From an uncultured Verrucomicrobiae bacterium (GTDB taxonomy: Bacteria > Verrucomicrobiota > Verrucomicrobiia > Chthoniobacterales > UBA10450): a stretch of DNA of 64,000 nt. Location of the stretch: assembly GCA_963815455.1 (NCBI GenBank), contig CAWFGO010000001.1, forward strand, positions 640,001-704,000, written 5' to 3'. Positions 1 to 64,000 of the stretch are shown here, in pieces. A program made the translations under genes and the position numbers. Position 1 is the stretch's first letter. Each line of letters begins with the position of its first letter. The notes beneath the pieces were generated by a model. It saw only the letters and a program-made list of their open reading frames with translations, did not search any database and was not told the DNA's origin.

Positions 1-132
1 CATCGCGCTGTCCTCGTGCTTGGGCTGGAGAATTCGGGTTTAGCAAACTTGGATACTGGGGCGCAGCTCGGTGCACGTATGCCTTTTCAGCTGCAAATTC
101 CTGGCGGGTTGAAAATCAAGATATCGCACATA

Positions 133-420
133 TTAAATGGTTTTCTGCTCATCAGACGTCATCTGCGAACTTTGTCGTTTGTAATCCCACACATATTCGA
201 AATCTGGAAACGCCTCGAAAAGCGATACAGGAAGTTTCGAGGCGTCTGCTCTTAAGGCACTAGCAACTTCGTGAAAATCTCGATGAACTGGAGGGGGCTC
301 TGCTAGTTTAACCGGCTCTGGTTTGCGAAAAAAGCAGTCCCAAATCAACAACCCGACCGCGACAACGAAAACGACAAGCCAGAAGGCCCCTCCCCTATCG
401 TTCGTGCTCATACGACTCAT
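133..420 (-). CDS. Hypothetical protein with N-terminal transmembrane helix
   Basis: 95-aa ORF with hydrophobic stretch FWLVVFVVAVGLLIW; no recognised family. Confidence 0.4.
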   Translation of the reverse strand: MSRMSTNDRGGAFWLVVFVVAVGLLIWDCFFRKPEPVKLAEPPPVHRDFHEVASALRADASKLPVSLFEAFPDFEYVWDYKRQSSQMTSDEQKTI

Positions 421-777
421 TCGCGCACATTATCGCTGTCCCGATTAATCGCATGGCCGTTTATGCAACATTCAAAAGAACCTTGCAATCCATTTTCGAT
501 AGGCGTGGATTCACCACGAAGGACACGAATTTGCTGCAAGGACTCAGATTTCTTACAGAAGTATAACAATGGAGCGAGCGGGACGAGCGACATAGAAGGT
601 GAAGCCGCGAGGGCAGACGGCGAGCGATTTGGGAAATGAGCGAGTTTCAAAAGTTAACAAAGACGGAGAGAACCGCGGATCACGCGGATAACACGGATTT
701 CTAACCCTTCGTTTCTTTTTCTCCGTGGTAAAACATCCGGCCTTGACCCTCGCCTCGATTCTTAATAAATCTTTCCC

Positions 778-1368
778 ATGAAAGCCCTCCTCGCCTGCCT
801 GATGTGTCTTGTTCTGACTGTGTCGCAAGCCTTCGCCATTAGCGGCGGACCATTCGGCGGTGGGAAAAGGCATGTGCTCGTCACCGGAACATATGCGGGC
901 GTGCTTATTCCGGCTGTCGATCCTGTAACCGGCACGGCCGATCCTAATTCGATGGCGCTCTTCACCGTTATGATTTTGAGTGGCGGAGAGGGCTCCGGCA
1001 CTATCGCGATCTTTCGAAACGGGTTTTTCTATCCCAACGGCGTAATGCAAGCCAACGCGAACCCTGCTTCTGGAGAACTCAACGCGATTATCAGTTCGAT
1101 GTTCCCCAAGACATATATTTCCGGCAGTATTACTAATACATTTAATTTTAACGCGAACGGCCATTTTGGAGCGAACCAGAGCGGAGTACAGCAACCGGTC
1201 AAGATCGTTGCCAAAGAGAATCCATTGAGTCTGGCCGATATTCGGATCCGAGGTCCGGCGTCAATCAGCTATACGACTGAGTTGAGCACGAACAATCCCG
1301 ATTACGCTGCGGGAAACAGCGGCGGAGCCATTCCCTACATCGTTAGGGGATTCAAGCAATCCTTTTGA
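778..1368 (+). CDS. Secreted hypothetical protein
   Basis: 196-aa ORF with signal peptide MKALLACLMCLVLTVSQAFA; beta-rich mature part. Confidence 0.7.
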   Translation: MKALLACLMCLVLTVSQAFAISGGPFGGGKRHVLVTGTYAGVLIPAVDPVTGTADPNSMALFTVMILSGGEGSGTIAIFRNGFFYPNGVMQANANPASGELNAIISSMFPKTYISGSITNTFNFNANGHFGANQSGVQQPVKIVAKENPLSLADIRIRGPASISYTTELSTNNPDYAAGNSGGAIPYIVRGFKQSF

Positions 1369-1940
1369 ACCAACCGAGCTTGGCCGCGATCGATGTGCGC
1401 GCTCTAGTTCGTCCCAATCAACGGCGTCCCTACCTGGGCTTTACGCTGCTCGAGATTCCTCGTTGTTTTCGTCATCATCGCGATTCTGGTCACCCTTTCG
1501 TTTCCGCTCGTCTCGGCGATGCGGGGCCGGGCTCAGCGGGTGCAATGCATGGCCAACCTGCGCAGTCTTTACACCGCCACCGAATTGTACATCCAGCAGA
1601 ATGGCAGTTGGCCGCAAATTGCCACCGATTCCGATGACGATACCGAATACGCCAATGCCTGGATCGCGGCGCTAAAGCCGTTCGGGCCAACCCAGCAGAC
1701 CTGGATTTGCCCCACCATCCAGGACCCTGATCGGCAACCCGGATCTTTCCAACCCGGCCAATGTCCGGCTCGATTATGTCGCCACCACGTTCGACGACAA
1801 ACCGGTCACGCCGCATCTCTGGCCGCGTCAGCCCTGGTTCGCCGAGATCGGCGACGTCCACGGCAACGGCAACCTCATCATCTTCACCGACGGTAGCATC
1901 AGCGATTTGAATACCGTAGCCAAAAAAGCGGGACACTAAA
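1365..1940 (+). CDS. Prepilin-type N-terminal cleavage/methylation protein with H-X9-DG motif (frameshifted)
   Basis: GFTLLEI followed after a frameshift by VVFVIIAILVTL..AMRGRAQRVQCMANLRSL; C-terminal HGNGNLIIFTDG matches H-X9-DG; stop TAA at 1938-1940. Confidence 0.8.
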
Positions 1941-2068
1941 ATCGACCACTGACCACTGACAACCAGACAACTGACCAAAGTCCCGTCGCCCGTGGTCTCG
2001 TGGTCGTGTTGTCTTTTTTCCTAATCTTCTGTTCAACTTCCGCCTCTCGTGCTAAAAAGGCGGCGTAA

Positions 2069-5000
2069 ATGAATCGTTCCAGCCCCGATCGTGCGGAGAT
2101 TCGTCTTTCTCTGGCCGTTTTTGTCGCTCTTTCCTTCCTGACTGCCGGCCTTTTTGCCCTGACCGCAACGAGCGGCACTCCGCCAAATAATGGTGCCGTC
2201 ATCGCGTCGTCTGCGGCGCCGGAGGTTCGGGCCAACGCCGAGCGGCCGGAGCCTCGTGTAAGCACAACAATTGTAATCAGCCAGGTTTACGGTGGCGGGG
2301 GCAATAGTGGTGCGCCGTACACGAACGATTTCATCGGGCTTTTTAATCGCGGACAAACGCCGGTCAGCCTGAATGGTTGGTCCGTCCAGTATGCCTCGGC
2401 AACAGGCACGGGAGCTTGGACCGCGACCAATCTCACGAATGTTACGCTTCAACCCGGCCAATACTATCTGATCCAAGAGGCAGGGGGCTATGGGATCACC
2501 CCTGCCAACACCGGATGCCATTGGCACCATAAACATGTCTGCTACCGCGGGTAAGGTGGCCCTTGTCAATACCACGACGGCCTTGAGCGGTGCGTGTCCG
2601 ACAGGGGCGACCATTGTCGATCTTGTGGGTTTCGGGCACAACGGCCAACTGCTTTGAGGGATCCGGTCCGACTTCCGCACCAAGCAACACGAACGCCGTG
2701 TTACGCGATGACGCCGGTTGCACAGATACCGATAAGAGACGCAACCGATTTTACACCCGGAACGCCGACTCCCCGGAACACCAGCACGACTTTACAGCCG
2801 TGTGCCCTGGTACCCCGACGCCGACTCCTTCGCCGCCCACTGTGACAACGAACACGGCAACCAACGTGAGTCATATCAACGCGACGCTGAACGGAACGGT
2901 GAATCCTAACGGTGCCAACGCGACGGTCTACTTCGAATACGGTCTCACCACGAGCTACGGATCTCAGACATCAAACCAGATTCTTGCCGGGAGCACCGAC
3001 CAGGCCGTTTTGGCAAACGTCGGATCGCTGACACCTTCGACAACGTATCATTATCGCATCGTGGCAATGAACTCCGAGAGGGACGACGATGGGGAACGAT
3101 GTCACATTTATGACCACTCCCCCACCGAATCCATTTGCCGCATGCGACCTCGTTATCTATCGCGTAGGCGATGGAGGTGCGGCTTTGACCGCTAATGCCG
3201 CTCCGGTCTTCCTTGATGAATATACCACAGCCGGTGGGCTGGTACAATCGATCGCGATGCCAATCGGCGTCAGTGGTTCAAATAAGAGATTAACCGCCAG
3301 TGGTAATTCGACGAGCGAGGGTCTCATTACCCGCTCGACAAGCGGTTCGTACTTAATGGCTACCGGTTATGACGCAAACCCGGGAGACCTCGTGACCGTT
3401 GCTTCGACTACGGTTAAGCGAGTCATTGCCCGCGCGGACGCAAGCGCTGCGGTCGATACCACCACTGCGTTAACGGATGCCGCTTCCAGTGGCAACTTCC
3501 GCGGCGCGACAAGTACAAACGGCACGGACATCTGGGTGGATGGGTCAACGGGCGGGATTCGCTACGCGACCCTAGGATCGACAACGTCGCTGCAATTAAG
3601 CACGGCGGTTACGAACCTCCGTGCCGTTAACATCTTCGATGGCCAACTCTACGTTTCGTCCATGTCAGGGACGAATCGTTTAGCAACAGTTGGTACCGGC
3701 ACACCTACAACCGATAGCCAGACCATTACTAATTTGCCCGGAATCGACGACACCGCCGTTACTGACCCTTATGCGTTTTTCTTCGCTGATCTGGACGTGG
3801 GTGTCCCTGGGAATGATACATTGTACATTGCTGACGGGACAGGCGGAGGCATCAGGAAATTTTCGCTGGTCTCGGACACTTGGATCGCTAACGGAACGAT
3901 TACTGCCGCTGGCTTACGCGGCGTAACCGGCATTGTCGACGGTACGGTTGTTACATTGTATGCAACGGCTAGTGGTTCGTTGTTCGCGTTTACTGATCCA
4001 ACAGGCTACAATGGCTCGGTTGCAGGGACCACGGCCACAGTGATTGCAACCGCCGGCACAAATATGGCGTTCCGGGGAGTAGCGTTTACGCCTGTTCAAT
4101 GCGGAGGACCGACCCCAACGCCGACGCCGACCCCGACGCCCACACCGCCGACCGCCACCACGAACGCAGCGACCAATGTGACCGGGACTGGCGCCACGCT
4201 GAATGGTACGGTCAATCCCAATGGTGCAAGCACAACGGTGCATTTCGAGGACGGAACCACCACCAGCTACGGCTCAACGACCGCGAATCAGATCTTCACC
4301 GGAAGCGCCGACCAGGCAGTATCGGCAAACATCGGCTCGCTGATCCCTTCAACGACATATCATTACCGCATCGTGGCGGTAAACGGTGGCGGGACCGTTA
4401 TGGGGAAGGATATCACATTCATGACCGCGGCCCCGACGCCGACGCCCACGCCGAGCGCGACCACTAACGCCGCGACAAATGTGACCGGCAATAGCGCGAC
4501 GCTCAACGGGACGGTTAATCCGAACGGATCGATTACGACGGTTTACTTCCAGTACGGAACGGACACGAACTACGGGAATCAGACTTCGAATCAAGTCTTA
4601 ACGGGGAGCACGCCGCAAAGTGTATCCGCCGGCATTAGCGGGCTGAATCTTGGCACCACGTATCATTATCGCATCGTGGCGATGAACGGTGGCGGGACAG
4701 TTATGGGGAACGATGTAACATTCATGACTTTGGCACAGACGCCGCCAACTGTTACGACAAACGCGGCAACCAGTATCACGAACGCCGGGGCGACGCTCAA
4801 CGGTTCGGTTAATCCCAACGGTGCGACCACAACGGTCCATTTCGAGGACGGAACTACCACCAGTTACGGTACTTCGACATCTAATCAGATGTTCTCCGGT
4901 AGGACGTCCCAAAATGTGATGGCCAGTATCAGCGGTTTGGTTCCGGGGACACTTTATCATTTCCGACTGGTCGGCACGAACAGTGGCGGGACCGTGAATG

Positions 5001-5953
5001 GCAGCGACATGACTTTCACCACCGTGCAGCCGGCGCCCACCATCACGAGCAGCGCGGCGACAAACATAACCTTCGCGGCGGCAACATTGAATGGGATGGT
5101 CAATCCCAACGGTGCGATGACCACAACCGTTCACTTCGATTACGGGCTAACAACCGGCTACGGCTCGGTGACTTCGAATCAGATGTTCACGGGAACCACG
5201 AATCAGAACGTCACGGCCAACATCAGCGGGCTAACGCCGAGTACGGTCTATCACTTCCGTCTGGTAGGCGTGAACAGTGGCGGGACGACCAACGGAAACG
5301 ACCTCACATTCATGACCGCGGCTCCAACGCCGACCCCGACGCCAACTCCAATCGCTACAATAACAAGCCCGACTGCCGGGCATCTGTCTTCGTCCAGCCC
5401 GACATTTACCTGGAGCCCACGACCAGGGACCACACCGACGGCTTACTTGCTCACGATTGGCGACGATAAATCAAACTCGAATGCGTGCGGTGTGGGCAAG
5501 GCTGGGGGATCAAACGTCTTCAGCTCAGGCCAGACCAGCGGCCTTTCCTGGAACGTCACGAATCTTCCCACGGACGGGCGCACGCTCTACGTGCGATTGT
5601 GGGCAAAGGTCAACGGAGCTTGGTTCAATTTTCCACAGGACACCGTTTACCAGGCCGTGGGCACCAACCCGATCGCGCCGACTATTGCGCCCAGGGCGGC
5701 ACGTTCAAGAAAAAGGTGAAGGTTACCATTCGCCGACGTAACGCCATGCGTGACCCTCCGGTATACTATGAGTGTAGGCACGGGCGCAACGCCTCCTCCG
5801 GATCCTGTCCCACCTACATCCACGACGGGAACCGCCTACAGCGTGCCGTTTACGCTAACCGGAAAAGGCTACAAGGTGATCAGTACAAAAGCCTTCCGGA
5901 GTTCGGACAATACCCAGAGCCCGGTTACAACGGTCACGCTCAAGATAAAGTAA
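2069..5953 (+). CDS. Large secreted multidomain protein: lamin-tail domain, five Fn3-like repeats, central beta-rich domain, C-terminal Fn3-associated/CHB_HEX_C-like domain (split by several frameshifts)
   Basis: VISQVYGGGGNSGAPYTNDFI is an LTD signature; five repeats of TTNAATNVT..ATLNGTVNPNG..TTVHFxYG.TTSYG...YHYRIVA; PTPTPT linkers; ORF pieces 2069-2554, 2590-3195, 3089-5719, 5750-5953. Confidence 0.75.
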
Positions 5954-5983
5954 ATCATCGGCCCGCGGAAGATTTTCTGCGTT

Positions 5984-6081
5984 GTAGCCACAGCCTGCCC
6001 GCCGTGTGGGGGGCGCTCTGTCGCCGTGCATCGGGAGGAACAGGACGCCAGGAACGCCTCGACTAGAGCGAGCCGGCTACA
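5984..6081. repeat. GTAG-type REP inverted pair (TGTAGCCAC...GGCTACA)
   Basis: Closely similar to copies at 10958-11033 and 11114-11190. Confidence 0.75.
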
Positions 6082-6386
6082 GAAAACCATTTTTACCACA
6101 GAAAGGAAGCGAAGAGAAGATCGAGACGGATCGGCCGCGGTGGACAGAACCCTACATTTGTGTTTTATCCACGAAGAGCACGAAGGACACGGAGAGAAGA
6201 AGAGGACCGCGGATTACGCGGATTTACGCGGATGGACAGAATCTTTACAGAAGGAAACCCGAGCGATGCTCCGGCTTGGTAAAATCCCTCACCAGAAATT
6301 CGTGTGTCTTCGTGTTCATTCGTGGTTGTCGTTAGATGGTGTGCAGGCTTGCCCAAACAGCTCGCGGGCCTTACACTTCCGTCCTG

Positions 6387-6605
6387 ATGCAAACAATTGA
6401 GGCAGTGATCGATGAGGCGGGCAAAGTTCGCTTGCTCGAAGATGTGCGTCTGCCCGCGGGGCGCCGCGCTGTCGTGACCATCCTTGAAGAGGACGCGAAT
6501 GGGCATCCGGCCGAACTGGCGCTTCTCAGTGAAAGCGCGCTTTCCGAAGATTGGAATCGTCCGGAGGAGGATGCAGCGTGGGCTCATTTGCAGCAGGATC
6601 GGTAG
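6387..6605 (+). CDS. Putative antitoxin of a PemK/MazF-type pair
   Basis: 72 aa, acidic C-terminus LSESALSEDWNRPEEDAAW; overlaps the toxin gene. Confidence 0.7.
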   Translation: MQTIEAVIDEAGKVRLLEDVRLPAGRRAVVTILEEDANGHPAELALLSESALSEDWNRPEEDAAWAHLQQDR

Positions 6606-6917
6606 TCCTGGTTTCGCTTTCCTTTCTCCGATTTGTCGCAGGCCAAACTGCGACCTGCCATCGTGGTGAGCGAGTCCGGTCGCGGTGATTGGCTGCTCTG
6701 CCAGATTACAAGTAATCCGTACGCCGACTCGCGGACTGTCGAGATCGTCGACGCGGATTTCCAGACGGGATCGATTAGGCGCACCAGTTATGCCCGAGTC
6801 GCAAAACTGTTTACCGCGCATGAAAGTTTGATCTTTTCGGAAGTCGGAGTTCTTCGCGAGGAATCGTTGAAGCGGGTTATTGATGCCATTGTTCAGTTCC
6901 TTCATTCGAAGAACTGA
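6578..6917 (+). CDS. PemK/MazF family toxin (one frameshift near 6612)
   Basis: GTG at 6578 after GGAGG; reconstructed MGSFAAGSVVLVRFPFSDLSQAKLRPAIVV...LCQITS carries the FPFSD..KxRPA motif. Confidence 0.8.
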
Positions 6918-7219
6918 ACTCGGACTGCCCACCGAAGATTCAACTGCGGATAACGCGGATGGGCAGAATGAACGGAAGGCAACGAAGGGAAGGAAGGAAG
7001 AGCGGACAGAATTAACAAAATTGTACAGAATCAAAGACCCGGGATTCCGTTCATTCGGTGCATTCCGTCGAACAATTGTCTGCTGTGGTCCTTTGTTCCC
7101 TTCGTTATCTTCTGTAAGAATCTGCCGCCCATTGTCTTTTCAGTGCATCTGCGCGGACATGCGGAAGCATGTCCCTCCGACATTTGACTTCTGACTTCTG
7201 ACCTCTGACTTCTGGACAT

Positions 7220-7924
7220 ATGCCTGCGATCGGGATTACCGGCGGAATTTCTACGGGGAAGAGCACGCTTTGCGCTTGCCTGCGTGAGCTGCTCCCAGAC
7301 GCGAAATTTTTCGATGCCGACCAGGCCGCGCGTGCGCTTGTCGATCTTGCCGAGGTCAAACAAGAGCTGGCCGCCGAATTTGGGACTGAGATTTTTCTAC
7401 CGAGCGGTCCGGACGACGCTCAGAGAGCGCCGCTACAGCAGGACTTGAACCGGAGCGCTCTTCGGACGATAGTCTTCCAGGACGCGGCGAAAAAACGCGC
7501 GCTCGAACAAATTCTTCATCCGCGGATTCGCCGTCAATGGAGTGTGCTCGCGGAAACGCATCGTAATTCTCCCGATTTTTTCCTGGCTGATATTCCCCTT
7601 CTTTATGAGACCGGCGGTGAAACTCTGTGCGATCGAGTGGTGGTGGTGGCGTGTTCGAGGAAGATCCAGTTGGCCAGATTGCGGGAGCGATTATCGTCGG
7701 GTAGGGTGCGCTCGCCGAGCGCGCCGGACGGCCCGGCGGTCCGTCCCTACCAGAACGGGACGCAGCGGCGGGCTGTTTCTACCGTGGACGCCGAGCAAAT
7801 AATTGAGTCACAAATGCCTCTCGGAGAAAAAATCAGACGGGCCGATCACGTTGTTTGGAACAACGGGGAGCGATCGGTGCTGGTGGAGCAGGCCAGGAGT
7901 CTGGTGGGGCTTTGGGGGAAGTAA
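7220..7924 (+). CDS. coaE: Dephospho-CoA kinase with two repeat-derived in-frame insertions
   Basis: IGITGGISTGKST P-loop, DAD, LEQILHP, DIPLLYE, SQMPL..K...ADHVV motifs. Confidence 0.92.
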   Translation: MPAIGITGGISTGKSTLCACLRELLPDAKFFDADQAARALVDLAEVKQELAAEFGTEIFLPSGPDDAQRAPLQQDLNRSALRTIVFQDAAKKRALEQILHPRIRRQWSVLAETHRNSPDFFLADIPLLYETGGETLCDRVVVVACSRKIQLARLRERLSSGRVRSPSAPDGPAVRPYQNGTQRRAVSTVDAEQIIESQMPLGEKIRRADHVVWNNGERSVLVEQARSLVGLWGK

Positions 7925-8058
7925 TTACGAATCGGGAAGGCAGAGAATTTTTGACCACGGATTGCACGGATGATGGGGGCAGAAAGCATGTCGACGATTT
8001 TGGACACGAATTACACGGATTTAAACGGATCACTTTTCACTGACGAAAATTTTTACGA

Positions 8059-9657
8059 ATGGATGAGAGCATATTAGGGATGGAAGAAGAAAACCCGCCT
8101 TCGGATGGCTCCGGCGCGGCAGGCGCTCAACGTCCAACGTCCAACGCCCAACCCGCCTCCGCCTCGGACGGGCTCCGCCGTGGCGAGCGCCCAATGGGGG
8201 AATCGGATTCGCAGGCATTGGACGTTGAACGTTCAGCGTTGAGCGTTGAGCGTTGTCAGGATAATCCGGATAAAGCCGGGGAGCCGGGGTCAACGACCCC
8301 GGCTACAACTCAGGATGTCGATCATGCGGCCGCGGCCGGCATGGCCGCCACTACACCGGGGTCGACGACCCCGGCTACAACTGCAGCTGCGCCGCCGCCG
8401 CGCGCGCTCGATCTTAACCAGCTGCAAAAGTCGTCGAGCGACGAGCTCAAAGCACTGGCTCGCGAACTCGATCTGCATCTGCATGCGACGCGCTCTGCGC
8501 ATCAGCAGATTCTCGATCTTGCGCGACACGCGTTGAGCCGCGGCGGGACAGTCACGGCGGAGGGTTGGTTCGATAAGACGAGCGAATCTCTCGGAATGTT
8601 GCGCTGGCCGGCCTTGAACTTTTTGCCAGTGCCCGAGGATGTATGCGTTCCCCGCGCGATTGTTCAGCAGTTTCATCTGCGCCCGGGTCATCTGCTGGCC
8701 GGCACGGTGCGGCTCCCGCGCGACCGCGAGAAAGGTCTCGTGCTCGATCAGGTTACCGCGATCGAAGGCGAGCCGGCGGAGAAATGGATCGAGCCGCCCG
8801 ATTTCGATAAGCTGACCCCGCAATTTCCGCAGGGCCGGATCATGCTGGAAAATCCGCAGACGAACTCGATCAGCGCACGCGCGGTCGATCTTCTGGCGCC
8901 GCTGGGGCGCGGGCAGCGTGGCTTGATCGTGGCGCCGCCGCGCGTGGGCAAAACGATCCTGCTCAAGGAAATCGCCAAAGCGATTCGGGCAAATTATCCG
9001 GAGATCGTGCTGATCATGTTGCTGGTGGACGAGCGCCCGGAGGAAGTGACCGATCTGGAGCGGGAGATCAACTGCCAGATTTATCATTCCAACTTCGACG
9101 AAACGGTGCATCGCCACGTGGAAGTGGCGGAGATGGTGCTGGAACGGGCGAAGCGCCTGGTGGAATTAAAAAAGGACGTGGTGATCCTGCTCGACAGCAT
9201 CACTCGATTGTCCCGCGGGTATAATAATCTGCAGCCCTCCAAGGGGCGGACCATGTCGGGCGGCGTGGAAGCCAAAGCGTTGACCAAACCGAAAAAGTTT
9301 TTCGGTTCGGCGCGCAATGTGGAAGAAGGCGGCAGTCTCACCGTGCTGGCCACGGCCCTGACCGAGACCGGCAGCCGGATGGACCAGTTGATTTTCGAAG
9401 AGTTCAAAGGCACGGGCAACATGGAACTGCATCTGGACCGGGGGTTGCAGGAGAAGCGATTGTATCCGGCGATTCATCCATTGATGTCGGCCACGCGGCG
9501 CGAGGAATTATTGTATCATCCCGACGAATGGGAGCGGGTGCTCCTGCTGCGCAAGACCATGGCGGACCTTCCCCCGCTCGAAGCGATGGAAAAATTGATC
9601 GAAAACCTGACAGTGACCAAGACGAATGCGGAATTGCTGCTGAGCGGATTGAAATGA
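8059..9657 (+). CDS. rho: Transcription termination factor Rho with repeat-derived N-terminal extension
   Basis: PLGRGQRGLIVAPPRVGKT, LVDERPEEVTD, LLDSITRL, EEFKGTGNMELHL; start uncertain (8059, 8080 or 8341). Confidence 0.95.
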   Translation: MDESILGMEEENPPSDGSGAAGAQRPTSNAQPASASDGLRRGERPMGESDSQALDVERSALSVERCQDNPDKAGEPGSTTPATTQDVDHAAAAGMAATTPGSTTPATTAAAPPPRALDLNQLQKSSSDELKALARELDLHLHATRSAHQQILDLARHALSRGGTVTAEGWFDKTSESLGMLRWPALNFLPVPEDVCVPRAIVQQFHLRPGHLLAGTVRLPRDREKGLVLDQVTAIEGEPAEKWIEPPDFDKLTPQFPQGRIMLENPQTNSISARAVDLLAPLGRGQRGLIVAPPRVGKTILLKEIAKAIRANYPEIVLIMLLVDERPEEVTDLEREINCQIYHSNFDETVHRHVEVAEMVLERAKRLVELKKDVVILLDSITRLSRGYNNLQPSKGRTMSGGVEAKALTKPKKFFGSARNVEEGGSLTVLATALTETGSRMDQLIFEEFKGTGNMELHLDRGLQEKRLYPAIHPLMSATRREELLYHPDEWERVLLLRKTMADLPPLEAMEKLIENLTVTKTNAELLLSGLK

Positions 9658-9770
9658 TGTACGGAAATGACGAAGCTCGAATGACGAATGACGAAGGAAG
9701 GCACGAATTCTCAAATGACGAAGGAGCACGCGGGGCGTTCCCATCGTCATTCGGATTCCGTTAAAGGCAG

Positions 9771-9833
9771 TGTAGTGGCGGGCGTGTCGCCCGCACCGGC
9801 TATTACTGCGCGCCCGACACGGGCGCCTCTACA
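9771..9833. repeat. GTAG-type REP inverted pair upstream of rnd
   Basis: TGTAGTGGCGGGCGTGTCGCCCGC ... GCCCGACACGGGCGCCTCTACA. Confidence 0.7.
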
Positions 9834-9837
9834 CCAG

Positions 9838-10888
9838 GTGATCGCAAGTGGGTTAGAACTTCGCGAATTGCTGAGGCGAATCGAGCCGGCCGATCGCATC
9901 GCGGTCGATACCGAAGCGGACAGTCTCCATTGTTATCGGGAGAAACTTTGCTTGTTGCAGATCAGCGTTGCGGGCGGCGATTTTATTGTCGATCCGCTGG
10001 CCGATGTCGATCTTGCGCCGTTGCGGGACGGCGTTGGAACCGAAGGAAATCGTCTTGCAAGGCGCGGACTTCGATCTGCGGATGCTGCGCCGTGGTTTGA
10101 ATTTCAATGCCAGCAAAGTTTTCGACACCGTGATCGCGGCGCGGCTGCTTGGTATCCGCGAGTTCAGCCTGGCGGCGCTGGTGAAAAAATATTTCGATGT
10201 CGATCTTCCGAAAGGCTCGCAAAAGGCGAACTGGGCGCAACGGCCCCTGCCGGCGCGCATGGCGGAGTACGCGATGAACGACACGCGTTACCTCCTGCCA
10301 CTCGCTGAAAAATTGGAAGCGGAGCTGGATAGACATCGGCGTCTGGAATGGTTCCGGCAATCGTGCGAGCGCGCGATTGAGCAGGCAGCAGTAAAACGCG
10401 AACGGGATGAGGACGAAGCGTGGCGAGTTCGCGGCTCAGGCGCATTACGGGGCCGGGCGACACCGGTCTTGCGCGCGCTTTGGCAATGGCGGGAAAAAGA
10501 AGCGGAGGCGGCCGATCGTCCGGCGTTTCACATTTTGCAAAATCATGAGTTGTTGCACTCGGCGGAAAGTTTTGCCGCCGGCAAGGTGCCCGATTACCGG
10601 CATTTTTCCGAGCGACGCCGGCTCGCTTTTCGCCACGCGGCCGAGCGCGCGTTGGAATTGCCGGAGGACCGCTGGCCCGTCTCACGACGCCGTTTTGGAA
10701 CACGGCCCTCGGCGGAAACAGTGCGCCGGACCGAGCAACTGCGACAAAAGCGCGACCACGCGGCAAGGGAGTTGAAGGTGGAGCCGGCGTTTGTGGCGCC
10801 CCGGGCCGCGCTGGAAGCGATCGCAACGGACATTAAGAGCGCGGAAAAACTGCTGGTGCCGTGGCAGCGAGAGCTGCTCGGCCTGTAG
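9838..10888 (+). CDS. rnd: Ribonuclease D (3'-5' exonuclease plus HRDC), frameshift near 10030
   Basis: IAVDTEADSLHCY..LCLLQIS, FDT.IAARLLG, W..RPLP...YA..D, LWQWRE..A...DRP. Confidence 0.88.
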
Positions 10889-10957
10889 AATCCCCTGGCC
10901 GGAGTTTTCCACGAGCAAGGTCTAACAGAAGGAAACGAAGGGAAGGCAACGTTCTGT

Positions 10958-11190
10958 TGTAGCCACGGCGCTGCGCTGCCGTGCATCCGCGTAACAAGAC
11001 GCTGGGAACGCCTCGACGCAGCGAGGCGGCTACAGAAAAGCGTCTTTTACAGAAGGCAACGAAGGAATCGACCGCGGATTACGCGGATAGCGCGGATGCT
11101 TTGTTTTCTGTGTTGTAGTCACGGCGCTGCGTCGCCGTGCATCTGCTAACAAGACACTGGGAACGCCTCGACAGAGCGAGGCGGCTGCAG
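10958..11190. repeat. Two tandem GTAG REP doublets interspersed with 9-bp-period repeats
   Basis: TGTAG(C/T)CACGGCGCTGCG..GCCGTGCATC...GGGAACGCCTCGAC..AGCGAGGCGGCT(A/G)CAG occurs twice. Confidence 0.8.
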
Positions 11191-11379
11191 GCGAGGCCTT
11201 TACAGAAGGAAACGAAGGTAAGGGAGGAAGACGAAGACCGAGCGCGGATGACGCCGATGAGAGAGCGTCCGGTTATTCCCCTTGGTTATCCTCTGTATAA
11301 AATCCCGATAAAAGCTTGACCCGGCAGGGCCGATGCCTCAAAAAAGCGCCCGGAATTACGGGCCCGAGGGCCAGGCATC

Positions 11380-12201
11380 ATGAATCGTTATCTTTGTGTC
11401 TTTGCGTTGTCGTCGCTAGCGATCTCGCTTTTCGACGCGAAGGCCGGCTCTATGACGGAGGCCCGGGTGACGCAGACATCCAACGATGTGCAATTGATCG
11501 GTCCGGAGGCAGCGCCTCATCCGGTATCGGTGAACAACAAACTCGCCGCGAAAACAATCATTCGCACCGGCACCGATTCGCGGGCCGAAGTTACTTTCCC
11601 AGATCAAACCGTGGTGCGTCTCGCAGCCGATACCTCGTTCAATTTCGACAATGGCGGGCGCGATTTAAATTTGGAAAAAGGCGCGGTGCTGGTGCAGCTG
11701 CCAAAGCGCGCGCGCGGCACAAAGATGCACGCCGGCGCGGTGACGGCTGCAGGCGCGGGCACGACCGCGATGCTCGAGTATGCCCCGGGCGTTTGTAAAT
11801 TTCTGGTGTTGCAGGGAACCGGCCGGTTGTACCGCCCCAAACATCTGGGCGATTCTGTTCTGGTTAAGCCGGGCCAGATGATCATTGGCAACCCGGATAA
11901 TGCCTTGAGCGATCCGGTGGATTTCGATATCGACCGGTTCGTGAAAACGAGCCGGTTCATTGTCGATCTTCCTCCTTTGCGTAGCGAGCAGGCGATTGCT
12001 TCGGAAACCCGGAAGCAGGCCCGCGACAAATCGAAAAAAATCCTGATCGATACCAACCTGGTGATTTTCGGCGGCGGAACAATGGTCTCACTGGTTGACC
12101 CGACCAAGCTGGACTTGGGCGACGTCAGAACAGCCGAGTCCCCCACTCCAACTCCAAGCCCGAGTCCCGAAACGGTGGAACTTTTCTCAGCAGCGAAATG
12201 A
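11380..12201 (+). CDS. Secreted FecR-like domain protein (short, no passenger)
   Basis: Signal peptide; EARVT...IRTGTDSRAEVTFPDQTVVRLAADT; Pro/Thr tail. Confidence 0.85.
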   Translation: MNRYLCVFALSSLAISLFDAKAGSMTEARVTQTSNDVQLIGPEAAPHPVSVNNKLAAKTIIRTGTDSRAEVTFPDQTVVRLAADTSFNFDNGGRDLNLEKGAVLVQLPKRARGTKMHAGAVTAAGAGTTAMLEYAPGVCKFLVLQGTGRLYRPKHLGDSVLVKPGQMIIGNPDNALSDPVDFDIDRFVKTSRFIVDLPPLRSEQAIASETRKQARDKSKKILIDTNLVIFGGGTMVSLVDPTKLDLGDVRTAESPTPTPSPSPETVELFSAAK

Positions 12202-15200
12202 AGATGAAAGGAACGTTTGCGAATTTCCGGACCGGCGTGCCGGTGACGCTCTGTTTTGTGGTGATGGCTTTGGGCGCCGGAAAACCGGTTGCGCTGGCCG
12301 CCCCGTTGGAAGAAGCGCGCGTCTCTCGAGTGATTCAGGATGTGCGCTTGCTGGGATCGAATGCCGCACCGCGACCGGCAGCGGTGAACGACGATGTCAA
12401 ACAGGGAACGGCCGTGCGCACTGGGGTCGATTCGCGCGCGGAATTGACCTTCACCGATCAAACGATCACCCGGCTGGGCCAAAATACTGTGTTCAGTATC
12501 AGGGGCGGCACTCGCGAAGTGACTCTGGATAGCGGGGCCATTCTTGTGCAGGTCCCCCACGGCGGCGAGCCCGCGCAAATTCGCACCGCGGCAGTCACGG
12601 CCTCCATCAGTGGCGGCACGGCCATGTTTTCATCGAACCCGAATTTTCCCAAGAAATTACTCGTGCTCGAAGGTCTTGGACATTTTTGCCGGGAACGTCC
12701 GCCGGGGGAAAGACAGCGGCCGGAAGACTGCGTCGATGTGCCCGCCGGGCAAATGGTGATGATGCTGCCCGATGGGAGCATTACCAAGCCCACAAAGTTC
12801 GATGCCAAGCTGGTTTTCACCACCGCGCATCTGCTGACCGATTTTCCGCCGCTGGCCAATGAGTATTTGATTCTGCAAGTGATCGACGAACAGGAGGGCG
12901 GCGCCGGGGCCGGGGCGACCCCAACGCCACCGCCGGATGACATCGATGACATCGACCAACGCGACGCCGCTTCGCCGACACCGAGCCCGACATCGACGGC
13001 AAGTTCAACACCTACTCCAACGCCAAGCTCGACTCCAACTCCGACACCAAGTTCGACGCCAACTCCTACACCGAGCTCGACTCCCACTCCGACACCGAGC
13101 GCGACTCCTACTCCGACACCGAGCGCGACTCCTACTCCGACGCCGAGCGCGACCCCAACACCGACAGCAACGCCAAGCGCAACCCCAACACCGACCGGCA
13201 CGCCGAGCAAGTACGGCACGCCCACTACAATTTCGTCGCCCGATCCTTACGTGATCGATTCCAACACCGTGATCTCGACCGATCCGGCGATTACGAACGG
13301 GGACCAAACCGATTATGGGAAGATTTATCGCGGCCGCGAAATCGACGGAGCGTTCTCGCTCTGGGCGTTTGGATCGACATCGGCGTTCGACACGTCCAGC
13401 GGATTCGACGATGAGATCGACAGTTCGGGCGCGGTTTTCAAGTTTAGCAATCTGATTCTGCAAGGCGACCCGGTTATCAACACGGAGGGCGGCGAAGTTA
13501 ATCTCGGGCTGGTCGCCGTGAATAGCATCATGATTGCGCCGGCCGGTGGCCTTCAAGGCAACCTTGTTCTCACTTTCGCCGGTCTGGATGGTCTGTTGTT
13601 CGCCACTGTAAACGGGCCGATCACAGTCGCGCCGAATGTCGATTTCACGGGGCTCCGGGACCTCATATTTTATGCGCGCGGAGCGACCAGCGATCTCACT
13701 CTGGATGGCAGCTTCGACACCATGCACAAGCTCAGCTTGTATGCCGAGCGCGACATTCTCGGCACCGGTTCGTTCCAATCCGAAAAGATCTACGCCGTCG
13801 CCGGCCGCGATATTTCGCTCGACACCGGTTACGCGATCGAAGGCATCACGATGTATTTCAGGGCCGGAAACAATCTCATACTCGACGGGTTCGACAGCTC
13901 TGACACGGTCGAAAACTCAAGCGGCAACGTCTCATTCATTGCCGGCAACGACATTAACATCCCGGGCGGTCTTTACCTCGATCGCTACAACGGCGGCATC
14001 GACAGCGGACTTAATTTCACGATGGATGCCGGCCACGATATCAACACGGCGAACATCGATGTTTACACCGATACCGGAAACATCGATGGCGGGAATCTTT
14101 TGGTCACCGCGGGTCACGACATCATGGTAGCCAAACGGAATTTCGCTGGAAACGAATGCTGTCAGCGGCAGTGGCGGCGGAAATGCCGGCCGCGCTGATG
14201 GCCCCGCGCTCAAACGGCGCGAACGTCACTCTTCATGCCGGCAACGATATCGTGACGTCGGATATTTATGCGGTCAACGAACCTTAACGAATTGTTCTTT
14301 GATCAAGGCGGAAACATTGCACGTTTCAGCTGACAGAAACATCCAAACGACCAGCGGAGGAATTTCCCTTGGCGTCCAATTTTACGACGGCGCTTCCATC
14401 GGCACAGGTGGCAACATCGGCCTGACCGCGGGCGGGGATATAAATATCGCGGGCGATTTCGATGCTGAAATTGACGGTTCCAATGACGGCCACATCACTG
14501 AAGGCGGCAATCTGAGCGTAATGATTGATGGCGGGCTGACCGCTACCGGCCGGATCTCGCCTGTGATCGACATCGACAGCGGCGGCAGCATTACCACCGG
14601 TGGAAATATCGATTTCCAGATCGGCACTGATTTGAATGCTGATTCATTCCTCCCTGTAATCGACACCGATTCCAGCGGCACGATCGGCACCGGCGGAAAC
14701 ATTTCGTTGAATGTCACCGGGAACGCACAAGTGGCTCAAATCTCGGCCGTGATTGATAACGACACGTTTGGGAACATCGGCATGGGCGGCAGTATCACGG
14801 GCATGGTTGGCGGAAATCTCACAAGTTCGACGGTCAATCTGGACATCGACAACAGCTTCGGCGGTCAAATTGGCACCGGCGGAAACATTTCGCTCACGGT
14901 GGGCGGCAATCTGACTACCGGCGGTGGAGCCGTCGACGCAGCTGGCCCGGTTCTCAGACCCGGCAGCGACGTCCTTGTCCCCAGTGGTTCGCAGCCAGAT
15001 CTCCAACTCACCCTGCAAAACACGAACGGCAACATCGACACCGGCGGCAATATCACCTTGATGGTGGGTGGCAAGGGGACCGGCGACGTTCATGCCAATG
15101 CCTTCGCCTTATATCTCCAGAACTACGATGAGACAGCTAATGCTGCCGGACATATCGGCACTGGAGGAAATATCAACGTCCAGATCGGGGGCAACCTAAC

Positions 15201-18200
15201 GACTGATTCCTATCTCGATGTTTTCCTGAACAATCGCGGCGGCGGAATGATCGATTCGGGCGGGAATTTGACCTTCAACATTGGCGGGGCCTTGACCGTT
15301 GGCGCCGATGAGACGGGGTTCAGCTCTGAGTTTATTGTCGGGAATCGATATGTTGACAGCGGGGGAAACACCAGCGGCTCAAGCATTGGCTCGAACGTAT
15401 CGGTCTATGTCCATGCGGCCAGCGTCAGCATGGACGGGATCATCTACGGTTGCGGCATCAGCAATCGCAGCAGCGTTATCAGCGGGAACGCTACCGTCAC
15501 CTGGGATGTTCCCGGTGACGTAACAATTCAGGGTACGGCCAATATATTTGGGAGTTCTGGAGCTGCCTGGTTCGTACTCAATGACATTCCGTCCGATTAT
15601 CAATTCACGCCGCCATCGGGCGGCACCATTCATGGAGACGCAACGGTAACCGTGAACACCGGTGGCGACTTGAGCGTTACCGGCAATGCCGCCGCTTACA
15701 TCGATCAGTTCCGCCGGAGCGGATTGCCCGATCTGAACGGCGGCACGATCGACGGCAATGCCGCGGTGAACATTACCGCCGCGAACATTTCGATCGGGGA
15801 CGATAAGACCACTTCGAATTTCGACGTTTACATCGGCAACCAGAGAAATGGTCCTGGCCCCGGCACGGCCGGAAGCATCGGCAGCGATGCCACGATTCAA
15901 CTCTCCGTCGCAAACAATCTTTCGACGACCGGTTATCTCGATACGGAGATCGACAACTACAACGGCGGGATAATTAATGGCAATGCAAGCGTCAGCGTGT
16001 CGGCAGGGATGGCCGCCCGCGGTCGCGGCGGATTGCTTACGCCTGGGATCTCGATCGGCTCCGATGCAATTTTCGGAATTTATAATTTTGGCGGCGGGAA
16101 CATTGATGGGACCGCCACGGTCACGGTCGATGCCGCGGATATTTCGGTGGGTGGAGATCTGTCCGCCGAAATCACGAACAGCGGCGGCACGATTGGCGAT
16201 GACGCCGAGATTAATTTCAATATCGCCGGCGATCTCGTAACCGAGAACAGTGCGAACTTTTTTCTCGTCAACTCCGACGGGGGCCATATTGCAGGTAACG
16301 CGACCGTCAATGCTCTTGCCTCCGGCGGAATAAACGGTGGCAATGGCGCCTTCTTCGCAATCATAAACGACGATTCTGACGGCAAGACGCTCGGTGGGAC
16401 AATAGTCGGTGATGCGCTGGTCCACGTCACTGCCGATCATCTCTCCACTGAAACCTTGGATGAGAATGACTTTAACTTGTTTGGGACCATCCATAACTCC
16501 GGTGGCAGCATTGGGGGGAATTCCAAGGTCATGTTTGATATTTCCGGCGCGATCACTACAGCCGGGCGCGCATCGTTCGATATTCTAAACTTCAACGATG
16601 GTGGTGAAAATGGCGGAGGTATGATTGGTGGAAATGCCACCGTGAATGTCAACGCTGGGGCTCTTTCAATCGACGGCGAGCTTCTTGCGAAGATCATCAA
16701 CAACGGCGGGACCATCGACGGGAACGCTGCCATCAGCATCAATGCCTTAAACTCCGGCGGGAAGAAGCGCAGGGCTTCTACGGGCAACATCGACATCCTC
16801 GATGCGGCAACAATCCAAATCTTGAACAGCGGCGAAGGAAGTCAGATCGGCGGCAACGCGTCTATTTCAGTCACAACTGGGGGAGACTTTCACGCGGGTT
16901 CGCTGGATGCGTTGATCGACAATACAAGCGGCGGATTGGTCAAGTCGGCGAGCATCAATTTCAACATTGGCGGCGCCCTAACGACCGACGGGGATGCCAG
17001 CTTCGTGATCGATGGCAGCACCCCAAAATCGAGTAAGCGGCCTGGAAAGGAACCTGTGCCGATGATTCTTGTCGACACCGGCTCGATCGATGTGGGTGGT
17101 TCGCTCACGGCAAACATCCGAGACGACGGCGGCAAGTTTATTTCAGAGGGGAACGTATCCGTTCATGCCGACACCGACATCATGGTCGGCGGCGATTTGA
17201 ACACGTGGGGCAGCGTCACTGCCGGTAACAACATTTCCGTGGGCGGCGTTGTCTATGTTCCAACCGAAGTTACAGCCACTAACGGATCGGTCTCGATCGT
17301 TGGCGGCGCGTTCGTATTTGAGATTTCGGCCGGAACCGACGTCAACATCGGCGGAGGAGCAGATTCGGCGTTCCTGCTTGTGAACGATCTGACTGCCGGG
17401 AATGCCCTGAACCTGATGGATGTTTCACTGATTCAGCCTGAAAGCGCAAGCAGTGACGGCAGCGTCGGGTTCACTCCCGATGATATGACCGTGACCGTGA
17501 ATTCGATCGTAACCACTGGGCCTACCATCCCGTTCCTTCCGTCTAACGGTTCCGATGCCGATTCGAATTTTGGAAACGATAATCCGGGCAACGGCGGCAA
17601 AGTCACTCTCAACATCAACGCCGGTGGCCTGACGATCGGGTCGGGCGGCCAGATAAACTACATCGCAGCCAACGGCGGTAATTACGCAACCGATTCCACC
17701 GCTGGTGGTGGTGGCGGCACGGTAAACATTAATGCCACGGGAGACGTTACGCTGAACGACGGCGACAATGAAACGCCCGCCATTACGACCTACACCGGCC
17801 TGATTCCCGACGGCGGGCCGTTCATCCTCGGCGATGGCGGTGCAGTAACCATCAACAGCGGCGGAACAGTGACGGTTAATTCCACTGTGATCGTTTCGTC
17901 TAACGATGTCTTTAAGGCCGCGCCAGACGAGACCCCGCCACCATATCGTGCCAGCTCGAACGGCGGAAACATCACGATCAATAGCACCAAGACCTCGGGC
18001 CAGGCGATCAACGTCACGAGCTCGGGCCAATTGCTCTCGTTATTGAACGGGGCTGCACCTGGACCGGGTGGAAAGATCTTGTTGCACGCAACCAATCCGA
18101 AAACGAAGCGGAACGGTCGCCCGAATGGTGGAAACAACAGCACCATCGACATCGACAATGGAAACGGCGAGCCCGGCGCGATCATTGCCGATCGCGGCAC

Positions 18201-18753
18201 GGTCGAAATTCGCCACGAAGGAATCGATGGCGCGATCAACATCAACAATGCCTACATTTTCGCCGATATCGTTAAGATCGGCGCGCTCGGCACGAACGGC
18301 ACCTTGACCATCGGCGGCGGTTTGATCTCGGCCGACAGCCAGTTGAAGCTCTATGCCGGCGGCAGCAACGGCACGATCCACTTCATTGCGAATGTGACCC
18401 TGTCCAGTCCGGTAAATATTCTCGCCGCTGATACGGTTCACATCGACATGGGTGTCACCGTCTTTATCGACAATCCGAACAAAACACCCGCCGACGTTTA
18501 CACCAACCATGCCGAATATGGCATCGCCGGAACGGGTGATTTCGGGGGTGCCGGGGCGAATACCCACTCTTTGACCGAGGCACCGCCATTTGACGACACA
18601 GTTGCTCGGGCAGGACGCCATCGTCACCGCGCGGCATCGCAGACGACGGCCGCGGCGCCGTTCCGCCAGCGCGTGGTGCCCTCAATTGAAAACGGCACGG
18701 TTACTCCGACTCGGATTCGTGAGTCCGTCTCCAACTCCATTCCACGGCGATGA
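12198..18753 (+). CDS. Giant secreted protein (~2180 aa reconstructed): FecR-like domain, (TPTPTPSS)n linker, Gly/Asn/Asp-rich beta-solenoid, conserved C-terminal domain; frameshifts near 14130-14300
   Basis: ORFs 12198-14198 and 14299-18753 have continuous repeat character (AGxDINI, IGTGGNIxL.VGG.L); N-terminal VRTGVDSRAELTFTDQTITRLGQNT. Confidence 0.8.
13008..13206 (+). repeat. Coding minisatellite, 24-bp unit encoding TPTPTPS(S/A)
   Basis: About 8 tandem units visible in the translation. Confidence 0.9.
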
Positions 18754-19772
18754 ATAGTAACAGCTTGACCCAGAAAATGAATAGCCTCAAAAAGAGGACC
18801 CCGCGTATGAGCCGTCGCTGTCCATTTCCCCGGTTGGTCCTCGCGATGACGCTGTATATGTCGATCTTGCTGGGTCTAGCCGGCCGAGGTTTTGGCCAGG
18901 AAGTCGAGGCCGATCAGGCCGCCCTGACCCGCAGCCAGGCCCCGTCGCAATTCGGCACCAATGCGCCGCCGACCGGTGTTATCGACGGGCATGCCGTGCC
19001 GACTCCGAACGATTCCGACCTTGGCGAACAGCAAATTCTCAAACGAGCAGAAGGATATCAGCCGTTCACCGTGTCGGCGGGCACGCCTTTCTATTGGACG
19101 TCCAACGTTGCCCTCAGCAACAGCGGCGAAATGGACGATTTCATCATCGCGCCGACAGCTTCTGTGTTCTACGAGCCGCGTTTTACTCCCACGTTTTACG
19201 GTCTGGTCGGCGTCCGTGAGCAGTTGTTTTATTACGATCGATTCGACGGCTTCGATTTTGGAAGCTTCGATTTCGAAATCGGATTCCGATATCTGCTGCC
19301 TCAGTGTCATAATCTGCTTCTCCGCTTCGAGTACGATTACAATCGCCTGACCAAGAAGGACAGCTTCGACGATTTCTATTCGAACCACGTCTTTATCGCC
19401 AGCGCGGACATTCCTTTCCGCTTCGGGCGGGCCCAGCAGGTTTCAATCGGCGCAGATGCGAATATCAGTGCCACGGCCTGGCCGGAAGCTCCCCGCCGCA
19501 ACGATTACGAAGTTTACCTCAGTTATTCGGCGAACCTTACCCGCGCATTTTCGATCAACGCCTCGGGCCGTATTGCCGTGCGTGATTATTATCATCAAGA
19601 CTCGCGCGTCGATGTAAGTGAGATCCTCGCGCTGAGCGCAAATTACCGCATAACCAACTTTCTTAGCGCCGGGGCGATCGGCACTCTTGCGGCCAGCCAG
19701 TCTAACCACGGTGTTTTTGATTACGAAGTAGCGAACGTAGGCGGGGTCGTGTCGCTATGGATAAAGTTCTAA
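18750..19772 (+). CDS. Outer-membrane beta-barrel protein
   Basis: Signal peptide ending GRGFG|QE; alternating aromatic/hydrophobic strands; C-terminal Phe (VSLWIKF) typical of a BAM beta-signal; start may be 18808. Confidence 0.75.
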   Translation: MNSNSLTQKMNSLKKRTPRMSRRCPFPRLVLAMTLYMSILLGLAGRGFGQEVEADQAALTRSQAPSQFGTNAPPTGVIDGHAVPTPNDSDLGEQQILKRAEGYQPFTVSAGTPFYWTSNVALSNSGEMDDFIIAPTASVFYEPRFTPTFYGLVGVREQLFYYDRFDGFDFGSFDFEIGFRYLLPQCHNLLLRFEYDYNRLTKKDSFDDFYSNHVFIASADIPFRFGRAQQVSIGADANISATAWPEAPRRNDYEVYLSYSANLTRAFSINASGRIAVRDYYHQDSRVDVSEILALSANYRITNFLSAGAIGTLAASQSNHGVFDYEVANVGGVVSLWIKF

Positions 19773-22700
19773 AGAACTGCTCGGTAGGCCCGGGCTTCGC
19801 CCGATTCCGGGCGCGGAGGGAGTTTCTGTGGCTGCTGGTCGCTTTGTCGCTGGGTACGCCCAGCAGACCGGTTTTGGCCGAGCAACTGAGCGAGGCCCAG
19901 ATCACTCGAATCATCAAGAAAGTAGAAATGCTTCCCGAGCAGGCCGCGGCGCGTCCGGCCCTTCTGAAGGATACTGTCCGCGGCGGAACGGCCGTGCGTA
20001 CCGGGACGGAGTCACGCACCGAGCTTACCTTTACCGATCAAACGCTCACCCGTCTGGGTGCGAACACGACCTTCACTTTCAATGAAGGGAGTCGCAATAT
20101 CGATCTCGGCGTCGGCGCAATGCTTTTGTACGTGCCCAAGAATAGCGGCGGCGCCAAAATTTCAACCGCAGCCGTGACCGCGGCGATTACCGGCACGACC
20201 GTTCTGATTGAGGCGCATGCCGGCGGGGGGGGGAAGAACCGATCGCCGTTCGGCGCAAGACGAAGAGGCAGAGCATGTCCAGTTTGGGTTGGTGACCCGC
20301 AATCCGACGCCGGCCAACCCGAAGGAGCGAAATGACTATTTCAAATTCATCAGCCTGGAAGGCATCGCCAGCGTCTTTCTCAATAGTCAGCCCGGCGAAA
20401 CGGTCGCTATTCATCCCGGGGAAATGCTCATTGTTCCGGCGAACGCCACGAGGCTGCCAAAACCGGTTACGATCGATCTAAAAAAACTGGTCGAGACCAG
20501 CCTGCTGTTCACGGATTTTGAGCCGCTCGCAAGCGAGCCGTTGATCGCGGAAGAAATTCGAAAGCAGCAGGGCGAAGGCGTCGAAGAGGAGGTTACCGTC
20601 GATAACGATCCCACATCAGGCGACGTGATCGACCAGGCTTTTTCAGCGTTTCCGCCGGTCCCACTTCCACCTGGCCCGACCGGTACGACGATTACCTATC
20701 TTGGCCTTCCCGGTGGAATCTGGAGTTCTCCGGCCAGTTGGACTCCGGCCATCGTGCCCAATAATAGCGGTGGCAAAGCTTACACCGCCATCATCAACAG
20801 CGGAATGCTCACCCAGGACATCGTGGCCGGCGTAATCATTCAACAGTTGCAAATGAACGGCGGAACACTGGTGTTGACCAATCCGCTCACGTTGAACACC
20901 GGGCTGCAATTTACCGGGGGAACCTTTATCGGCGGCAATCTCTTTATTGCCGGAACCAGCACGCAGGCCACGACGATGACCCTTCAGAACGTGATGCTGA
21001 ACAACAGCGGGGCCTACAATATTACAATCAACTCGGGCTTTGCCTTCAATGGAGCGGGATCCAATTTCATCAACTCTGGCACGCTGAGAAAAGCCGACGG
21101 CGGGATGGAGGAGGTGTTTTTCGATATCCCGATCACGAATACGGGCACCGTGTCCGTGCCAACTGGCGCTTTTACATTTAGCGGCGGGGGAACGAACTCC
21201 GGTACGTTCTCAGCCGCGGCGGGCGGATTTCTGCGGATTGATGGCAACTTTACGTTCGACGCGACTTCCAATGTGACCGGCGCCGGTACCATCAACTTCC
21301 TCTCCGGCACGACCAATATCGCGGGCGGCTACAATGTCACCGGCCAAACCAACTTTTCCGGCGCCACCGTCAACTTTAACAGCCCTATCACCAGCCTCGG
21401 TGCGGTTATGATCGACAGTGGCGCGGTGAACTTTAATTCTACCGATGTCACCGCGTCATCGATCACCTTCCTCGGCGGCACTATGGGCGGGACCGCCCCA
21501 AACGTGAACTCGACAGGTCTGTTCACCTGGACGAGCGGCACCTTCAGCGGCGCAGGAGCGATCAATGGCAATGGCGGGATTCTCCTAAACAACGCGCAGG
21601 TCTTCCTGAATCAGCGCACTCTCAACAACGCTCTCGGCCAGACGGCCACCATGAGCAATTTTTCGCAGATCCTTTTCCAAAACGGCGCCGTGATAAACAA
21701 CAACGGCCTGTTCCTCGTCCAAACCAACACCGCCGCCGATGGATTCTTTTATAATAGTGGCGCCGATGGCACTTTTAATAACAACGGCACCTTCACCCGT
21801 AACACCGGGGCGACCTCTTTCGTCGTCACGCCGCAAGTGGCCTTTAACAACGCCGGCACGGTCAACGCCAATAGCGGCACCCTGGTTTTCAACGGTGGCT
21901 ACACCCAAACGGCTGGCACGACGCAGTTGGGCGGCGGCGATATCTCGTCCACTAGCGCGCTGCAAATTCAGGGTGGGCTGCTCACCGGGTCCGGTAATAT
22001 CTTCGCCTCGATTAACAGCAGCGCCACCATCAGGCCGAGCCTCGGCGGCAGCGGTCTCGTCGTCAACGGCAACGTCGCATTAATGACCGGTTCAGATCTC
22101 AGCTTTCAGATCGGCGGACTGACCCAGGGAAGCCAATATAGCTTTCTCAATGTGAGCGGAATGGTCGGCCTCGACGGTAATCTCGTTCTTTCCTTCGCCA
22201 ACGGTTTTCAGAATTCCGTGGCTCCCGGCGATGCGTTCACCATCGCGACGGCCACGGGCGGCGTGACCGGAATCTTTGCCAACGTCGCTTCCGGGGCCCG
22301 GCTCGATACCACCGACGGATTCGGCTCGTTCCAGGTTGATTACACCGGCAACAACATCGTGCTCTCCAATTTCATGCCGCCCGCGGTCGTGATCACCGAA
22401 GCAACGTGGACCGGCGGGGCCGGCAACTGGAGCACCCCGCCCAATTGGGACATCGATCCGAACTTTCCTAACAACGGCCAGCCCAACCCGGGCGATCTCT
22501 ACAATGCGACGCTGAACAATGGCGGCACGATCACGCTCGACATTCCAATCACGATCCAAAATTTCACGCTTGGTGCCGGCACGGTTACCGGCGCCAATTC
22601 GTTAACGATCAATCAGGTTTTTACCTGGAACGGGGGGACGCTGGCCGGCGGAGGCGTTTTCAACGCTAACGGCGGGATCAGTATGGCTGGCGGCAGCCAG

Positions 22701-24884
22701 TTGAATCTGAATGCAGCCACTCTGAACAACGCAGCCGGTCAGACCGCGACCGATAGCGGGTTTCACGACTTCGGTCTGCAGAGTGGCGGCATCATTAACA
22801 ACGCCGGCATATGGCTCGCCCAAAATGATCTTGGAGTTGATTTCGGTAGCGGCGGAACTTTCAACAATTCGGGCACCTTCACGCGCAACGTTGGCGCGGG
22901 CACTTATCAGGTCGCCTTTCCCTTTAACAACACCGGCACGGTTAATGTCGATACCGGCACGCTGGGTCTCAACGGCGGCGGCACCAGCACCGGAGGCTTC
23001 GTGGCTAACGTCGGCGCGATATTAAGTTTCAATGGCGGCACGCATAATCTGAACGGCGCGATGGTCAGCGGAGCGGGTACGGTGCAGCTCGGCAACAGCA
23101 CTTGGAACCTCAATGCCGGCAGCAGCTACAACGTGACCGGCGCCACCACCGTCAGCGGCTCCGCGAATTTTAATGTGAACGCCAACACTAATCTGCTTAA
23201 TGTCACTGCTGGCAGCCTTGGCACCGGCGCAACTTTCACGATAAGCGGCCTGTTCAACTGGGCCGGCGGAACATTGACTGGCGGCGGAATCTTCGACGCC
23301 AATGGCGGAATCAACATGGCTGGCGGATCGCAACTCAATCTCGCTGGCGCCACTCTGAACAACGCAGCCGGTCAGACCGCGACCGATAGCGGGTTCCACG
23401 ACTTCGGTCTGCAGAGTGGCGGCATCATTAACAACGCCGGCATATGGCTCGCCCAAAATAATCTTGGAATTGATTTCGGTAGCGGCGGAACTTTCAACAA
23501 TTCGGGCACCTTCACGCGCAACGTTGGCGCGGGCACCTACCAGATGGCGTTCCCCTTTGACAATATGGGTTCGGTCAACGTCCAGACCGGCACGCTCGCG
23601 TTCCCTTCCACGACGACTTCATCGGGACCAATCAGTGTTAGCGGCGGCGCGACCCTGAGTCTCGGAGGAACGTTTACCCAAACCGCGGGCGCGATCACTC
23701 TCTCCTCGGGTAATTTGGCGATCGGCGGCAATAGCATGGCGAATCTGATCACCGGCACTTCCGGGATGATCAATGTGACCGCGGCTGGTTCTCTCACGGC
23801 TGCGAATGGATTCGACTTTCGCGGCGTAAACAACCTGGGGACTCCCGGCGGCACACTCACGCTCACCGCACCGTCGGTGACGTTCGGAGCCGCCGCGATA
23901 AATGGTGCGCTCTTCACCGGCGGAGACGCGGCCGGCGGTTCGGGGGTAGCCGGCGGAAATGGCGGCAGCTTCACTGGCACCGCAACGACCGGTGATATCC
24001 TGGTGGGAACCAATATCGATGCTTCGAGCGGCGGCAATGATGCCGTCCCGAACGGCGGAAACGGCGGTACCGTTAGTCTTACCGCCAATCTGGGGACCGT
24101 GACCGTAAACAACCGCATTCAGGTTTCGGATACTGTTGCCGGGCGACAAAGCGCAGCTGGCGGCAACATCAACCTCAGCAGCGGCAAAAATTCCGGCGTA
24201 GCCATTAACGTCGCCAACAGCGCGCAATTATTGGCCTTGCTCGACGGAGCCGCGCCCGGACCGGGCGGTCTGATCGCAATCAACGCCACTTCCGTCACGG
24301 GGAACAGTCAGGTTAATGTGGCCGGAGCAATTCGAGCAGACCGCGGCGGCATTGACATTCGAAATGCCAACGCCGGCGGGCAAATTACTCTCACCAATGC
24401 AATAATGATGGCTGACGTTATCAAAGTGGCCACGCTGGGAGATAACAGTACGCTCAACATCAATGGCGGCTTGATCTCGGCGACGACTTTGTTGCGGCTT
24501 TATGCCGGTTCCATTTCGGGAAGCAACAACAGCACGATCAATTTCACGGGCACTGTCAATCTTACCGGCGCCCAAATCGACATCGCCGCGAATACCGTGA
24601 CGATTGGCGTTGGCTCCACCGTAATGACCAGTTCGCAGGCCCACGTCTATGCGACGGTTCGTAACTATGATCTGGGATCGGGCGGAAATGGGACTGGAGG
24701 AATGTTTGGCGGAGCAGGAGCGATCTCGTTCCCGCTTTTGATGGCGCCGCCGCTTGGGCCGCCCGGCGGAACCGGGGCTGGAACGCGTCCAACCGCGTTG
24801 CCGAATCATCGGTCCCATATCCGCGCGCTCGAAAGAACGATCGACAAACAAAATTCTCAACAAAATCGACAACTACGACCATGA
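19757..24884 (+). CDS. Giant secreted protein (~1700 aa reconstructed): FecR-like domain, autotransporter-passenger-like beta-helix, conserved C-terminal domain; frameshift at G9 tract 20225-20233
   Basis: VRTGTESRTELTFTDQTLTRLGANT; W.G..G.WS...NW and FNN.GTF repeats; removing one G joins ORFs 19757-20335 and 20208-24884. Confidence 0.82.
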
Positions 24885-25675
24885 ACAAACTACTACGCGC
24901 TCCTATTCGTCTCATCGGAATCCTCTTCATCGCCACGATCGGGGTCGGCCTCACCCACCTGGCTATTGCCGCTCCGAAAAAAGAGGCGCGCGTCACCGAA
25001 GTTGTTCGCGACGTGAACTTGCTTACTTCCCGTGCCGCGCCGCGCCCAGCCGCGGTAAACGACAGCGTCCAGGAAGGAACAGCGGTGCGCACCGGCAGCG
25101 ATTCCCGCGCCGAGATCACTTTCACCGATCAAACTCTCACCCGGCTCGGCGCCAATACCGTTTTCAGTTTCGGCCGGGCCACAAAGACCTACGACTTGGG
25201 CAGCGGCGCTATCTTAATGTATGCGCCCCAAAAAGCCGGCGAAGTAAAAATTCATACCTCTGTCGCAACCGCCGCCATCGCTGGCTTCACCGCCATGTTC
25301 GAGCATCATCCCAAAGGCTGGAGCAAACTCATTCTCCTCCACGGCAAGGGCAGAGTTTCGTTCAAAGGAGTTCCCGGCGACCCTTGCCGGCTCCACGACG
25401 CCCAAATGATTGTCTGGCCTGCTCATCCGACAACATGTCCACAAGTGCACGATATCGATCTCTCCAAATTACTCCGCGGCAAACTGGTCAAGGGGTTCAA
25501 AAGAAAGTTGCCGGAACTCGATATCATTTTGGCTGAAATAAAAAAACAGGAAGCCGAGCCGCCGACCGGCGGACTAATTGATCCCACATCCCTAGACACG
25601 CTCGATCAGCGCTCCGCCACCGAGCCGTTGCCTACGCCCCCGCCGCATCATTCACCGCCGGGCAAGGGCCTTTAA
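24881..25675 (+). CDS. Secreted FecR-like domain protein (short, no passenger)
   Basis: Signal peptide; EARVTEVVRDV...VRTGSDSRAEITFTDQTLTRLGANT; Pro-rich tail. Confidence 0.85.
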   Translation: MNKLLRAPIRLIGILFIATIGVGLTHLAIAAPKKEARVTEVVRDVNLLTSRAAPRPAAVNDSVQEGTAVRTGSDSRAEITFTDQTLTRLGANTVFSFGRATKTYDLGSGAILMYAPQKAGEVKIHTSVATAAIAGFTAMFEHHPKGWSKLILLHGKGRVSFKGVPGDPCRLHDAQMIVWPAHPTTCPQVHDIDLSKLLRGKLVKGFKRKLPELDIILAEIKKQEAEPPTGGLIDPTSLDTLDQRSATEPLPTPPPHHSPPGKGL

Positions 25676-25699
25676 AACGTTGCGAGAATTGAATGCCGT

Positions 25700-26611
25700 T
25701 CACCGCCGCTTCTCGTCATTGAGATAGCCCGCGCCGAGCGCTGCTCCCACCAGGACCAGCGATGCAACCGTAGCCAGCGGCACCGGATCGAATGGCGCCG
25801 GCGGAAGATCGACAATTCCATTTTCATCGGTCCGCGCAGGTCTTCGCACGTAACGGCCGTGTCTGGGCGATCGAAATTTTGCAGCGAACGCCTCCATCCG
25901 GTTGGGCAAATCAGTATCGGAAATTGGAATCCCGTGACCGCAACCAGCCACGTTCGGCCGCAACGCGGCCAATTGCTGGATCGATGAGCGAGTCGCCGCC
26001 CAGTCGGCTGTAAAAGGTGCCAGCGATCGCGATAATTGTTGCCTGCCCGTGAGTAGTCCACTCCAGGAATCCATGTTCATCGTGGCAAATGCATCGCCGG
26101 CAAGCAGCACCCGGTCCGAGGGCCGAAAAAAAGAGACATGACCAGGCGAATGTCCGGGAGTTGCCAACCATTGCCAGCCGGTTAGGCCGGGAACCTTGCC
26201 GGATGGCAACGGGTGAATTCGCTTCCCCAAATTGTGCGAATGCGATGGAAAGAAACGCGAGAGAAAACCAATCGCACCGCCAACGGTCGGATCTGCCGGA
26301 GGATAGGGCGATTTGCCGGTGAGATATGGCAGCTCGAGATGATGGGCACAAACGGCCACGTCCCATTGTTCGGCCAGGGCCAGGGCGGAACCGGCATGGT
26401 CGGCGTGCCCATGCGTCAACAGAATCGCCTCCGGCCGCGAATCTTCGCCGAAGCGCGCGTTGGCCGCTTCCATAATGTCGCGTCCTCGACCCGGCAGCCC
26501 GGCATCGACCAGCACCCATTTTCCACCGGGGCGCCCGATAAAATAGACGTTGGCAAAGCTTATCGGCAGCCAGCCCACATCGGGAGCAATTCGCGTAATC
26601 GTTCTTGTCAT
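25700..26611 (-). CDS. Metallo-beta-lactamase-fold hydrolase
   Basis: LTHGHADHAG, TPGHSPGH, AGDA and GHG motifs. Confidence 0.88.
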   Translation of the reverse strand: MTRTITRIAPDVGWLPISFANVYFIGRPGGKWVLVDAGLPGRGRDIMEAANARFGEDSRPEAILLTHGHADHAGSALALAEQWDVAVCAHHLELPYLTGKSPYPPADPTVGGAIGFLSRFFPSHSHNLGKRIHPLPSGKVPGLTGWQWLATPGHSPGHVSFFRPSDRVLLAGDAFATMNMDSWSGLLTGRQQLSRSLAPFTADWAATRSSIQQLAALRPNVAGCGHGIPISDTDLPNRMEAFAAKFRSPRHGRYVRRPARTDENGIVDLPPAPFDPVPLATVASLVLVGAALGAGYLNDEKRR

Positions 26612-26733
26612 TTCAGGTGCATTTTCGATTGTCGATGTTCGGACGATCTCGCCTACCATCGCTGAACCAGCCGCGCCGAGTCGCTAATATACGAACTAAC
26701 CAGGGCCGGTCACAAATTCTATCTCACTCGCCA

Positions 26734-27945
26734 ATGCCCCAGGCCGTTCCAACACCCGGTGCCCAACGCCTCGATCTTCTCGATGCTCTGCGCGGTTTCG
26801 CTCTGGCCGGCGTGTTACTCGTGAATTTACGGGACCTGTCGCTGTTTGGTTTCCTTAGTGAAGAAGCTCGGATAGCGCTGGCTACCTCTCGATGGGACCA
26901 CTTCTTGGAGATCGGGATCGCGGCATTGGTGGAAAAAAAGGCGATCACAATTTTTACGTTATTGTTTGGGATCGGCTTCGCCATGCAGGCGCAACGGGCT
27001 GCCGAGTCCGGAGAAGGACTGCACCGGTACGTGCGGAGGCTGCTGATTCTGCTGGCGATCGGGATTGGGCACAGCGTTTTTTGGTATGGTGATATCCTGC
27101 GCTTTTATGCGGTGATGGGCCTTGTCCTTGTGCCCATGGCACGATTGCGCACCCGAGCGCTGGTTTGGCTAGGATTGGCGATCTCACTATTTTCCTGGCC
27201 GCTCTTGCGACCATTAGGTGATTCGCTGGGACAAGGTGCCGCTCGGCCAAACGAGATCCTCGCATCGACCTTTGCGGCCTTCAGTGACTCGAGCATGTTA
27301 GGCATGCTGAAAGCGAATCTGTCGTATGATTTGTGGTCGAGAGTCAACCAGTGGAACCTGCCATTCGCGCTCCTTGGCCGATTCCTCATCGGAGCGGCTT
27401 TCGGTCGAAGCGATGTCGTGCGCGGCGCTCAAACACACCCCCGTTTTTGGGCGCGCCTGCTGGTTCTTTCCCTGCCTCTCGGCGCTGCGCTCACCACTTT
27501 TGGCACGCTGCACGATTATGGCGCTTTGAGATCACGCGACTGGTGGAACACAGAACTTTTAATCCGGCCAGTACAGGGCGCCGCTTCGTTGTCCTTGGGG
27601 CTGGCTTACATGGCGGCCTTCGTGCTCCTGTTCCAACGGCCAGCCTGGCATCGCTGGTTGAATTTGCTGTCGCCGGTTGGCCGAATGGCCCTGACCAATT
27701 ACTTGCTGCAAACTTTAATAGGCCTCGCTCTGTTTTACGGGATCGGGCTCGGTCTCGGCCCGCGTTTCGGTCTCGCCGGCGTGTCCTTTCTTTTTTTCCC
27801 AATAATTTTCTGCGCCCAAATTGCGTTCAGTCACTGGTGGCTCTCTCGCTTCAACTTCGGACCAATCGAGTGGATCTGGCGCTGCCTCACTTATGGTTGC
27901 CGGTTACCGATGCGCCAGCGGCGGACGATACCGTTCACGGAATAG
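26734..27945 (+). CDS. DUF418/YeiB-like membrane protein
   Basis: RLDLLDALRGFALAGVLLVN, GDILRFYA, GRMALTNYLLQT, GPIEWIWRCLTY. Confidence 0.88.
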   Translation: MPQAVPTPGAQRLDLLDALRGFALAGVLLVNLRDLSLFGFLSEEARIALATSRWDHFLEIGIAALVEKKAITIFTLLFGIGFAMQAQRAAESGEGLHRYVRRLLILLAIGIGHSVFWYGDILRFYAVMGLVLVPMARLRTRALVWLGLAISLFSWPLLRPLGDSLGQGAARPNEILASTFAAFSDSSMLGMLKANLSYDLWSRVNQWNLPFALLGRFLIGAAFGRSDVVRGAQTHPRFWARLLVLSLPLGAALTTFGTLHDYGALRSRDWWNTELLIRPVQGAASLSLGLAYMAAFVLLFQRPAWHRWLNLLSPVGRMALTNYLLQTLIGLALFYGIGLGLGPRFGLAGVSFLFFPIIFCAQIAFSHWWLSRFNFGPIEWIWRCLTYGCRLPMRQRRTIPFTE

Positions 27946-28621
27946 TCAAAGTCAGCCCGATCTTCAATTTCTGTGGATCGTCGATGCTTTTCTTGTTTGC
28001 ATCGAGAATCTCTTTCCAGCGGGCTGGCGTCTTGTAGAATTTCCGCGAGATCGATACCAGGGTGTCCCCCGAGCGGACCGCGTAGGTTCGGCCCCCTGCC
28101 TTTCTCGGCGCACTTTTGGACGACTCGCGGGCCTGCGGTTTGTCCGGAACGCTTCGCGTGCCGGCCGAGCGCTCCTCAATTTCTTTGCGCAGACTAAGGT
28201 TTTCATTTCGGAGCCGGGCCGCCTCCGCCCGCGTCACCACTGAATCACCCGACAAACTGGTTACCAGGGCGATTTCGTCATGCTTCATGAAATTCCGCAC
28301 GTCGTTCGCGTGAGCGCCATTCGGACTGAGGATAAGATAGCGCTTGAAATGATGGAGCGCGTTCAACGGATCTTTCATCTTGTCGTCATAGACCAGGCCG
28401 AGTTTGTAATGGACCTCGGCGCAATGCGGGCTGTCGTCCAGCGCCGCCTCATACAGATTGATTGCCCGCAAAAAATCGCCCTGCGCGGCCTTCGCATCGG
28501 CGTCCTTAACAAGTTGGGCATGGCGCGATGTCATCATTCGATCGCACGCTGCCAGAGTAAATGCGGCCAATAAGCACAGAAGTGCGCACTTCAGGATCGA
28601 CAACTTGCCAGGACCTTTCAT
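27935..28621 (-). CDS. Lipoprotein with TPR and C-terminal LysM domain
   Basis: Lipobox LAAC; TPR-like helices; YAVRSGDTLVSISRKFY...I.DAN...LKIG..LTIP. Confidence 0.85.
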   Translation of the reverse strand: MKGPGKLSILKCALLCLLAAFTLAACDRMMTSRHAQLVKDADAKAAQGDFLRAINLYEAALDDSPHCAEVHYKLGLVYDDKMKDPLNALHHFKRYLILSPNGAHANDVRNFMKHDEIALVTSLSGDSVVTRAEAARLRNENLSLRKEIEERSAGTRSVPDKPQARESSKSAPRKAGGRTYAVRSGDTLVSISRKFYKTPARWKEILDANKKSIDDPQKLKIGLTLTIP

Positions 28622-28642
28622 CTCGCCAACGTCCTTACTCGT

Positions 28643-29195
28643 GATGCGGCGCGCGCTTCCATTTGTTTTCTCAGCGACAATTCTTCTTTCATCGATCCAA
28701 ACGTTAAAGGCAGATCTTTCGATCGGCCAGACCTACCCGCTCAAGTTTGCCGACGTGGAAGGCAACACCCTGCTTACCGCCGATGGACACGTCACCATCG
28801 TCGTTTTGATCACGCCTTCAAATCTGTCGAAGCCGCAGGTCGTTGGCGATCGCGTTCCCGATCGCTGCCTCGGCAATCCGATCTACAGGATGATAACAGT
28901 GGTCAGGTTTGCCAAACATAGCCGGCCCGTGCGCGCCTTGCTGGCCGCCGGAGCGCGCCACCGTCTCAACGTCGAGGCAAAACGCGTTCAACCCCGATAT
29001 GACGCCAGAAAAATCGCGCGTAATCCCAGGAGCGACATTTTCGCCGTAGCCGACTTCGACGGAAGCGCCGTCGCACAGCTCGGCATCGAAGCAGGCACCG
29101 TATTTCGCCTTTTCGTCTTCGGACGAGCCGGCGAGCTAATGGCTCAATGGAACGATGTCCCGAGTACCGAAGAGCTGGCCGCAGTCCTAAAATAA
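28643..29195 (+). CDS. Secreted hypothetical protein (possible thioredoxin-like fold)
   Basis: Signal peptide MRRALPFVFSATILL; F.DVEG start and ADFDG.AV..LG...F.LFVFG pattern. Confidence 0.55.
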
Positions 29196-30320
29196 CTAAT
29201 ACTTCGGCACGCTCGGATCGATCTCGTCCGACCACGCGTCGATCCCGCCTTCGAGATTGTAAACATTGGCAAGACCGCGCTCTCGCAGCAATCTCACCGC
29301 ATCCGCGCTTCGCCGGCCACTATGACAATGCACAATGATTGGTTTCTGATTCTGCAATTCACCTGTGCGATCGGCGATTTCCCTCAGCGGAATTAGCTTC
29401 GCACCGTCGATCCGGGCAATCTCGTATTCGAAAATCTCCCGCACGTCGATCAACTCAAACGGCTCGCCCGCGTCCATCTTTCGTTTCAGTTCGCGCACGG
29501 AGATCGCCGGAATCGTGTCGCCAGCCTCCGCACCGCAAAACATTTCGTAATCGATCGGCTCAAAAATAGACGGATGCTCTCCGCAAACCGGGCATTGCGG
29601 ATCGCGCCGCAAGTTCAGTTCGCGAAACTTCATTTTCCACGCATCGAAATGCAACAGGCGTCCCACCAGGGATTCGCCGGCGCCCAGGATCAGCTTGATC
29701 GCTTCAATCGCCTGGATCGTCCCGATGATTCCGGGCAGTACGCCCAGGACTCCCGCTTCCGCACAGTTCGGGATCGTTCCCGGTTCCGGCGGTTCCGGAA
29801 ACAGACACCGATAGCATGGCCCGCCCAAATGCGGCGCGAAAACCGTGGCCTGACCTTCAAATCGAAAAACGGAGCCGTAAACGTTCGGCTTACGCGCCCA
29901 GACACAAACATCACTCGATAAATAACGGGTCGGAAAATTATCGGACCCGTCCACGATCACGTCATAGCGTTGGACCAGCCCGGCGGCATTCTCGCTGGAG
30001 AAACGGACCTCGTGCAGTTCGATGTCGATCTTCGGATTCAGGTCGTGCAGTCGATCCCGGGCGGATTCCAATTTGCTGCGGCCAACGTCCTTCGTTCCGT
30101 GAAGAATTTGCCGCTGCAAATTGGAAAGATCGACATCGTCGAAATCGACCAGGCCAAGAGTGCCCACGCCCGCCGCCGCCAGATAAAGCGCGGCCGGCGA
30201 GCCAAGCCCGCCCGCGCCAATGCAAAGGATCCGAGCATCCTTGAGTCGTTTTTGTCCCTCCGCGCCCACTTCCGGCATGATGAGATGGCGCGAGTATCGA
30301 ACGCGTTCGTCGTCGATCAT
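29196..30320 (-). CDS. moeB: Molybdopterin-synthase adenylyltransferase MoeB with rhodanese domain
   Basis: RYSRH, GAGGLG, SNLQRQ, CYRC, CPVC, rhodanese HCHSGRRS and GGIDAW. Confidence 0.92.
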   Translation of the reverse strand: MIDDERVRYSRHLIMPEVGAEGQKRLKDARILCIGAGGLGSPAALYLAAAGVGTLGLVDFDDVDLSNLQRQILHGTKDVGRSKLESARDRLHDLNPKIDIELHEVRFSSENAAGLVQRYDVIVDGSDNFPTRYLSSDVCVWARKPNVYGSVFRFEGQATVFAPHLGGPCYRCLFPEPPEPGTIPNCAEAGVLGVLPGIIGTIQAIEAIKLILGAGESLVGRLLHFDAWKMKFRELNLRRDPQCPVCGEHPSIFEPIDYEMFCGAEAGDTIPAISVRELKRKMDAGEPFELIDVREIFEYEIARIDGAKLIPLREIADRTGELQNQKPIIVHCHSGRRSADAVRLLRERGLANVYNLEGGIDAWSDEIDPSVPKY

Positions 30321-30601
30321 TGTGTGCGGTCCCACTTGATCCCCACGATCCGCTGATTCTCGAATCGCTTCAACGATTTTGGAAAAATGAGATAACGCGC
30401 GCCTTTGCTTTCCTTGAAACCAATTATCCCAAACTCACTTCCGGCATTGCTTTTCTGGACGGTCATCACCCGATTGTTTTTGATCTCCGATTGGAGATGT
30501 CGATCCTGCGCCGGCTTTTGCCAAAGCGTGTAGACTTCCGGCTTCCCGCATTTTTCCACCACTTGGGCAAAACGCGCCGTTTTCACATTAAGTAATTTCA
30601 C
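30317..30601 (-). CDS. Hypothetical protein coupled to moeB
   Basis: Stop overlaps the moeB ATG (ATGA); probable GTG start at 30601. Confidence 0.55.
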   Translation of the reverse strand: MKLLNVKTARFAQVVEKCGKPEVYTLWQKPAQDRHLQSEIKNNRVMTVQKSNAGSEFGIIGFKESKGARYLIFPKSLKRFENQRIVGIKWDRTQ

Positions 30602-30767
30602 CGCCGGTTTCCGTGTTAGAGAGAAGGTCCGCCAGGGAGCCACGGCAAGGAGGATCAGACTACCGTTGCTGCATTCCTGCCCTGGCGGGGTTCGTAAGTC
30701 CTCAATCCATAGCCCCTGACGGAAAAGAAGAGTGCGCGCAGGATCGACCTCGCGCAAATCCTCAGAT

Positions 30768-30907
30768 TGTCATCCCGAGCGGAGCGAGGGACCTCACACA
30801 CGAACCGAAGAGGATCTAACAACACTGAACCGTAACCGCTTGGTTGATCGCGAGCGTTGCCATTAATCGCGGGATCCTTCGGTCGCCGTGGCGACCTCAG
30901 GATGACA
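30768..30907. repeat. MITE-like element with TGTCATCCYGAG inverted ends
   Basis: TGTCATCCCGAG ... CTCAGGATGACA; related copy at 57818-57911. Confidence 0.7.
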
Positions 30908-30984
30908 GAGCTTTTTATGAGACGATTTCCCATTATTTTTGATCCGCGTTGACACCCTGCCGCGCTTCTGGTTGCATCGGCGCT

Positions 30985-31191
30985 GTGAAATGGCTGGCGC
31001 TTCTTTTACTGGTGGCTCTGGAATGTTCCTGCACAACCCTGGCGAATCGGCGCGACCTTTACAGCCCGGAACCGGCGCCAGATTCTAGAGAAATGGCGAA
31101 ACGCATGTCCGCCACCTCGACCACGACCACAACGTCAACCACGACCACGGCGCCTCCGAGCGAGGTTAACCCGCCGGAATTTCGGTATTAG
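30985..31191 (+). CDS. Small putative lipoprotein with Thr-rich tail
   Basis: (M)KWLALLLLVALECSC lipobox-like sequence. Confidence 0.55.
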   Translation: MKWLALLLLVALECSCTTLANRRDLYSPEPAPDSREMAKRMSATSTTTTTSTTTTAPPSEVNPPEFRY

Positions 31192-31219
31192 CTCGACAGT
31201 CAGAGACCGCCGCTACAGC

Positions 31220-31429
31220 CTATCCGAACGGCAGGTTCGCCTTCACCCGCGCCTCGTCGGTCTTGTGCACCAAGGCCGACTTGCTGAGATGCCGCTTACG
31301 CTTCGCGTTCTTGGACGACATTAAATGCCGGCGGGATGCTTGTGCCCGCAAAACCCTGCCGCGGCCGGTAATCTTGAACCGTTTTGCGACGGCTTTTTTC
31401 GTCTTGCTCCGAGAGATCGGTTTCGGCAT
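31220..31429 (-). CDS. rpmI: 50S ribosomal protein L35
   Basis: MPK...KTKKAVAKRFKITGRG...RRHLMSSKNAKRKRHL. Confidence 0.93.
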   Translation of the reverse strand: MPKPISRSKTKKAVAKRFKITGRGRVLRAQASRRHLMSSKNAKRKRHLSKSALVHKTDEARVKANLPFG

Positions 31430-31497
31430 AGGGCGCGAAAGATAGAGGAAATCGCCGCACCGGCAACTGGTTTCCATTGAGCGTTGGACGTTGGGCG

Positions 31498-31527
31498 CCT
31501 GCCACGCCGTAGCCTTGCGAAGGCGGG
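31498..31527. repeat. 30-bp element inserted in a heptamer array
   Basis: Reverse complement CCCGCCTTCGCAAGGCTACGGCGTGGCAGG; homologs at 8094-8123 and 60488-60517. Confidence 0.8.
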
Positions 31528-31551
31528 TTGAGCGTTGGACGTTGTCTATGA

Positions 31552-32826
31552 ATGAACGCCGGGAAGAACCAACCGCATGTCGTAATCGTTGGCGGCGGTT
31601 TCGGCGGGCTTCAGGCGGCCAAGCAATTAGCCTGCGAAAACGTTCAGATCACGGTCATCGATCGGGCCAATTATCATCTCTTTCAACCCCTGCTCTATCA
31701 GGTCGCGACGGCCGCGCTTTCGCCCGCCGATATCGCGGCGCCCATCCGGGCCGTCCTGAGCAAATGCAGTAACGTGGAAGTGATCCTGGCCGAAGTGCAA
31801 TCGGTCGATGTCGATGCCAGAAAAATCAAAACGGCCGATATCGAGATCGATTACGATTTTCTCATTCTCGCGACCGGCGCTCGCCATTCCTATTTCGGCC
31901 ATGACGAATGGGAAAAACTGGCGCCCGGATTGAAAAGTCTCGAAGACGCCATTGAAGTTCGCCGTCGGTTGCTTATGGCTTTCGAGTACGCGGAAAAGAC
32001 CGGGGATGAAGCGAGCCGCAAAGCAGCGATGACGTTCGTGATCATCGGGGGCGGACCGACCGGGGTGGAACTGGCCGGCGCCATCGCGGAAATCGCTCGC
32101 CATACCCTCGCGAAAGACTTTCGCCACATCGATCCATCGCAAGCCCGCGTCATTCTCGTGGAAGGCGAGCCGCGTTTGCTCGCCTCGTTTCCGGAGGATT
32201 TATCGGCCAGCGCGCTGAAACAACTTGTCGATCTTGGCGTGGAAGTTCGCACCGGCGTGCATGCCACCAATTTAAGCGACGCCGGCGTCCAGGTGGGCGA
32301 TGAATTTGTTCCGTGTCGGGTGAAAATTTGGGCGGCGGGCAACAATGCTTCTTTTATCGGCAAGACACTCGGAGTACCAGTCGATCGGGTCGGCCGCGTT
32401 TTGGTCAACGACGACCTGACGATCCCGGGCCATCCGGAGGTCCAGGTGATCGGTGACCTGGCGAATTTCCCGCATCAAACCGGCAAACCGCTGCCGGGCG
32501 TTTCGCCAGTTGCGATGCAACAGGGACGCCACGCCGCTCGCAACATTTTGGCGATGATTGACGGGCGCGAACCGCAGACATTCAGCTATTGGGACAAGGG
32601 GAGCATGGCGACGATTGGCCGGAACAAAGCCGTGGCCGATCTGCGCTGGCTGCATCTCAGCGGACTTCCAGCCTGGCTGGCGTGGTTGTTCGTCCACATT
32701 ATTTTCCTGGTCGGTTTCCGAAATCGCTTTGCCGTTCTCTTTCAGTGGGCCTGGGCTTATTTGACGTTCAACAAAGGCGCGCGACTGATTACGCGCAATT
32801 TTCAGGCCGAACAAAGACCGCCATGA
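31552..32826 (+). CDS. ndh: Type II NADH dehydrogenase family FAD-dependent oxidoreductase
   Basis: GGGFGG, HLFQPLLYQVAT, GGGPTGVELAG, WAAG, KGSMATIGR. Confidence 0.9.
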   Translation: MNAGKNQPHVVIVGGGFGGLQAAKQLACENVQITVIDRANYHLFQPLLYQVATAALSPADIAAPIRAVLSKCSNVEVILAEVQSVDVDARKIKTADIEIDYDFLILATGARHSYFGHDEWEKLAPGLKSLEDAIEVRRRLLMAFEYAEKTGDEASRKAAMTFVIIGGGPTGVELAGAIAEIARHTLAKDFRHIDPSQARVILVEGEPRLLASFPEDLSASALKQLVDLGVEVRTGVHATNLSDAGVQVGDEFVPCRVKIWAAGNNASFIGKTLGVPVDRVGRVLVNDDLTIPGHPEVQVIGDLANFPHQTGKPLPGVSPVAMQQGRHAARNILAMIDGREPQTFSYWDKGSMATIGRNKAVADLRWLHLSGLPAWLAWLFVHIIFLVGFRNRFAVLFQWAWAYLTFNKGARLITRNFQAEQRPP

Positions 32827-33752
32827 GAATCGCGGTCGTTGGTGCGGGAGCGATCGGTTCTTATTATGGCGCAAAGCTCGCCCACGGCGGCAGCGACGTT
32901 CATTTTCTGATGCGGGGAGATTTGAGCGAGGTGCGGCAAAAAGGAATCTACGTCCGTGGCGCAGGAGAAGATTTTCGTGTCCCGAAAGTTAACTGCTACA
33001 ACTCCACAAGAGAGATTGGCCCGTGCGACCTGGTTCTCGTTGCGCTCAAGGCAACTTCCAATGCCGACCTTGTCGATCTTGTCCCGTCACTTCTGCACGA
33101 ACAGACGATGCTGCTCACCTTGCAGAACGGCCTCGGCAACGAAGAATTTCTGGCCGGGCACTTCGGTCCGGAACGCGTGCTGGGCGGACTTTGCTTTATT
33201 TGTTTGAGCCGCGTTTCGCGGATCGAAGTCGGGCGCTACGATTACGGTCATATTGTGATCGGCGAGCACGGGCGCAGCCCAGGCGAACGGACCCACTGGA
33301 TCGCCGCAAGATTCGCCGCCCGCGGGATCAAGTGCAGCGTTGCCCAGGATCTCGCCCTCGAACGCTGGCGTAAGCTGGTTTGGAACATTCCGTTTAACTC
33401 GTTGTCGATCCTGGCCGGCGGAATCGACACCGCCGTCATTCTCGCCGATGACGCTCTGCGCCGCGCGACTCTGGCGCTGATGCACGAGGTCGTCGAAGCG
33501 GCCAACAAATGCAAACATGCATTGGAGAGCGGCGAAGTGGCAAAACAAATGAAACGGACCGAAGAGATGGGCGCCTACAAGCCTTCTACCCTGCTCGATT
33601 GGGAAGCGGGCAAACCGCTTGAGATCGAAGCGATTTGGGGCGAACCATTGCGTCGCGCCGCCGCGGCTGGCGCAACGATACCGCGTCTCGAAGTCGTTCA
33701 TGCGTTGCTGAAATCGCTCGATGCCGAAAGGCGTAACCGGAGGAATCGATAA
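32823..33752 (+). CDS. panE: 2-dehydropantoate 2-reductase
   Basis: MRIAVVGAGAIG, LQNGLGNE, W.KLVWN, STL.D...G...E. Confidence 0.9.
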   Translation: MRIAVVGAGAIGSYYGAKLAHGGSDVHFLMRGDLSEVRQKGIYVRGAGEDFRVPKVNCYNSTREIGPCDLVLVALKATSNADLVDLVPSLLHEQTMLLTLQNGLGNEEFLAGHFGPERVLGGLCFICLSRVSRIEVGRYDYGHIVIGEHGRSPGERTHWIAARFAARGIKCSVAQDLALERWRKLVWNIPFNSLSILAGGIDTAVILADDALRRATLALMHEVVEAANKCKHALESGEVAKQMKRTEEMGAYKPSTLLDWEAGKPLEIEAIWGEPLRRAAAAGATIPRLEVVHALLKSLDAERRNRRNR

Positions 33753-33757
33753 TCATC

Positions 33758-34201
33758 ATGTCCAAAGACGACGCCCTCCCCAAAATCAACGTCCGAAATC
33801 TGCAGCGCGTCGTGAGGGTCGATCTTGCCGGGCTGAGAAAATCAGCGGAACAGATTCTCGAACGGGTATTACGAATTCGTGCCGGCAAGCAGACGCAACT
33901 GAGCCGATTGAAGGAAGTCTTCGTCTTGCTCGTCTCCGACGCGCGGATGGCAAAATTGCATCGACAATTCCTCAATCAATCGGGTCCGACCGATGTCCTG
34001 ACGTTCGATCACGGCGAGATTTTCATCAGTGGCCAGACCGCGCGACGCAATGCTCGAGCATTCGGAAATTCGTTGGCCGGCGAATTGCTATTGTACGTCG
34101 CGCATGGCCTGCTCCATCTGCACGGCTTCGACGATCGAACGGAAATCGACGCCCGCGAAATGGCAACGGAACAGGAGAACATTCTCGCCGCGATCAAATA
34201 G
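33758..34201 (+). CDS. ybeY: rRNA maturation endoribonuclease YbeY
   Basis: PTDVLTF, GEIFIS, HGLLHLHGFDD (third His replaced by Asp). Confidence 0.9.
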   Translation: MSKDDALPKINVRNLQRVVRVDLAGLRKSAEQILERVLRIRAGKQTQLSRLKEVFVLLVSDARMAKLHRQFLNQSGPTDVLTFDHGEIFISGQTARRNARAFGNSLAGELLLYVAHGLLHLHGFDDRTEIDAREMATEQENILAAIK

Positions 34202-34241
34202 CTTCTTTGAAGCGACACGGCCGTATGTTAACCTTTTTCCC

Positions 34242-34649
34242 ATGAGCTGGGAGCCACGGCGAGGGCCCGTTGGAATCGCCCCGAGAGTATTCGGCGCTGA
34301 TCGTGGAGCTGCCGCGACGCTGGAAGCTTCAATAAGCGTTTCGAACCAGCAGCCTGGTCCGGCGACCATTGAGGGCCCTTCCATCGAAAAAGAAACGCGC
34401 TCCAAAGAAGATCTCGATCTTCCCTGGCTGGTCGTGGTGCACAACGATCCAGTGAACCTGATGACTTATGTGACGATGGTTTTCCAGCGCGTGTTCGGTT
34501 TTCCGCGCGAAAAAGCAGAACGCCACATGCTGGAGGTGCATCAAAAAGGACGCTCGATTTTGTGGAGCGGAATGCGCGAGCGTGCGGAGCTTTACGTGCA
34601 GCAACTGCATGGCTATCTGCTGCTCGCCACGCTCGGAAAAGCCGACTGA
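34242..34649 (+). CDS. clpS: ATP-dependent Clp protease adaptor ClpS
   Basis: VVVHNDPVNLMTYV..V...VFG......MLEVH..G; start uncertain. Confidence 0.88.
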   Translation: MSWEPRRGPVGIAPRVFGADRGAAATLEASISVSNQQPGPATIEGPSIEKETRSKEDLDLPWLVVVHNDPVNLMTYVTMVFQRVFGFPREKAERHMLEVHQKGRSILWSGMRERAELYVQQLHGYLLLATLGKAD

Positions 34650-34650
34650 T

Positions 34651-35171
34651 ATGGAAATTTGCCGGCGAGATGGTGACGATCGAGATTTCCGATCTCGATC
34701 CATTTCTGGCAGAGCTTCTTCGCCAGATTCCAGCCAGCACCGATCCCGAAGGCGTGCCGGCGGCCGAGCAACGGCTCTTTATGCCGCCGGCCGATGCCGG
34801 GGAAAAGGAGATTTTGCCAGAGTGGAAAACTTTATGTCGAACCGGAGTTGCGGCGGCTATTTCGATCGGCCACAGAAACGGTGGCTGAGGATTTGAAGCA
34901 ACTCGACGGAAAAGAAGAACCGTTTGCCAATCGCAACACTGCGCATCCCGGCGAAGAACATGCGATGCCTGGCTCAACGCACTCAATCAGGCGCGACTCG
35001 CCCTGGCCGCGAAATACAATTTTACCGACGGCGAATTATGCGATCACAATCGTTCGCCGGTTGGCATCGCGCCGCGACTTGAGTCTGTTCCAGGTAAATT
35101 TCTACGGCTTTATCCAGGAATTCATCCTGCGCGACACCGGACAGCAGCGAGGCGCCGGTCTCATCGGGTAA
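34651..35171 (+). CDS. DUF2017-like protein (frameshifted)
   Basis: AEQRLF.P, EW..YVEPEL, WLNALNQARL pieces across frames; directly follows clpS. Confidence 0.6.
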
Positions 35172-35194
35172 TGGGCCTTGAATCAGAAACGTCG

Positions 35195-35432
35195 CTATTG
35201 CTGTTTCCGCTCTTTGACCATCGACATCAGCCGGTCTTTGATCGCAGCGGAAGCTTTGGCCGGACGCAAACTCAAAGCAAACGCCTCATGCAATGCATAG
35301 CATTCGGCGATAAAATCTTCGCCTTTCTGCCCAAACTTCTTGCGCGCCTTCTCAAACTCTCTTGTCTCTGCCGGGATCTAGCGCGCCGATAACGTAAAGG
35401 CGCGAGCGCTTTTGGAATTCTTCAAAGCTCAT
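35195..35432 (-). CDS. Short anti-sigma-like protein (frameshifted; not in ORF track)
   Basis: Manual translation MSFEEFQKRSRLYVIGALDP..EFEKARKK...ECYALHEAFALSLRP....IKDRLM; overlaps the end of the sigma gene. Confidence 0.6.
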
Positions 35433-36143
35433 CTTTCAGTTCCTTCAGTCCGTCATAGATTTTTTTCAGTCCGAGTTCAAGTCTCGTCTTCACTGTTCCC
35501 AATGGTGTATTCGTTTTTGCGGCGATTTCGCGCTGGCTCATCCCGCGAAAAAATGCCAGCTCGATGGCCTCCCGCTGCGCCGGTGGAATTCGCGTTAATG
35601 ACTTTGCCGCACAAGCTTGCGCGTATCGCTGAAGGTGATTTCCTCCTCGGTGGAGTTATGGACCCAGGCGTCGGGTTGTTGCTCGGTTTCGGCTTGCAGG
35701 CGTTCTTCGGCGCGGGCGTAAGCCTGCTTTTTCCGCAGACCATCGATCGCACGGCGCCGGGCCAGCGTAACCATCCATCCCAACGGCTTGCCTTTTTCGG
35801 CCGAGAAGTTTTTGGCCTGCTTCCAGATCTCCATGAAGATCTCCTGTAGCAGATCGTCGGCCTCAGCGTCGTTGTGGATCACGCGCAAAATCAGCGCTTT
35901 CAAGATTCCGTTGTAACGATCGTATAGTTGGGAAAGAGCATCCGGGTTCTCGGCCTGGATGCCTTCCATCAGCTCGAGATCGCTGGGCCCTTCCGGCTCG
36001 ACCTTTGGAGGAGGAGCCGCCGCGTGCAACTCGTTGACGACTATTTTCGCGGACCGGACTCTTCTTTCGGCAGCGTTTTTCGGCCGGCCGCGCTTTGTCT
36101 TGGTCTGAGGACGAGATCGGCCGGTGCGACGCATCTGGCTCAT
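35422..36143 (-). CDS. ECF sigma factor (frameshift near 35600)
   Basis: ALSQLYDRY, ADDLLQEIF..IW, LP..QREAIELAFFRGMSQREIA...TPLGTVKTRL. Confidence 0.88.
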
Positions 36144-36343
36144 TTAGGTGCAGCCGGCGGCTTCGTCCAACCCTTTCCATCGGTTGCCGATTAAGCCTTG
36201 ACCGCCGGGCAGCCGTCCCGATACGCTCGCCTCCAGCAACGCGAATTGACCCCGAAAGTTTCGGGGTCTTGACCGCCAGAGTGGCAGAAAGGGCACTGTG
36301 CGATCCTGCGTTAGAAAAGTAACCCTGAGGAAAGGAAATTTAG

Positions 36344-37031
36344 ATGAAATTACTGACATCACTTATTGCAATTACCGCACTTGGACTTGCTGCTTCGGCA
36401 TTCGCACAAGAGGAAGAAACCACGTCGCCGACAGAGGAGCAACCTTCTACCACAATCGAGGAAACCCCGGCAACGTCCGCACCGTCCGTTGAGACCACCC
36501 CCAGTCCGGCCGAGCCAATGACCCCGGCCCCCGCCGCCACAATGGCTCCGGCTTCGAAGCCCGCAAAGGCCGCAGCCCCCGAGGCTTCACCAGCGAAGGC
36601 CGAAAGCGGCATGCACCCATGGCCGCACCCACGCCATCGGGAAAGAAAATGAGCGTCGAAGCAACGTCTAAAGGACAACGAAAATCGCTGGGCAGCGGCC
36701 GCCGGCAAGCACGATGTCGAAGCTGTGGAAGCGATGGTGGCCAGCGATTTCATGGGCGTGAGTTCAAAAGGCAAAATCCAGAGCCGGCGCGCCATGTTGA
36801 GCGAGATGAAGGGCGACAAAGACACTTACACATCGGACAAGAACGAGAAACTCGAGGTGCGTAAGTACGGCAATAACATGGCGGTTGTGATCGGGACCTA
36901 TCGCGAAAAAGGCACCGGCAAAGACGGCAAAGCTTTCGATCGCAGCTACCGATTTCACCGATACTTGGGTCGAGCGCAACGGCCAATGGAAATGCGTTGC
37001 CGGCCAGGCCATGCTTCTGGGGAAACGATAA
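36344..37031 (+). CDS. Secreted NTF2-like/DUF4440 protein with low-complexity N-terminus (frameshifted)
   Basis: Signal peptide; [11 protein letters not shown]..., [21 protein letters not shown]...GQWKCVA across frames. Confidence 0.7.
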
Positions 37032-37174
37032 GACCGTTTCCACCTCAAATTAGACGACCAAGTTTCGACGGCAGCCACTCGATGTGGCTGCCGTCGCTTT
37101 TTTTGGCAACGTCGGCTTTTCTGTTTCCAATCGCGCGATTGCGCGAGGCGATTTGTGCAGCAAAGGTTAGCCAC

Positions 37175-40474
<3,300 letters not shown>

Positions 40475-40569
40475 GATGAATTACCAGACAGAGATCAAGA
40501 ATTCTGTTCCATTATCCGTGAAAATCTGTGCCAATCTATCGCTGCCAAAAATAACACCGGAGAAATCTG

Positions 40570-41242
40570 ATGAACAAATACCTGGACCAGCATCGACAAT
40601 GACATCGCGGAGAAACATCTCCTGAAACATCCGTTTTATCTCGCGTGGACCCGCGGTGAGCTGAGCAAGGAAGCGCTGACCGATTACGCGCGGCAATATT
40701 ATCATCACGTCGCCGCGTTTCCGACTTATCTCTCGGCCGTGCACTCAAACTGCGACGATCAGGCGACGCGAAAGCAATTGCTCGACAATCTGGTGGACGA
40801 AGAAGCCGGCTCGCCGAATCATCCCGAGCTTTGGCTCAAATTCGCCGAAGGTCTCGATGTTTCCGATGTCGATGTACGGAATACGGGGAAACAACGGGAG
40901 ACAGAGAATTTGATCGACACGTTTCGATCGGTTTGCGGCGAAGGCTCGACCGCGGAGGGTCTGGCCGCGCTTTACGCTTATGAGAGCCAGATTCCGGCGA
41001 TCTGCGAATCGAAGATCGACGGACTAAAGAAGCATTACGGCTTCACTGATCCGAAACATTACGAGTATTTCAGCGTGCACATCGAAGCCGACCGGGAGCA
41101 TTCAGCTGCCGAACGCAAAATGCTGAAGTCGTACATCGACAGTTCCAACGTCGAGCCAGTCCGCGCATCTGTGAATCGCGTTCTGGACGCGCTCTGGGAG
41201 ATGCTCTCCGGCGTTTGTCGAAGGCACGCGATTGCCTGCTAG
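40570..41242 (+). CDS. CADD-family heme-oxygenase-like diiron protein (putative pABA synthesis), frameshift near 40590
   Basis: HLLKHPFYLAW..G.L, DEE....NHPELW, YAYESQIP....KI.GL..HY, HIEADREH. Confidence 0.85.
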
Positions 41243-41308
41243 GGTAAGCGGCTGACACAGCCGCCTCTACACTTTTGCGGGTCGCAAAAGCACGTATTGT
41301 CATTGGCT

Positions 41309-42085
41309 ATGCAGCAGCAAGTTTTGGCGGGAAAGACCGGTGTCGTTTTTGGTGTGGCCAATAAACGCAGCATTGCCTGGGCGATTGCCAAGGCGTGGGC
41401 GAATGCCGGCGCGAAATTGATTTTTAACTACCAGGGCGAACGCCTGAAGGAAAACGTCGAGGAACTCGTAGGCGAATTCGGAGAGAAAACGCCTTTTTTT
41501 CCATGTGACGTATCGAGCGATTCTGAGATCGCGTCGTTTTTCGAAAAAATCCGCGGCGAGACCAATCAGGTCGATCTTTTACTGCATTCGGTTGCATTCG
41601 CGCCGAAGGAAGCGCTGGAAGGCGATTTTGTAAGCACTACACGAGAAGCGTTTCGCACGGCGCACGATATCAGCGCCTACTCGCTGGTGGCGCTTTCGTG
41701 CGCAGTCGCGCCGATGATGACCAACGGCGGCAGCATTCTGGCCATGACCTATTATGGCGCCGAAAAAGTTGTGCCGCACTACAACGTCATGGGTGTGGCC
41801 AAGGCGAGTCTGGAAGCATCTACCCGGTATCTGGCCTACGATCTCGGGCCGAAGAAAATTCGGGTGAACTGTATTTCGGCCGGGCCGGTCCAAACGCTCG
41901 CCGCGCGCGGGATTAGCGGTTTTACGTCGATGTTGAAGCATTACCAGGAACGCGCGCCTTTGAAACGCAGTTGCGACCCGGCTGAGCTGGGCGAGACCGG
42001 GGTCTTTCTTGCCAGCGACGGCGCGGCCGCCATTACAGGCCAGGTAATCTACGTGGATGGCGGTTACCAGATCATGGGCATGTGA
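41309..42085 (+). CDS. fabI: Enoyl-ACP reductase
   Basis: GVANKRSIAWAIA, YNVMGVAKASLEA, SAGPVQTLAA. Confidence 0.95.
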   Translation: MQQQVLAGKTGVVFGVANKRSIAWAIAKAWANAGAKLIFNYQGERLKENVEELVGEFGEKTPFFPCDVSSDSEIASFFEKIRGETNQVDLLLHSVAFAPKEALEGDFVSTTREAFRTAHDISAYSLVALSCAVAPMMTNGGSILAMTYYGAEKVVPHYNVMGVAKASLEASTRYLAYDLGPKKIRVNCISAGPVQTLAARGISGFTSMLKHYQERAPLKRSCDPAELGETGVFLASDGAAAITGQVIYVDGGYQIMGM

Positions 42086-42089
42086 TTTT

Positions 42090-42167
42090 CCGCTCTTACT
42101 CTTACTCTTGCTCCTGCTCATACTCATGATCGAAAAAGAGGAAGCCGAGCATGAGCAAGAGTAGGAG
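42090..42167. repeat. Hexamer-period inverted repeat (CTCTTA/CTCTTG versus GAGCAA/GAGTAG)
   Basis: CGCTCTTACTCTTACTCTTGCTCCTGCTCATACTC ... GAGCATGAGCAAGAGTAGGAG. Confidence 0.7.
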
Positions 42168-43533
42168 TGTCGCCGACGAGTTGCGAGAACTGCTCGGATC
42201 GGATTGTGTCAGCAACGATCCCGAAACGCTCGCCGCCCACAGCGGCGACAAATGGTTTGCGTCACATGCGCCTGAGGTGGTCGCTTATGCAGGATCGACA
42301 TCGGACGTAAGCAAGCTGCTTCAATTCGCCTCGCGCCAGAAAATTCCGGTGACGGCGCGGGGCGCCGGTTATGGTTACGTGGGCGGATGTGTCCCGGTGC
42401 GCGGCGGGATTGTGTTGTCCCTCGCCCGGATGAATCGAATCAAGGAGATCCATTTTGCCGACGCAATCGCGGTCGTCGAGCCGGGCGTCCTGACGGCTGA
42501 CTTAAAAGCAGCGGTGCGCGGACAGAAACTGCTTTATCCGCCCGATCCGGCAAGCATGAAAAATTGCTCGATCGGCGGCAACGTCGCGACCAACGCAGGA
42601 GGGCCGCGCTGCCTGAAGTACGGTGTCACCCGCAATTATGTGATTGGACTCGAAGTTGTCCTGGCGAGCGGCGAAATCCTGCGAACCGGCGGGCGGGTCC
42701 ACAAAAATAAGACCGGATTCGATCTGATCAGCCTCTTCGTCGGGTCGGAAGGGATGCTTGGCATCGTCACCGAAATCACAATTCGTCTTCTTCCTTTGCC
42801 GCCAGCCCGCGCGACACTGTCAGCAGCATTCCCAAACATGTCGCAAGCGGCCGAAGCCGTGCAGGAGATTTTCGCGGCGGGATTCTTGCCATCTTCGCTG
42901 GAGATCGCCGACAGCTTCACGCTGGAGGCAGCCCGGAAAGACCTCGGCGAAGCGATTGTACCGCCAGGAAACGCACATTTGCTTGTCGATCTTGATGGCC
43001 AGGAGGTGAGCGTACGAAATGAGGCGGAGACAATTCGCGAATTACTCGCCGTGAAAAGGCCGAACGCGCTCGAGGTGGCAACCGGCGAAACCGATTGCGA
43101 AAAACTTTGGGCTCTTCGACGGCAGTTTAGCGATTCATTGCGCGCGACCGGACTAACGAAATTGAATGAGGACGTAGTCGTCCCGCGGAGTCACATTGTC
43201 GATCTTGTCGAATTCGCCGAGGCGCTACAGGCCAAACACGGATTTCCGATCGCCTGTTTCGGTCATGCCGGCGACGGCAACATCCACGTCAACATTATGG
43301 CCGACCGCTACAATCGCGACGCTACCGTTCGAGAGAAGGTCGAGGTTGCGCTAAACGAACTGTTCGCCCAAGTGCTGGCCTGGGGAGGCGTGATCACCGG
43401 CGAACACGGAATCGGTCTGGCCAAAAAGCGCTGGTGGCCGGAGGCGACCAGCAACGTTTCTCGAGATGTTCACACCGCGCTGAAACGAGCCCTCGATCCG
43501 GATGGGATTTTGAATCCCGGAAAATTTCTTTGA
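42151..43533 (+). CDS. FAD-linked oxidase, GlcD / D-lactate dehydrogenase family
   Basis: PPDPAS...SIGGNVATNAGGPRCLKYG, GSEG.LG, GHAGDGNIH, GEHGIG, DP.GILNPGK. Confidence 0.9.
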   Translation: MSKSRSVADELRELLGSDCVSNDPETLAAHSGDKWFASHAPEVVAYAGSTSDVSKLLQFASRQKIPVTARGAGYGYVGGCVPVRGGIVLSLARMNRIKEIHFADAIAVVEPGVLTADLKAAVRGQKLLYPPDPASMKNCSIGGNVATNAGGPRCLKYGVTRNYVIGLEVVLASGEILRTGGRVHKNKTGFDLISLFVGSEGMLGIVTEITIRLLPLPPARATLSAAFPNMSQAAEAVQEIFAAGFLPSSLEIADSFTLEAARKDLGEAIVPPGNAHLLVDLDGQEVSVRNEAETIRELLAVKRPNALEVATGETDCEKLWALRRQFSDSLRATGLTKLNEDVVVPRSHIVDLVEFAEALQAKHGFPIACFGHAGDGNIHVNIMADRYNRDATVREKVEVALNELFAQVLAWGGVITGEHGIGLAKKRWWPEATSNVSRDVHTALKRALDPDGILNPGKFL

Positions 43534-43559
43534 TCTACAGGTGGCTGGTTCTGCCTCGG

Positions 43560-45710
43560 TTATTGCGATGGCGACGCCGGAAAATAGTAAATGAAAATCG
43601 AATACCCGACCTGATCCAGCAGCGTTGCGTTTTTTAGTAGTCGAGAATAATAATTCTGGAATGGCGGCTCAAAATACGCCCCTTGCAGATTGGTGGCGCT
43701 AATCGCGAAATAACAGGGAGTTTTTACCTCGCTTAATGGGGTTTCGGGCTCGAGTGAATAGCCGCCTGGGACATTAATGTGCTTAATGCGGTGGTAGCGG
43801 GGGTCGGCCATGCCGAAGTAACAAAGGTAAAAGGGCGTTCCCGCGTCCAGCCGCCTGTTATCGAGCCACACTTTCAAACCTTTTAGGTCCTGGCCCCAGT
43901 CGAGATTGGAATCAACCAGACTTTTGTAACCGTTAGGCGGACCGCCGGCTAATTCGTTAAAATAGGCAAGATAATGAGGATAAACGCGCGCGACGTACGG
44001 CCGTTGTGGAATAATGACCACGAACGAACTCATGACGACGGCTGATAACGCGGCCACGGCAATCCATGGTTTGACCCCGGATCGCAGCCTGGCCCATGGC
44101 ACCGCCAGTCCGCCACACATCACGTATAAGAACGGATAAATGGGCAATAAGTGGCGTTGGCCCACGCTAATGCTGGAAGCGAGCGAAACACCCCAATACA
44201 AACCAACCGGAATCAAGAGGGCAGCCAAATCCAAGTGCCATGGTGTGCGCCGCCACAGCGCGAAAACGAGAGCGGCGATAATGGTAGCGATTGTGATAAG
44301 CGGCGTCTTGAGAACAAATGTCCAAAGAAAATAGCTTCCCCTGAATCCAATGCTTGAATGTTCGCCACGCAAGAATGAGGTGCACGTGAGCAGACCTGCT
44401 TCCGCCTCGGCGAGACCGTAGAGATACGCCTGAGGGAGCAGTTTATGGCGATCGAAGAATAGAATGATTTTGCCGCTTCGGTCGAGTGGAGCCGTAGCAA
44501 TTGATTGCTTGATCAATTGCTCGGAGATGTCTCTCCGGCCATCCCGCAATAGCAATTTCATCGCCGCGACTCGCCTGATGGAGGCTTCCAGAGGAAAATA
44601 TCCCGGGACATGTTCGGGCAATTGTTCTGTTAGTTCGTTCGGCGAATTCGACAACACAAGGGCTTCATTTTGCCCGGCCAGGGCCGCGTCTTTTACGGGA
44701 CAGAAACGAAAATCGTACAGGCTCCAAAGGACGCCGTAGCTGAAGAGGGTTGCGAAAATGGATAACCCGACAATGGCCAGCGTCCTGGCCGGCCAGGTAA
44801 CCAGTTTGGCTTCCCTAACCAAAGAGGCGGGCCATTCTTCCTTGGAAAGGATTCGCCCAAGAGCCAACAGGAGAAAGATCGGCAACAACAAGACTGCTGT
44901 AAACTTGCTCCCGAACGCCAGCGCGACGAACCCGGACGTTGCCAGCACGTTGATCAAATCAACACGCCGAAGGGTCCGCCAGAAAAAATAAACCGCGCCA
45001 AACATGAACACAGCGATCCCCAAGTCAGTTGTTATCAATCCACTGTGGGCGATAAAATTGGGATCAAAACAAAACAGGGCAATGGCAAGCACCGCACCCG
45101 CCAGTCCAAAGAGTTCCTTTGCCCAGAGAAAAACCAGCCCTGCAAGCAATATTCCGAGCAGAAGGATGGGCAGGCGGCCCCAAAACAATAGATCATCGGC
45201 ATCGTTGAAAAAGTCAGACGCTTCCAGCGTCGCCGTGGGCGGGATCATTAACGAATCGAAGTACGGGGTATCATCAGCGAAACGCCGGGTGGTTTCGTCT
45301 CGCACGCCGTAAAGAAACGAGTGACCAAACATTAACTCGGATGATTCATGGTCCACCAACCCCATCGCCCAGGCGCGCTGGAGGTGCACGCCGGTGGTTA
45401 TGGCTATGCTTCCCCGTTTGAGGTCCTCAATTTTCTCCGGCTCGGCGGGCGGCGTGGCCACGCGCCGAAATAGCAACGGCACCGCTGCGAGCTTTTTGAT
45501 GAGAGGCGGATGCTCCGGATCCAATCGGTAATCGCCGTACTGCAAGTAACTGTAGCCACAGGGCAAATGGACAACCTCATCGAACGTCGCCGAACTCCCG
45601 CGGGCGAACTGGATCACTAGAAAAGCGAACACAGCACAAAACGCCAAAGCCATTCCCGCCGCCGCAATTGATTCGGAGATGACAAATTTGCGCAGGCGAA
45701 ATGCGATCAC
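43560..45710 (-). CDS. GT-C membrane glycosyltransferase (ArnT/PMT-like)
   Basis: TFDE..H, EHPPL.K, many TM helices, DSNLDWGQD. Confidence 0.8.
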   Translation of the reverse strand: MIAFRLRKFVISESIAAAGMALAFCAVFAFLVIQFARGSSATFDEVVHLPCGYSYLQYGDYRLDPEHPPLIKKLAAVPLLFRRVATPPAEPEKIEDLKRGSIAITTGVHLQRAWAMGLVDHESSELMFGHSFLYGVRDETTRRFADDTPYFDSLMIPPTATLEASDFFNDADDLLFWGRLPILLLGILLAGLVFLWAKELFGLAGAVLAIALFCFDPNFIAHSGLITTDLGIAVFMFGAVYFFWRTLRRVDLINVLATSGFVALAFGSKFTAVLLLPIFLLLALGRILSKEEWPASLVREAKLVTWPARTLAIVGLSIFATLFSYGVLWSLYDFRFCPVKDAALAGQNEALVLSNSPNELTEQLPEHVPGYFPLEASIRRVAAMKLLLRDGRRDISEQLIKQSIATAPLDRSGKIILFFDRHKLLPQAYLYGLAEAEAGLLTCTSFLRGEHSSIGFRGSYFLWTFVLKTPLITIATIIAALVFALWRRTPWHLDLAALLIPVGLYWGVSLASSISVGQRHLLPIYPFLYVMCGGLAVPWARLRSGVKPWIAVAALSAVVMSSFVVIIPQRPYVARVYPHYLAYFNELAGGPPNGYKSLVDSNLDWGQDLKGLKVWLDNRRLDAGTPFYLCYFGMADPRYHRIKHINVPGGYSLEPETPLSEVKTPCYFAISATNLQGAYFEPPFQNYYSRLLKNATLLDQVGYSIFIYYFPASPSQ

Positions 45711-45798
45711 GAGAACGGTGATTCCTCTATAGCGGATGACATCGGATGATCTTACAGGCCGTTCAAATCAAGGGAAGATGACGCCTTCCGCAACACGT

Positions 45799-46731
45799 TC
45801 ACCTCGCGGCTGCGGGAAGATCGAGGATCGCCATGACCGGACGATGATCGCTCGATTGCGTAGAGGTGTTGACCACCCACGCTTTGCGGATGGTCGCGCC
45901 TCGGCAAAAAATGTGATCGAAGCAAGTGGCGGGAAAGCCTTTGCCGGAGGGTAAACTTACCCGGGCACTGGGCTGGATGTCCTTCCAGCTCCAGGAAAAG
46001 CCGTTGTCGATCCAGCCTCGAAGGGTCTTCTCGGCCGCGAACTGTTTATCTTCCATGGAAGTATTAAAGTCGCCGCCCACAACCCACGCGATGTTGCCAA
46101 GTTTGCCGTAAGCGGCCTGCATCGCATCCATATGCGAACGCAATTGTCGCATCGATTCCTCGCGCATCGACACGTTTTCCTGGCTATTGCCAAGGTTGCT
46201 CTTGAGATGCAGCGCGTAAACCATGAGCAATTGGTGCGGCGAAATTTGGTAGGCGGCAAACGCGAACCCGCGGGGAGGAACGATGGTGCCGTTCGCCTGC
46301 CAGAGCTCGGCCCACGCGCTTAGCGGCTGCAACCGGCTGGCGATGGCCACTTCCTGGGCCTCGGTTTGCCCTTCGCGCGGTGGGAAATTGGCGCAAACAT
46401 CTACTTTGAATCCGGCCAGCGGTTTCACCGCTACGCCGGCCTGCTCGAAATTGCGCACTTCTTCCATGCCGATAACGTCGACCGGGCCGAGTTTCGCCAT
46501 GTCGGCGTGAACCATGCCGGTTTGGCGGGTTTCTTCCATGCTCGTAGGATTGGGATGACCCCCGGGAAACCATTGAATGTTCCAGAAGGCCACCGTGATG
46601 GTTCGATTTCCGGCGGCAACGGAACCGGGCTGCGATGAAAACGGCCATGGACTTGTCTGCGCGCCGATGGTTGCTGCGAAAAGCGCCGAGATGGCGATGA
46701 ATATTGAACGAGCAAGGGATTGGCGTGTCAT
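45799..46731 (-). CDS. Secreted endonuclease/exonuclease/phosphatase family protein
   Basis: WNI, MEEV, HLKS, GDFN, DHI, SDHRPV. Confidence 0.85.
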   Translation of the reverse strand: MTRQSLARSIFIAISALFAATIGAQTSPWPFSSQPGSVAAGNRTITVAFWNIQWFPGGHPNPTSMEETRQTGMVHADMAKLGPVDVIGMEEVRNFEQAGVAVKPLAGFKVDVCANFPPREGQTEAQEVAIASRLQPLSAWAELWQANGTIVPPRGFAFAAYQISPHQLLMVYALHLKSNLGNSQENVSMREESMRQLRSHMDAMQAAYGKLGNIAWVVGGDFNTSMEDKQFAAEKTLRGWIDNGFSWSWKDIQPSARVSLPSGKGFPATCFDHIFCRGATIRKAWVVNTSTQSSDHRPVMAILDLPAAAR

Positions 46732-46936
46732 TAATTGAATATGGGGTTGAGGACGAAAAATGGAGTTTATAGGGAAAAATCGTTGACTAAAGGGAATTTG
46801 CCGGGAAGTTGGGGGACTCTTTTAGGGCGCACCTGAAAAACTCATCGCGATTGGCGCGCGTCTGTGTCGTCGCAATCGAATCAATAGCGAGGGAATTGCC
46901 TTCGTTTCCAGCGTCGCGTCGCAGCCTGTTAAGAAA

Positions 46937-47807
46937 ATGAAACCTGGAACCATTACTCATACAATCGCGGCATTGCTGTCGTCTATTTCATCTTTGTTTG
47001 CCCACTCGGCACCGGCCAAAGTCGGACCGTCTCAAATCAAGCTGAGCAAGAAGTCGGACAGATTAAACGACGACCTCGTGCTCAACACCGATTCAGTCGC
47101 GTTCGCACCGCGGCATTTGTCACCGCCGCCACCGCCGCGAAAAGGGGACGACCGTTACCCGTGGAAACGGCAGATCGTGACAACGGTATTTTGGATTGGC
47201 GAGAAGCCGAGCGAGAATAATCCGGTCCCAAATCGATCGAGCTCGTGGGACAAGGATTGGACGAAAAGCTATGGCGGATATGACGATCCGAACCCGGCGC
47301 ATCGAAGCAATTACATTCCGGCGAAATTCACGCCTCGACAGAATCCGTTCTACTGCGCGTTGCCATACAACGATAAAAAAACAAACGGCCACCGGCCCGA
47401 AGCGCCGCGGGTCGTTCCGTGGTTCCGGGAAGCGTATCAGGGCCCGGGCGTGTCCACCTGCAAAGGGCCGCTGGGTAGCGATTCACAAGGGCAATCGAGT
47501 GGTCTACGCCCAATGGGAAGATGCGGGACCTTTTCGCACCGATCACTGGCAATACGTCTTCGGCAACGAACGGCCAAAACCGAACCTGAATAAAGGCGCC
47601 GGGCTCGATGTTTCGCCCGCCGTGCGCGACTACCTCGGTCTTCAGGATACGGACGTGACGGACTGGAAGTTTGTCGATTTCAACGAGGTGCCGCGCGGCC
47701 CGTGGTCGCAGTTCGGCGGGAATAATACGTTCGTCATTAACGATCAGAACAAGAGCACGGCTGTGGCCGAAGCAGCGAAACCGCCCAGTCCATTTACGTT
47801 GAGATAG
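46937..47807 (+). CDS. Secreted hypothetical protein, possible RlpA-like double-psi beta-barrel (frameshift near 47465)
   Basis: NPFYCALPY, KGRWVAI, QWEDAGPF, GLDVSPAV..YLG. Confidence 0.65.
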
Positions 47808-47845
47808 TATTGCCGAGAGGTTGTCGATCTTGTTAGCCTCGGCGG

Positions 47846-48632
47846 ATGCGACTTCTAAAATCTCTTGCCGTTATTATCCTTGTTTGCAGAGCCGCGGACA
47901 CTCTGTGCGCACAGTCAGGCGACTTGCAACCGGCCATGATCGCGCAGGGCGGCGATTCGGTTGCGACGAAACTTCATTATCCAGAAAAAGCGAAAGCCCA
48001 GAGAAAAGAGGCAGCGGTTCAATTTTATTGCGAGGTCGGTCCGGCTGGACAGACGCGGCATCGAGAACGATGTCGTCGCCGAAGACAACGTTCGGCCCTT
48101 TCCGGAACGCAGTTCAGAAGGCCTGCAGCAAGGCCGGTTCGACCGGCGCGAGTTGGCGGCAAGGCCGTCACGGTAATGTTCGGAGGCACTGTTTTTTTCC
48201 TCAGCTGGAAAGGCCAGCCCACGATGCTTGTTTCGCTAACAAGCGCGGACAAGGACAAGGCCGCCGCGGTGCAAACTACATCGCAGCCCCAGATGCTGCG
48301 CAGTTATGCCGAATTGGAACGGGGAATCAATGCCTGGTGGAACCTGGTAAGCTAGACCGCGGCCGCTGATATAATCCGCGGCGGAGCCGATGCAGCGGAA
48401 GTAATGTTGTCGGTTGACGCGAACGGCAATCTAACCGGAACCAAAATCACGTTCGAGACATCATCCAAACGGCGGTCTGGGAGCCGTCGTGGCAAAAGCC
48501 TGTGAAGGGGCGAAATTCATTCCGGCTTTGGCAAACGGTAAACGCGTTGCGGGTCAAATGAATCTACCGGTCAATTTCAAGATGGTTCGGGTTCCGGGGG
48601 AGATGCGGCGCACCGACCACTCGTGGGATTAA
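47846..48632 (+). CDS. TonB C-terminal-domain protein with two domains (heavily frameshifted)
   Basis: LHYPEKAK, F.PARVGGKAV, and a second VDANG...KFIPA.ANGKRV segment. Confidence 0.6.
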
Positions 48633-48715
48633 GTCATCACCCGTGACTCCAATAGAGGGGCGGCAAAGCGGATTGTTCGACGTCAGGTTGCCTGCTACCT
48701 AACGCGAAATCGCCA

Positions 48716-48985
48716 TTATTTCGATGCGGCCGGGGCATCGGGAGCGGACGCTGGATGATGCGCCCGTTCGCCGCTCAAACGCGAGAATAGCAAGAAGAAG
48801 CCGGCAATCGAAGCCGCCAGCACTATTACCAGGAAAAATATGCTGATCGTCCGAATGATACCGTAGCGCGCCTGTGCCCGTTGCCAGGCGGCGCGCTTCT
48901 GGAGCAGCTCCAGCTCGAGAACGCGGGCCAGATCGCCTGGATCACTTTTCACGGATTCAGTCTTGCCGGGGGTATCGGGAATCAT
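48716..48985 (-). CDS. Small membrane protein
   Basis: 89 aa with one TM helix. Confidence 0.55.
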   Translation of the reverse strand: MIPDTPGKTESVKSDPGDLARVLELELLQKRAAWQRAQARYGIIRTISIFFLVIVLAASIAGFFLLFSRLSGERAHHPASAPDAPAASK

Positions 48986-49008
48986 TCAAAAGAGATCCTG
49001 CAAGTCAT

Positions 49009-49683
49009 ATGCCTGATAGACGAAAATTCCTGGCCTACACCCTCCCGATGGTGGTCTTCGTCGTTTTGATGGGGCTGAGCAGCCTCCTGCATAAGACTGG
49101 AAGCCATTTCCTGTTGAGCGCCGCGGAATACTGGATTTATCCGGCTCAAGCCATTTTGTGCGGCGCGCTCCTGATCTGGTTTTACCGGGACTATCAGTTT
49201 CAACGGCCGCAGCGCGTGGGCTTCGCCGTGGGTATCGGTATCGCGGTTTTTCTTCTCTGGATCGCGCCGCAATGGCTGCTGGGCTTTTCCTCGCGTTCAG
49301 ATGGGTTTAATCCCGACCTTTTCGCCGCAAATCCACCCGCTTATTGGGCAACCGTAGGATTTCGATTCCTCCGGCTGGCGGTGGTGGTGCCCTTCATCGA
49401 AGAGATTTTTTGGCGCGGTTTTCTATTGCGCTATTTCATTAACGAAGATTTCGAGCGCGTGCCATTCGGCACCTTTTCCTGGCTGTCCTTCGCGATCGTA
49501 ACCCTTATTTTCGGCCTTTCTCACTCCTTCCCCGACTGGCCCGCCGCGCTGTTGACCGGCGCTATTTACAATGTCGTCGCATACCGGACTCGGAGCCTCT
49601 CCGCCTGCATTCTGACTCACGCCGTTACAAATTTACTGCTCGGTCTCTGGATCATGCAGACCAAACAATGGGGGTTCTGGTAA
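49009..49683 (+). CDS. CPBP (CAAX prenyl protease-related) intramembrane protease
   Basis: EEIFWRG, F..SH, H..TN motifs. Confidence 0.85.
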   Translation: MPDRRKFLAYTLPMVVFVVLMGLSSLLHKTGSHFLLSAAEYWIYPAQAILCGALLIWFYRDYQFQRPQRVGFAVGIGIAVFLLWIAPQWLLGFSSRSDGFNPDLFAANPPAYWATVGFRFLRLAVVVPFIEEIFWRGFLLRYFINEDFERVPFGTFSWLSFAIVTLIFGLSHSFPDWPAALLTGAIYNVVAYRTRSLSACILTHAVTNLLLGLWIMQTKQWGFW

Positions 49684-49752
49684 ACGAGCCAGCCAGCTGC
49701 CGCAGCCCGGCCGGGCAAGTGTGGCATCGACCGTGCTGTTAAAACGGCCTAA

Positions 49753-49911
49753 ATGCACGCCACGTTCTTCCAAAAAGTAATCCTTTGCGCGATTGCGGGA
49801 TTTCTTGCCGCGTCACTGATTCAGTGGGGCAAGGTATTCGTGGAGGGGGCTGATAAAGCTCTGAACGAGGGTTATCAGCATCACGCCGTAATCGGGCCGA
49901 GCAACCCTTGA
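49753..49911 (+). CDS. Possible 52-aa small membrane protein
   Basis: Manual translation MHATFFQKVILCAIAGFLAASLIQWGKVFV...; fills an intergenic gap. Confidence 0.35.
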   Translation: MHATFFQKVILCAIAGFLAASLIQWGKVFVEGADKALNEGYQHHAVIGPSNP

Positions 49912-49975
49912 ACCACTCCTAGCGGTAAAAGACTATTGCCGCGAGCGGCATTGCGCATAATCTGCGGAACGCTGC

Positions 49976-51628
49976 ATGAAGATCGGTTTTGCTCAGCTCA
50001 ATCCTACCGTGGGCGATTTGAGCGGCAATTATGAGTTAATCCTGCGCGCCTATGAGCGGCTGGTCGCCGATGGCGCCGAACTCGTCCTGACGCCTGAGTT
50101 GGCCATCCCCGGTTATCCGCCCCAGGATCTGATTTTCAAATCGCGTTTTGTTCCTGAGAATCTACAAATCGTCGAGCAACTTCACGCCCGGGTAGGGAAA
50201 GTGCCGTTGCTCGTGGGCTTCGTCGATCGCAATGAGGGCCGGGGCAAGCCGTTCCACAATGCCGCCGCGTTGCTTCAGAAAGGCAAACCGGTTCGCAAAG
50301 CGCACAAATCGCTCCTCCCCACTTACGACGTTTTCGATGAGGACCGCTATTTTGAACCGGCCAGTCGTGTGCAGGCGTTCGATCTCGATGGGAAAAAGAT
50401 CGGAGTCACGATCTGCGAGGATATTTGGACCGAACATTATTTGCCCCGGCCGTTGTACGATGTCGAACCGGTCCGCGCCCTGATCGATCAGGGGGCGGAG
50501 ATCATTGTCAATTTGAGCGCGTCGCCGTTCAGCCTGCATAAGCCCGGAATCCGGCACGAAATGGTCGCATCCCTGGCCCGCGCTTACCACCGGCCGATCT
50601 GTTATTGCAACGCCGTAGGCGGCAACGATCAACTGGTGTTCGATGGTAATTCCATCGCGGCCAATTCCGCCGGCAAATTGATCGCGCAGCTGCCAGCGTT
50701 TCGCGAACAGGGAGTGGTCGTCGATACCGAGGCCACGTCCACGATCGAATTTCGTGAAGGCAAGACACCGGAGGTCCTTTTCGCTGCGCTTTCCCTTGGT
50801 GTTCGCGATTATTTTCGGAAATGCGGCTTCCACTCCGCGGTGCTTGGTCTGAGCGGTGGAATTGATTCCGCGGTCACAGCCGTGATCGCGGTCGACGCGC
50901 TCGGCGCAGAAAACGTGACCGGCGTTTCGATGCCCAGTCCCTACTCTTCACGAGGCAGCGTGGACGATGCCGCCGCCCTCGCCCGCAATCTCGGGATAAA
51001 GTTTTTCGAGATCCCGATCACCGAGTCGTTCAAAGTGTTCAAATCGCAATTCAAGGAGATCTTCAAAGGGCTGCCCGAAGACACGACCGAGGAAAACATG
51101 CAACCGCGTTTGCGGGCGATGACTTTGATGGCGCTCTCGAACAAGTTTGGTCATTTGTTGCTGACTACCGGCAACAAGAGCGAGTTGGCCGTCGGCTATT
51201 GCACAATTTACGGCGACATGGCCGGTGGCCTGGCCGTGATCAGCGACGTGCCCAAAACAATGATTTACGACCTCGCCCGCTGGATCAATTCCGACCACGC
51301 ACCCCAAGCCGGTGGCGAGAAGGAACTCATTCCAACATCGACAATCGAAAAACCGCCGAGCGCCGAGTTGAAGCCGAACCAGGTCGATCAGGACACGCTC
51401 CCGCCCTACGACGTTCTCGACGAAATCCTACGACTATACGTCGAAGAGAACTTGAGTGCGCGCGACATCATTACCCATGGATTCGATGAAAAAACGGTCC
51501 GCTGGGTCCAACGCCGGGTCGATCTAAACGAATACAAACGCGAGCAAGCCGCGCCCGGTCTGAAAGTAACCAGCCGCGCCTTCGGTGTCGGCCGCCGTAT
51601 GCCGATCGCGCAGAAGTACGTCGACTAA
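49976..51628 (+). CDS. nadE: Glutamine-dependent NAD+ synthetase
   Basis: Nitrilase domain (PEL, K..LP.Y..FDE.RYF, ICED) plus GLSGGIDS, TGNKSE, PPSAEL. Confidence 0.95.
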   Translation: MKIGFAQLNPTVGDLSGNYELILRAYERLVADGAELVLTPELAIPGYPPQDLIFKSRFVPENLQIVEQLHARVGKVPLLVGFVDRNEGRGKPFHNAAALLQKGKPVRKAHKSLLPTYDVFDEDRYFEPASRVQAFDLDGKKIGVTICEDIWTEHYLPRPLYDVEPVRALIDQGAEIIVNLSASPFSLHKPGIRHEMVASLARAYHRPICYCNAVGGNDQLVFDGNSIAANSAGKLIAQLPAFREQGVVVDTEATSTIEFREGKTPEVLFAALSLGVRDYFRKCGFHSAVLGLSGGIDSAVTAVIAVDALGAENVTGVSMPSPYSSRGSVDDAAALARNLGIKFFEIPITESFKVFKSQFKEIFKGLPEDTTEENMQPRLRAMTLMALSNKFGHLLLTTGNKSELAVGYCTIYGDMAGGLAVISDVPKTMIYDLARWINSDHAPQAGGEKELIPTSTIEKPPSAELKPNQVDQDTLPPYDVLDEILRLYVEENLSARDIITHGFDEKTVRWVQRRVDLNEYKREQAAPGLKVTSRAFGVGRRMPIAQKYVD

Positions 51629-51659
51629 TTTTTCGGAGTGCGGCGGCACGTCGCCCCTT

Positions 51660-51975
51660 TAGAGCGCGGACGCTCAATGTCGCGGAATTGACCCAGCCGC
51701 TTTTGCAGCACCCGATGATAAAGAAAAACCAGTGCATTGAGCGCTTCCTTCTGGGTGTTGGTGGAAACGTTTTCGCCCACCGCCAGATGCGTAAGATAAA
51801 GCTCCACCTCTAGTGCTCCCATTTCCCGAGGATGTTTTTTGCCGTGAAAGAGAATAAACCGGCAAATCCAGCCTACATATGCCTCTTCCGTCCGCTTGGA
51901 ATAATGATTCATCCGCAATACGTCGCGGACGTGGTCGAGCAACCTGCGCGGCGGCGGTGCTGGATTGGGAATCGC
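51660..51975 (-). pseudogene. intI: Truncated integron integrase (N-terminal SAM-like domain only)
   Basis: LLDHVRDVLRMNHYSKRTEEAYVGWI.RFILFH.KKHP.EMG..EV..YLTHLA....VS..TQ..ALNALVFLY..VL; catalytic domain absent. Confidence 0.85.
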
Positions 51976-52039
51976 TTTTCGAGCCAACTGCTGGCCGCCG
52001 GTACTGAAAGGCTGAAGGATGAAATGAAAGCTAAGCTCG

Positions 52040-52076
52040 CTCACGCCAGCGGTCGCAGAGCTCGTTCTCGTTAGAC
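52040..52076 (+). other. attC remnant (3' half)
   Basis: GCGGTCGCAGAGCTCGTTCTC followed by GTTAGAC (GTTRRRY) directly before a cassette ORF. Confidence 0.55.
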
Positions 52077-52093
52077 GTTGCTAAGGGCCTCGT

Positions 52094-52594
52094 GTGAATG
52101 AAAGCTATCTCGCCATCGTGAGTTCGATAATCTATCGCCAGGTTCACCCGTCGGAGACCGCTGCGGTGTCCTCTCTTGCGCGCGGGGTGTTCGACAAGTT
52201 TGTCGCACCGCATTACCAGACCGAGGGCATTGCGGAGTTTCACCGCTACGCTTCTGTCGAGGCCCTTTCGCAGCGTCACGAGTCCGGTCACATCACCTTA
52301 GTTGCCGAGCACTCAGGCGAGTTGATCGGCATGCTCCATTTGCGGGAGCCTTGCCACGTTTCCATGCTCTTTGTTCAGTCTTCCCGCCAGCGCGGCGGCA
52401 TTGGTCGTGGGCTGCTCGCTGCTGCGGGTGCTCTAGCTGGCGATACGGATTGCGAATTCACTGTCAGTTCTTCACCGAATGCCGTTTCTGCCTACGAGCG
52501 TTTGGGTTTTCGTATCACTGGCTCGGAGCAGTGCGTCCACGGCATTCGCTTTGTGCCCATGCAACGTCTCTCGCACAATGACCGCAACACCTGA
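52094..52594 (+). CDS. GNAT N-acetyltransferase (integron cassette)
   Basis: LFV....QRGGIGRGLL, SSPNAV.AYERLGF. Confidence 0.85.
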   Translation: MNESYLAIVSSIIYRQVHPSETAAVSSLARGVFDKFVAPHYQTEGIAEFHRYASVEALSQRHESGHITLVAEHSGELIGMLHLREPCHVSMLFVQSSRQRGGIGRGLLAAAGALAGDTDCEFTVSSSPNAVSAYERLGFRITGSEQCVHGIRFVPMQRLSHNDRNT

Positions 52595-52654
52595 CCATTT
52601 CCGCACCGAGCGGCGCGCCCTCGTCCGCTGCCGCTCACGTTGTTCTCGTTAGGC
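52589..52654 (+). other. Degenerate attC site
   Basis: R''-like ACCTGAC overlapping the GNAT stop; ends GTTCTC-GTTAGGC (GTTRRRY). Confidence 0.55.
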
Positions 52655-52681
52655 GTTAACAGCATATTGGCACGTAATTAA

Positions 52682-53149
52682 ATGGTTAGAGGCTTGAGCG
52701 CTGCGAAGGTCGATTTGAAACCTGGCATTTACGTTGGTGCGGGGGTCGCGACGCTGCTTCTGCTTTTGCCATATGTAAATCTAATCTTCCTGCCCGCTTA
52801 CGTTCTCGGCCCCATGGCAGGGGTGTGGTTTGAACTGAGGCGCCGTGATCAGCACCTCGACTTCACGCACGCAGCGCTGGTCGGGTTTTACAGCCCGTTT
52901 TACGGCACAATCGCAGCCATCGCTATCAATCAGATTGCGCTGCATTTCATGCGGGAACAGCTGTGGCGCTTCGAAAAAATTTATCTTCTGCCGCCGCTGC
53001 TCGCCAGCAAGGGTCTGGATTCCGATACGCCAGGTGGCTGGTATCTCTTAATGGTTCAGATAGTCATTATCGCCATTTTCGCTGGCGCGGTTGGAGTGCC
53101 TTCAGGCATACTGGGAGTCAAGCTCTTGCAGCGATCCTCCCGACCCTAA
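52682..53149 (+). CDS. Membrane protein (probable second integron cassette)
   Basis: 155 aa, about 4 TM; begins 27 bp after GTTAGGC; ends CCCTAAT (R''-like). Confidence 0.6.
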   Translation: MVRGLSAAKVDLKPGIYVGAGVATLLLLLPYVNLIFLPAYVLGPMAGVWFELRRRDQHLDFTHAALVGFYSPFYGTIAAIAINQIALHFMREQLWRFEKIYLLPPLLASKGLDSDTPGGWYLLMVQIVIIAIFAGAVGVPSGILGVKLLQRSSRP

Positions 53150-53312
53150 TAGGTAAATTTTAAGATCGTGGTGGCATAGGCTTGTGAGGTTTGGCATTGG
53201 CGCTGAATTTTCTGGTGGATTGTTCAGCCCCGAAAGCCTTCCGGGCAGGCGGCCATGCTCCTATCCGCCGGAAGCCAGTTGGAGAAGCAACCGGAGCTGG
53301 GCAATGTGAGGT

Positions 53313-54003
53313 TCAACCGAACAGGTTGTATCGCAAAATGGCGTAAACGGCACGGATGCCGTCTTTCCAGTTCACTTTCTTCCCCTCTGCGTAAGTGCGC
53401 CCGCTATAGGAAATACCGACCTCATAAATTCGACACCGCGCTTTGGCCAGCCTGGCTGCGATTTCCACTTCGAATCCGAAACGATTCTCTCGAAGATCGA
53501 GATTCTTGACCAGCGACGCGCGGAAAGCTTTGTAGCCGGTCTCGACGTCGGTCAGGTTCAGGTTTGTCAGCATGTTCGAAAGCAGCGTCAGAAACTTGTT
53601 CCCGAGCATGTGCCAGAAATAAAGGACGCGATGCGGCCGGCCACTTACGAAACGAGAACCAAAAACAGCGTCGGCTTCGCCGGAAAAAATCGGGTCGAGC
53701 AGAGCCGAATAATCGGCCGGATCGTATTCGAGGTCGGCATCCTGGATCAGGATCACCTCGCCGGTGGCGGCAGCGAAACCGGCGCGAAGGGCTGCGCCTT
53801 TGCCGGAATTGTGCGGCTGGTAAATAACTCGATCGACAAGTGGCGCGATTTTTTCTTTTAACACGGCAGTCGTTCCATCGGTGGAGCCATCGTCGACCAC
53901 AATGATTTCCCGATCCTCCAGCGGCGAAGAGCGAATCGCTGCGACGATTTGCTCGATCGTCTCGCGCTCGTTAAAGCAAGGAACAATGACAGAGACCTTC
54001 ATG
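53313..54003 (-). CDS. Glycosyltransferase family 2 (DPM1-like)
   Basis: SVIVPCFNE, VDDGSTDGT, GKGAA, QDADLEYDP, GSRF. Confidence 0.92.
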
Positions 54004-54072
54004 GTGATTCGATTCCGCACACACCGATCCCAGATTGAATTGTCGATCTTGAGCCCGGCAAGCAGGAACTTT

Positions 54073-54145
54073 TGCACCGTGGAGGAATCGAACCTCCAAC
54101 CCAGTGATTAAGAGTCACTTGCTCTGCCAATTGAGCTAACGGTGC
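54073..54145 (-). tRNA. tRNA-Lys (anticodon CTT), CCA not encoded
   Basis: Reverse complement GCACCGTTAGCTCAATTGGCAGAGCAAGTGACTCTTAATCACTGGGTTGGAGGTTCGATTCCTCCACGGTGCA folds into a cloverleaf. Confidence 0.95.
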
Positions 54146-54728
54146 TAATTGCCTTTTTCCCAAATAAATGCCGCATAAACGTGTCCGTCTGCAATCCAAA
54201 ATCGGCAACGAACCGGCAGCACGAAGGATCGTTCTGTTACGCATCTATCCATCTTAGGGACCGGAAATTACTCATACCAACACGATGCACAATGCGGAAG
54301 TTTTCCAGTTTCCCGCTGGTCGAAGTATCAACGCAAAGAGACGCTGCGCCTCATCGCGAGTTTCCTTGAGAAGGATCCCGAGACATCGGGGCGTTTCGGC
54401 CATAGGTTGAACTCCAGTTGCCGCGGCCGCGGTTGCCTTTTGCGGGGTCGATTACCGAGTAGATGGCGCAATCGTATCTTCATGTTCGAGTGAACATAAT
54501 GAAACACGGAACGTTCGTCCATCTTAAAAAATGCAGACTGCACATCCGGGGACATCCCTTCTTAACAAGGCCGAGCAGTTTGTCCGATTCGGTGGTCCCG
54601 CCTGCTTAAAATCGCGGGGAGCTTCGCCGCGAGCGCACTCCGGGAGCCCGGGTTCCGTCGCTTTTAGATCTGGCCGATAGACTCATTTCTTGTAAAATTT
54701 CAGCAGACCTAGTTGGTGCGATCTTACC

Positions 54729-57260
54729 ATGGACGCGCACGGTAATCCGACATCTCAGCGACCGGCCGGTGGAAACCACCGCGAGCCCGACACGATCGCG
54801 CAAACGCCAACTCACATCGACGCCGGGATGTCAAAAACGCCGCTGCATCGAGATGTACACCCGGCGGGAAAGGATCCCACTCCAGGAGCTCAGCCGCCGG
54901 AAGAAACCAGACGCGCGAAACTGCGAAAGCCGCATCGTGTTGCCGCTGGAATGCTGGCGTTAACCGAGAGCTTGCGCTTCACCATCCGCGAGACCGGCTT
55001 GATCCGCGGAATTGGTGATTGGCTCAAGGTGAATAAGAAGGATGGCTTCGATTGCCAGAGCTGCGCCTGGCCGAGCCCGGATGATCACCGGCACGTGTTC
55101 GAGTTTTGCGAAAACGGCGTCAAAGCGTTAACGAGCGAGGCGACAACTAAAAGGATCGGGCCCGAATTATTCCGCGAGCACTCTATCGCTGATCTCCAAA
55201 AACAGAGCGACCACTGGCTTGAGCTGCAAGGACGACTTGTCCATCCGATGGTGAAATGCGCAGGCGCGACGCATTATGAGGCGATTGGGTGGGACGAAGC
55301 GTTCGCGTTGATGGCGGAGGAATTGAACGCGTTGCCAACGTCGAACGCGGCGGCTTTTTATACGAGCGGTCGGACGAGCAATGAGGCCGCATTTCTCTAT
55401 CAGCTTTTTGCGCGGCAATTCGGCACCAACAACCTGCCCGATTGTTCGAACATGTGTCACGAATCGAGCGGCGCGGCGTTAACTGAAACCATCGGCATCG
55501 GCAAGGGCTGTGTAACTCTGGAGGACTTCGAAAAAACCGACGGGATTTTCATTCTCGGCCAAAATCCGGGGACAAATCATCCGCGCATGATGACCTTCCT
55601 CGAACGCGCGAAGGAAAACGGGGCGAAGATCGTGGCGCTCAATCCGATGCCCGAGCCGGGCTTGATGGAAGGGGTCAATCCAAATCCGCAGGAATACCGG
55701 AACCCGGTAAAATTCGCTGCGAAAATGCTGTTCAACATCGGCACTCCAATCAGCGATCTCTGGTTGCCGGTAAGGGTGAACGGCGATATGGCGGCGATGC
55801 GCGGTATCATGAAAGAGATGCTGGCCGAAGAGGAGCGCAATCCCGGATCGATTTTTGATCGCGAGTTCATCGAGCAATACACTGTCGGCTTCGAGCCATT
55901 CGTCGAACATCTGCGCGCCACGCCTTGGGCCGATATCCTCGAAAGCGCTGGCTTAACGCGCGAGCAAATCCGCGACGCGGCCAAAATCGCCATGGGATGC
56001 AAGCGCATCATCACCTGCTGGGCGATGGGATTGACGCAACACAAAAATGCCGTCGCTACTATTCAAGAGGTGATGAATTTCCATCTCCTCGGCGGAAATA
56101 TCGGTCGACCGGGGGCCGGACCTTGCCCGGTGCGCGGACACTCCAATGTGCAGGGCGATCGCACGATGGGCATTTGGGAGCACATGAACGAAAGGTTCAT
56201 GGAAAAACTGGGACTCGAATTCCAGTTCACGCCGCCGAAAGAGCATGGAACCGACGTCGTCGAAACAATCAAGCAGATGCACGATGGCAAGATCAGGTTC
56301 TTCCTCGGAATGGGCGGTAACTTCCTGGCCGCGGCCCCCGACACGGAATACACCGCGAAGGCGATGCAGAAATGCCGGCTGACGGCGCACGTCTCAACGA
56401 AACTGAATCGCTCTCATCTGATCACTGGCGAGATCGCGCTCATCCTGCCCTGCCTCGGCCGATCGGAACTTGATGTGCAGGAAACGGGCGAGCAATTCGT
56501 GACGGTGGAAGACTCAATGGGGATCATCAATCCCTCGCGCGGCCACGCGCAGCCCGCCAGCGAATATCTGAAAAGCGAACCGGCCATTATTGGTCGATTA
56601 GCGGAAGCGACATTAGGAAGCCGGAGCACGGTTGATTGGAAAGGCCTGGTCGCGAACTATGACCGCGTCCGAGATCACATTGAGCATGTCATTGCAGGTT
56701 TCGAAGACTTCAACAGCCGAATTCGAAGGGACGTTTTCTATTTGCCTAACGATGCACGCGATAAACGGGAGTTTCATACCCGCGTCGGTAAAGCGGTATT
56801 CATCGTCTCCGAATTAACCAAGCCCACGGTTGGGCCCGGACAGTATTTAATGATGACGATCCGCAGCCATGATCAGTTTAATACGACCATTTACGGGCTA
56901 GATGATCGTTATCGTGGAGTCTACAATGGTCGCCGCGTTATTTTCATGAACCCTGAGGACGTGAAGGCTGCGGGGTTGAAGCAAGGAGAGTTTGTCGATC
57001 TAACAAGTCATTATGAAGGTGAAGAACGTGTCGCGCGCCACTTCATGGTTGCGCCGCATCCGATCGCACGCGGCTGCACCGCCACCTACTTTCCCGAGAC
57101 CAACGTCCTCGTTCCGATCAATAGCACGGCCGAGCGAAGCAACACACCAACAAGCAAAAGCGTGGTGATTTCGATCAAGCCATCGCTGGATCCTGAAGCG
57201 GCGATCGATGACCTTCTCCGGAACGCGAGGGCCACGTCACGCAAGCACTCAAAGATGTAA
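54729..57260 (+). CDS. FdhF/YdeP family molybdopterin oxidoreductase
   Basis: GFDCQSCAWP, FEFCENG, FYTSGRTSNE, NNLPDCSNMCHE, RGHSNVQGDRTMG, RSHDQFNTTIYG. Confidence 0.92.
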   Translation: MDAHGNPTSQRPAGGNHREPDTIAQTPTHIDAGMSKTPLHRDVHPAGKDPTPGAQPPEETRRAKLRKPHRVAAGMLALTESLRFTIRETGLIRGIGDWLKVNKKDGFDCQSCAWPSPDDHRHVFEFCENGVKALTSEATTKRIGPELFREHSIADLQKQSDHWLELQGRLVHPMVKCAGATHYEAIGWDEAFALMAEELNALPTSNAAAFYTSGRTSNEAAFLYQLFARQFGTNNLPDCSNMCHESSGAALTETIGIGKGCVTLEDFEKTDGIFILGQNPGTNHPRMMTFLERAKENGAKIVALNPMPEPGLMEGVNPNPQEYRNPVKFAAKMLFNIGTPISDLWLPVRVNGDMAAMRGIMKEMLAEEERNPGSIFDREFIEQYTVGFEPFVEHLRATPWADILESAGLTREQIRDAAKIAMGCKRIITCWAMGLTQHKNAVATIQEVMNFHLLGGNIGRPGAGPCPVRGHSNVQGDRTMGIWEHMNERFMEKLGLEFQFTPPKEHGTDVVETIKQMHDGKIRFFLGMGGNFLAAAPDTEYTAKAMQKCRLTAHVSTKLNRSHLITGEIALILPCLGRSELDVQETGEQFVTVEDSMGIINPSRGHAQPASEYLKSEPAIIGRLAEATLGSRSTVDWKGLVANYDRVRDHIEHVIAGFEDFNSRIRRDVFYLPNDARDKREFHTRVGKAVFIVSELTKPTVGPGQYLMMTIRSHDQFNTTIYGLDDRYRGVYNGRRVIFMNPEDVKAAGLKQGEFVDLTSHYEGEERVARHFMVAPHPIARGCTATYFPETNVLVPINSTAERSNTPTSKSVVISIKPSLDPEAAIDDLLRNARATSRKHSKM

Positions 57261-57563
57261 CCAGAAATCTGTGGGGCTGTACTCGACTGAGCGCATCGCA
57301 GTCGCCTAATTCACCGCGAGTGACACCAAGAAATCCCGCGCCAGCGCGGGCGACAAGTCTGCAGCGTGAGATACGCAACGGGAAAACTGTCGGGATCTAC
57401 GGATCACGTTCCCGGCGCGGCCCGCCAAGCCCATTATCAATAAGTCAGATCTGGTCGACTTTTTGCGCCTCCGCGAACGGGGGTACCGTCCCGTTCGAAA
57501 AGGATCTTCGCAATCACACAGATGCGATGGCTGCCATCAAAAAAATGGCAGCGAACGAAAGAT

Positions 57564-57737
57564 CTACGCCTGGGTGTGGCGGGCGAAGTGTCTTTCCACG
57601 CCTTTTGGAAGCAACCGTTTGCGCCCTCGTTGGCGCCTACGCGCGAGCGTGGCGCGCCCCGCCTTCGTTTTCATGCGCGCGCGGAAACCGTGCTGCTGTT
57701 TTCGCGTGCGTTTGGATCGCTGTAACGTGCGTTTCAT
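57564..57737 (-). CDS. rpmH: 50S ribosomal protein L34 (57 aa; below ORF-track cutoff)
   Basis: Manual translation [57 protein letters not shown]. Confidence 0.92.
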
Positions 57738-57817
57738 AAAACCGCCGAATTGTTCCGGCGCAATTCAAGAGCGGTTACAGTAAGAATGAGCGCGGGATTG
57801 TCAATCCTCGTATCTCA

Positions 57818-57911
57818 GTCATTCTGAGCGCAGCGCAGCGGAGTCGAAGAACCCCGTGTTTCGCACGTTTAAACGAAATCATCGGGATCCCTCGACTGCG
57901 CTCGGGATGAC
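57818..57911. repeat. MITE-like element GTCATTCTGAGCG...CGCTCGGGATGAC
   Basis: Imperfect terminal inverted repeats; related to 30768-30907. Confidence 0.7.
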
Positions 57912-57959
57912 AGTTGTCGATTGCCAGCGCCTCGGGTTTCGAGGATAATCGAGCCGACG

Positions 57960-58439
57960 ATGAGCGCAAAGGTCGTGATTGAGCCGGCGACGGAAGCGGA
58001 CTTGGACGAACTGTCCGAGATGCTAGGGGGATTGTTCTCTCAGGAGAGCGACTTTCGGCCGGACAAAGACAAGCAACTGCGCGGCTTGCGTTTGATTTTC
58101 GAACAACCAAATCGCGGCCGCGTTTTTGTTCTCCGGCGCGATGGAGCGATCGTTGGAATGATCAATCTGCTTTTCACCATTAGCACGGCGGAAGGCGGCT
58201 TTGTGATCCTGCTGGAGGACCTGGTCGTCCACCAGAAATATCAGGGGCACGGCTACGGCGCGAAGCTTCTGAATCACGCCATCGACTTTGCCAAACAAAA
58301 GAATTTTCTGCGCATCACGCTGTTGACCGATCGCCCTGAGAACGTCGCCCAGGAGTTTTTCCGGCGACACGGCTTCGTGGAATCATCCATGATCCCGATG
58401 CGGTTGTTGATCAATCCGGGAAACGAGCAAACGCCGTAA
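57960..58439 (+). CDS. GNAT N-acetyltransferase
   Basis: LEDLVV...YQGHGYG..LL, N..AQ.FF...GF. Confidence 0.88.
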   Translation: MSAKVVIEPATEADLDELSEMLGGLFSQESDFRPDKDKQLRGLRLIFEQPNRGRVFVLRRDGAIVGMINLLFTISTAEGGFVILLEDLVVHQKYQGHGYGAKLLNHAIDFAKQKNFLRITLLTDRPENVAQEFFRRHGFVESSMIPMRLLINPGNEQTP

Positions 58440-58452
58440 GACCGGCGCTCGA

Positions 58453-61128
58453 CTACTTCGGGCCGCCAGGAATTTGCGCGCCTAGCCGTTGGCGAAGCTC
58501 AGTTCGAAATTCGATTTCATCGATGGCTTTGGCGACCTCCTTGGCGCTTGCCGCCGGCAACTGCGCCTTGGCATAGCTCCGCAGGTCGGTCACGCGGGCA
58601 AGATCGGAAAAGAACGTAAACAAACTTGGCGCATAGCTGTTTGCGCCGAGCGCGTCAGTCTTGGCCAGCAACGCTTTCATGTTCGCTTTGGCAAACTCCC
58701 AGGCCAGCTCCGGACGCTCGCTTTGGCGTGCCACCTTAATCACGAGAAACACGGCGCGACTCGTGGACAGCTCATCGGTAAGGGCGATCGGAAGCGTTTT
58801 TTCCACCAGCTTGGGGTCAATCGCCGCGGCCAACGCGCTGTAATAATTCTGTTTTTCCTCGGTACTGGTTGTCTTCAGGCCGAGCTCATGAAGTTTGTTC
58901 CAAGTCTTTTCGTCGGCATAACGCCCGATTACAGCCAGGACAGGCGGACGCAAGTCGGGCGGAACCGACGCTGGATCCATAACGTATTTTTCAAAACGTT
59001 CGCGACAACCCGCGATGATTTGCGGATCGTTCAAATCGCCGAGTGCAGCAATCAAGCCGGCCCGCAAGTTTGAAAATTTCACTGGCTCCCCCGTTTTCGG
59101 CTCCCAGCCGAGCGCGTCAAAACTTGGGCGCAGAATCGACCGCGCATACTGCTGAAACTTCTCGCGCTCGGGCGTGCCGACAAGGAGCCGGTTTACAAAA
59201 TCGAAAACGGTGATGATCTGCTCGCGCTCTGCCAGCTCGGTCGCAGATGGCAGCTTTTCGATGAGACCCAGGTAAAGCGAGAACTGCGCGCGATTTGCCT
59301 GCACTAGCGCCCAGGCGTCGCTCATCAGGTTGACGCGATCCTGCACATCCAGTTGGGGCAGGACGCCGAGGAGCAGCTCCCACGAGACATCGTCATATTC
59401 GACTCGATAATTTCCGGCGCCGTCGGCATTCAATTTCAGGGCGCGATCGACTGGAATGTCTTGAAGCTGGTCGGTCTTCGCGGTCATCAAGAGGCTCTTG
59501 GACTCGTCACCGCCGACGACGAAATAGGTAAGCGGAATCTTCCACTGCAACGGCGGCGCGTCCTTAAAGTTCAATGTGAATCTATCCTGCCTGAGGGAAA
59601 CTTTGCCGTCTTCCCCACGCGTTACCGTCACCAGGGGAAATCCCGGTTGCTCCGTCCAGCCGGCGGCGATTTTGACGACCGACTTACCCGACGCATCCGC
59701 AAGTGCTTTCCAAAGGTCCGCGGTAGTCGAATTGGAGAGTCGGTGGGCGGCAATGTATCGGCGAATGCCGTCACGAAAAACATTTTCACCGAGAAAACTC
59801 TCCAGCATTCGAATGAGTGACTGGCCTTTCTTGTAAGTAATATCGTCAAAAGCGCTGTTCGCTTCGGCCTCGGTTGCGATCGGTTGCTGGACGGGATGCG
59901 TTGTCGATCTTGCGTCGCCTTCCATGGCCTGTTCCTTGGCGATGCCGACGCGCCGGGCCGGATTGCGCGGCTGATTTCTGCGGAGCCAGACTTCCCATTG
60001 AGGATTAAAATGGGCGCTGCATTTCGTTCCCATCCACGAAGCGAAACCTTCGTTGAGCCAGAGATTGTCCCACCACGCCATCGTCACCAGATCGCCGAAC
60101 CACATGTGCGCCATCTCATGCGCAATCACTTCAAAAATGTTCTGCTTTGTGTCTTCGGAAGATTTTTGCGGATCAAATAACAAAACCGACTCGTAGTAGG
60201 TAATGCCGCCCCAGTTCTCCATGGCCCCGCCGAACCCGCCGGGAAGCGCGATCTGGTCGAGCTTCGGCAATGGATACGGTTCGCCGAAGTAATCGTTGTA
60301 ATACTGGAGAATCTTGGCCGTGCTTTCGAGCGCGTAACGTCCCCATTCCGCTTTACCCTTGGTTGCGATCACCCGAATTCGCGTGCCGGCTGCCTTCGTT
60401 TCGATGAAGTCCAGCTCGCCCGCGACGAAAACATTCAGATAACTCGCCATCGCCGGAGTCATGGCAAAGCGAACTTCTTTTTCAGTGCGCGCCGCGCCGG
60501 AGCCATGCGAAGGCGGGTCGATCTTGCTTTCGGATTCGACCGGCATATTCGAAACCGCTAGCCAATTCTCGGGAACCACTACGGTGAGTTGAAAACGCGA
60601 TCGGAAACTTGGTTCGTCCCAGCACGGAAAAAATCGGCGAGCGTCGGTGGCTTCGAACTGGGTTCCAAGCAAGATTTTCTTCGCCCCGGTTCCCTGCTCC
60701 TGATAATTCGCGTAGAAAAGGCCCTGGCCTTGTTGATTGATTTTCCCGGCAAAGCTGAGACCCAGCGTGTGATATACAAAGGGCAGCGCGGATGGCAGAG
60801 CAATTCGAACCAGCTCGTTCTTACTGTCGATCTTAATTGCTGATTTCGGCAGCGCTTTGCCATCAAGGGTTGCGTCGGTCACATCTATTTCGAGCGCATT
60901 TAGCATCAGCTCGCGAACCGGGGCACGCACGTTGAGCTTGATCGTCTCCGTGCCGGTAAAGGTCAGTTTGGCGATATCGGGGACGATCCGGACGGCGTAT
61001 TCGAGCGGGACAACGTTCTTCGGCAATTTTCCCGGTGTATTTTCGAATTTGAACGGCTTTTCTGCATTCATGCTCGCGCAAAAGATAAAGAAAACGAACC
61101 AAAGAGAGAAAAGTCTAGCGGGGCGCAT
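58453..61128 (-). CDS. pepN: Secreted M1 family aminopeptidase with ERAP1-like C-terminus
   Basis: TQFE..DARR.FPCWDEP, GAMENWG, HEMAHMWFG, WLNEGFA, YxKG; signal peptide. Confidence 0.92.
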   Translation of the reverse strand: MRPARLFSLWFVFFIFCASMNAEKPFKFENTPGKLPKNVVPLEYAVRIVPDIAKLTFTGTETIKLNVRAPVRELMLNALEIDVTDATLDGKALPKSAIKIDSKNELVRIALPSALPFVYHTLGLSFAGKINQQGQGLFYANYQEQGTGAKKILLGTQFEATDARRFFPCWDEPSFRSRFQLTVVVPENWLAVSNMPVESESKIDPPSHGSGAARTEKEVRFAMTPAMASYLNVFVAGELDFIETKAAGTRIRVIATKGKAEWGRYALESTAKILQYYNDYFGEPYPLPKLDQIALPGGFGGAMENWGGITYYESVLLFDPQKSSEDTKQNIFEVIAHEMAHMWFGDLVTMAWWDNLWLNEGFASWMGTKCSAHFNPQWEVWLRRNQPRNPARRVGIAKEQAMEGDARSTTHPVQQPIATEAEANSAFDDITYKKGQSLIRMLESFLGENVFRDGIRRYIAAHRLSNSTTADLWKALADASGKSVVKIAAGWTEQPGFPLVTVTRGEDGKVSLRQDRFTLNFKDAPPLQWKIPLTYFVVGGDESKSLLMTAKTDQLQDIPVDRALKLNADGAGNYRVEYDDVSWELLLGVLPQLDVQDRVNLMSDAWALVQANRAQFSLYLGLIEKLPSATELAEREQIITVFDFVNRLLVGTPEREKFQQYARSILRPSFDALGWEPKTGEPVKFSNLRAGLIAALGDLNDPQIIAGCRERFEKYVMDPASVPPDLRPPVLAVIGRYADEKTWNKLHELGLKTTSTEEKQNYYSALAAAIDPKLVEKTLPIALTDELSTSRAVFLVIKVARQSERPELAWEFAKANMKALLAKTDALGANSYAPSLFTFFSDLARVTDLRSYAKAQLPAASAKEVAKAIDEIEFRTELRQRLGAQIPGGPK

Positions 61129-61184
61129 GGTGCCACTAAACAACTTGCGCGAACCTTTGCATCTGCAAATAAGCTGGTCCGGAA

Positions 61185-61625
61185 CTACCGCACAAACAGG
61201 ACGAGCAACAATTGCCCGCTGCCCACTTGCGGCCCTTTGATCACGAGCGGGCTGCGCTTGCTTAATTTGGCCTCGGTCTCGAGGAGCAGTTCTTTTTCCC
61301 GGTAGAGTTTCAAATCCAGCACGTAGCCGCCCTTGCCTTGGCCGTGGGCATCGACCAGCAGTGAGAAATACCTGCTCCAGGCCAGCCAATTCTCATTCCC
61401 ATTTTGCAGCGTCTTGCTGGATTGGCCGATAATCTGAAACTGATTATAGCCGAAAAGATCCTTCAACGTCTGTTCGATCCGGGTTAGTTCAGCCGGAATG
61501 GCTGCCGGCTGGGGCGAATTTTCGGCAATAACCAGTCCGCTCCAGACAGTCTCGGCGCCCTGCGCCCCGGCCGCGCTCAGCATCGCAGCGAGAACAACTG
61601 CGAGGTATGAGAGCCGGGATTTCAT
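61185..61625 (-). CDS. Secreted hypothetical protein in the ECF operon
   Basis: Signal peptide; 6 bp downstream of the anti-sigma gene. Confidence 0.7.
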   Translation of the reverse strand: MKSRLSYLAVVLAAMLSAAGAQGAETVWSGLVIAENSPQPAAIPAELTRIEQTLKDLFGYNQFQIIGQSSKTLQNGNENWLAWSRYFSLLVDAHGQGKGGYVLDLKLYREKELLLETEAKLSKRSPLVIKGPQVGSGQLLLVLFVR

Positions 61626-61631
61626 GGATGA

Positions 61632-62150
61632 TTATTTGGCGGCGTATTCCGCGGGGAACGATTGCAGCCCCTCCGTCCAGAGCACTGTGACCTTATGTTC
61701 TTTGGCCTCGAACATCGAGACAGTGGCGTTGGGGCTTACCGTGGGATCGACCCGCGAATTCAGAATCTGGGTAAGATATTGCGATTGCTCGGCCGGTTTC
61801 CTGTCGCGCAGGATGAACACAGCACAGATGGCGAACAGCGCGAGCGCGGTCGCCCCCACCCCGAACAGCCGCCGAATCGTCCACCCAGTCGAAATGCCAC
61901 CTGCGGCCTGGTGAGCAGGCTCATCTTCATCGCGCGCGATCCGCTCCCGAAGTTGATGATTGAAAAAGTCTTCGTTGCCCAACACGCGCGATCCAACGTG
62001 CTCTTTCAACAACGCACCGACCCTGAGCGCATCGCGCTTCTCGACTTCAGCCGCCGCTTTGTCCGGCAGCGAAGCCTCGAACTCGGCAAGTTCTCGTCCG
62101 CTCAACTGGCCATCGAGCCAGGCGGTCCATTTTTCTTCAAACGTTTTCAT
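61632..62150 (-). CDS. Membrane-anchored anti-sigma factor
   Basis: WTAWLDGQLS..E...FE N-terminus, one TM helix, overlaps the sigma gene. Confidence 0.75.
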   Translation of the reverse strand: MKTFEEKWTAWLDGQLSGRELAEFEASLPDKAAAEVEKRDALRVGALLKEHVGSRVLGNEDFFNHQLRERIARDEDEPAHQAAGGISTGWTIRRLFGVGATALALFAICAVFILRDRKPAEQSQYLTQILNSRVDPTVSPNATVSMFEAKEHKVTVLWTEGLQSFPAEYAAK

Positions 62151-62763
62151 AAACATCTCTCAGCATGTTTTGCAGCTTCTTGCGCGCGTAAAACAGGCGC
62201 GACATCACCGTGCCGATCGAACACTCCAGGGCCTCGGCGATTTCGTGATATTGCATCCCTTCGGTTTCCTTCATCAAAATCACGGCCCGATGTTCGGGCG
62301 AAAGTTGGGCGATGGCCGCGTCGATCCTGGCGCGAATCTCGGCCTGTTCCATTCTCTGGTGCGGCAATGGCTCCGCTCTCGGCGCCGTCTTGGCGGCAGG
62401 ATCGATTTCCCCTAGTTGAATCGCGTCATCAAATTCCGCACCAGCGCCTTTGATCTGCTTTTTCCGCAGCCAATCGATCGTCACGTTCATCACGATCCGG
62501 TAAATCCAGGTGTAAAAGGAGGACTGACCGCGGAAGCGTTTGATCGACTTCCAGGCTTTGACAAAACTGTCCTGGGCCAAATCCCAGGCGTCTTGCTCGT
62601 TGTGGACCATATTGTAGATCATGGCGAAAATTCGGGTGCGGTAACGTGTCACCAGCTGGTCGAATGCCTCGGTCTGCCCGGCCTGACATTGCTTGATCAG
62701 GTCCGCGTCCGACACATCGACTTGGGCCAGAGTCGCTTCCGTTTGCATAGTTGGACGGGCCAA
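62137..62763 (-). CDS. ECF sigma factor (RpoE-like)
   Basis: AFDQLV.RY, DAWDLAQDSFVKAW, FYTWIYRI, Y.EIA..L....GTVMSRLFYARKKL. Confidence 0.92.
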   Translation of the reverse strand: MARPTMQTEATLAQVDVSDADLIKQCQAGQTEAFDQLVTRYRTRIFAMIYNMVHNEQDAWDLAQDSFVKAWKSIKRFRGQSSFYTWIYRIVMNVTIDWLRKKQIKGAGAEFDDAIQLGEIDPAAKTAPRAEPLPHQRMEQAEIRARIDAAIAQLSPEHRAVILMKETEGMQYHEIAEALECSIGTVMSRLFYARKKLQNMLRDVYENV

Positions 62764-62775
62764 CGGCTACTTCAT

Positions 62776-63444
62776 TCAACCCCTGGAATCTTCGGAGCCG
62801 TAGCGGCGACGCCACTCGCCCCGGTACTCGCCCATCAGGTCGATGATCCCATCACGGACCTGAAAAAGGCGTTGCTCCAGGACGGAATGTTCCGTGGCGG
62901 TGATAAGCTTGCCCGCAAAAAGCTGCGTGGCCGCCTCCATCGACATCGTAATCGCCTTTAACGCTCGCTTCAGATACGCGATCGTCATTCCCAGTTCGTC
63001 GCCATCGTCGTCGCTCAAGGCCGCCGCCAGTTTTGCGCTGGCCAGCGCGGAATGGGTAGCCAGTTTCACCGCCGCCGGATCGTTCTGGAGCGAACTATTT
63101 TCATCGAAGAGCTGGTCGATCCAGATGGTCAATCCAAAGGCGGCGCGATAAAGCGCGTGGTCTTCGAAAGTCTCACAGAGAAAAGCCTCCTGGTCCTCAT
63201 CGGTCAACGAGTCGTCGCTCGACTTCCAATCTTCGCTCACGGCATCGGCATCTTCGTCGTCGTTGTCCTCGAGCAGGTGCGACCAGCCCATTTCGCGCGC
63301 GATGATCTCGTCCCGGTCCGGATCGTCGATGTACTTCTCCAGCAGCTCCATATACTTCTCAGTTTTCTGATCCTGCTGCTGAAGGAACCGCTCCCACTCG
63401 TATTCGTCCCATACTTTTTCGGGTCCGCCCTCGTAGCCAGCCAT
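62776..63444 (-). CDS. Acidic helical hypothetical protein
   Basis: Long ORF between rlmN and the sigma gene; WDEYEWERFL. Confidence 0.7.
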   Translation of the reverse strand: MAGYEGGPEKVWDEYEWERFLQQQDQKTEKYMELLEKYIDDPDRDEIIAREMGWSHLLEDNDDEDADAVSEDWKSSDDSLTDEDQEAFLCETFEDHALYRAAFGLTIWIDQLFDENSSLQNDPAAVKLATHSALASAKLAAALSDDDGDELGMTIAYLKRALKAITMSMEAATQLFAGKLITATEHSVLEQRLFQVRDGIIDLMGEYRGEWRRRYGSEDSRG

Positions 63445-63488
63445 GCTTCGACTAAACGCCACCTTTACGGCGCGCGCAAAAGGTTTTG

Positions 63489-64000
63489 CTATGACGCTTT
63501 CGCCGATTCGCTGCGTTTGGTTTGCAGTCTCAACTGGCCGCAGGCGGCCTCGATATCGTGGCCTTTCTCGCGGCGTAATGTCGCGGCGATTTTATGCCCG
63601 CGCAGGATCGACAAAAATTTCTCCTGGCGATTCCTGGACGGCCGCGACCACGGCAAATCTTCGACCGTATTGTAGGGAATCAGGTTCACTTTGGCCGAAA
63701 GCCGGCGGGCATGACGCGCCAGAGAGATGCGCTTGATCGTCGGAGTCATTCACGTCCGCGATCAAAATGTATTCGAATGTGATCCGCTGCTTTTTGGAGG
63801 AAGCATAGTAATCGCAGGCCGCGAGCAACGTCTCGATGTTGTACCGGCGATTAATCGGCATGATCTGATCGCGCACGTGATCGGTTGCGCCATGCAACGA
63901 GACGGCGAGGCGGATTTGCATGGGTTCATCGGCCAGCTTCCTGATCTGCGGCGCGAGGCCGCTGGTCGAGACGGTGATGTGCCGCGCGCCGATGCCGAGG
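63489..64000 (-). CDS. rlmN: 23S rRNA (A2503) C2-methyltransferase RlmN, 3' part (frameshift near 63730)
   Basis: TVSTSG, LAVSLH, FEYILI..VND, VNLIPYN, G.DI.AACGQL. Confidence 0.9.

Follow-up and report, generated by a model that had tools for sequence, protein, structure and literature searches.

What does a small outer-membrane barrel do among four likely exported proteins that all begin with a FecR-like domain, two of them giants? Five adjoining genes in the stretch of DNA analysed here (the window, 64 kb) raise this question. The initial annotation proposed that the FecR-like head is a targeting or assembly module recognised by a small dedicated barrel in a new, two-partner-like export route, with trans-envelope signalling through an unlinked partner as the alternative. 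Overall, our analysis partly supports this interpretation. The best reading of the operon is a split, TPR-less, NsrA-like envelope module that expanded in one Chthoniobacterales family.

Organization of the locus

All five co-oriented genes expected from the first inspection were recovered, as were the four overlapping junctions described for them (Table 1). Stops and starts overlap as ATGA at 12198/12201, 18750/18753 and 24881/24884, and the barrel gene ends (19772) beyond the earliest ATG available to gene 4 (19757), so that these two also overlap. A hydrophobic stretch is present at the N-terminus of each protein, and judged by eye these N-termini are likely cleavable signal peptides. Within the locus we found no sigma factor, TonB-dependent receptor (TBDR), TpsB protein or C-terminal autotransporter barrel, in agreement with the initial annotation. 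The nearest sigma factor gene (ECF, 35595-36143) is found on the opposite strand, ~10 kb downstream, and is followed by a short frame that by eye resembles its own anti-sigma; for these reasons it was dropped as a partner of the operon. A promoter and terminator scan gave no excess over shuffled sequences. Among the sequencing runs matching the source DNA there was no RNA run, and the four matching DNA runs, all from one study, represent relatives only (5-7% of words). The operon was found in 22/22 sampled genomes of its Chthoniobacterales family, whose close relatives carry the labels Ca. Udaeobacter or Chthoniobacterales.

Table 1. Features of the operon, in window coordinates.
Feature	Position	Strand	Basis or remark
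Gene 1, small FecR-head protein, 273 aa	11380..12201	+	PF04773, E 1.9e-12
Gene 2, giant FecR-headed beta-helix protein, ~2185 aa	12198..18753	+	two frameshifts near 14130-14300
FecR/CJM-type head of gene 2, chain used for complex prediction	12300..13010	+	orthologue L005 head vs PupR 6ovk
Pro/Thr/Ser low-complexity linker of gene 2	12969..13205	+	sequence
Conserved 'mid' domain, opens the gene 2 beta-helix	13203..13757	+	local profile, E 3.7e-69
Conserved C-terminal beta-helix 'tail' domain of gene 2	17659..18591	+	local profile, E 2.4e-71; no Pfam barrel family
Gene 3, stand-alone outer-membrane beta-barrel, BBP2_2-like, ends in Phe	18750..19772	+	AF2 model, fold matches, Pfam scan
Predicted N-terminal docking peptide of the barrel, residues 85-97 (TPNDSDLGEQQIL)	19002..19040	+	confident predicted interface with FecR head
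Gene 4, giant FecR-headed beta-helix protein, ~1709 aa	19757..24884	+	frameshift at G9 run 20225-20233
Conserved C-terminal beta-helix 'tail' domain of gene 4	23991..24755	+	local profile, E 1.9e-63
Gene 5, small FecR-head protein, 264 aa, Pro-rich end	24881..25675	+	PF04773, E 1e-7

The breaks in genes 2 and 4 are probably assembly indels, because other genes of the window (rnd, an ECF sigma, an amylase) are likewise broken into different frames, and because head and tail share one frame in 67 relatives. For gene 4, this is further supported by two contigs from relatives of the source strain which are 16 nt shorter across the break, the remainder keeping the frame open; none of the listed contig pieces bridges the gene 2 breaks. 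Tail homologues without a head accounted for 29/120 cases. The single one traced (P0322 = L124) proved to be a frameshift in the assembly, and on this case headless or split fibres were set aside as a real form.

FecR-type heads and giant beta-helix proteins

The FecR-like domain heading four of the proteins scored above the Pfam cut-off (PF04773) in each of them (E 1.9e-12, 5.3e-10, 4.2e-10 and 1e-7), with 36-50% pairwise identity. The head of L005, an orthologue of gene 2, matches the CJM beta-solenoid of PupR (6ovk; Z 15.6, rmsd 2.5, 139 aligned), and the head fold also matches BDI_1681; a PDB sequence search with the head profile gave weak matches only, PupR being found at E 0.15. Since the head begins 25-40 residues after the Met, there is no room for a cytoplasmic anti-sigma domain. 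The GT self-cleavage motif, which is tied to FecR-type signalling, is kept in 39/44 heads outside the window's clade, and its position reads GG in 45/60 giants of the clade, gene 2 among them. Likeness to a retention domain was seen below the cut-off: 25/139 heads matched the retention_LapA model NF033682 (best E 9e-7; gene 5, 16 bits at a cut-off of 50), and in its structure the head is similar to 5ix9, a 'cell surface anchoring domain' (TM-target 0.71; Z 6.0). The segment 'TNLVIFGGGT' following the head of gene 1 is typical of first-in-operon heads and occurs in 36/40 upstream small heads of the clade.

The two giants have close to the ~1700 and ~2180 aa initially given (Table 1). Both passengers are Asn/Thr-rich with ~17% Gly and at most 0.1% Cys. 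The tails are ~40% identical; gene 4 lacks the 'mid' domain and its passenger is unlike that of gene 2. In relatives, giants range from 666 to 2723 aa, with middle parts hypervariable in length and sequence, and 53/67 have no Cys after the head. The model of L005 consists of head, linker and beta-helix (pLDDT 89). Its post-linker beta-helix matches the secretion-domain fold of the secreted TpsA protein EtpA (Z 24.9, rmsd 2.8, 268 aligned), which Foldseek alone placed at E 0.38; the TPS secretion domain and haemagglutinin-activity Pfam families had no match in the giants. A hidden autotransporter barrel was rejected, as neither the Pfam scan nor the L005 model placed a barrel at the C-termini, which agrees with the initial view of these proteins. 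A language-model (Atlas) search with the tail reached a best score of 0.86 and gave no usable lead.

The barrel and its predicted docking to the head

The middle gene, initially described as a barrel of ~320-340 aa ending in Phe, encodes 340 aa from its first ATG, with a terminal Phe. The AF2 model predicts 12 strands and an N-terminal helix before strand 1 (mean pLDDT 67), the position of the plug being unsure because pLDDT falls below 50 in the N-terminal part. The closest folds were AaaA (Z 21.1), COG4313 (19.2), NalP (18.8) and FapF (17.3; rmsd 2.9, 215 aligned); Foldseek alone gave generic barrel matches only. Fold likeness among 12-stranded barrels covers channels and exporters alike. 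No named Pfam family reached its cut-off in the 79 members scanned, which is consistent with the expectation that the barrel stands outside characterised families. PF03797 appeared in 1/79 (E 0.032) and was not found in the source genome (G000, 90% complete), and PF04575 was weak in 2/79 (best E 1.7e-4). A Slam-type cluster, 44% of which carries PF04575, is a language-model look-alike of the barrel (score 0.96); Slam chains were not among the matches listed in the barrel fold searches, a result compatible with kinship. The TPR domain had no match in the family, and the best 150 barrel representatives are all at most 359 aa long. Our literature search, with most subscription papers outside its scope, found no published description of a Verrucomicrobiota barrel of this kind.

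In a predicted complex of the gene 2 head and the barrel, the score was 0.74, as compared to 0.00 for the best of three controls, with at least 31% of contacts in common between runs and a partner pLDDT of at least 77. The docking mark used was reached by 116/157 solved and 2/215 mismatched pairs, rates that hold only roughly for the present case. Confident contacts are limited to the head and an N-terminal peptide of the barrel; the 'DIDQR' segment after the head lies outside them, so that the model is uninformative on threading. The peptide motif, DxDLGxQxxL, is conserved in 79 barrels (D 92%, D 87%, G 100%, Q 96%, L 94%), and contact residues are conserved on both sides. This supports the proposal that the small barrel recognises the head as a module, and the head quite probably binds the DxDLGxQxxL peptide. 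As the peptide precedes strand 1, it should face the periplasm or the lumen.

Linkage to FecR heads and CHASE2 sensors in related genomes

Barrel homologues had been expected to be linked consistently to FecR-solenoid genes. For the head this held: it is encoded within 8 kb of the barrel in 38/38 well-flanked loci of the window's clade and in 38/40 outside it; the barrels L104 and L110 have no head nearby. The solenoid part did not hold outside the clade. A tail-bearing giant is found near the barrel in 34/38 well-flanked clade loci versus 16/40 elsewhere, and since no beta-helix tail is encoded close to the barrel at 24/40 of these other loci, fibre export is not the conserved job of the barrel, its conserved partner being the head.

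The further expectation that this linkage occurs without a CHASE2 cyclase failed when the barrel family is taken together. Outside the clade, 30/40 well-flanked loci encode a CHASE2 sensor within 6 kb of the barrel. Among 201 genomes of the order, CHASE2 is present in 85/86 with the barrel versus 45/115 without it, although such counts overstate independence because the genomes are kin. G327 is the one barrel-bearing genome without CHASE2, in one genus the same 11/22 genomes hold both, and 22/22 genomes of the window's family have CHASE2. The 34 CHASE2-linked cases show three arrangements (27 divergent, 4 co-oriented downstream, 3 convergent), and in 29/34 a cyclase domain shares the frame with CHASE2; L120 is a histidine kinase. 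Other neighbours at a few barrel loci were a Ser/Thr kinase (L095) and a TPR-CHAT protein (L129). Sigma-like genes lie at least 3.9 kb from the barrel (11 fetched loci), and no TBDR was found across the fetched loci with the source genome's own proteins as queries.

Within the window's clade, which judging by taxonomic spread appears to be derived, CHASE2 is near the barrel in only 1/38 well-flanked loci (2/79 in all), which may reflect a loss of the link. The barrels L013 and L035 branch deep inside this clade, and their CHASE2 neighbours could be re-linkages; this placement comes from a quick midpoint-rooted tree without bootstrap, from which 5 duplicate rows and disrupted or incomplete barrels (L123 and L072, for example) were left out.

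In the source genome, a CHASE2 cyclase is absent at the window locus. An unlinked one on contig C2 is 61-62% identical to the cyclases directly downstream of the barrels L013 and L035 and groups with them (support 100), which we read as orthology. A second barrel locus of this genome combines a CHASE2 cyclase, a barrel, a FecR fibre, a cNMP-binding kinase and an MBL-fold protein. The single ShlB/TpsB gene (C1:1138.6 kb, ~480 kb from the operon) adjoins its own 3910-codon TpsA-like frame. A weak FecR match in this frame (C1:1.12-1.13 Mb) was unsupported by the head profile, and the frame looks like an ordinary TpsA.

Possible function of the operon

Because relatives keep barrel and head beside CHASE2 sensor enzymes, the pair is likely half of a signalling system, which may in addition present giant fibres at the cell surface, and we lean, cautiously, towards barrel and FecR-type heads forming the envelope side of a CHASE2 module whose cyclase is encoded elsewhere in the genome. 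Given the CHASE2 linkage outside the clade, signalling with an unlinked partner, initially the alternative, is thus the better supported proposal. N-termini, fold and terminal Phe suggest that all five proteins would cross the inner membrane by Sec and that the barrel would be inserted in the outer membrane. The head would clip non-covalently to the barrel peptide, replacing the covalent FecR-TPR-barrel link of rhizobial NsrA. The tethered head may then act on a sensor in the inner membrane through the periplasmic CHASE2 domain of that sensor; the C2 cyclase is the likeliest candidate, and cAMP would change as a result. Gene linkage makes such a relay probable for the family, while for the window locus the case for it is evenly balanced. 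Two of the heads are followed by a Pro/Thr linker and a long TpsA-like beta-helix, likely a variable sensing or adhesive fibre, and the four paralogous heads might compete for, or alternate on, the single barrel. Export of the putative fibres via the barrel is plausible; their threading through it, with the head as periplasmic anchor, is conceivable if somewhat doubtful. That the barrel is a translocon threading Sec-exported beta-helices while a head anchored on the plug peptide reports contact or load to a CHASE2 adenylate cyclase seems rather unlikely. Several observations do not fit the signalling module easily: the scarcity of CHASE2 beside clade barrels, with possible re-linkage at L013 and L035, the 45 genomes with CHASE2 only and the converse case of G327, the two barrels without a head, the other neighbours at L095 and L129, a barrel profile unmatched in NsrA, and the GG of the clade giants.

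Some of these observations would suit dedicated export and display without any remaining signalling role: in the clade, the barrel would be the fibre translocon, the head would both target the fibres and anchor them in the periplasm, and linkage to CHASE2 would be only ancestral. Tail-bearing giants are concentrated in the clade where CHASE2 linkage falls to 1/38, the long, mostly Cys-free fibres fold like EtpA, the barrel is nearest to autotransporter translocators (AaaA, NalP), COG4313 and FapF, and the head resembles 5ix9 and, below the cut-off, retention_LapA. We nevertheless consider this unlikely, as the tail domain is lacking around most barrels outside the clade, all family genomes keep CHASE2, the C2 cyclase of the source genome is orthologous to those beside two clade barrels, and the 12-stranded fold spans channels and exporters. 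Alternatively, nothing would be exported, and heads clipped to the barrel could keep the beta-helices periplasmic, where these would serve as spacers or scaffolds, whether or not they connect to the cyclase. The restriction of confident contacts to head and N-terminal peptide, the FecR-TPR arm of NsrA, periplasmic by its architecture, and the lack of a translocon of known kind in the locus are compatible with this; but rods of 1400-1900 residues would measure ~30-40 nm, as estimated from helix pitch, which is at or beyond the usual width of the periplasm, and hypervariable middles suit surface proteins better than a spacer, making such a tether improbable.

It is highly improbable that the fibres leave through the unlinked TpsB, with the small barrel acting as anchor or small-molecule channel only. 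Their TpsA-like fold and the resemblance of the barrel to the COG4313 channel would allow it, but the one TpsB gene lies far off beside its own TpsA-like frame, and the giants, whose N-terminus is taken by the head, have no haemagglutinin-activity match. A classical FecR anti-sigma factor working with an ECF sigma and a TBDR, as the Pfam matches and the PupR- and BDI_1681-like fold might suggest, is scarcely credible: it is largely refuted by the architecture of the head, and neither partner is present in the locus or, for the TBDR, across the fetched loci, where sigma-like genes keep their distance.

Besides a probable part in CHASE2 signalling, the operon would be of interest for protein export. 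If fibres cross the outer membrane via the barrel, they would take a new route in which a non-covalent anchor retains them; if the barrel is a translocon and its docked heads also report to the cyclase, it would serve several interchangeable fibres. An abundant soil lineage would then gain a surface fibre wired to cAMP.

Comparison with known systems

As in type V secretion, there is a predicted 12-stranded translocator-like barrel and TpsA-like beta-helix passengers with signal-like N-termini. In contrast to it, different genes encode barrel and passenger, the locus contains no Omp85/POTRA protein, and no TPS-domain Pfam match was obtained. Slam (type XI) is a language-model look-alike sharing weak PF04575 matches (2/79), whereas the barrel has no TPR domain and 12 predicted strands instead of the 14 of Slam, and its partners lack a TbpB-like barrel. 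The signal-peptide-like N-termini argue against type I secretion as in LapA-type adhesins. FapF is described as a plugged 12-stranded secretion barrel (PMC5557850). Like FapF and COG4313, the barrel stands alone with an N-terminal helix before strand 1, but identity in structural alignments is 5-8%, a long coiled coil is lacking, and the partners are FecR-headed proteins rather than the amyloid subunits of FapF.

With FecA/FecR/FecI (PupB/PupR) the operon shares the CJM-type head fold and an N-terminal extension of an outer-membrane protein that is predicted to bind a FecR-type periplasmic domain. It differs in having no anti-sigma domain, sigma factor or TBDR, and in a predicted ligand that is a 13-residue peptide, not a folded NTSD. 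PupR, according to PMC7186176, carries a cytoplasmic anti-sigma domain (~80 aa) before its membrane helix.

Linkage of FecR and CHASE2 has already been published for other phyla. Signalling was proposed for a Campylobacterota cluster of CHASE2 cyclase, phosphodiesterase, FecR-domain and TPR proteins (PMC9239204) and for a Burkholderia operon with LysM-FecR and a CHASE2 kinase (PMC5192318). Both resemble our loci in linking an exported FecR-domain protein to a CHASE2 sensor; a small TPR-less barrel, a docking peptide and a beta-helix fibre are absent from the accessible parts of these descriptions.

The closest parallel is NsrA of Sinorhizobium meliloti with CyaK, CyaD1 and CyaD2. Our account of it draws on excerpts of citing papers, which describe an outer-membrane receptor required for CyaK/CyaD signalling (PMC7529298, PMC13001267), and on our own scan of the gene (FecR plus TPR, 1190 aa, directly upstream of cyaK). 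In a one-sequence search, the head profile aligned with residues 61-179 of NsrA (E 4e-16); the barrel profile has no match in NsrA, which leaves room for very remote kinship. Both systems tie a homologous exported FecR-type domain without anti-sigma part to an outer-membrane barrel, and a CHASE2 class III cyclase neighbours the barrel in most relatives outside the clade. NsrA, however, is one chain with TPRs and a larger barrel, whereas here head and barrel are separate genes without TPRs, joined by a predicted peptide clip; the heads are multiplied, some of them preceding kilo-residue beta-helices, and the window locus has no linked cyclase. The available portions of the cited literature give no account of how an outer-membrane FecR-domain receptor like NsrA communicates with a CHASE2 cyclase. 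The split form cuts the module to three small parts, namely barrel, head and CHASE2 domain, which together with a precise predicted docking peptide makes each contact testable by mutation.

Operon layout and reading frames

The source genome (G000; 3.6 Mb in 7 contigs, approximately 90% complete) contains the window at C1:640001-704000 and carries the five co-oriented genes of the operon at 11380-25675 on the forward strand of the window. Their overlapping stops and starts (12198/12201, 18750/18753, 19757/19772 and 24881/24884) were seen again in the sequence. The four FecR-like heads of the initial annotation were also recovered, since genes 1, 2, 4 and 5 each contain a Pfam FecR domain above cut-off behind a hydrophobic N-terminal stretch. 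We infer that the encoded proteins are exported via Sec. Ahead of the operon, the intergenic stretch 10890-11280 contains two similar copies of about 100 nt near 10955-11050 and 11105-11215, which probably represent a repeated palindromic element. Further upstream, frames with a Lamin-tail domain and fibronectin type III repeats (2069-5719) are probably pieces of one secreted protein.

Genes 2 and 4 (about 2185 and 1709 codons), termed giants here, encode a FecR head followed by a long beta-helical fibre. Two frame changes were found in gene 2 near 14130-14300 and a single one in gene 4 at a G9 run. Three other genes of the window are similarly split across frames (see table), which suggests that indel errors are frequent in the assembly. 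Furthermore, head and tail domain lie within one frame in 67 relatives, and the gene 4 break is spanned by two contigs of related strains, both relatives from one study, which are each 16 nt shorter and thus keep the frame. Hence, the breaks in both giants are likely assembly indels. For the gene 2 breaks, no bridging piece was present among the contig pieces listed.

Positions of split genes in the window and of CHASE2 loci in the source genome
Feature	Position	Gene or content
Split across frames	window 9688-10888	rnd
Split across frames	window 35190-36143	ECF sigma gene
Split across frames	window 36725-38965	alpha-amylase-family gene
Second module copy, complete	L001:5984-14178 (G000 C1:1166-1174 kb)	Barrel, 1012-aa FecR fibre, cNMP-binding histidine kinase and MBL-fold protein, with a divergently oriented CHASE2 adenylate cyclase
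Unlinked CHASE2 adenylate cyclase	L141:8631-10778 (G000 C2:181.6-183.8 kb)

The barrel and its predicted docking to the head

Among 5549 candidates, 1046 are homologous to gene 3 (E <= 0.001), and 574 clusters were obtained at 50% identity. As every one of the best 150 representatives is at most 359 aa long, this type of barrel is a stand-alone protein. Its closest relatives are labelled Verrucomicrobiota, Chthoniobacterales and Ca. Udaeobacter. The barrel was present in 7 out of 301 genomes of a phylum-wide sample, in 86 out of 201 genomes across the order, and in all 22 of the family; the unpublished genome G465, one of the 201, enters these tallies only. No Pfam family matched gene 3 above cut-off. 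At E <= 0.05, 79 diverse members matched BBP2_2 (PF10082; 49), PF13557 (6), SlipAM (2) and Autotransporter (1), and no account of this barrel family was found among the papers listed by our literature search.

The AlphaFold2 model of gene 3 predicts a 12-stranded barrel plus a helix (89-100), with a mean pLDDT of 67 (mostly 80-90 in strands, below 50 at the N-terminus). The AaaA translocator was the best structural match (Z 21.1, rmsd 3.2, 246 aligned), followed by COG4313 (Z 19.2), NalP (18.8), EstA (18.6) and FapF (17.3). These matches place the predicted fold among 12-stranded barrels and say nothing certain on function. FapF is described in PMC5557850 as a stand-alone plugged 12-stranded barrel able to secrete polypeptides. 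The fibre may perhaps pass through the gene 3 barrel.

When the mature barrel was co-folded with the gene 2 head, the median score reached 0.74, whereas none of three controls exceeded 0.00. In our calibration, which is only rough with own alignments, this mark was reached by 116 out of 157 solved and 2 out of 215 mismatched pairs. At least 31% of contacts were common to the runs, with a partner pLDDT of at least 77. Nearly all confident barrel-side contacts fall in residues 85-97, and D88 (92%), D90 (87%), G92 (100%), Q94 (96%) and L97 (94%) are among the most conserved positions of the family. The contacted head residues are also conserved (R 91%, G 100%, L 97%, K 99%, Q 96%), and a looser form of the docking motif occurs in 74 out of 97 full-length cluster representatives. 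Thus, the earlier proposal that the barrel recognizes the head gained support, short of proof, from a predicted peptide docking with conservation on both sides.

Headed proteins and fibres

L005, a gene 2 orthologue with a short passenger (665 aa), gave a model (pLDDT 89) consisting of head, helix, disordered linker and continuous beta-helix, in which no barrel was found. Its head resembles the CJM subdomain of PupR (Z 15.6), whose domain layout is given in PMC7186176; similarity to the anchoring domain 5ix9 is weak (Z 6.0). For the beta-helix, a match to the secretion domain of EtpA was obtained (Z 24.9, rmsd 2.8, 268 aligned). Among 139 heads, 70 matched the Leptospira FecR-domain family Lsa33, 50 matched Lsa19 and 25 the LapA retention model (E <= 0.01). 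For FecR-type proteins, a GT motif for self-cleavage has been discussed (PMC13719327). It is kept in 39 out of 44 heads outside the barrel-tree clade of gene 3, while GG replaces it in 45 out of 60 giants inside this clade.

The giants have the C-terminal tail domain in common, in most cases along with a "mid" domain, and the region between these varies from near zero to more than 2000 residues. A head is present in 91 of the 120 best-matching tail homologues, and the last residue is aromatic in 97 of these 120. Many fibres end in a PG(Y/F)-type C-terminus right behind the tail (e.g. L094, L097, L102, L103, L127, L128, L129, L137, P0271-P0390); others, both window giants included, have an Arg-rich extension of 50-150 aa. 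These C-terminal ends may act as an export or protease signal.

The genome also encodes an orphan FecR-head protein of 332 aa with a Pro/Gly/His/Lys-rich tail (L002:8462-9460, C3:144.5 kb), and no barrel or CHASE2 gene was found within the 20 kb fetched around it. At C1:1121586-1140140, a TpsB (ShlB family) and a TpsA-like frame of 3910 codons flank genes that by eye are of TonB/ExbBD type and porin-like.

Linkage to CHASE2 proteins

Neighborhoods were compared for 122 distinct barrel loci, comprising the 80 best GTDB matches and chosen regions, with duplicates and broken or truncated barrels left out. Loci outside the clade were chosen non-randomly for long contigs and family spread, and linkage was counted for loci with at least 6 kb on each side. 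In a quick tree, gene 3 belongs to an 80-row clade with support 100, whose barrels usually lie downstream of rho and rnd. The neighborhood searches revealed neither sigma factors nor TonB-dependent receptors as partners. A head gene was found within 8 kb in 38/38 clade loci and 38/40 others. At L104 and L110 no FecR head was detected within about 9 kb; the L104 barrel is apparently frameshifted and adjoins a gene with a cyclase domain, in which no CHASE2 domain was detected. Other signaling neighbors of barrel-head pairs were a Ser/Thr kinase (L095:12307-16791) and a TPR-CHAT protease (L129:3889-6756), and at L120:10456-12519 a CHASE2 histidine kinase replaces the usual cyclase.

Clade loci are rich in headed fibres, with two or more heads in 29/38 versus 0/40 others and a tail domain nearby in 34/38 versus 16/40. 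CHASE2 within 6 kb shows the opposite distribution (1/38 versus 30/40). A pure display system, which the former counts would suit, is a rather unlikely reading of the window operon, and a periplasmic tether built on the barrel-head contact seems improbable. CHASE2 linkage is kept in three gene arrangements with cyclase or kinase outputs, and CHASE2 occurs in 85 out of 86 genomes with the barrel versus 45 out of 115 without it, although these 201 genomes are kin and hence not independent. Barrel, head and CHASE2 form the conserved core, to which the fibre is an optional addition. In one family, where the sensor gene is mostly unlinked, fibres have been amplified along with additional heads.

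The source genome has two CHASE2 cyclases (see table). That on C2 is orthologous to those lying immediately downstream of gene 3-clade barrels in L013 and L035, with an identity of 61-62% (at most 42% for the next best) and a grouping support of 100, and the window operon may be coupled to it. Behind this cyclase, a histidine-kinase-like and two response-regulator-like genes were seen by eye. On balance we lean slightly towards the reading that the window operon is closest in its mode of action to a split NsrA-CyaK module.

Comparison with NsrA-CyaK

According to PMC7529298 and PMC13001267, NsrA is an outer-membrane beta-barrel receptor required for CHASE2-cyclase signaling. The S. meliloti gene upstream of cyaK encodes a FecR and TPR protein of 1190 aa, which we take to be NsrA in view of its location and length. 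Our head profile matched its FecR region, and the barrel profile did not match this protein. The targets of Clr include another protein with a FecR domain (PMC5498481), and FecR-CHASE2 clusters have been noted in Campylobacterota (PMC9239204) and Burkholderia (PMC5192318). In contrast to NsrA-CyaK, the window system has neither the fusion nor TPRs nor a barrel with detectable homology to that of NsrA, and therefore stands outside the NsrA-CyaK family.
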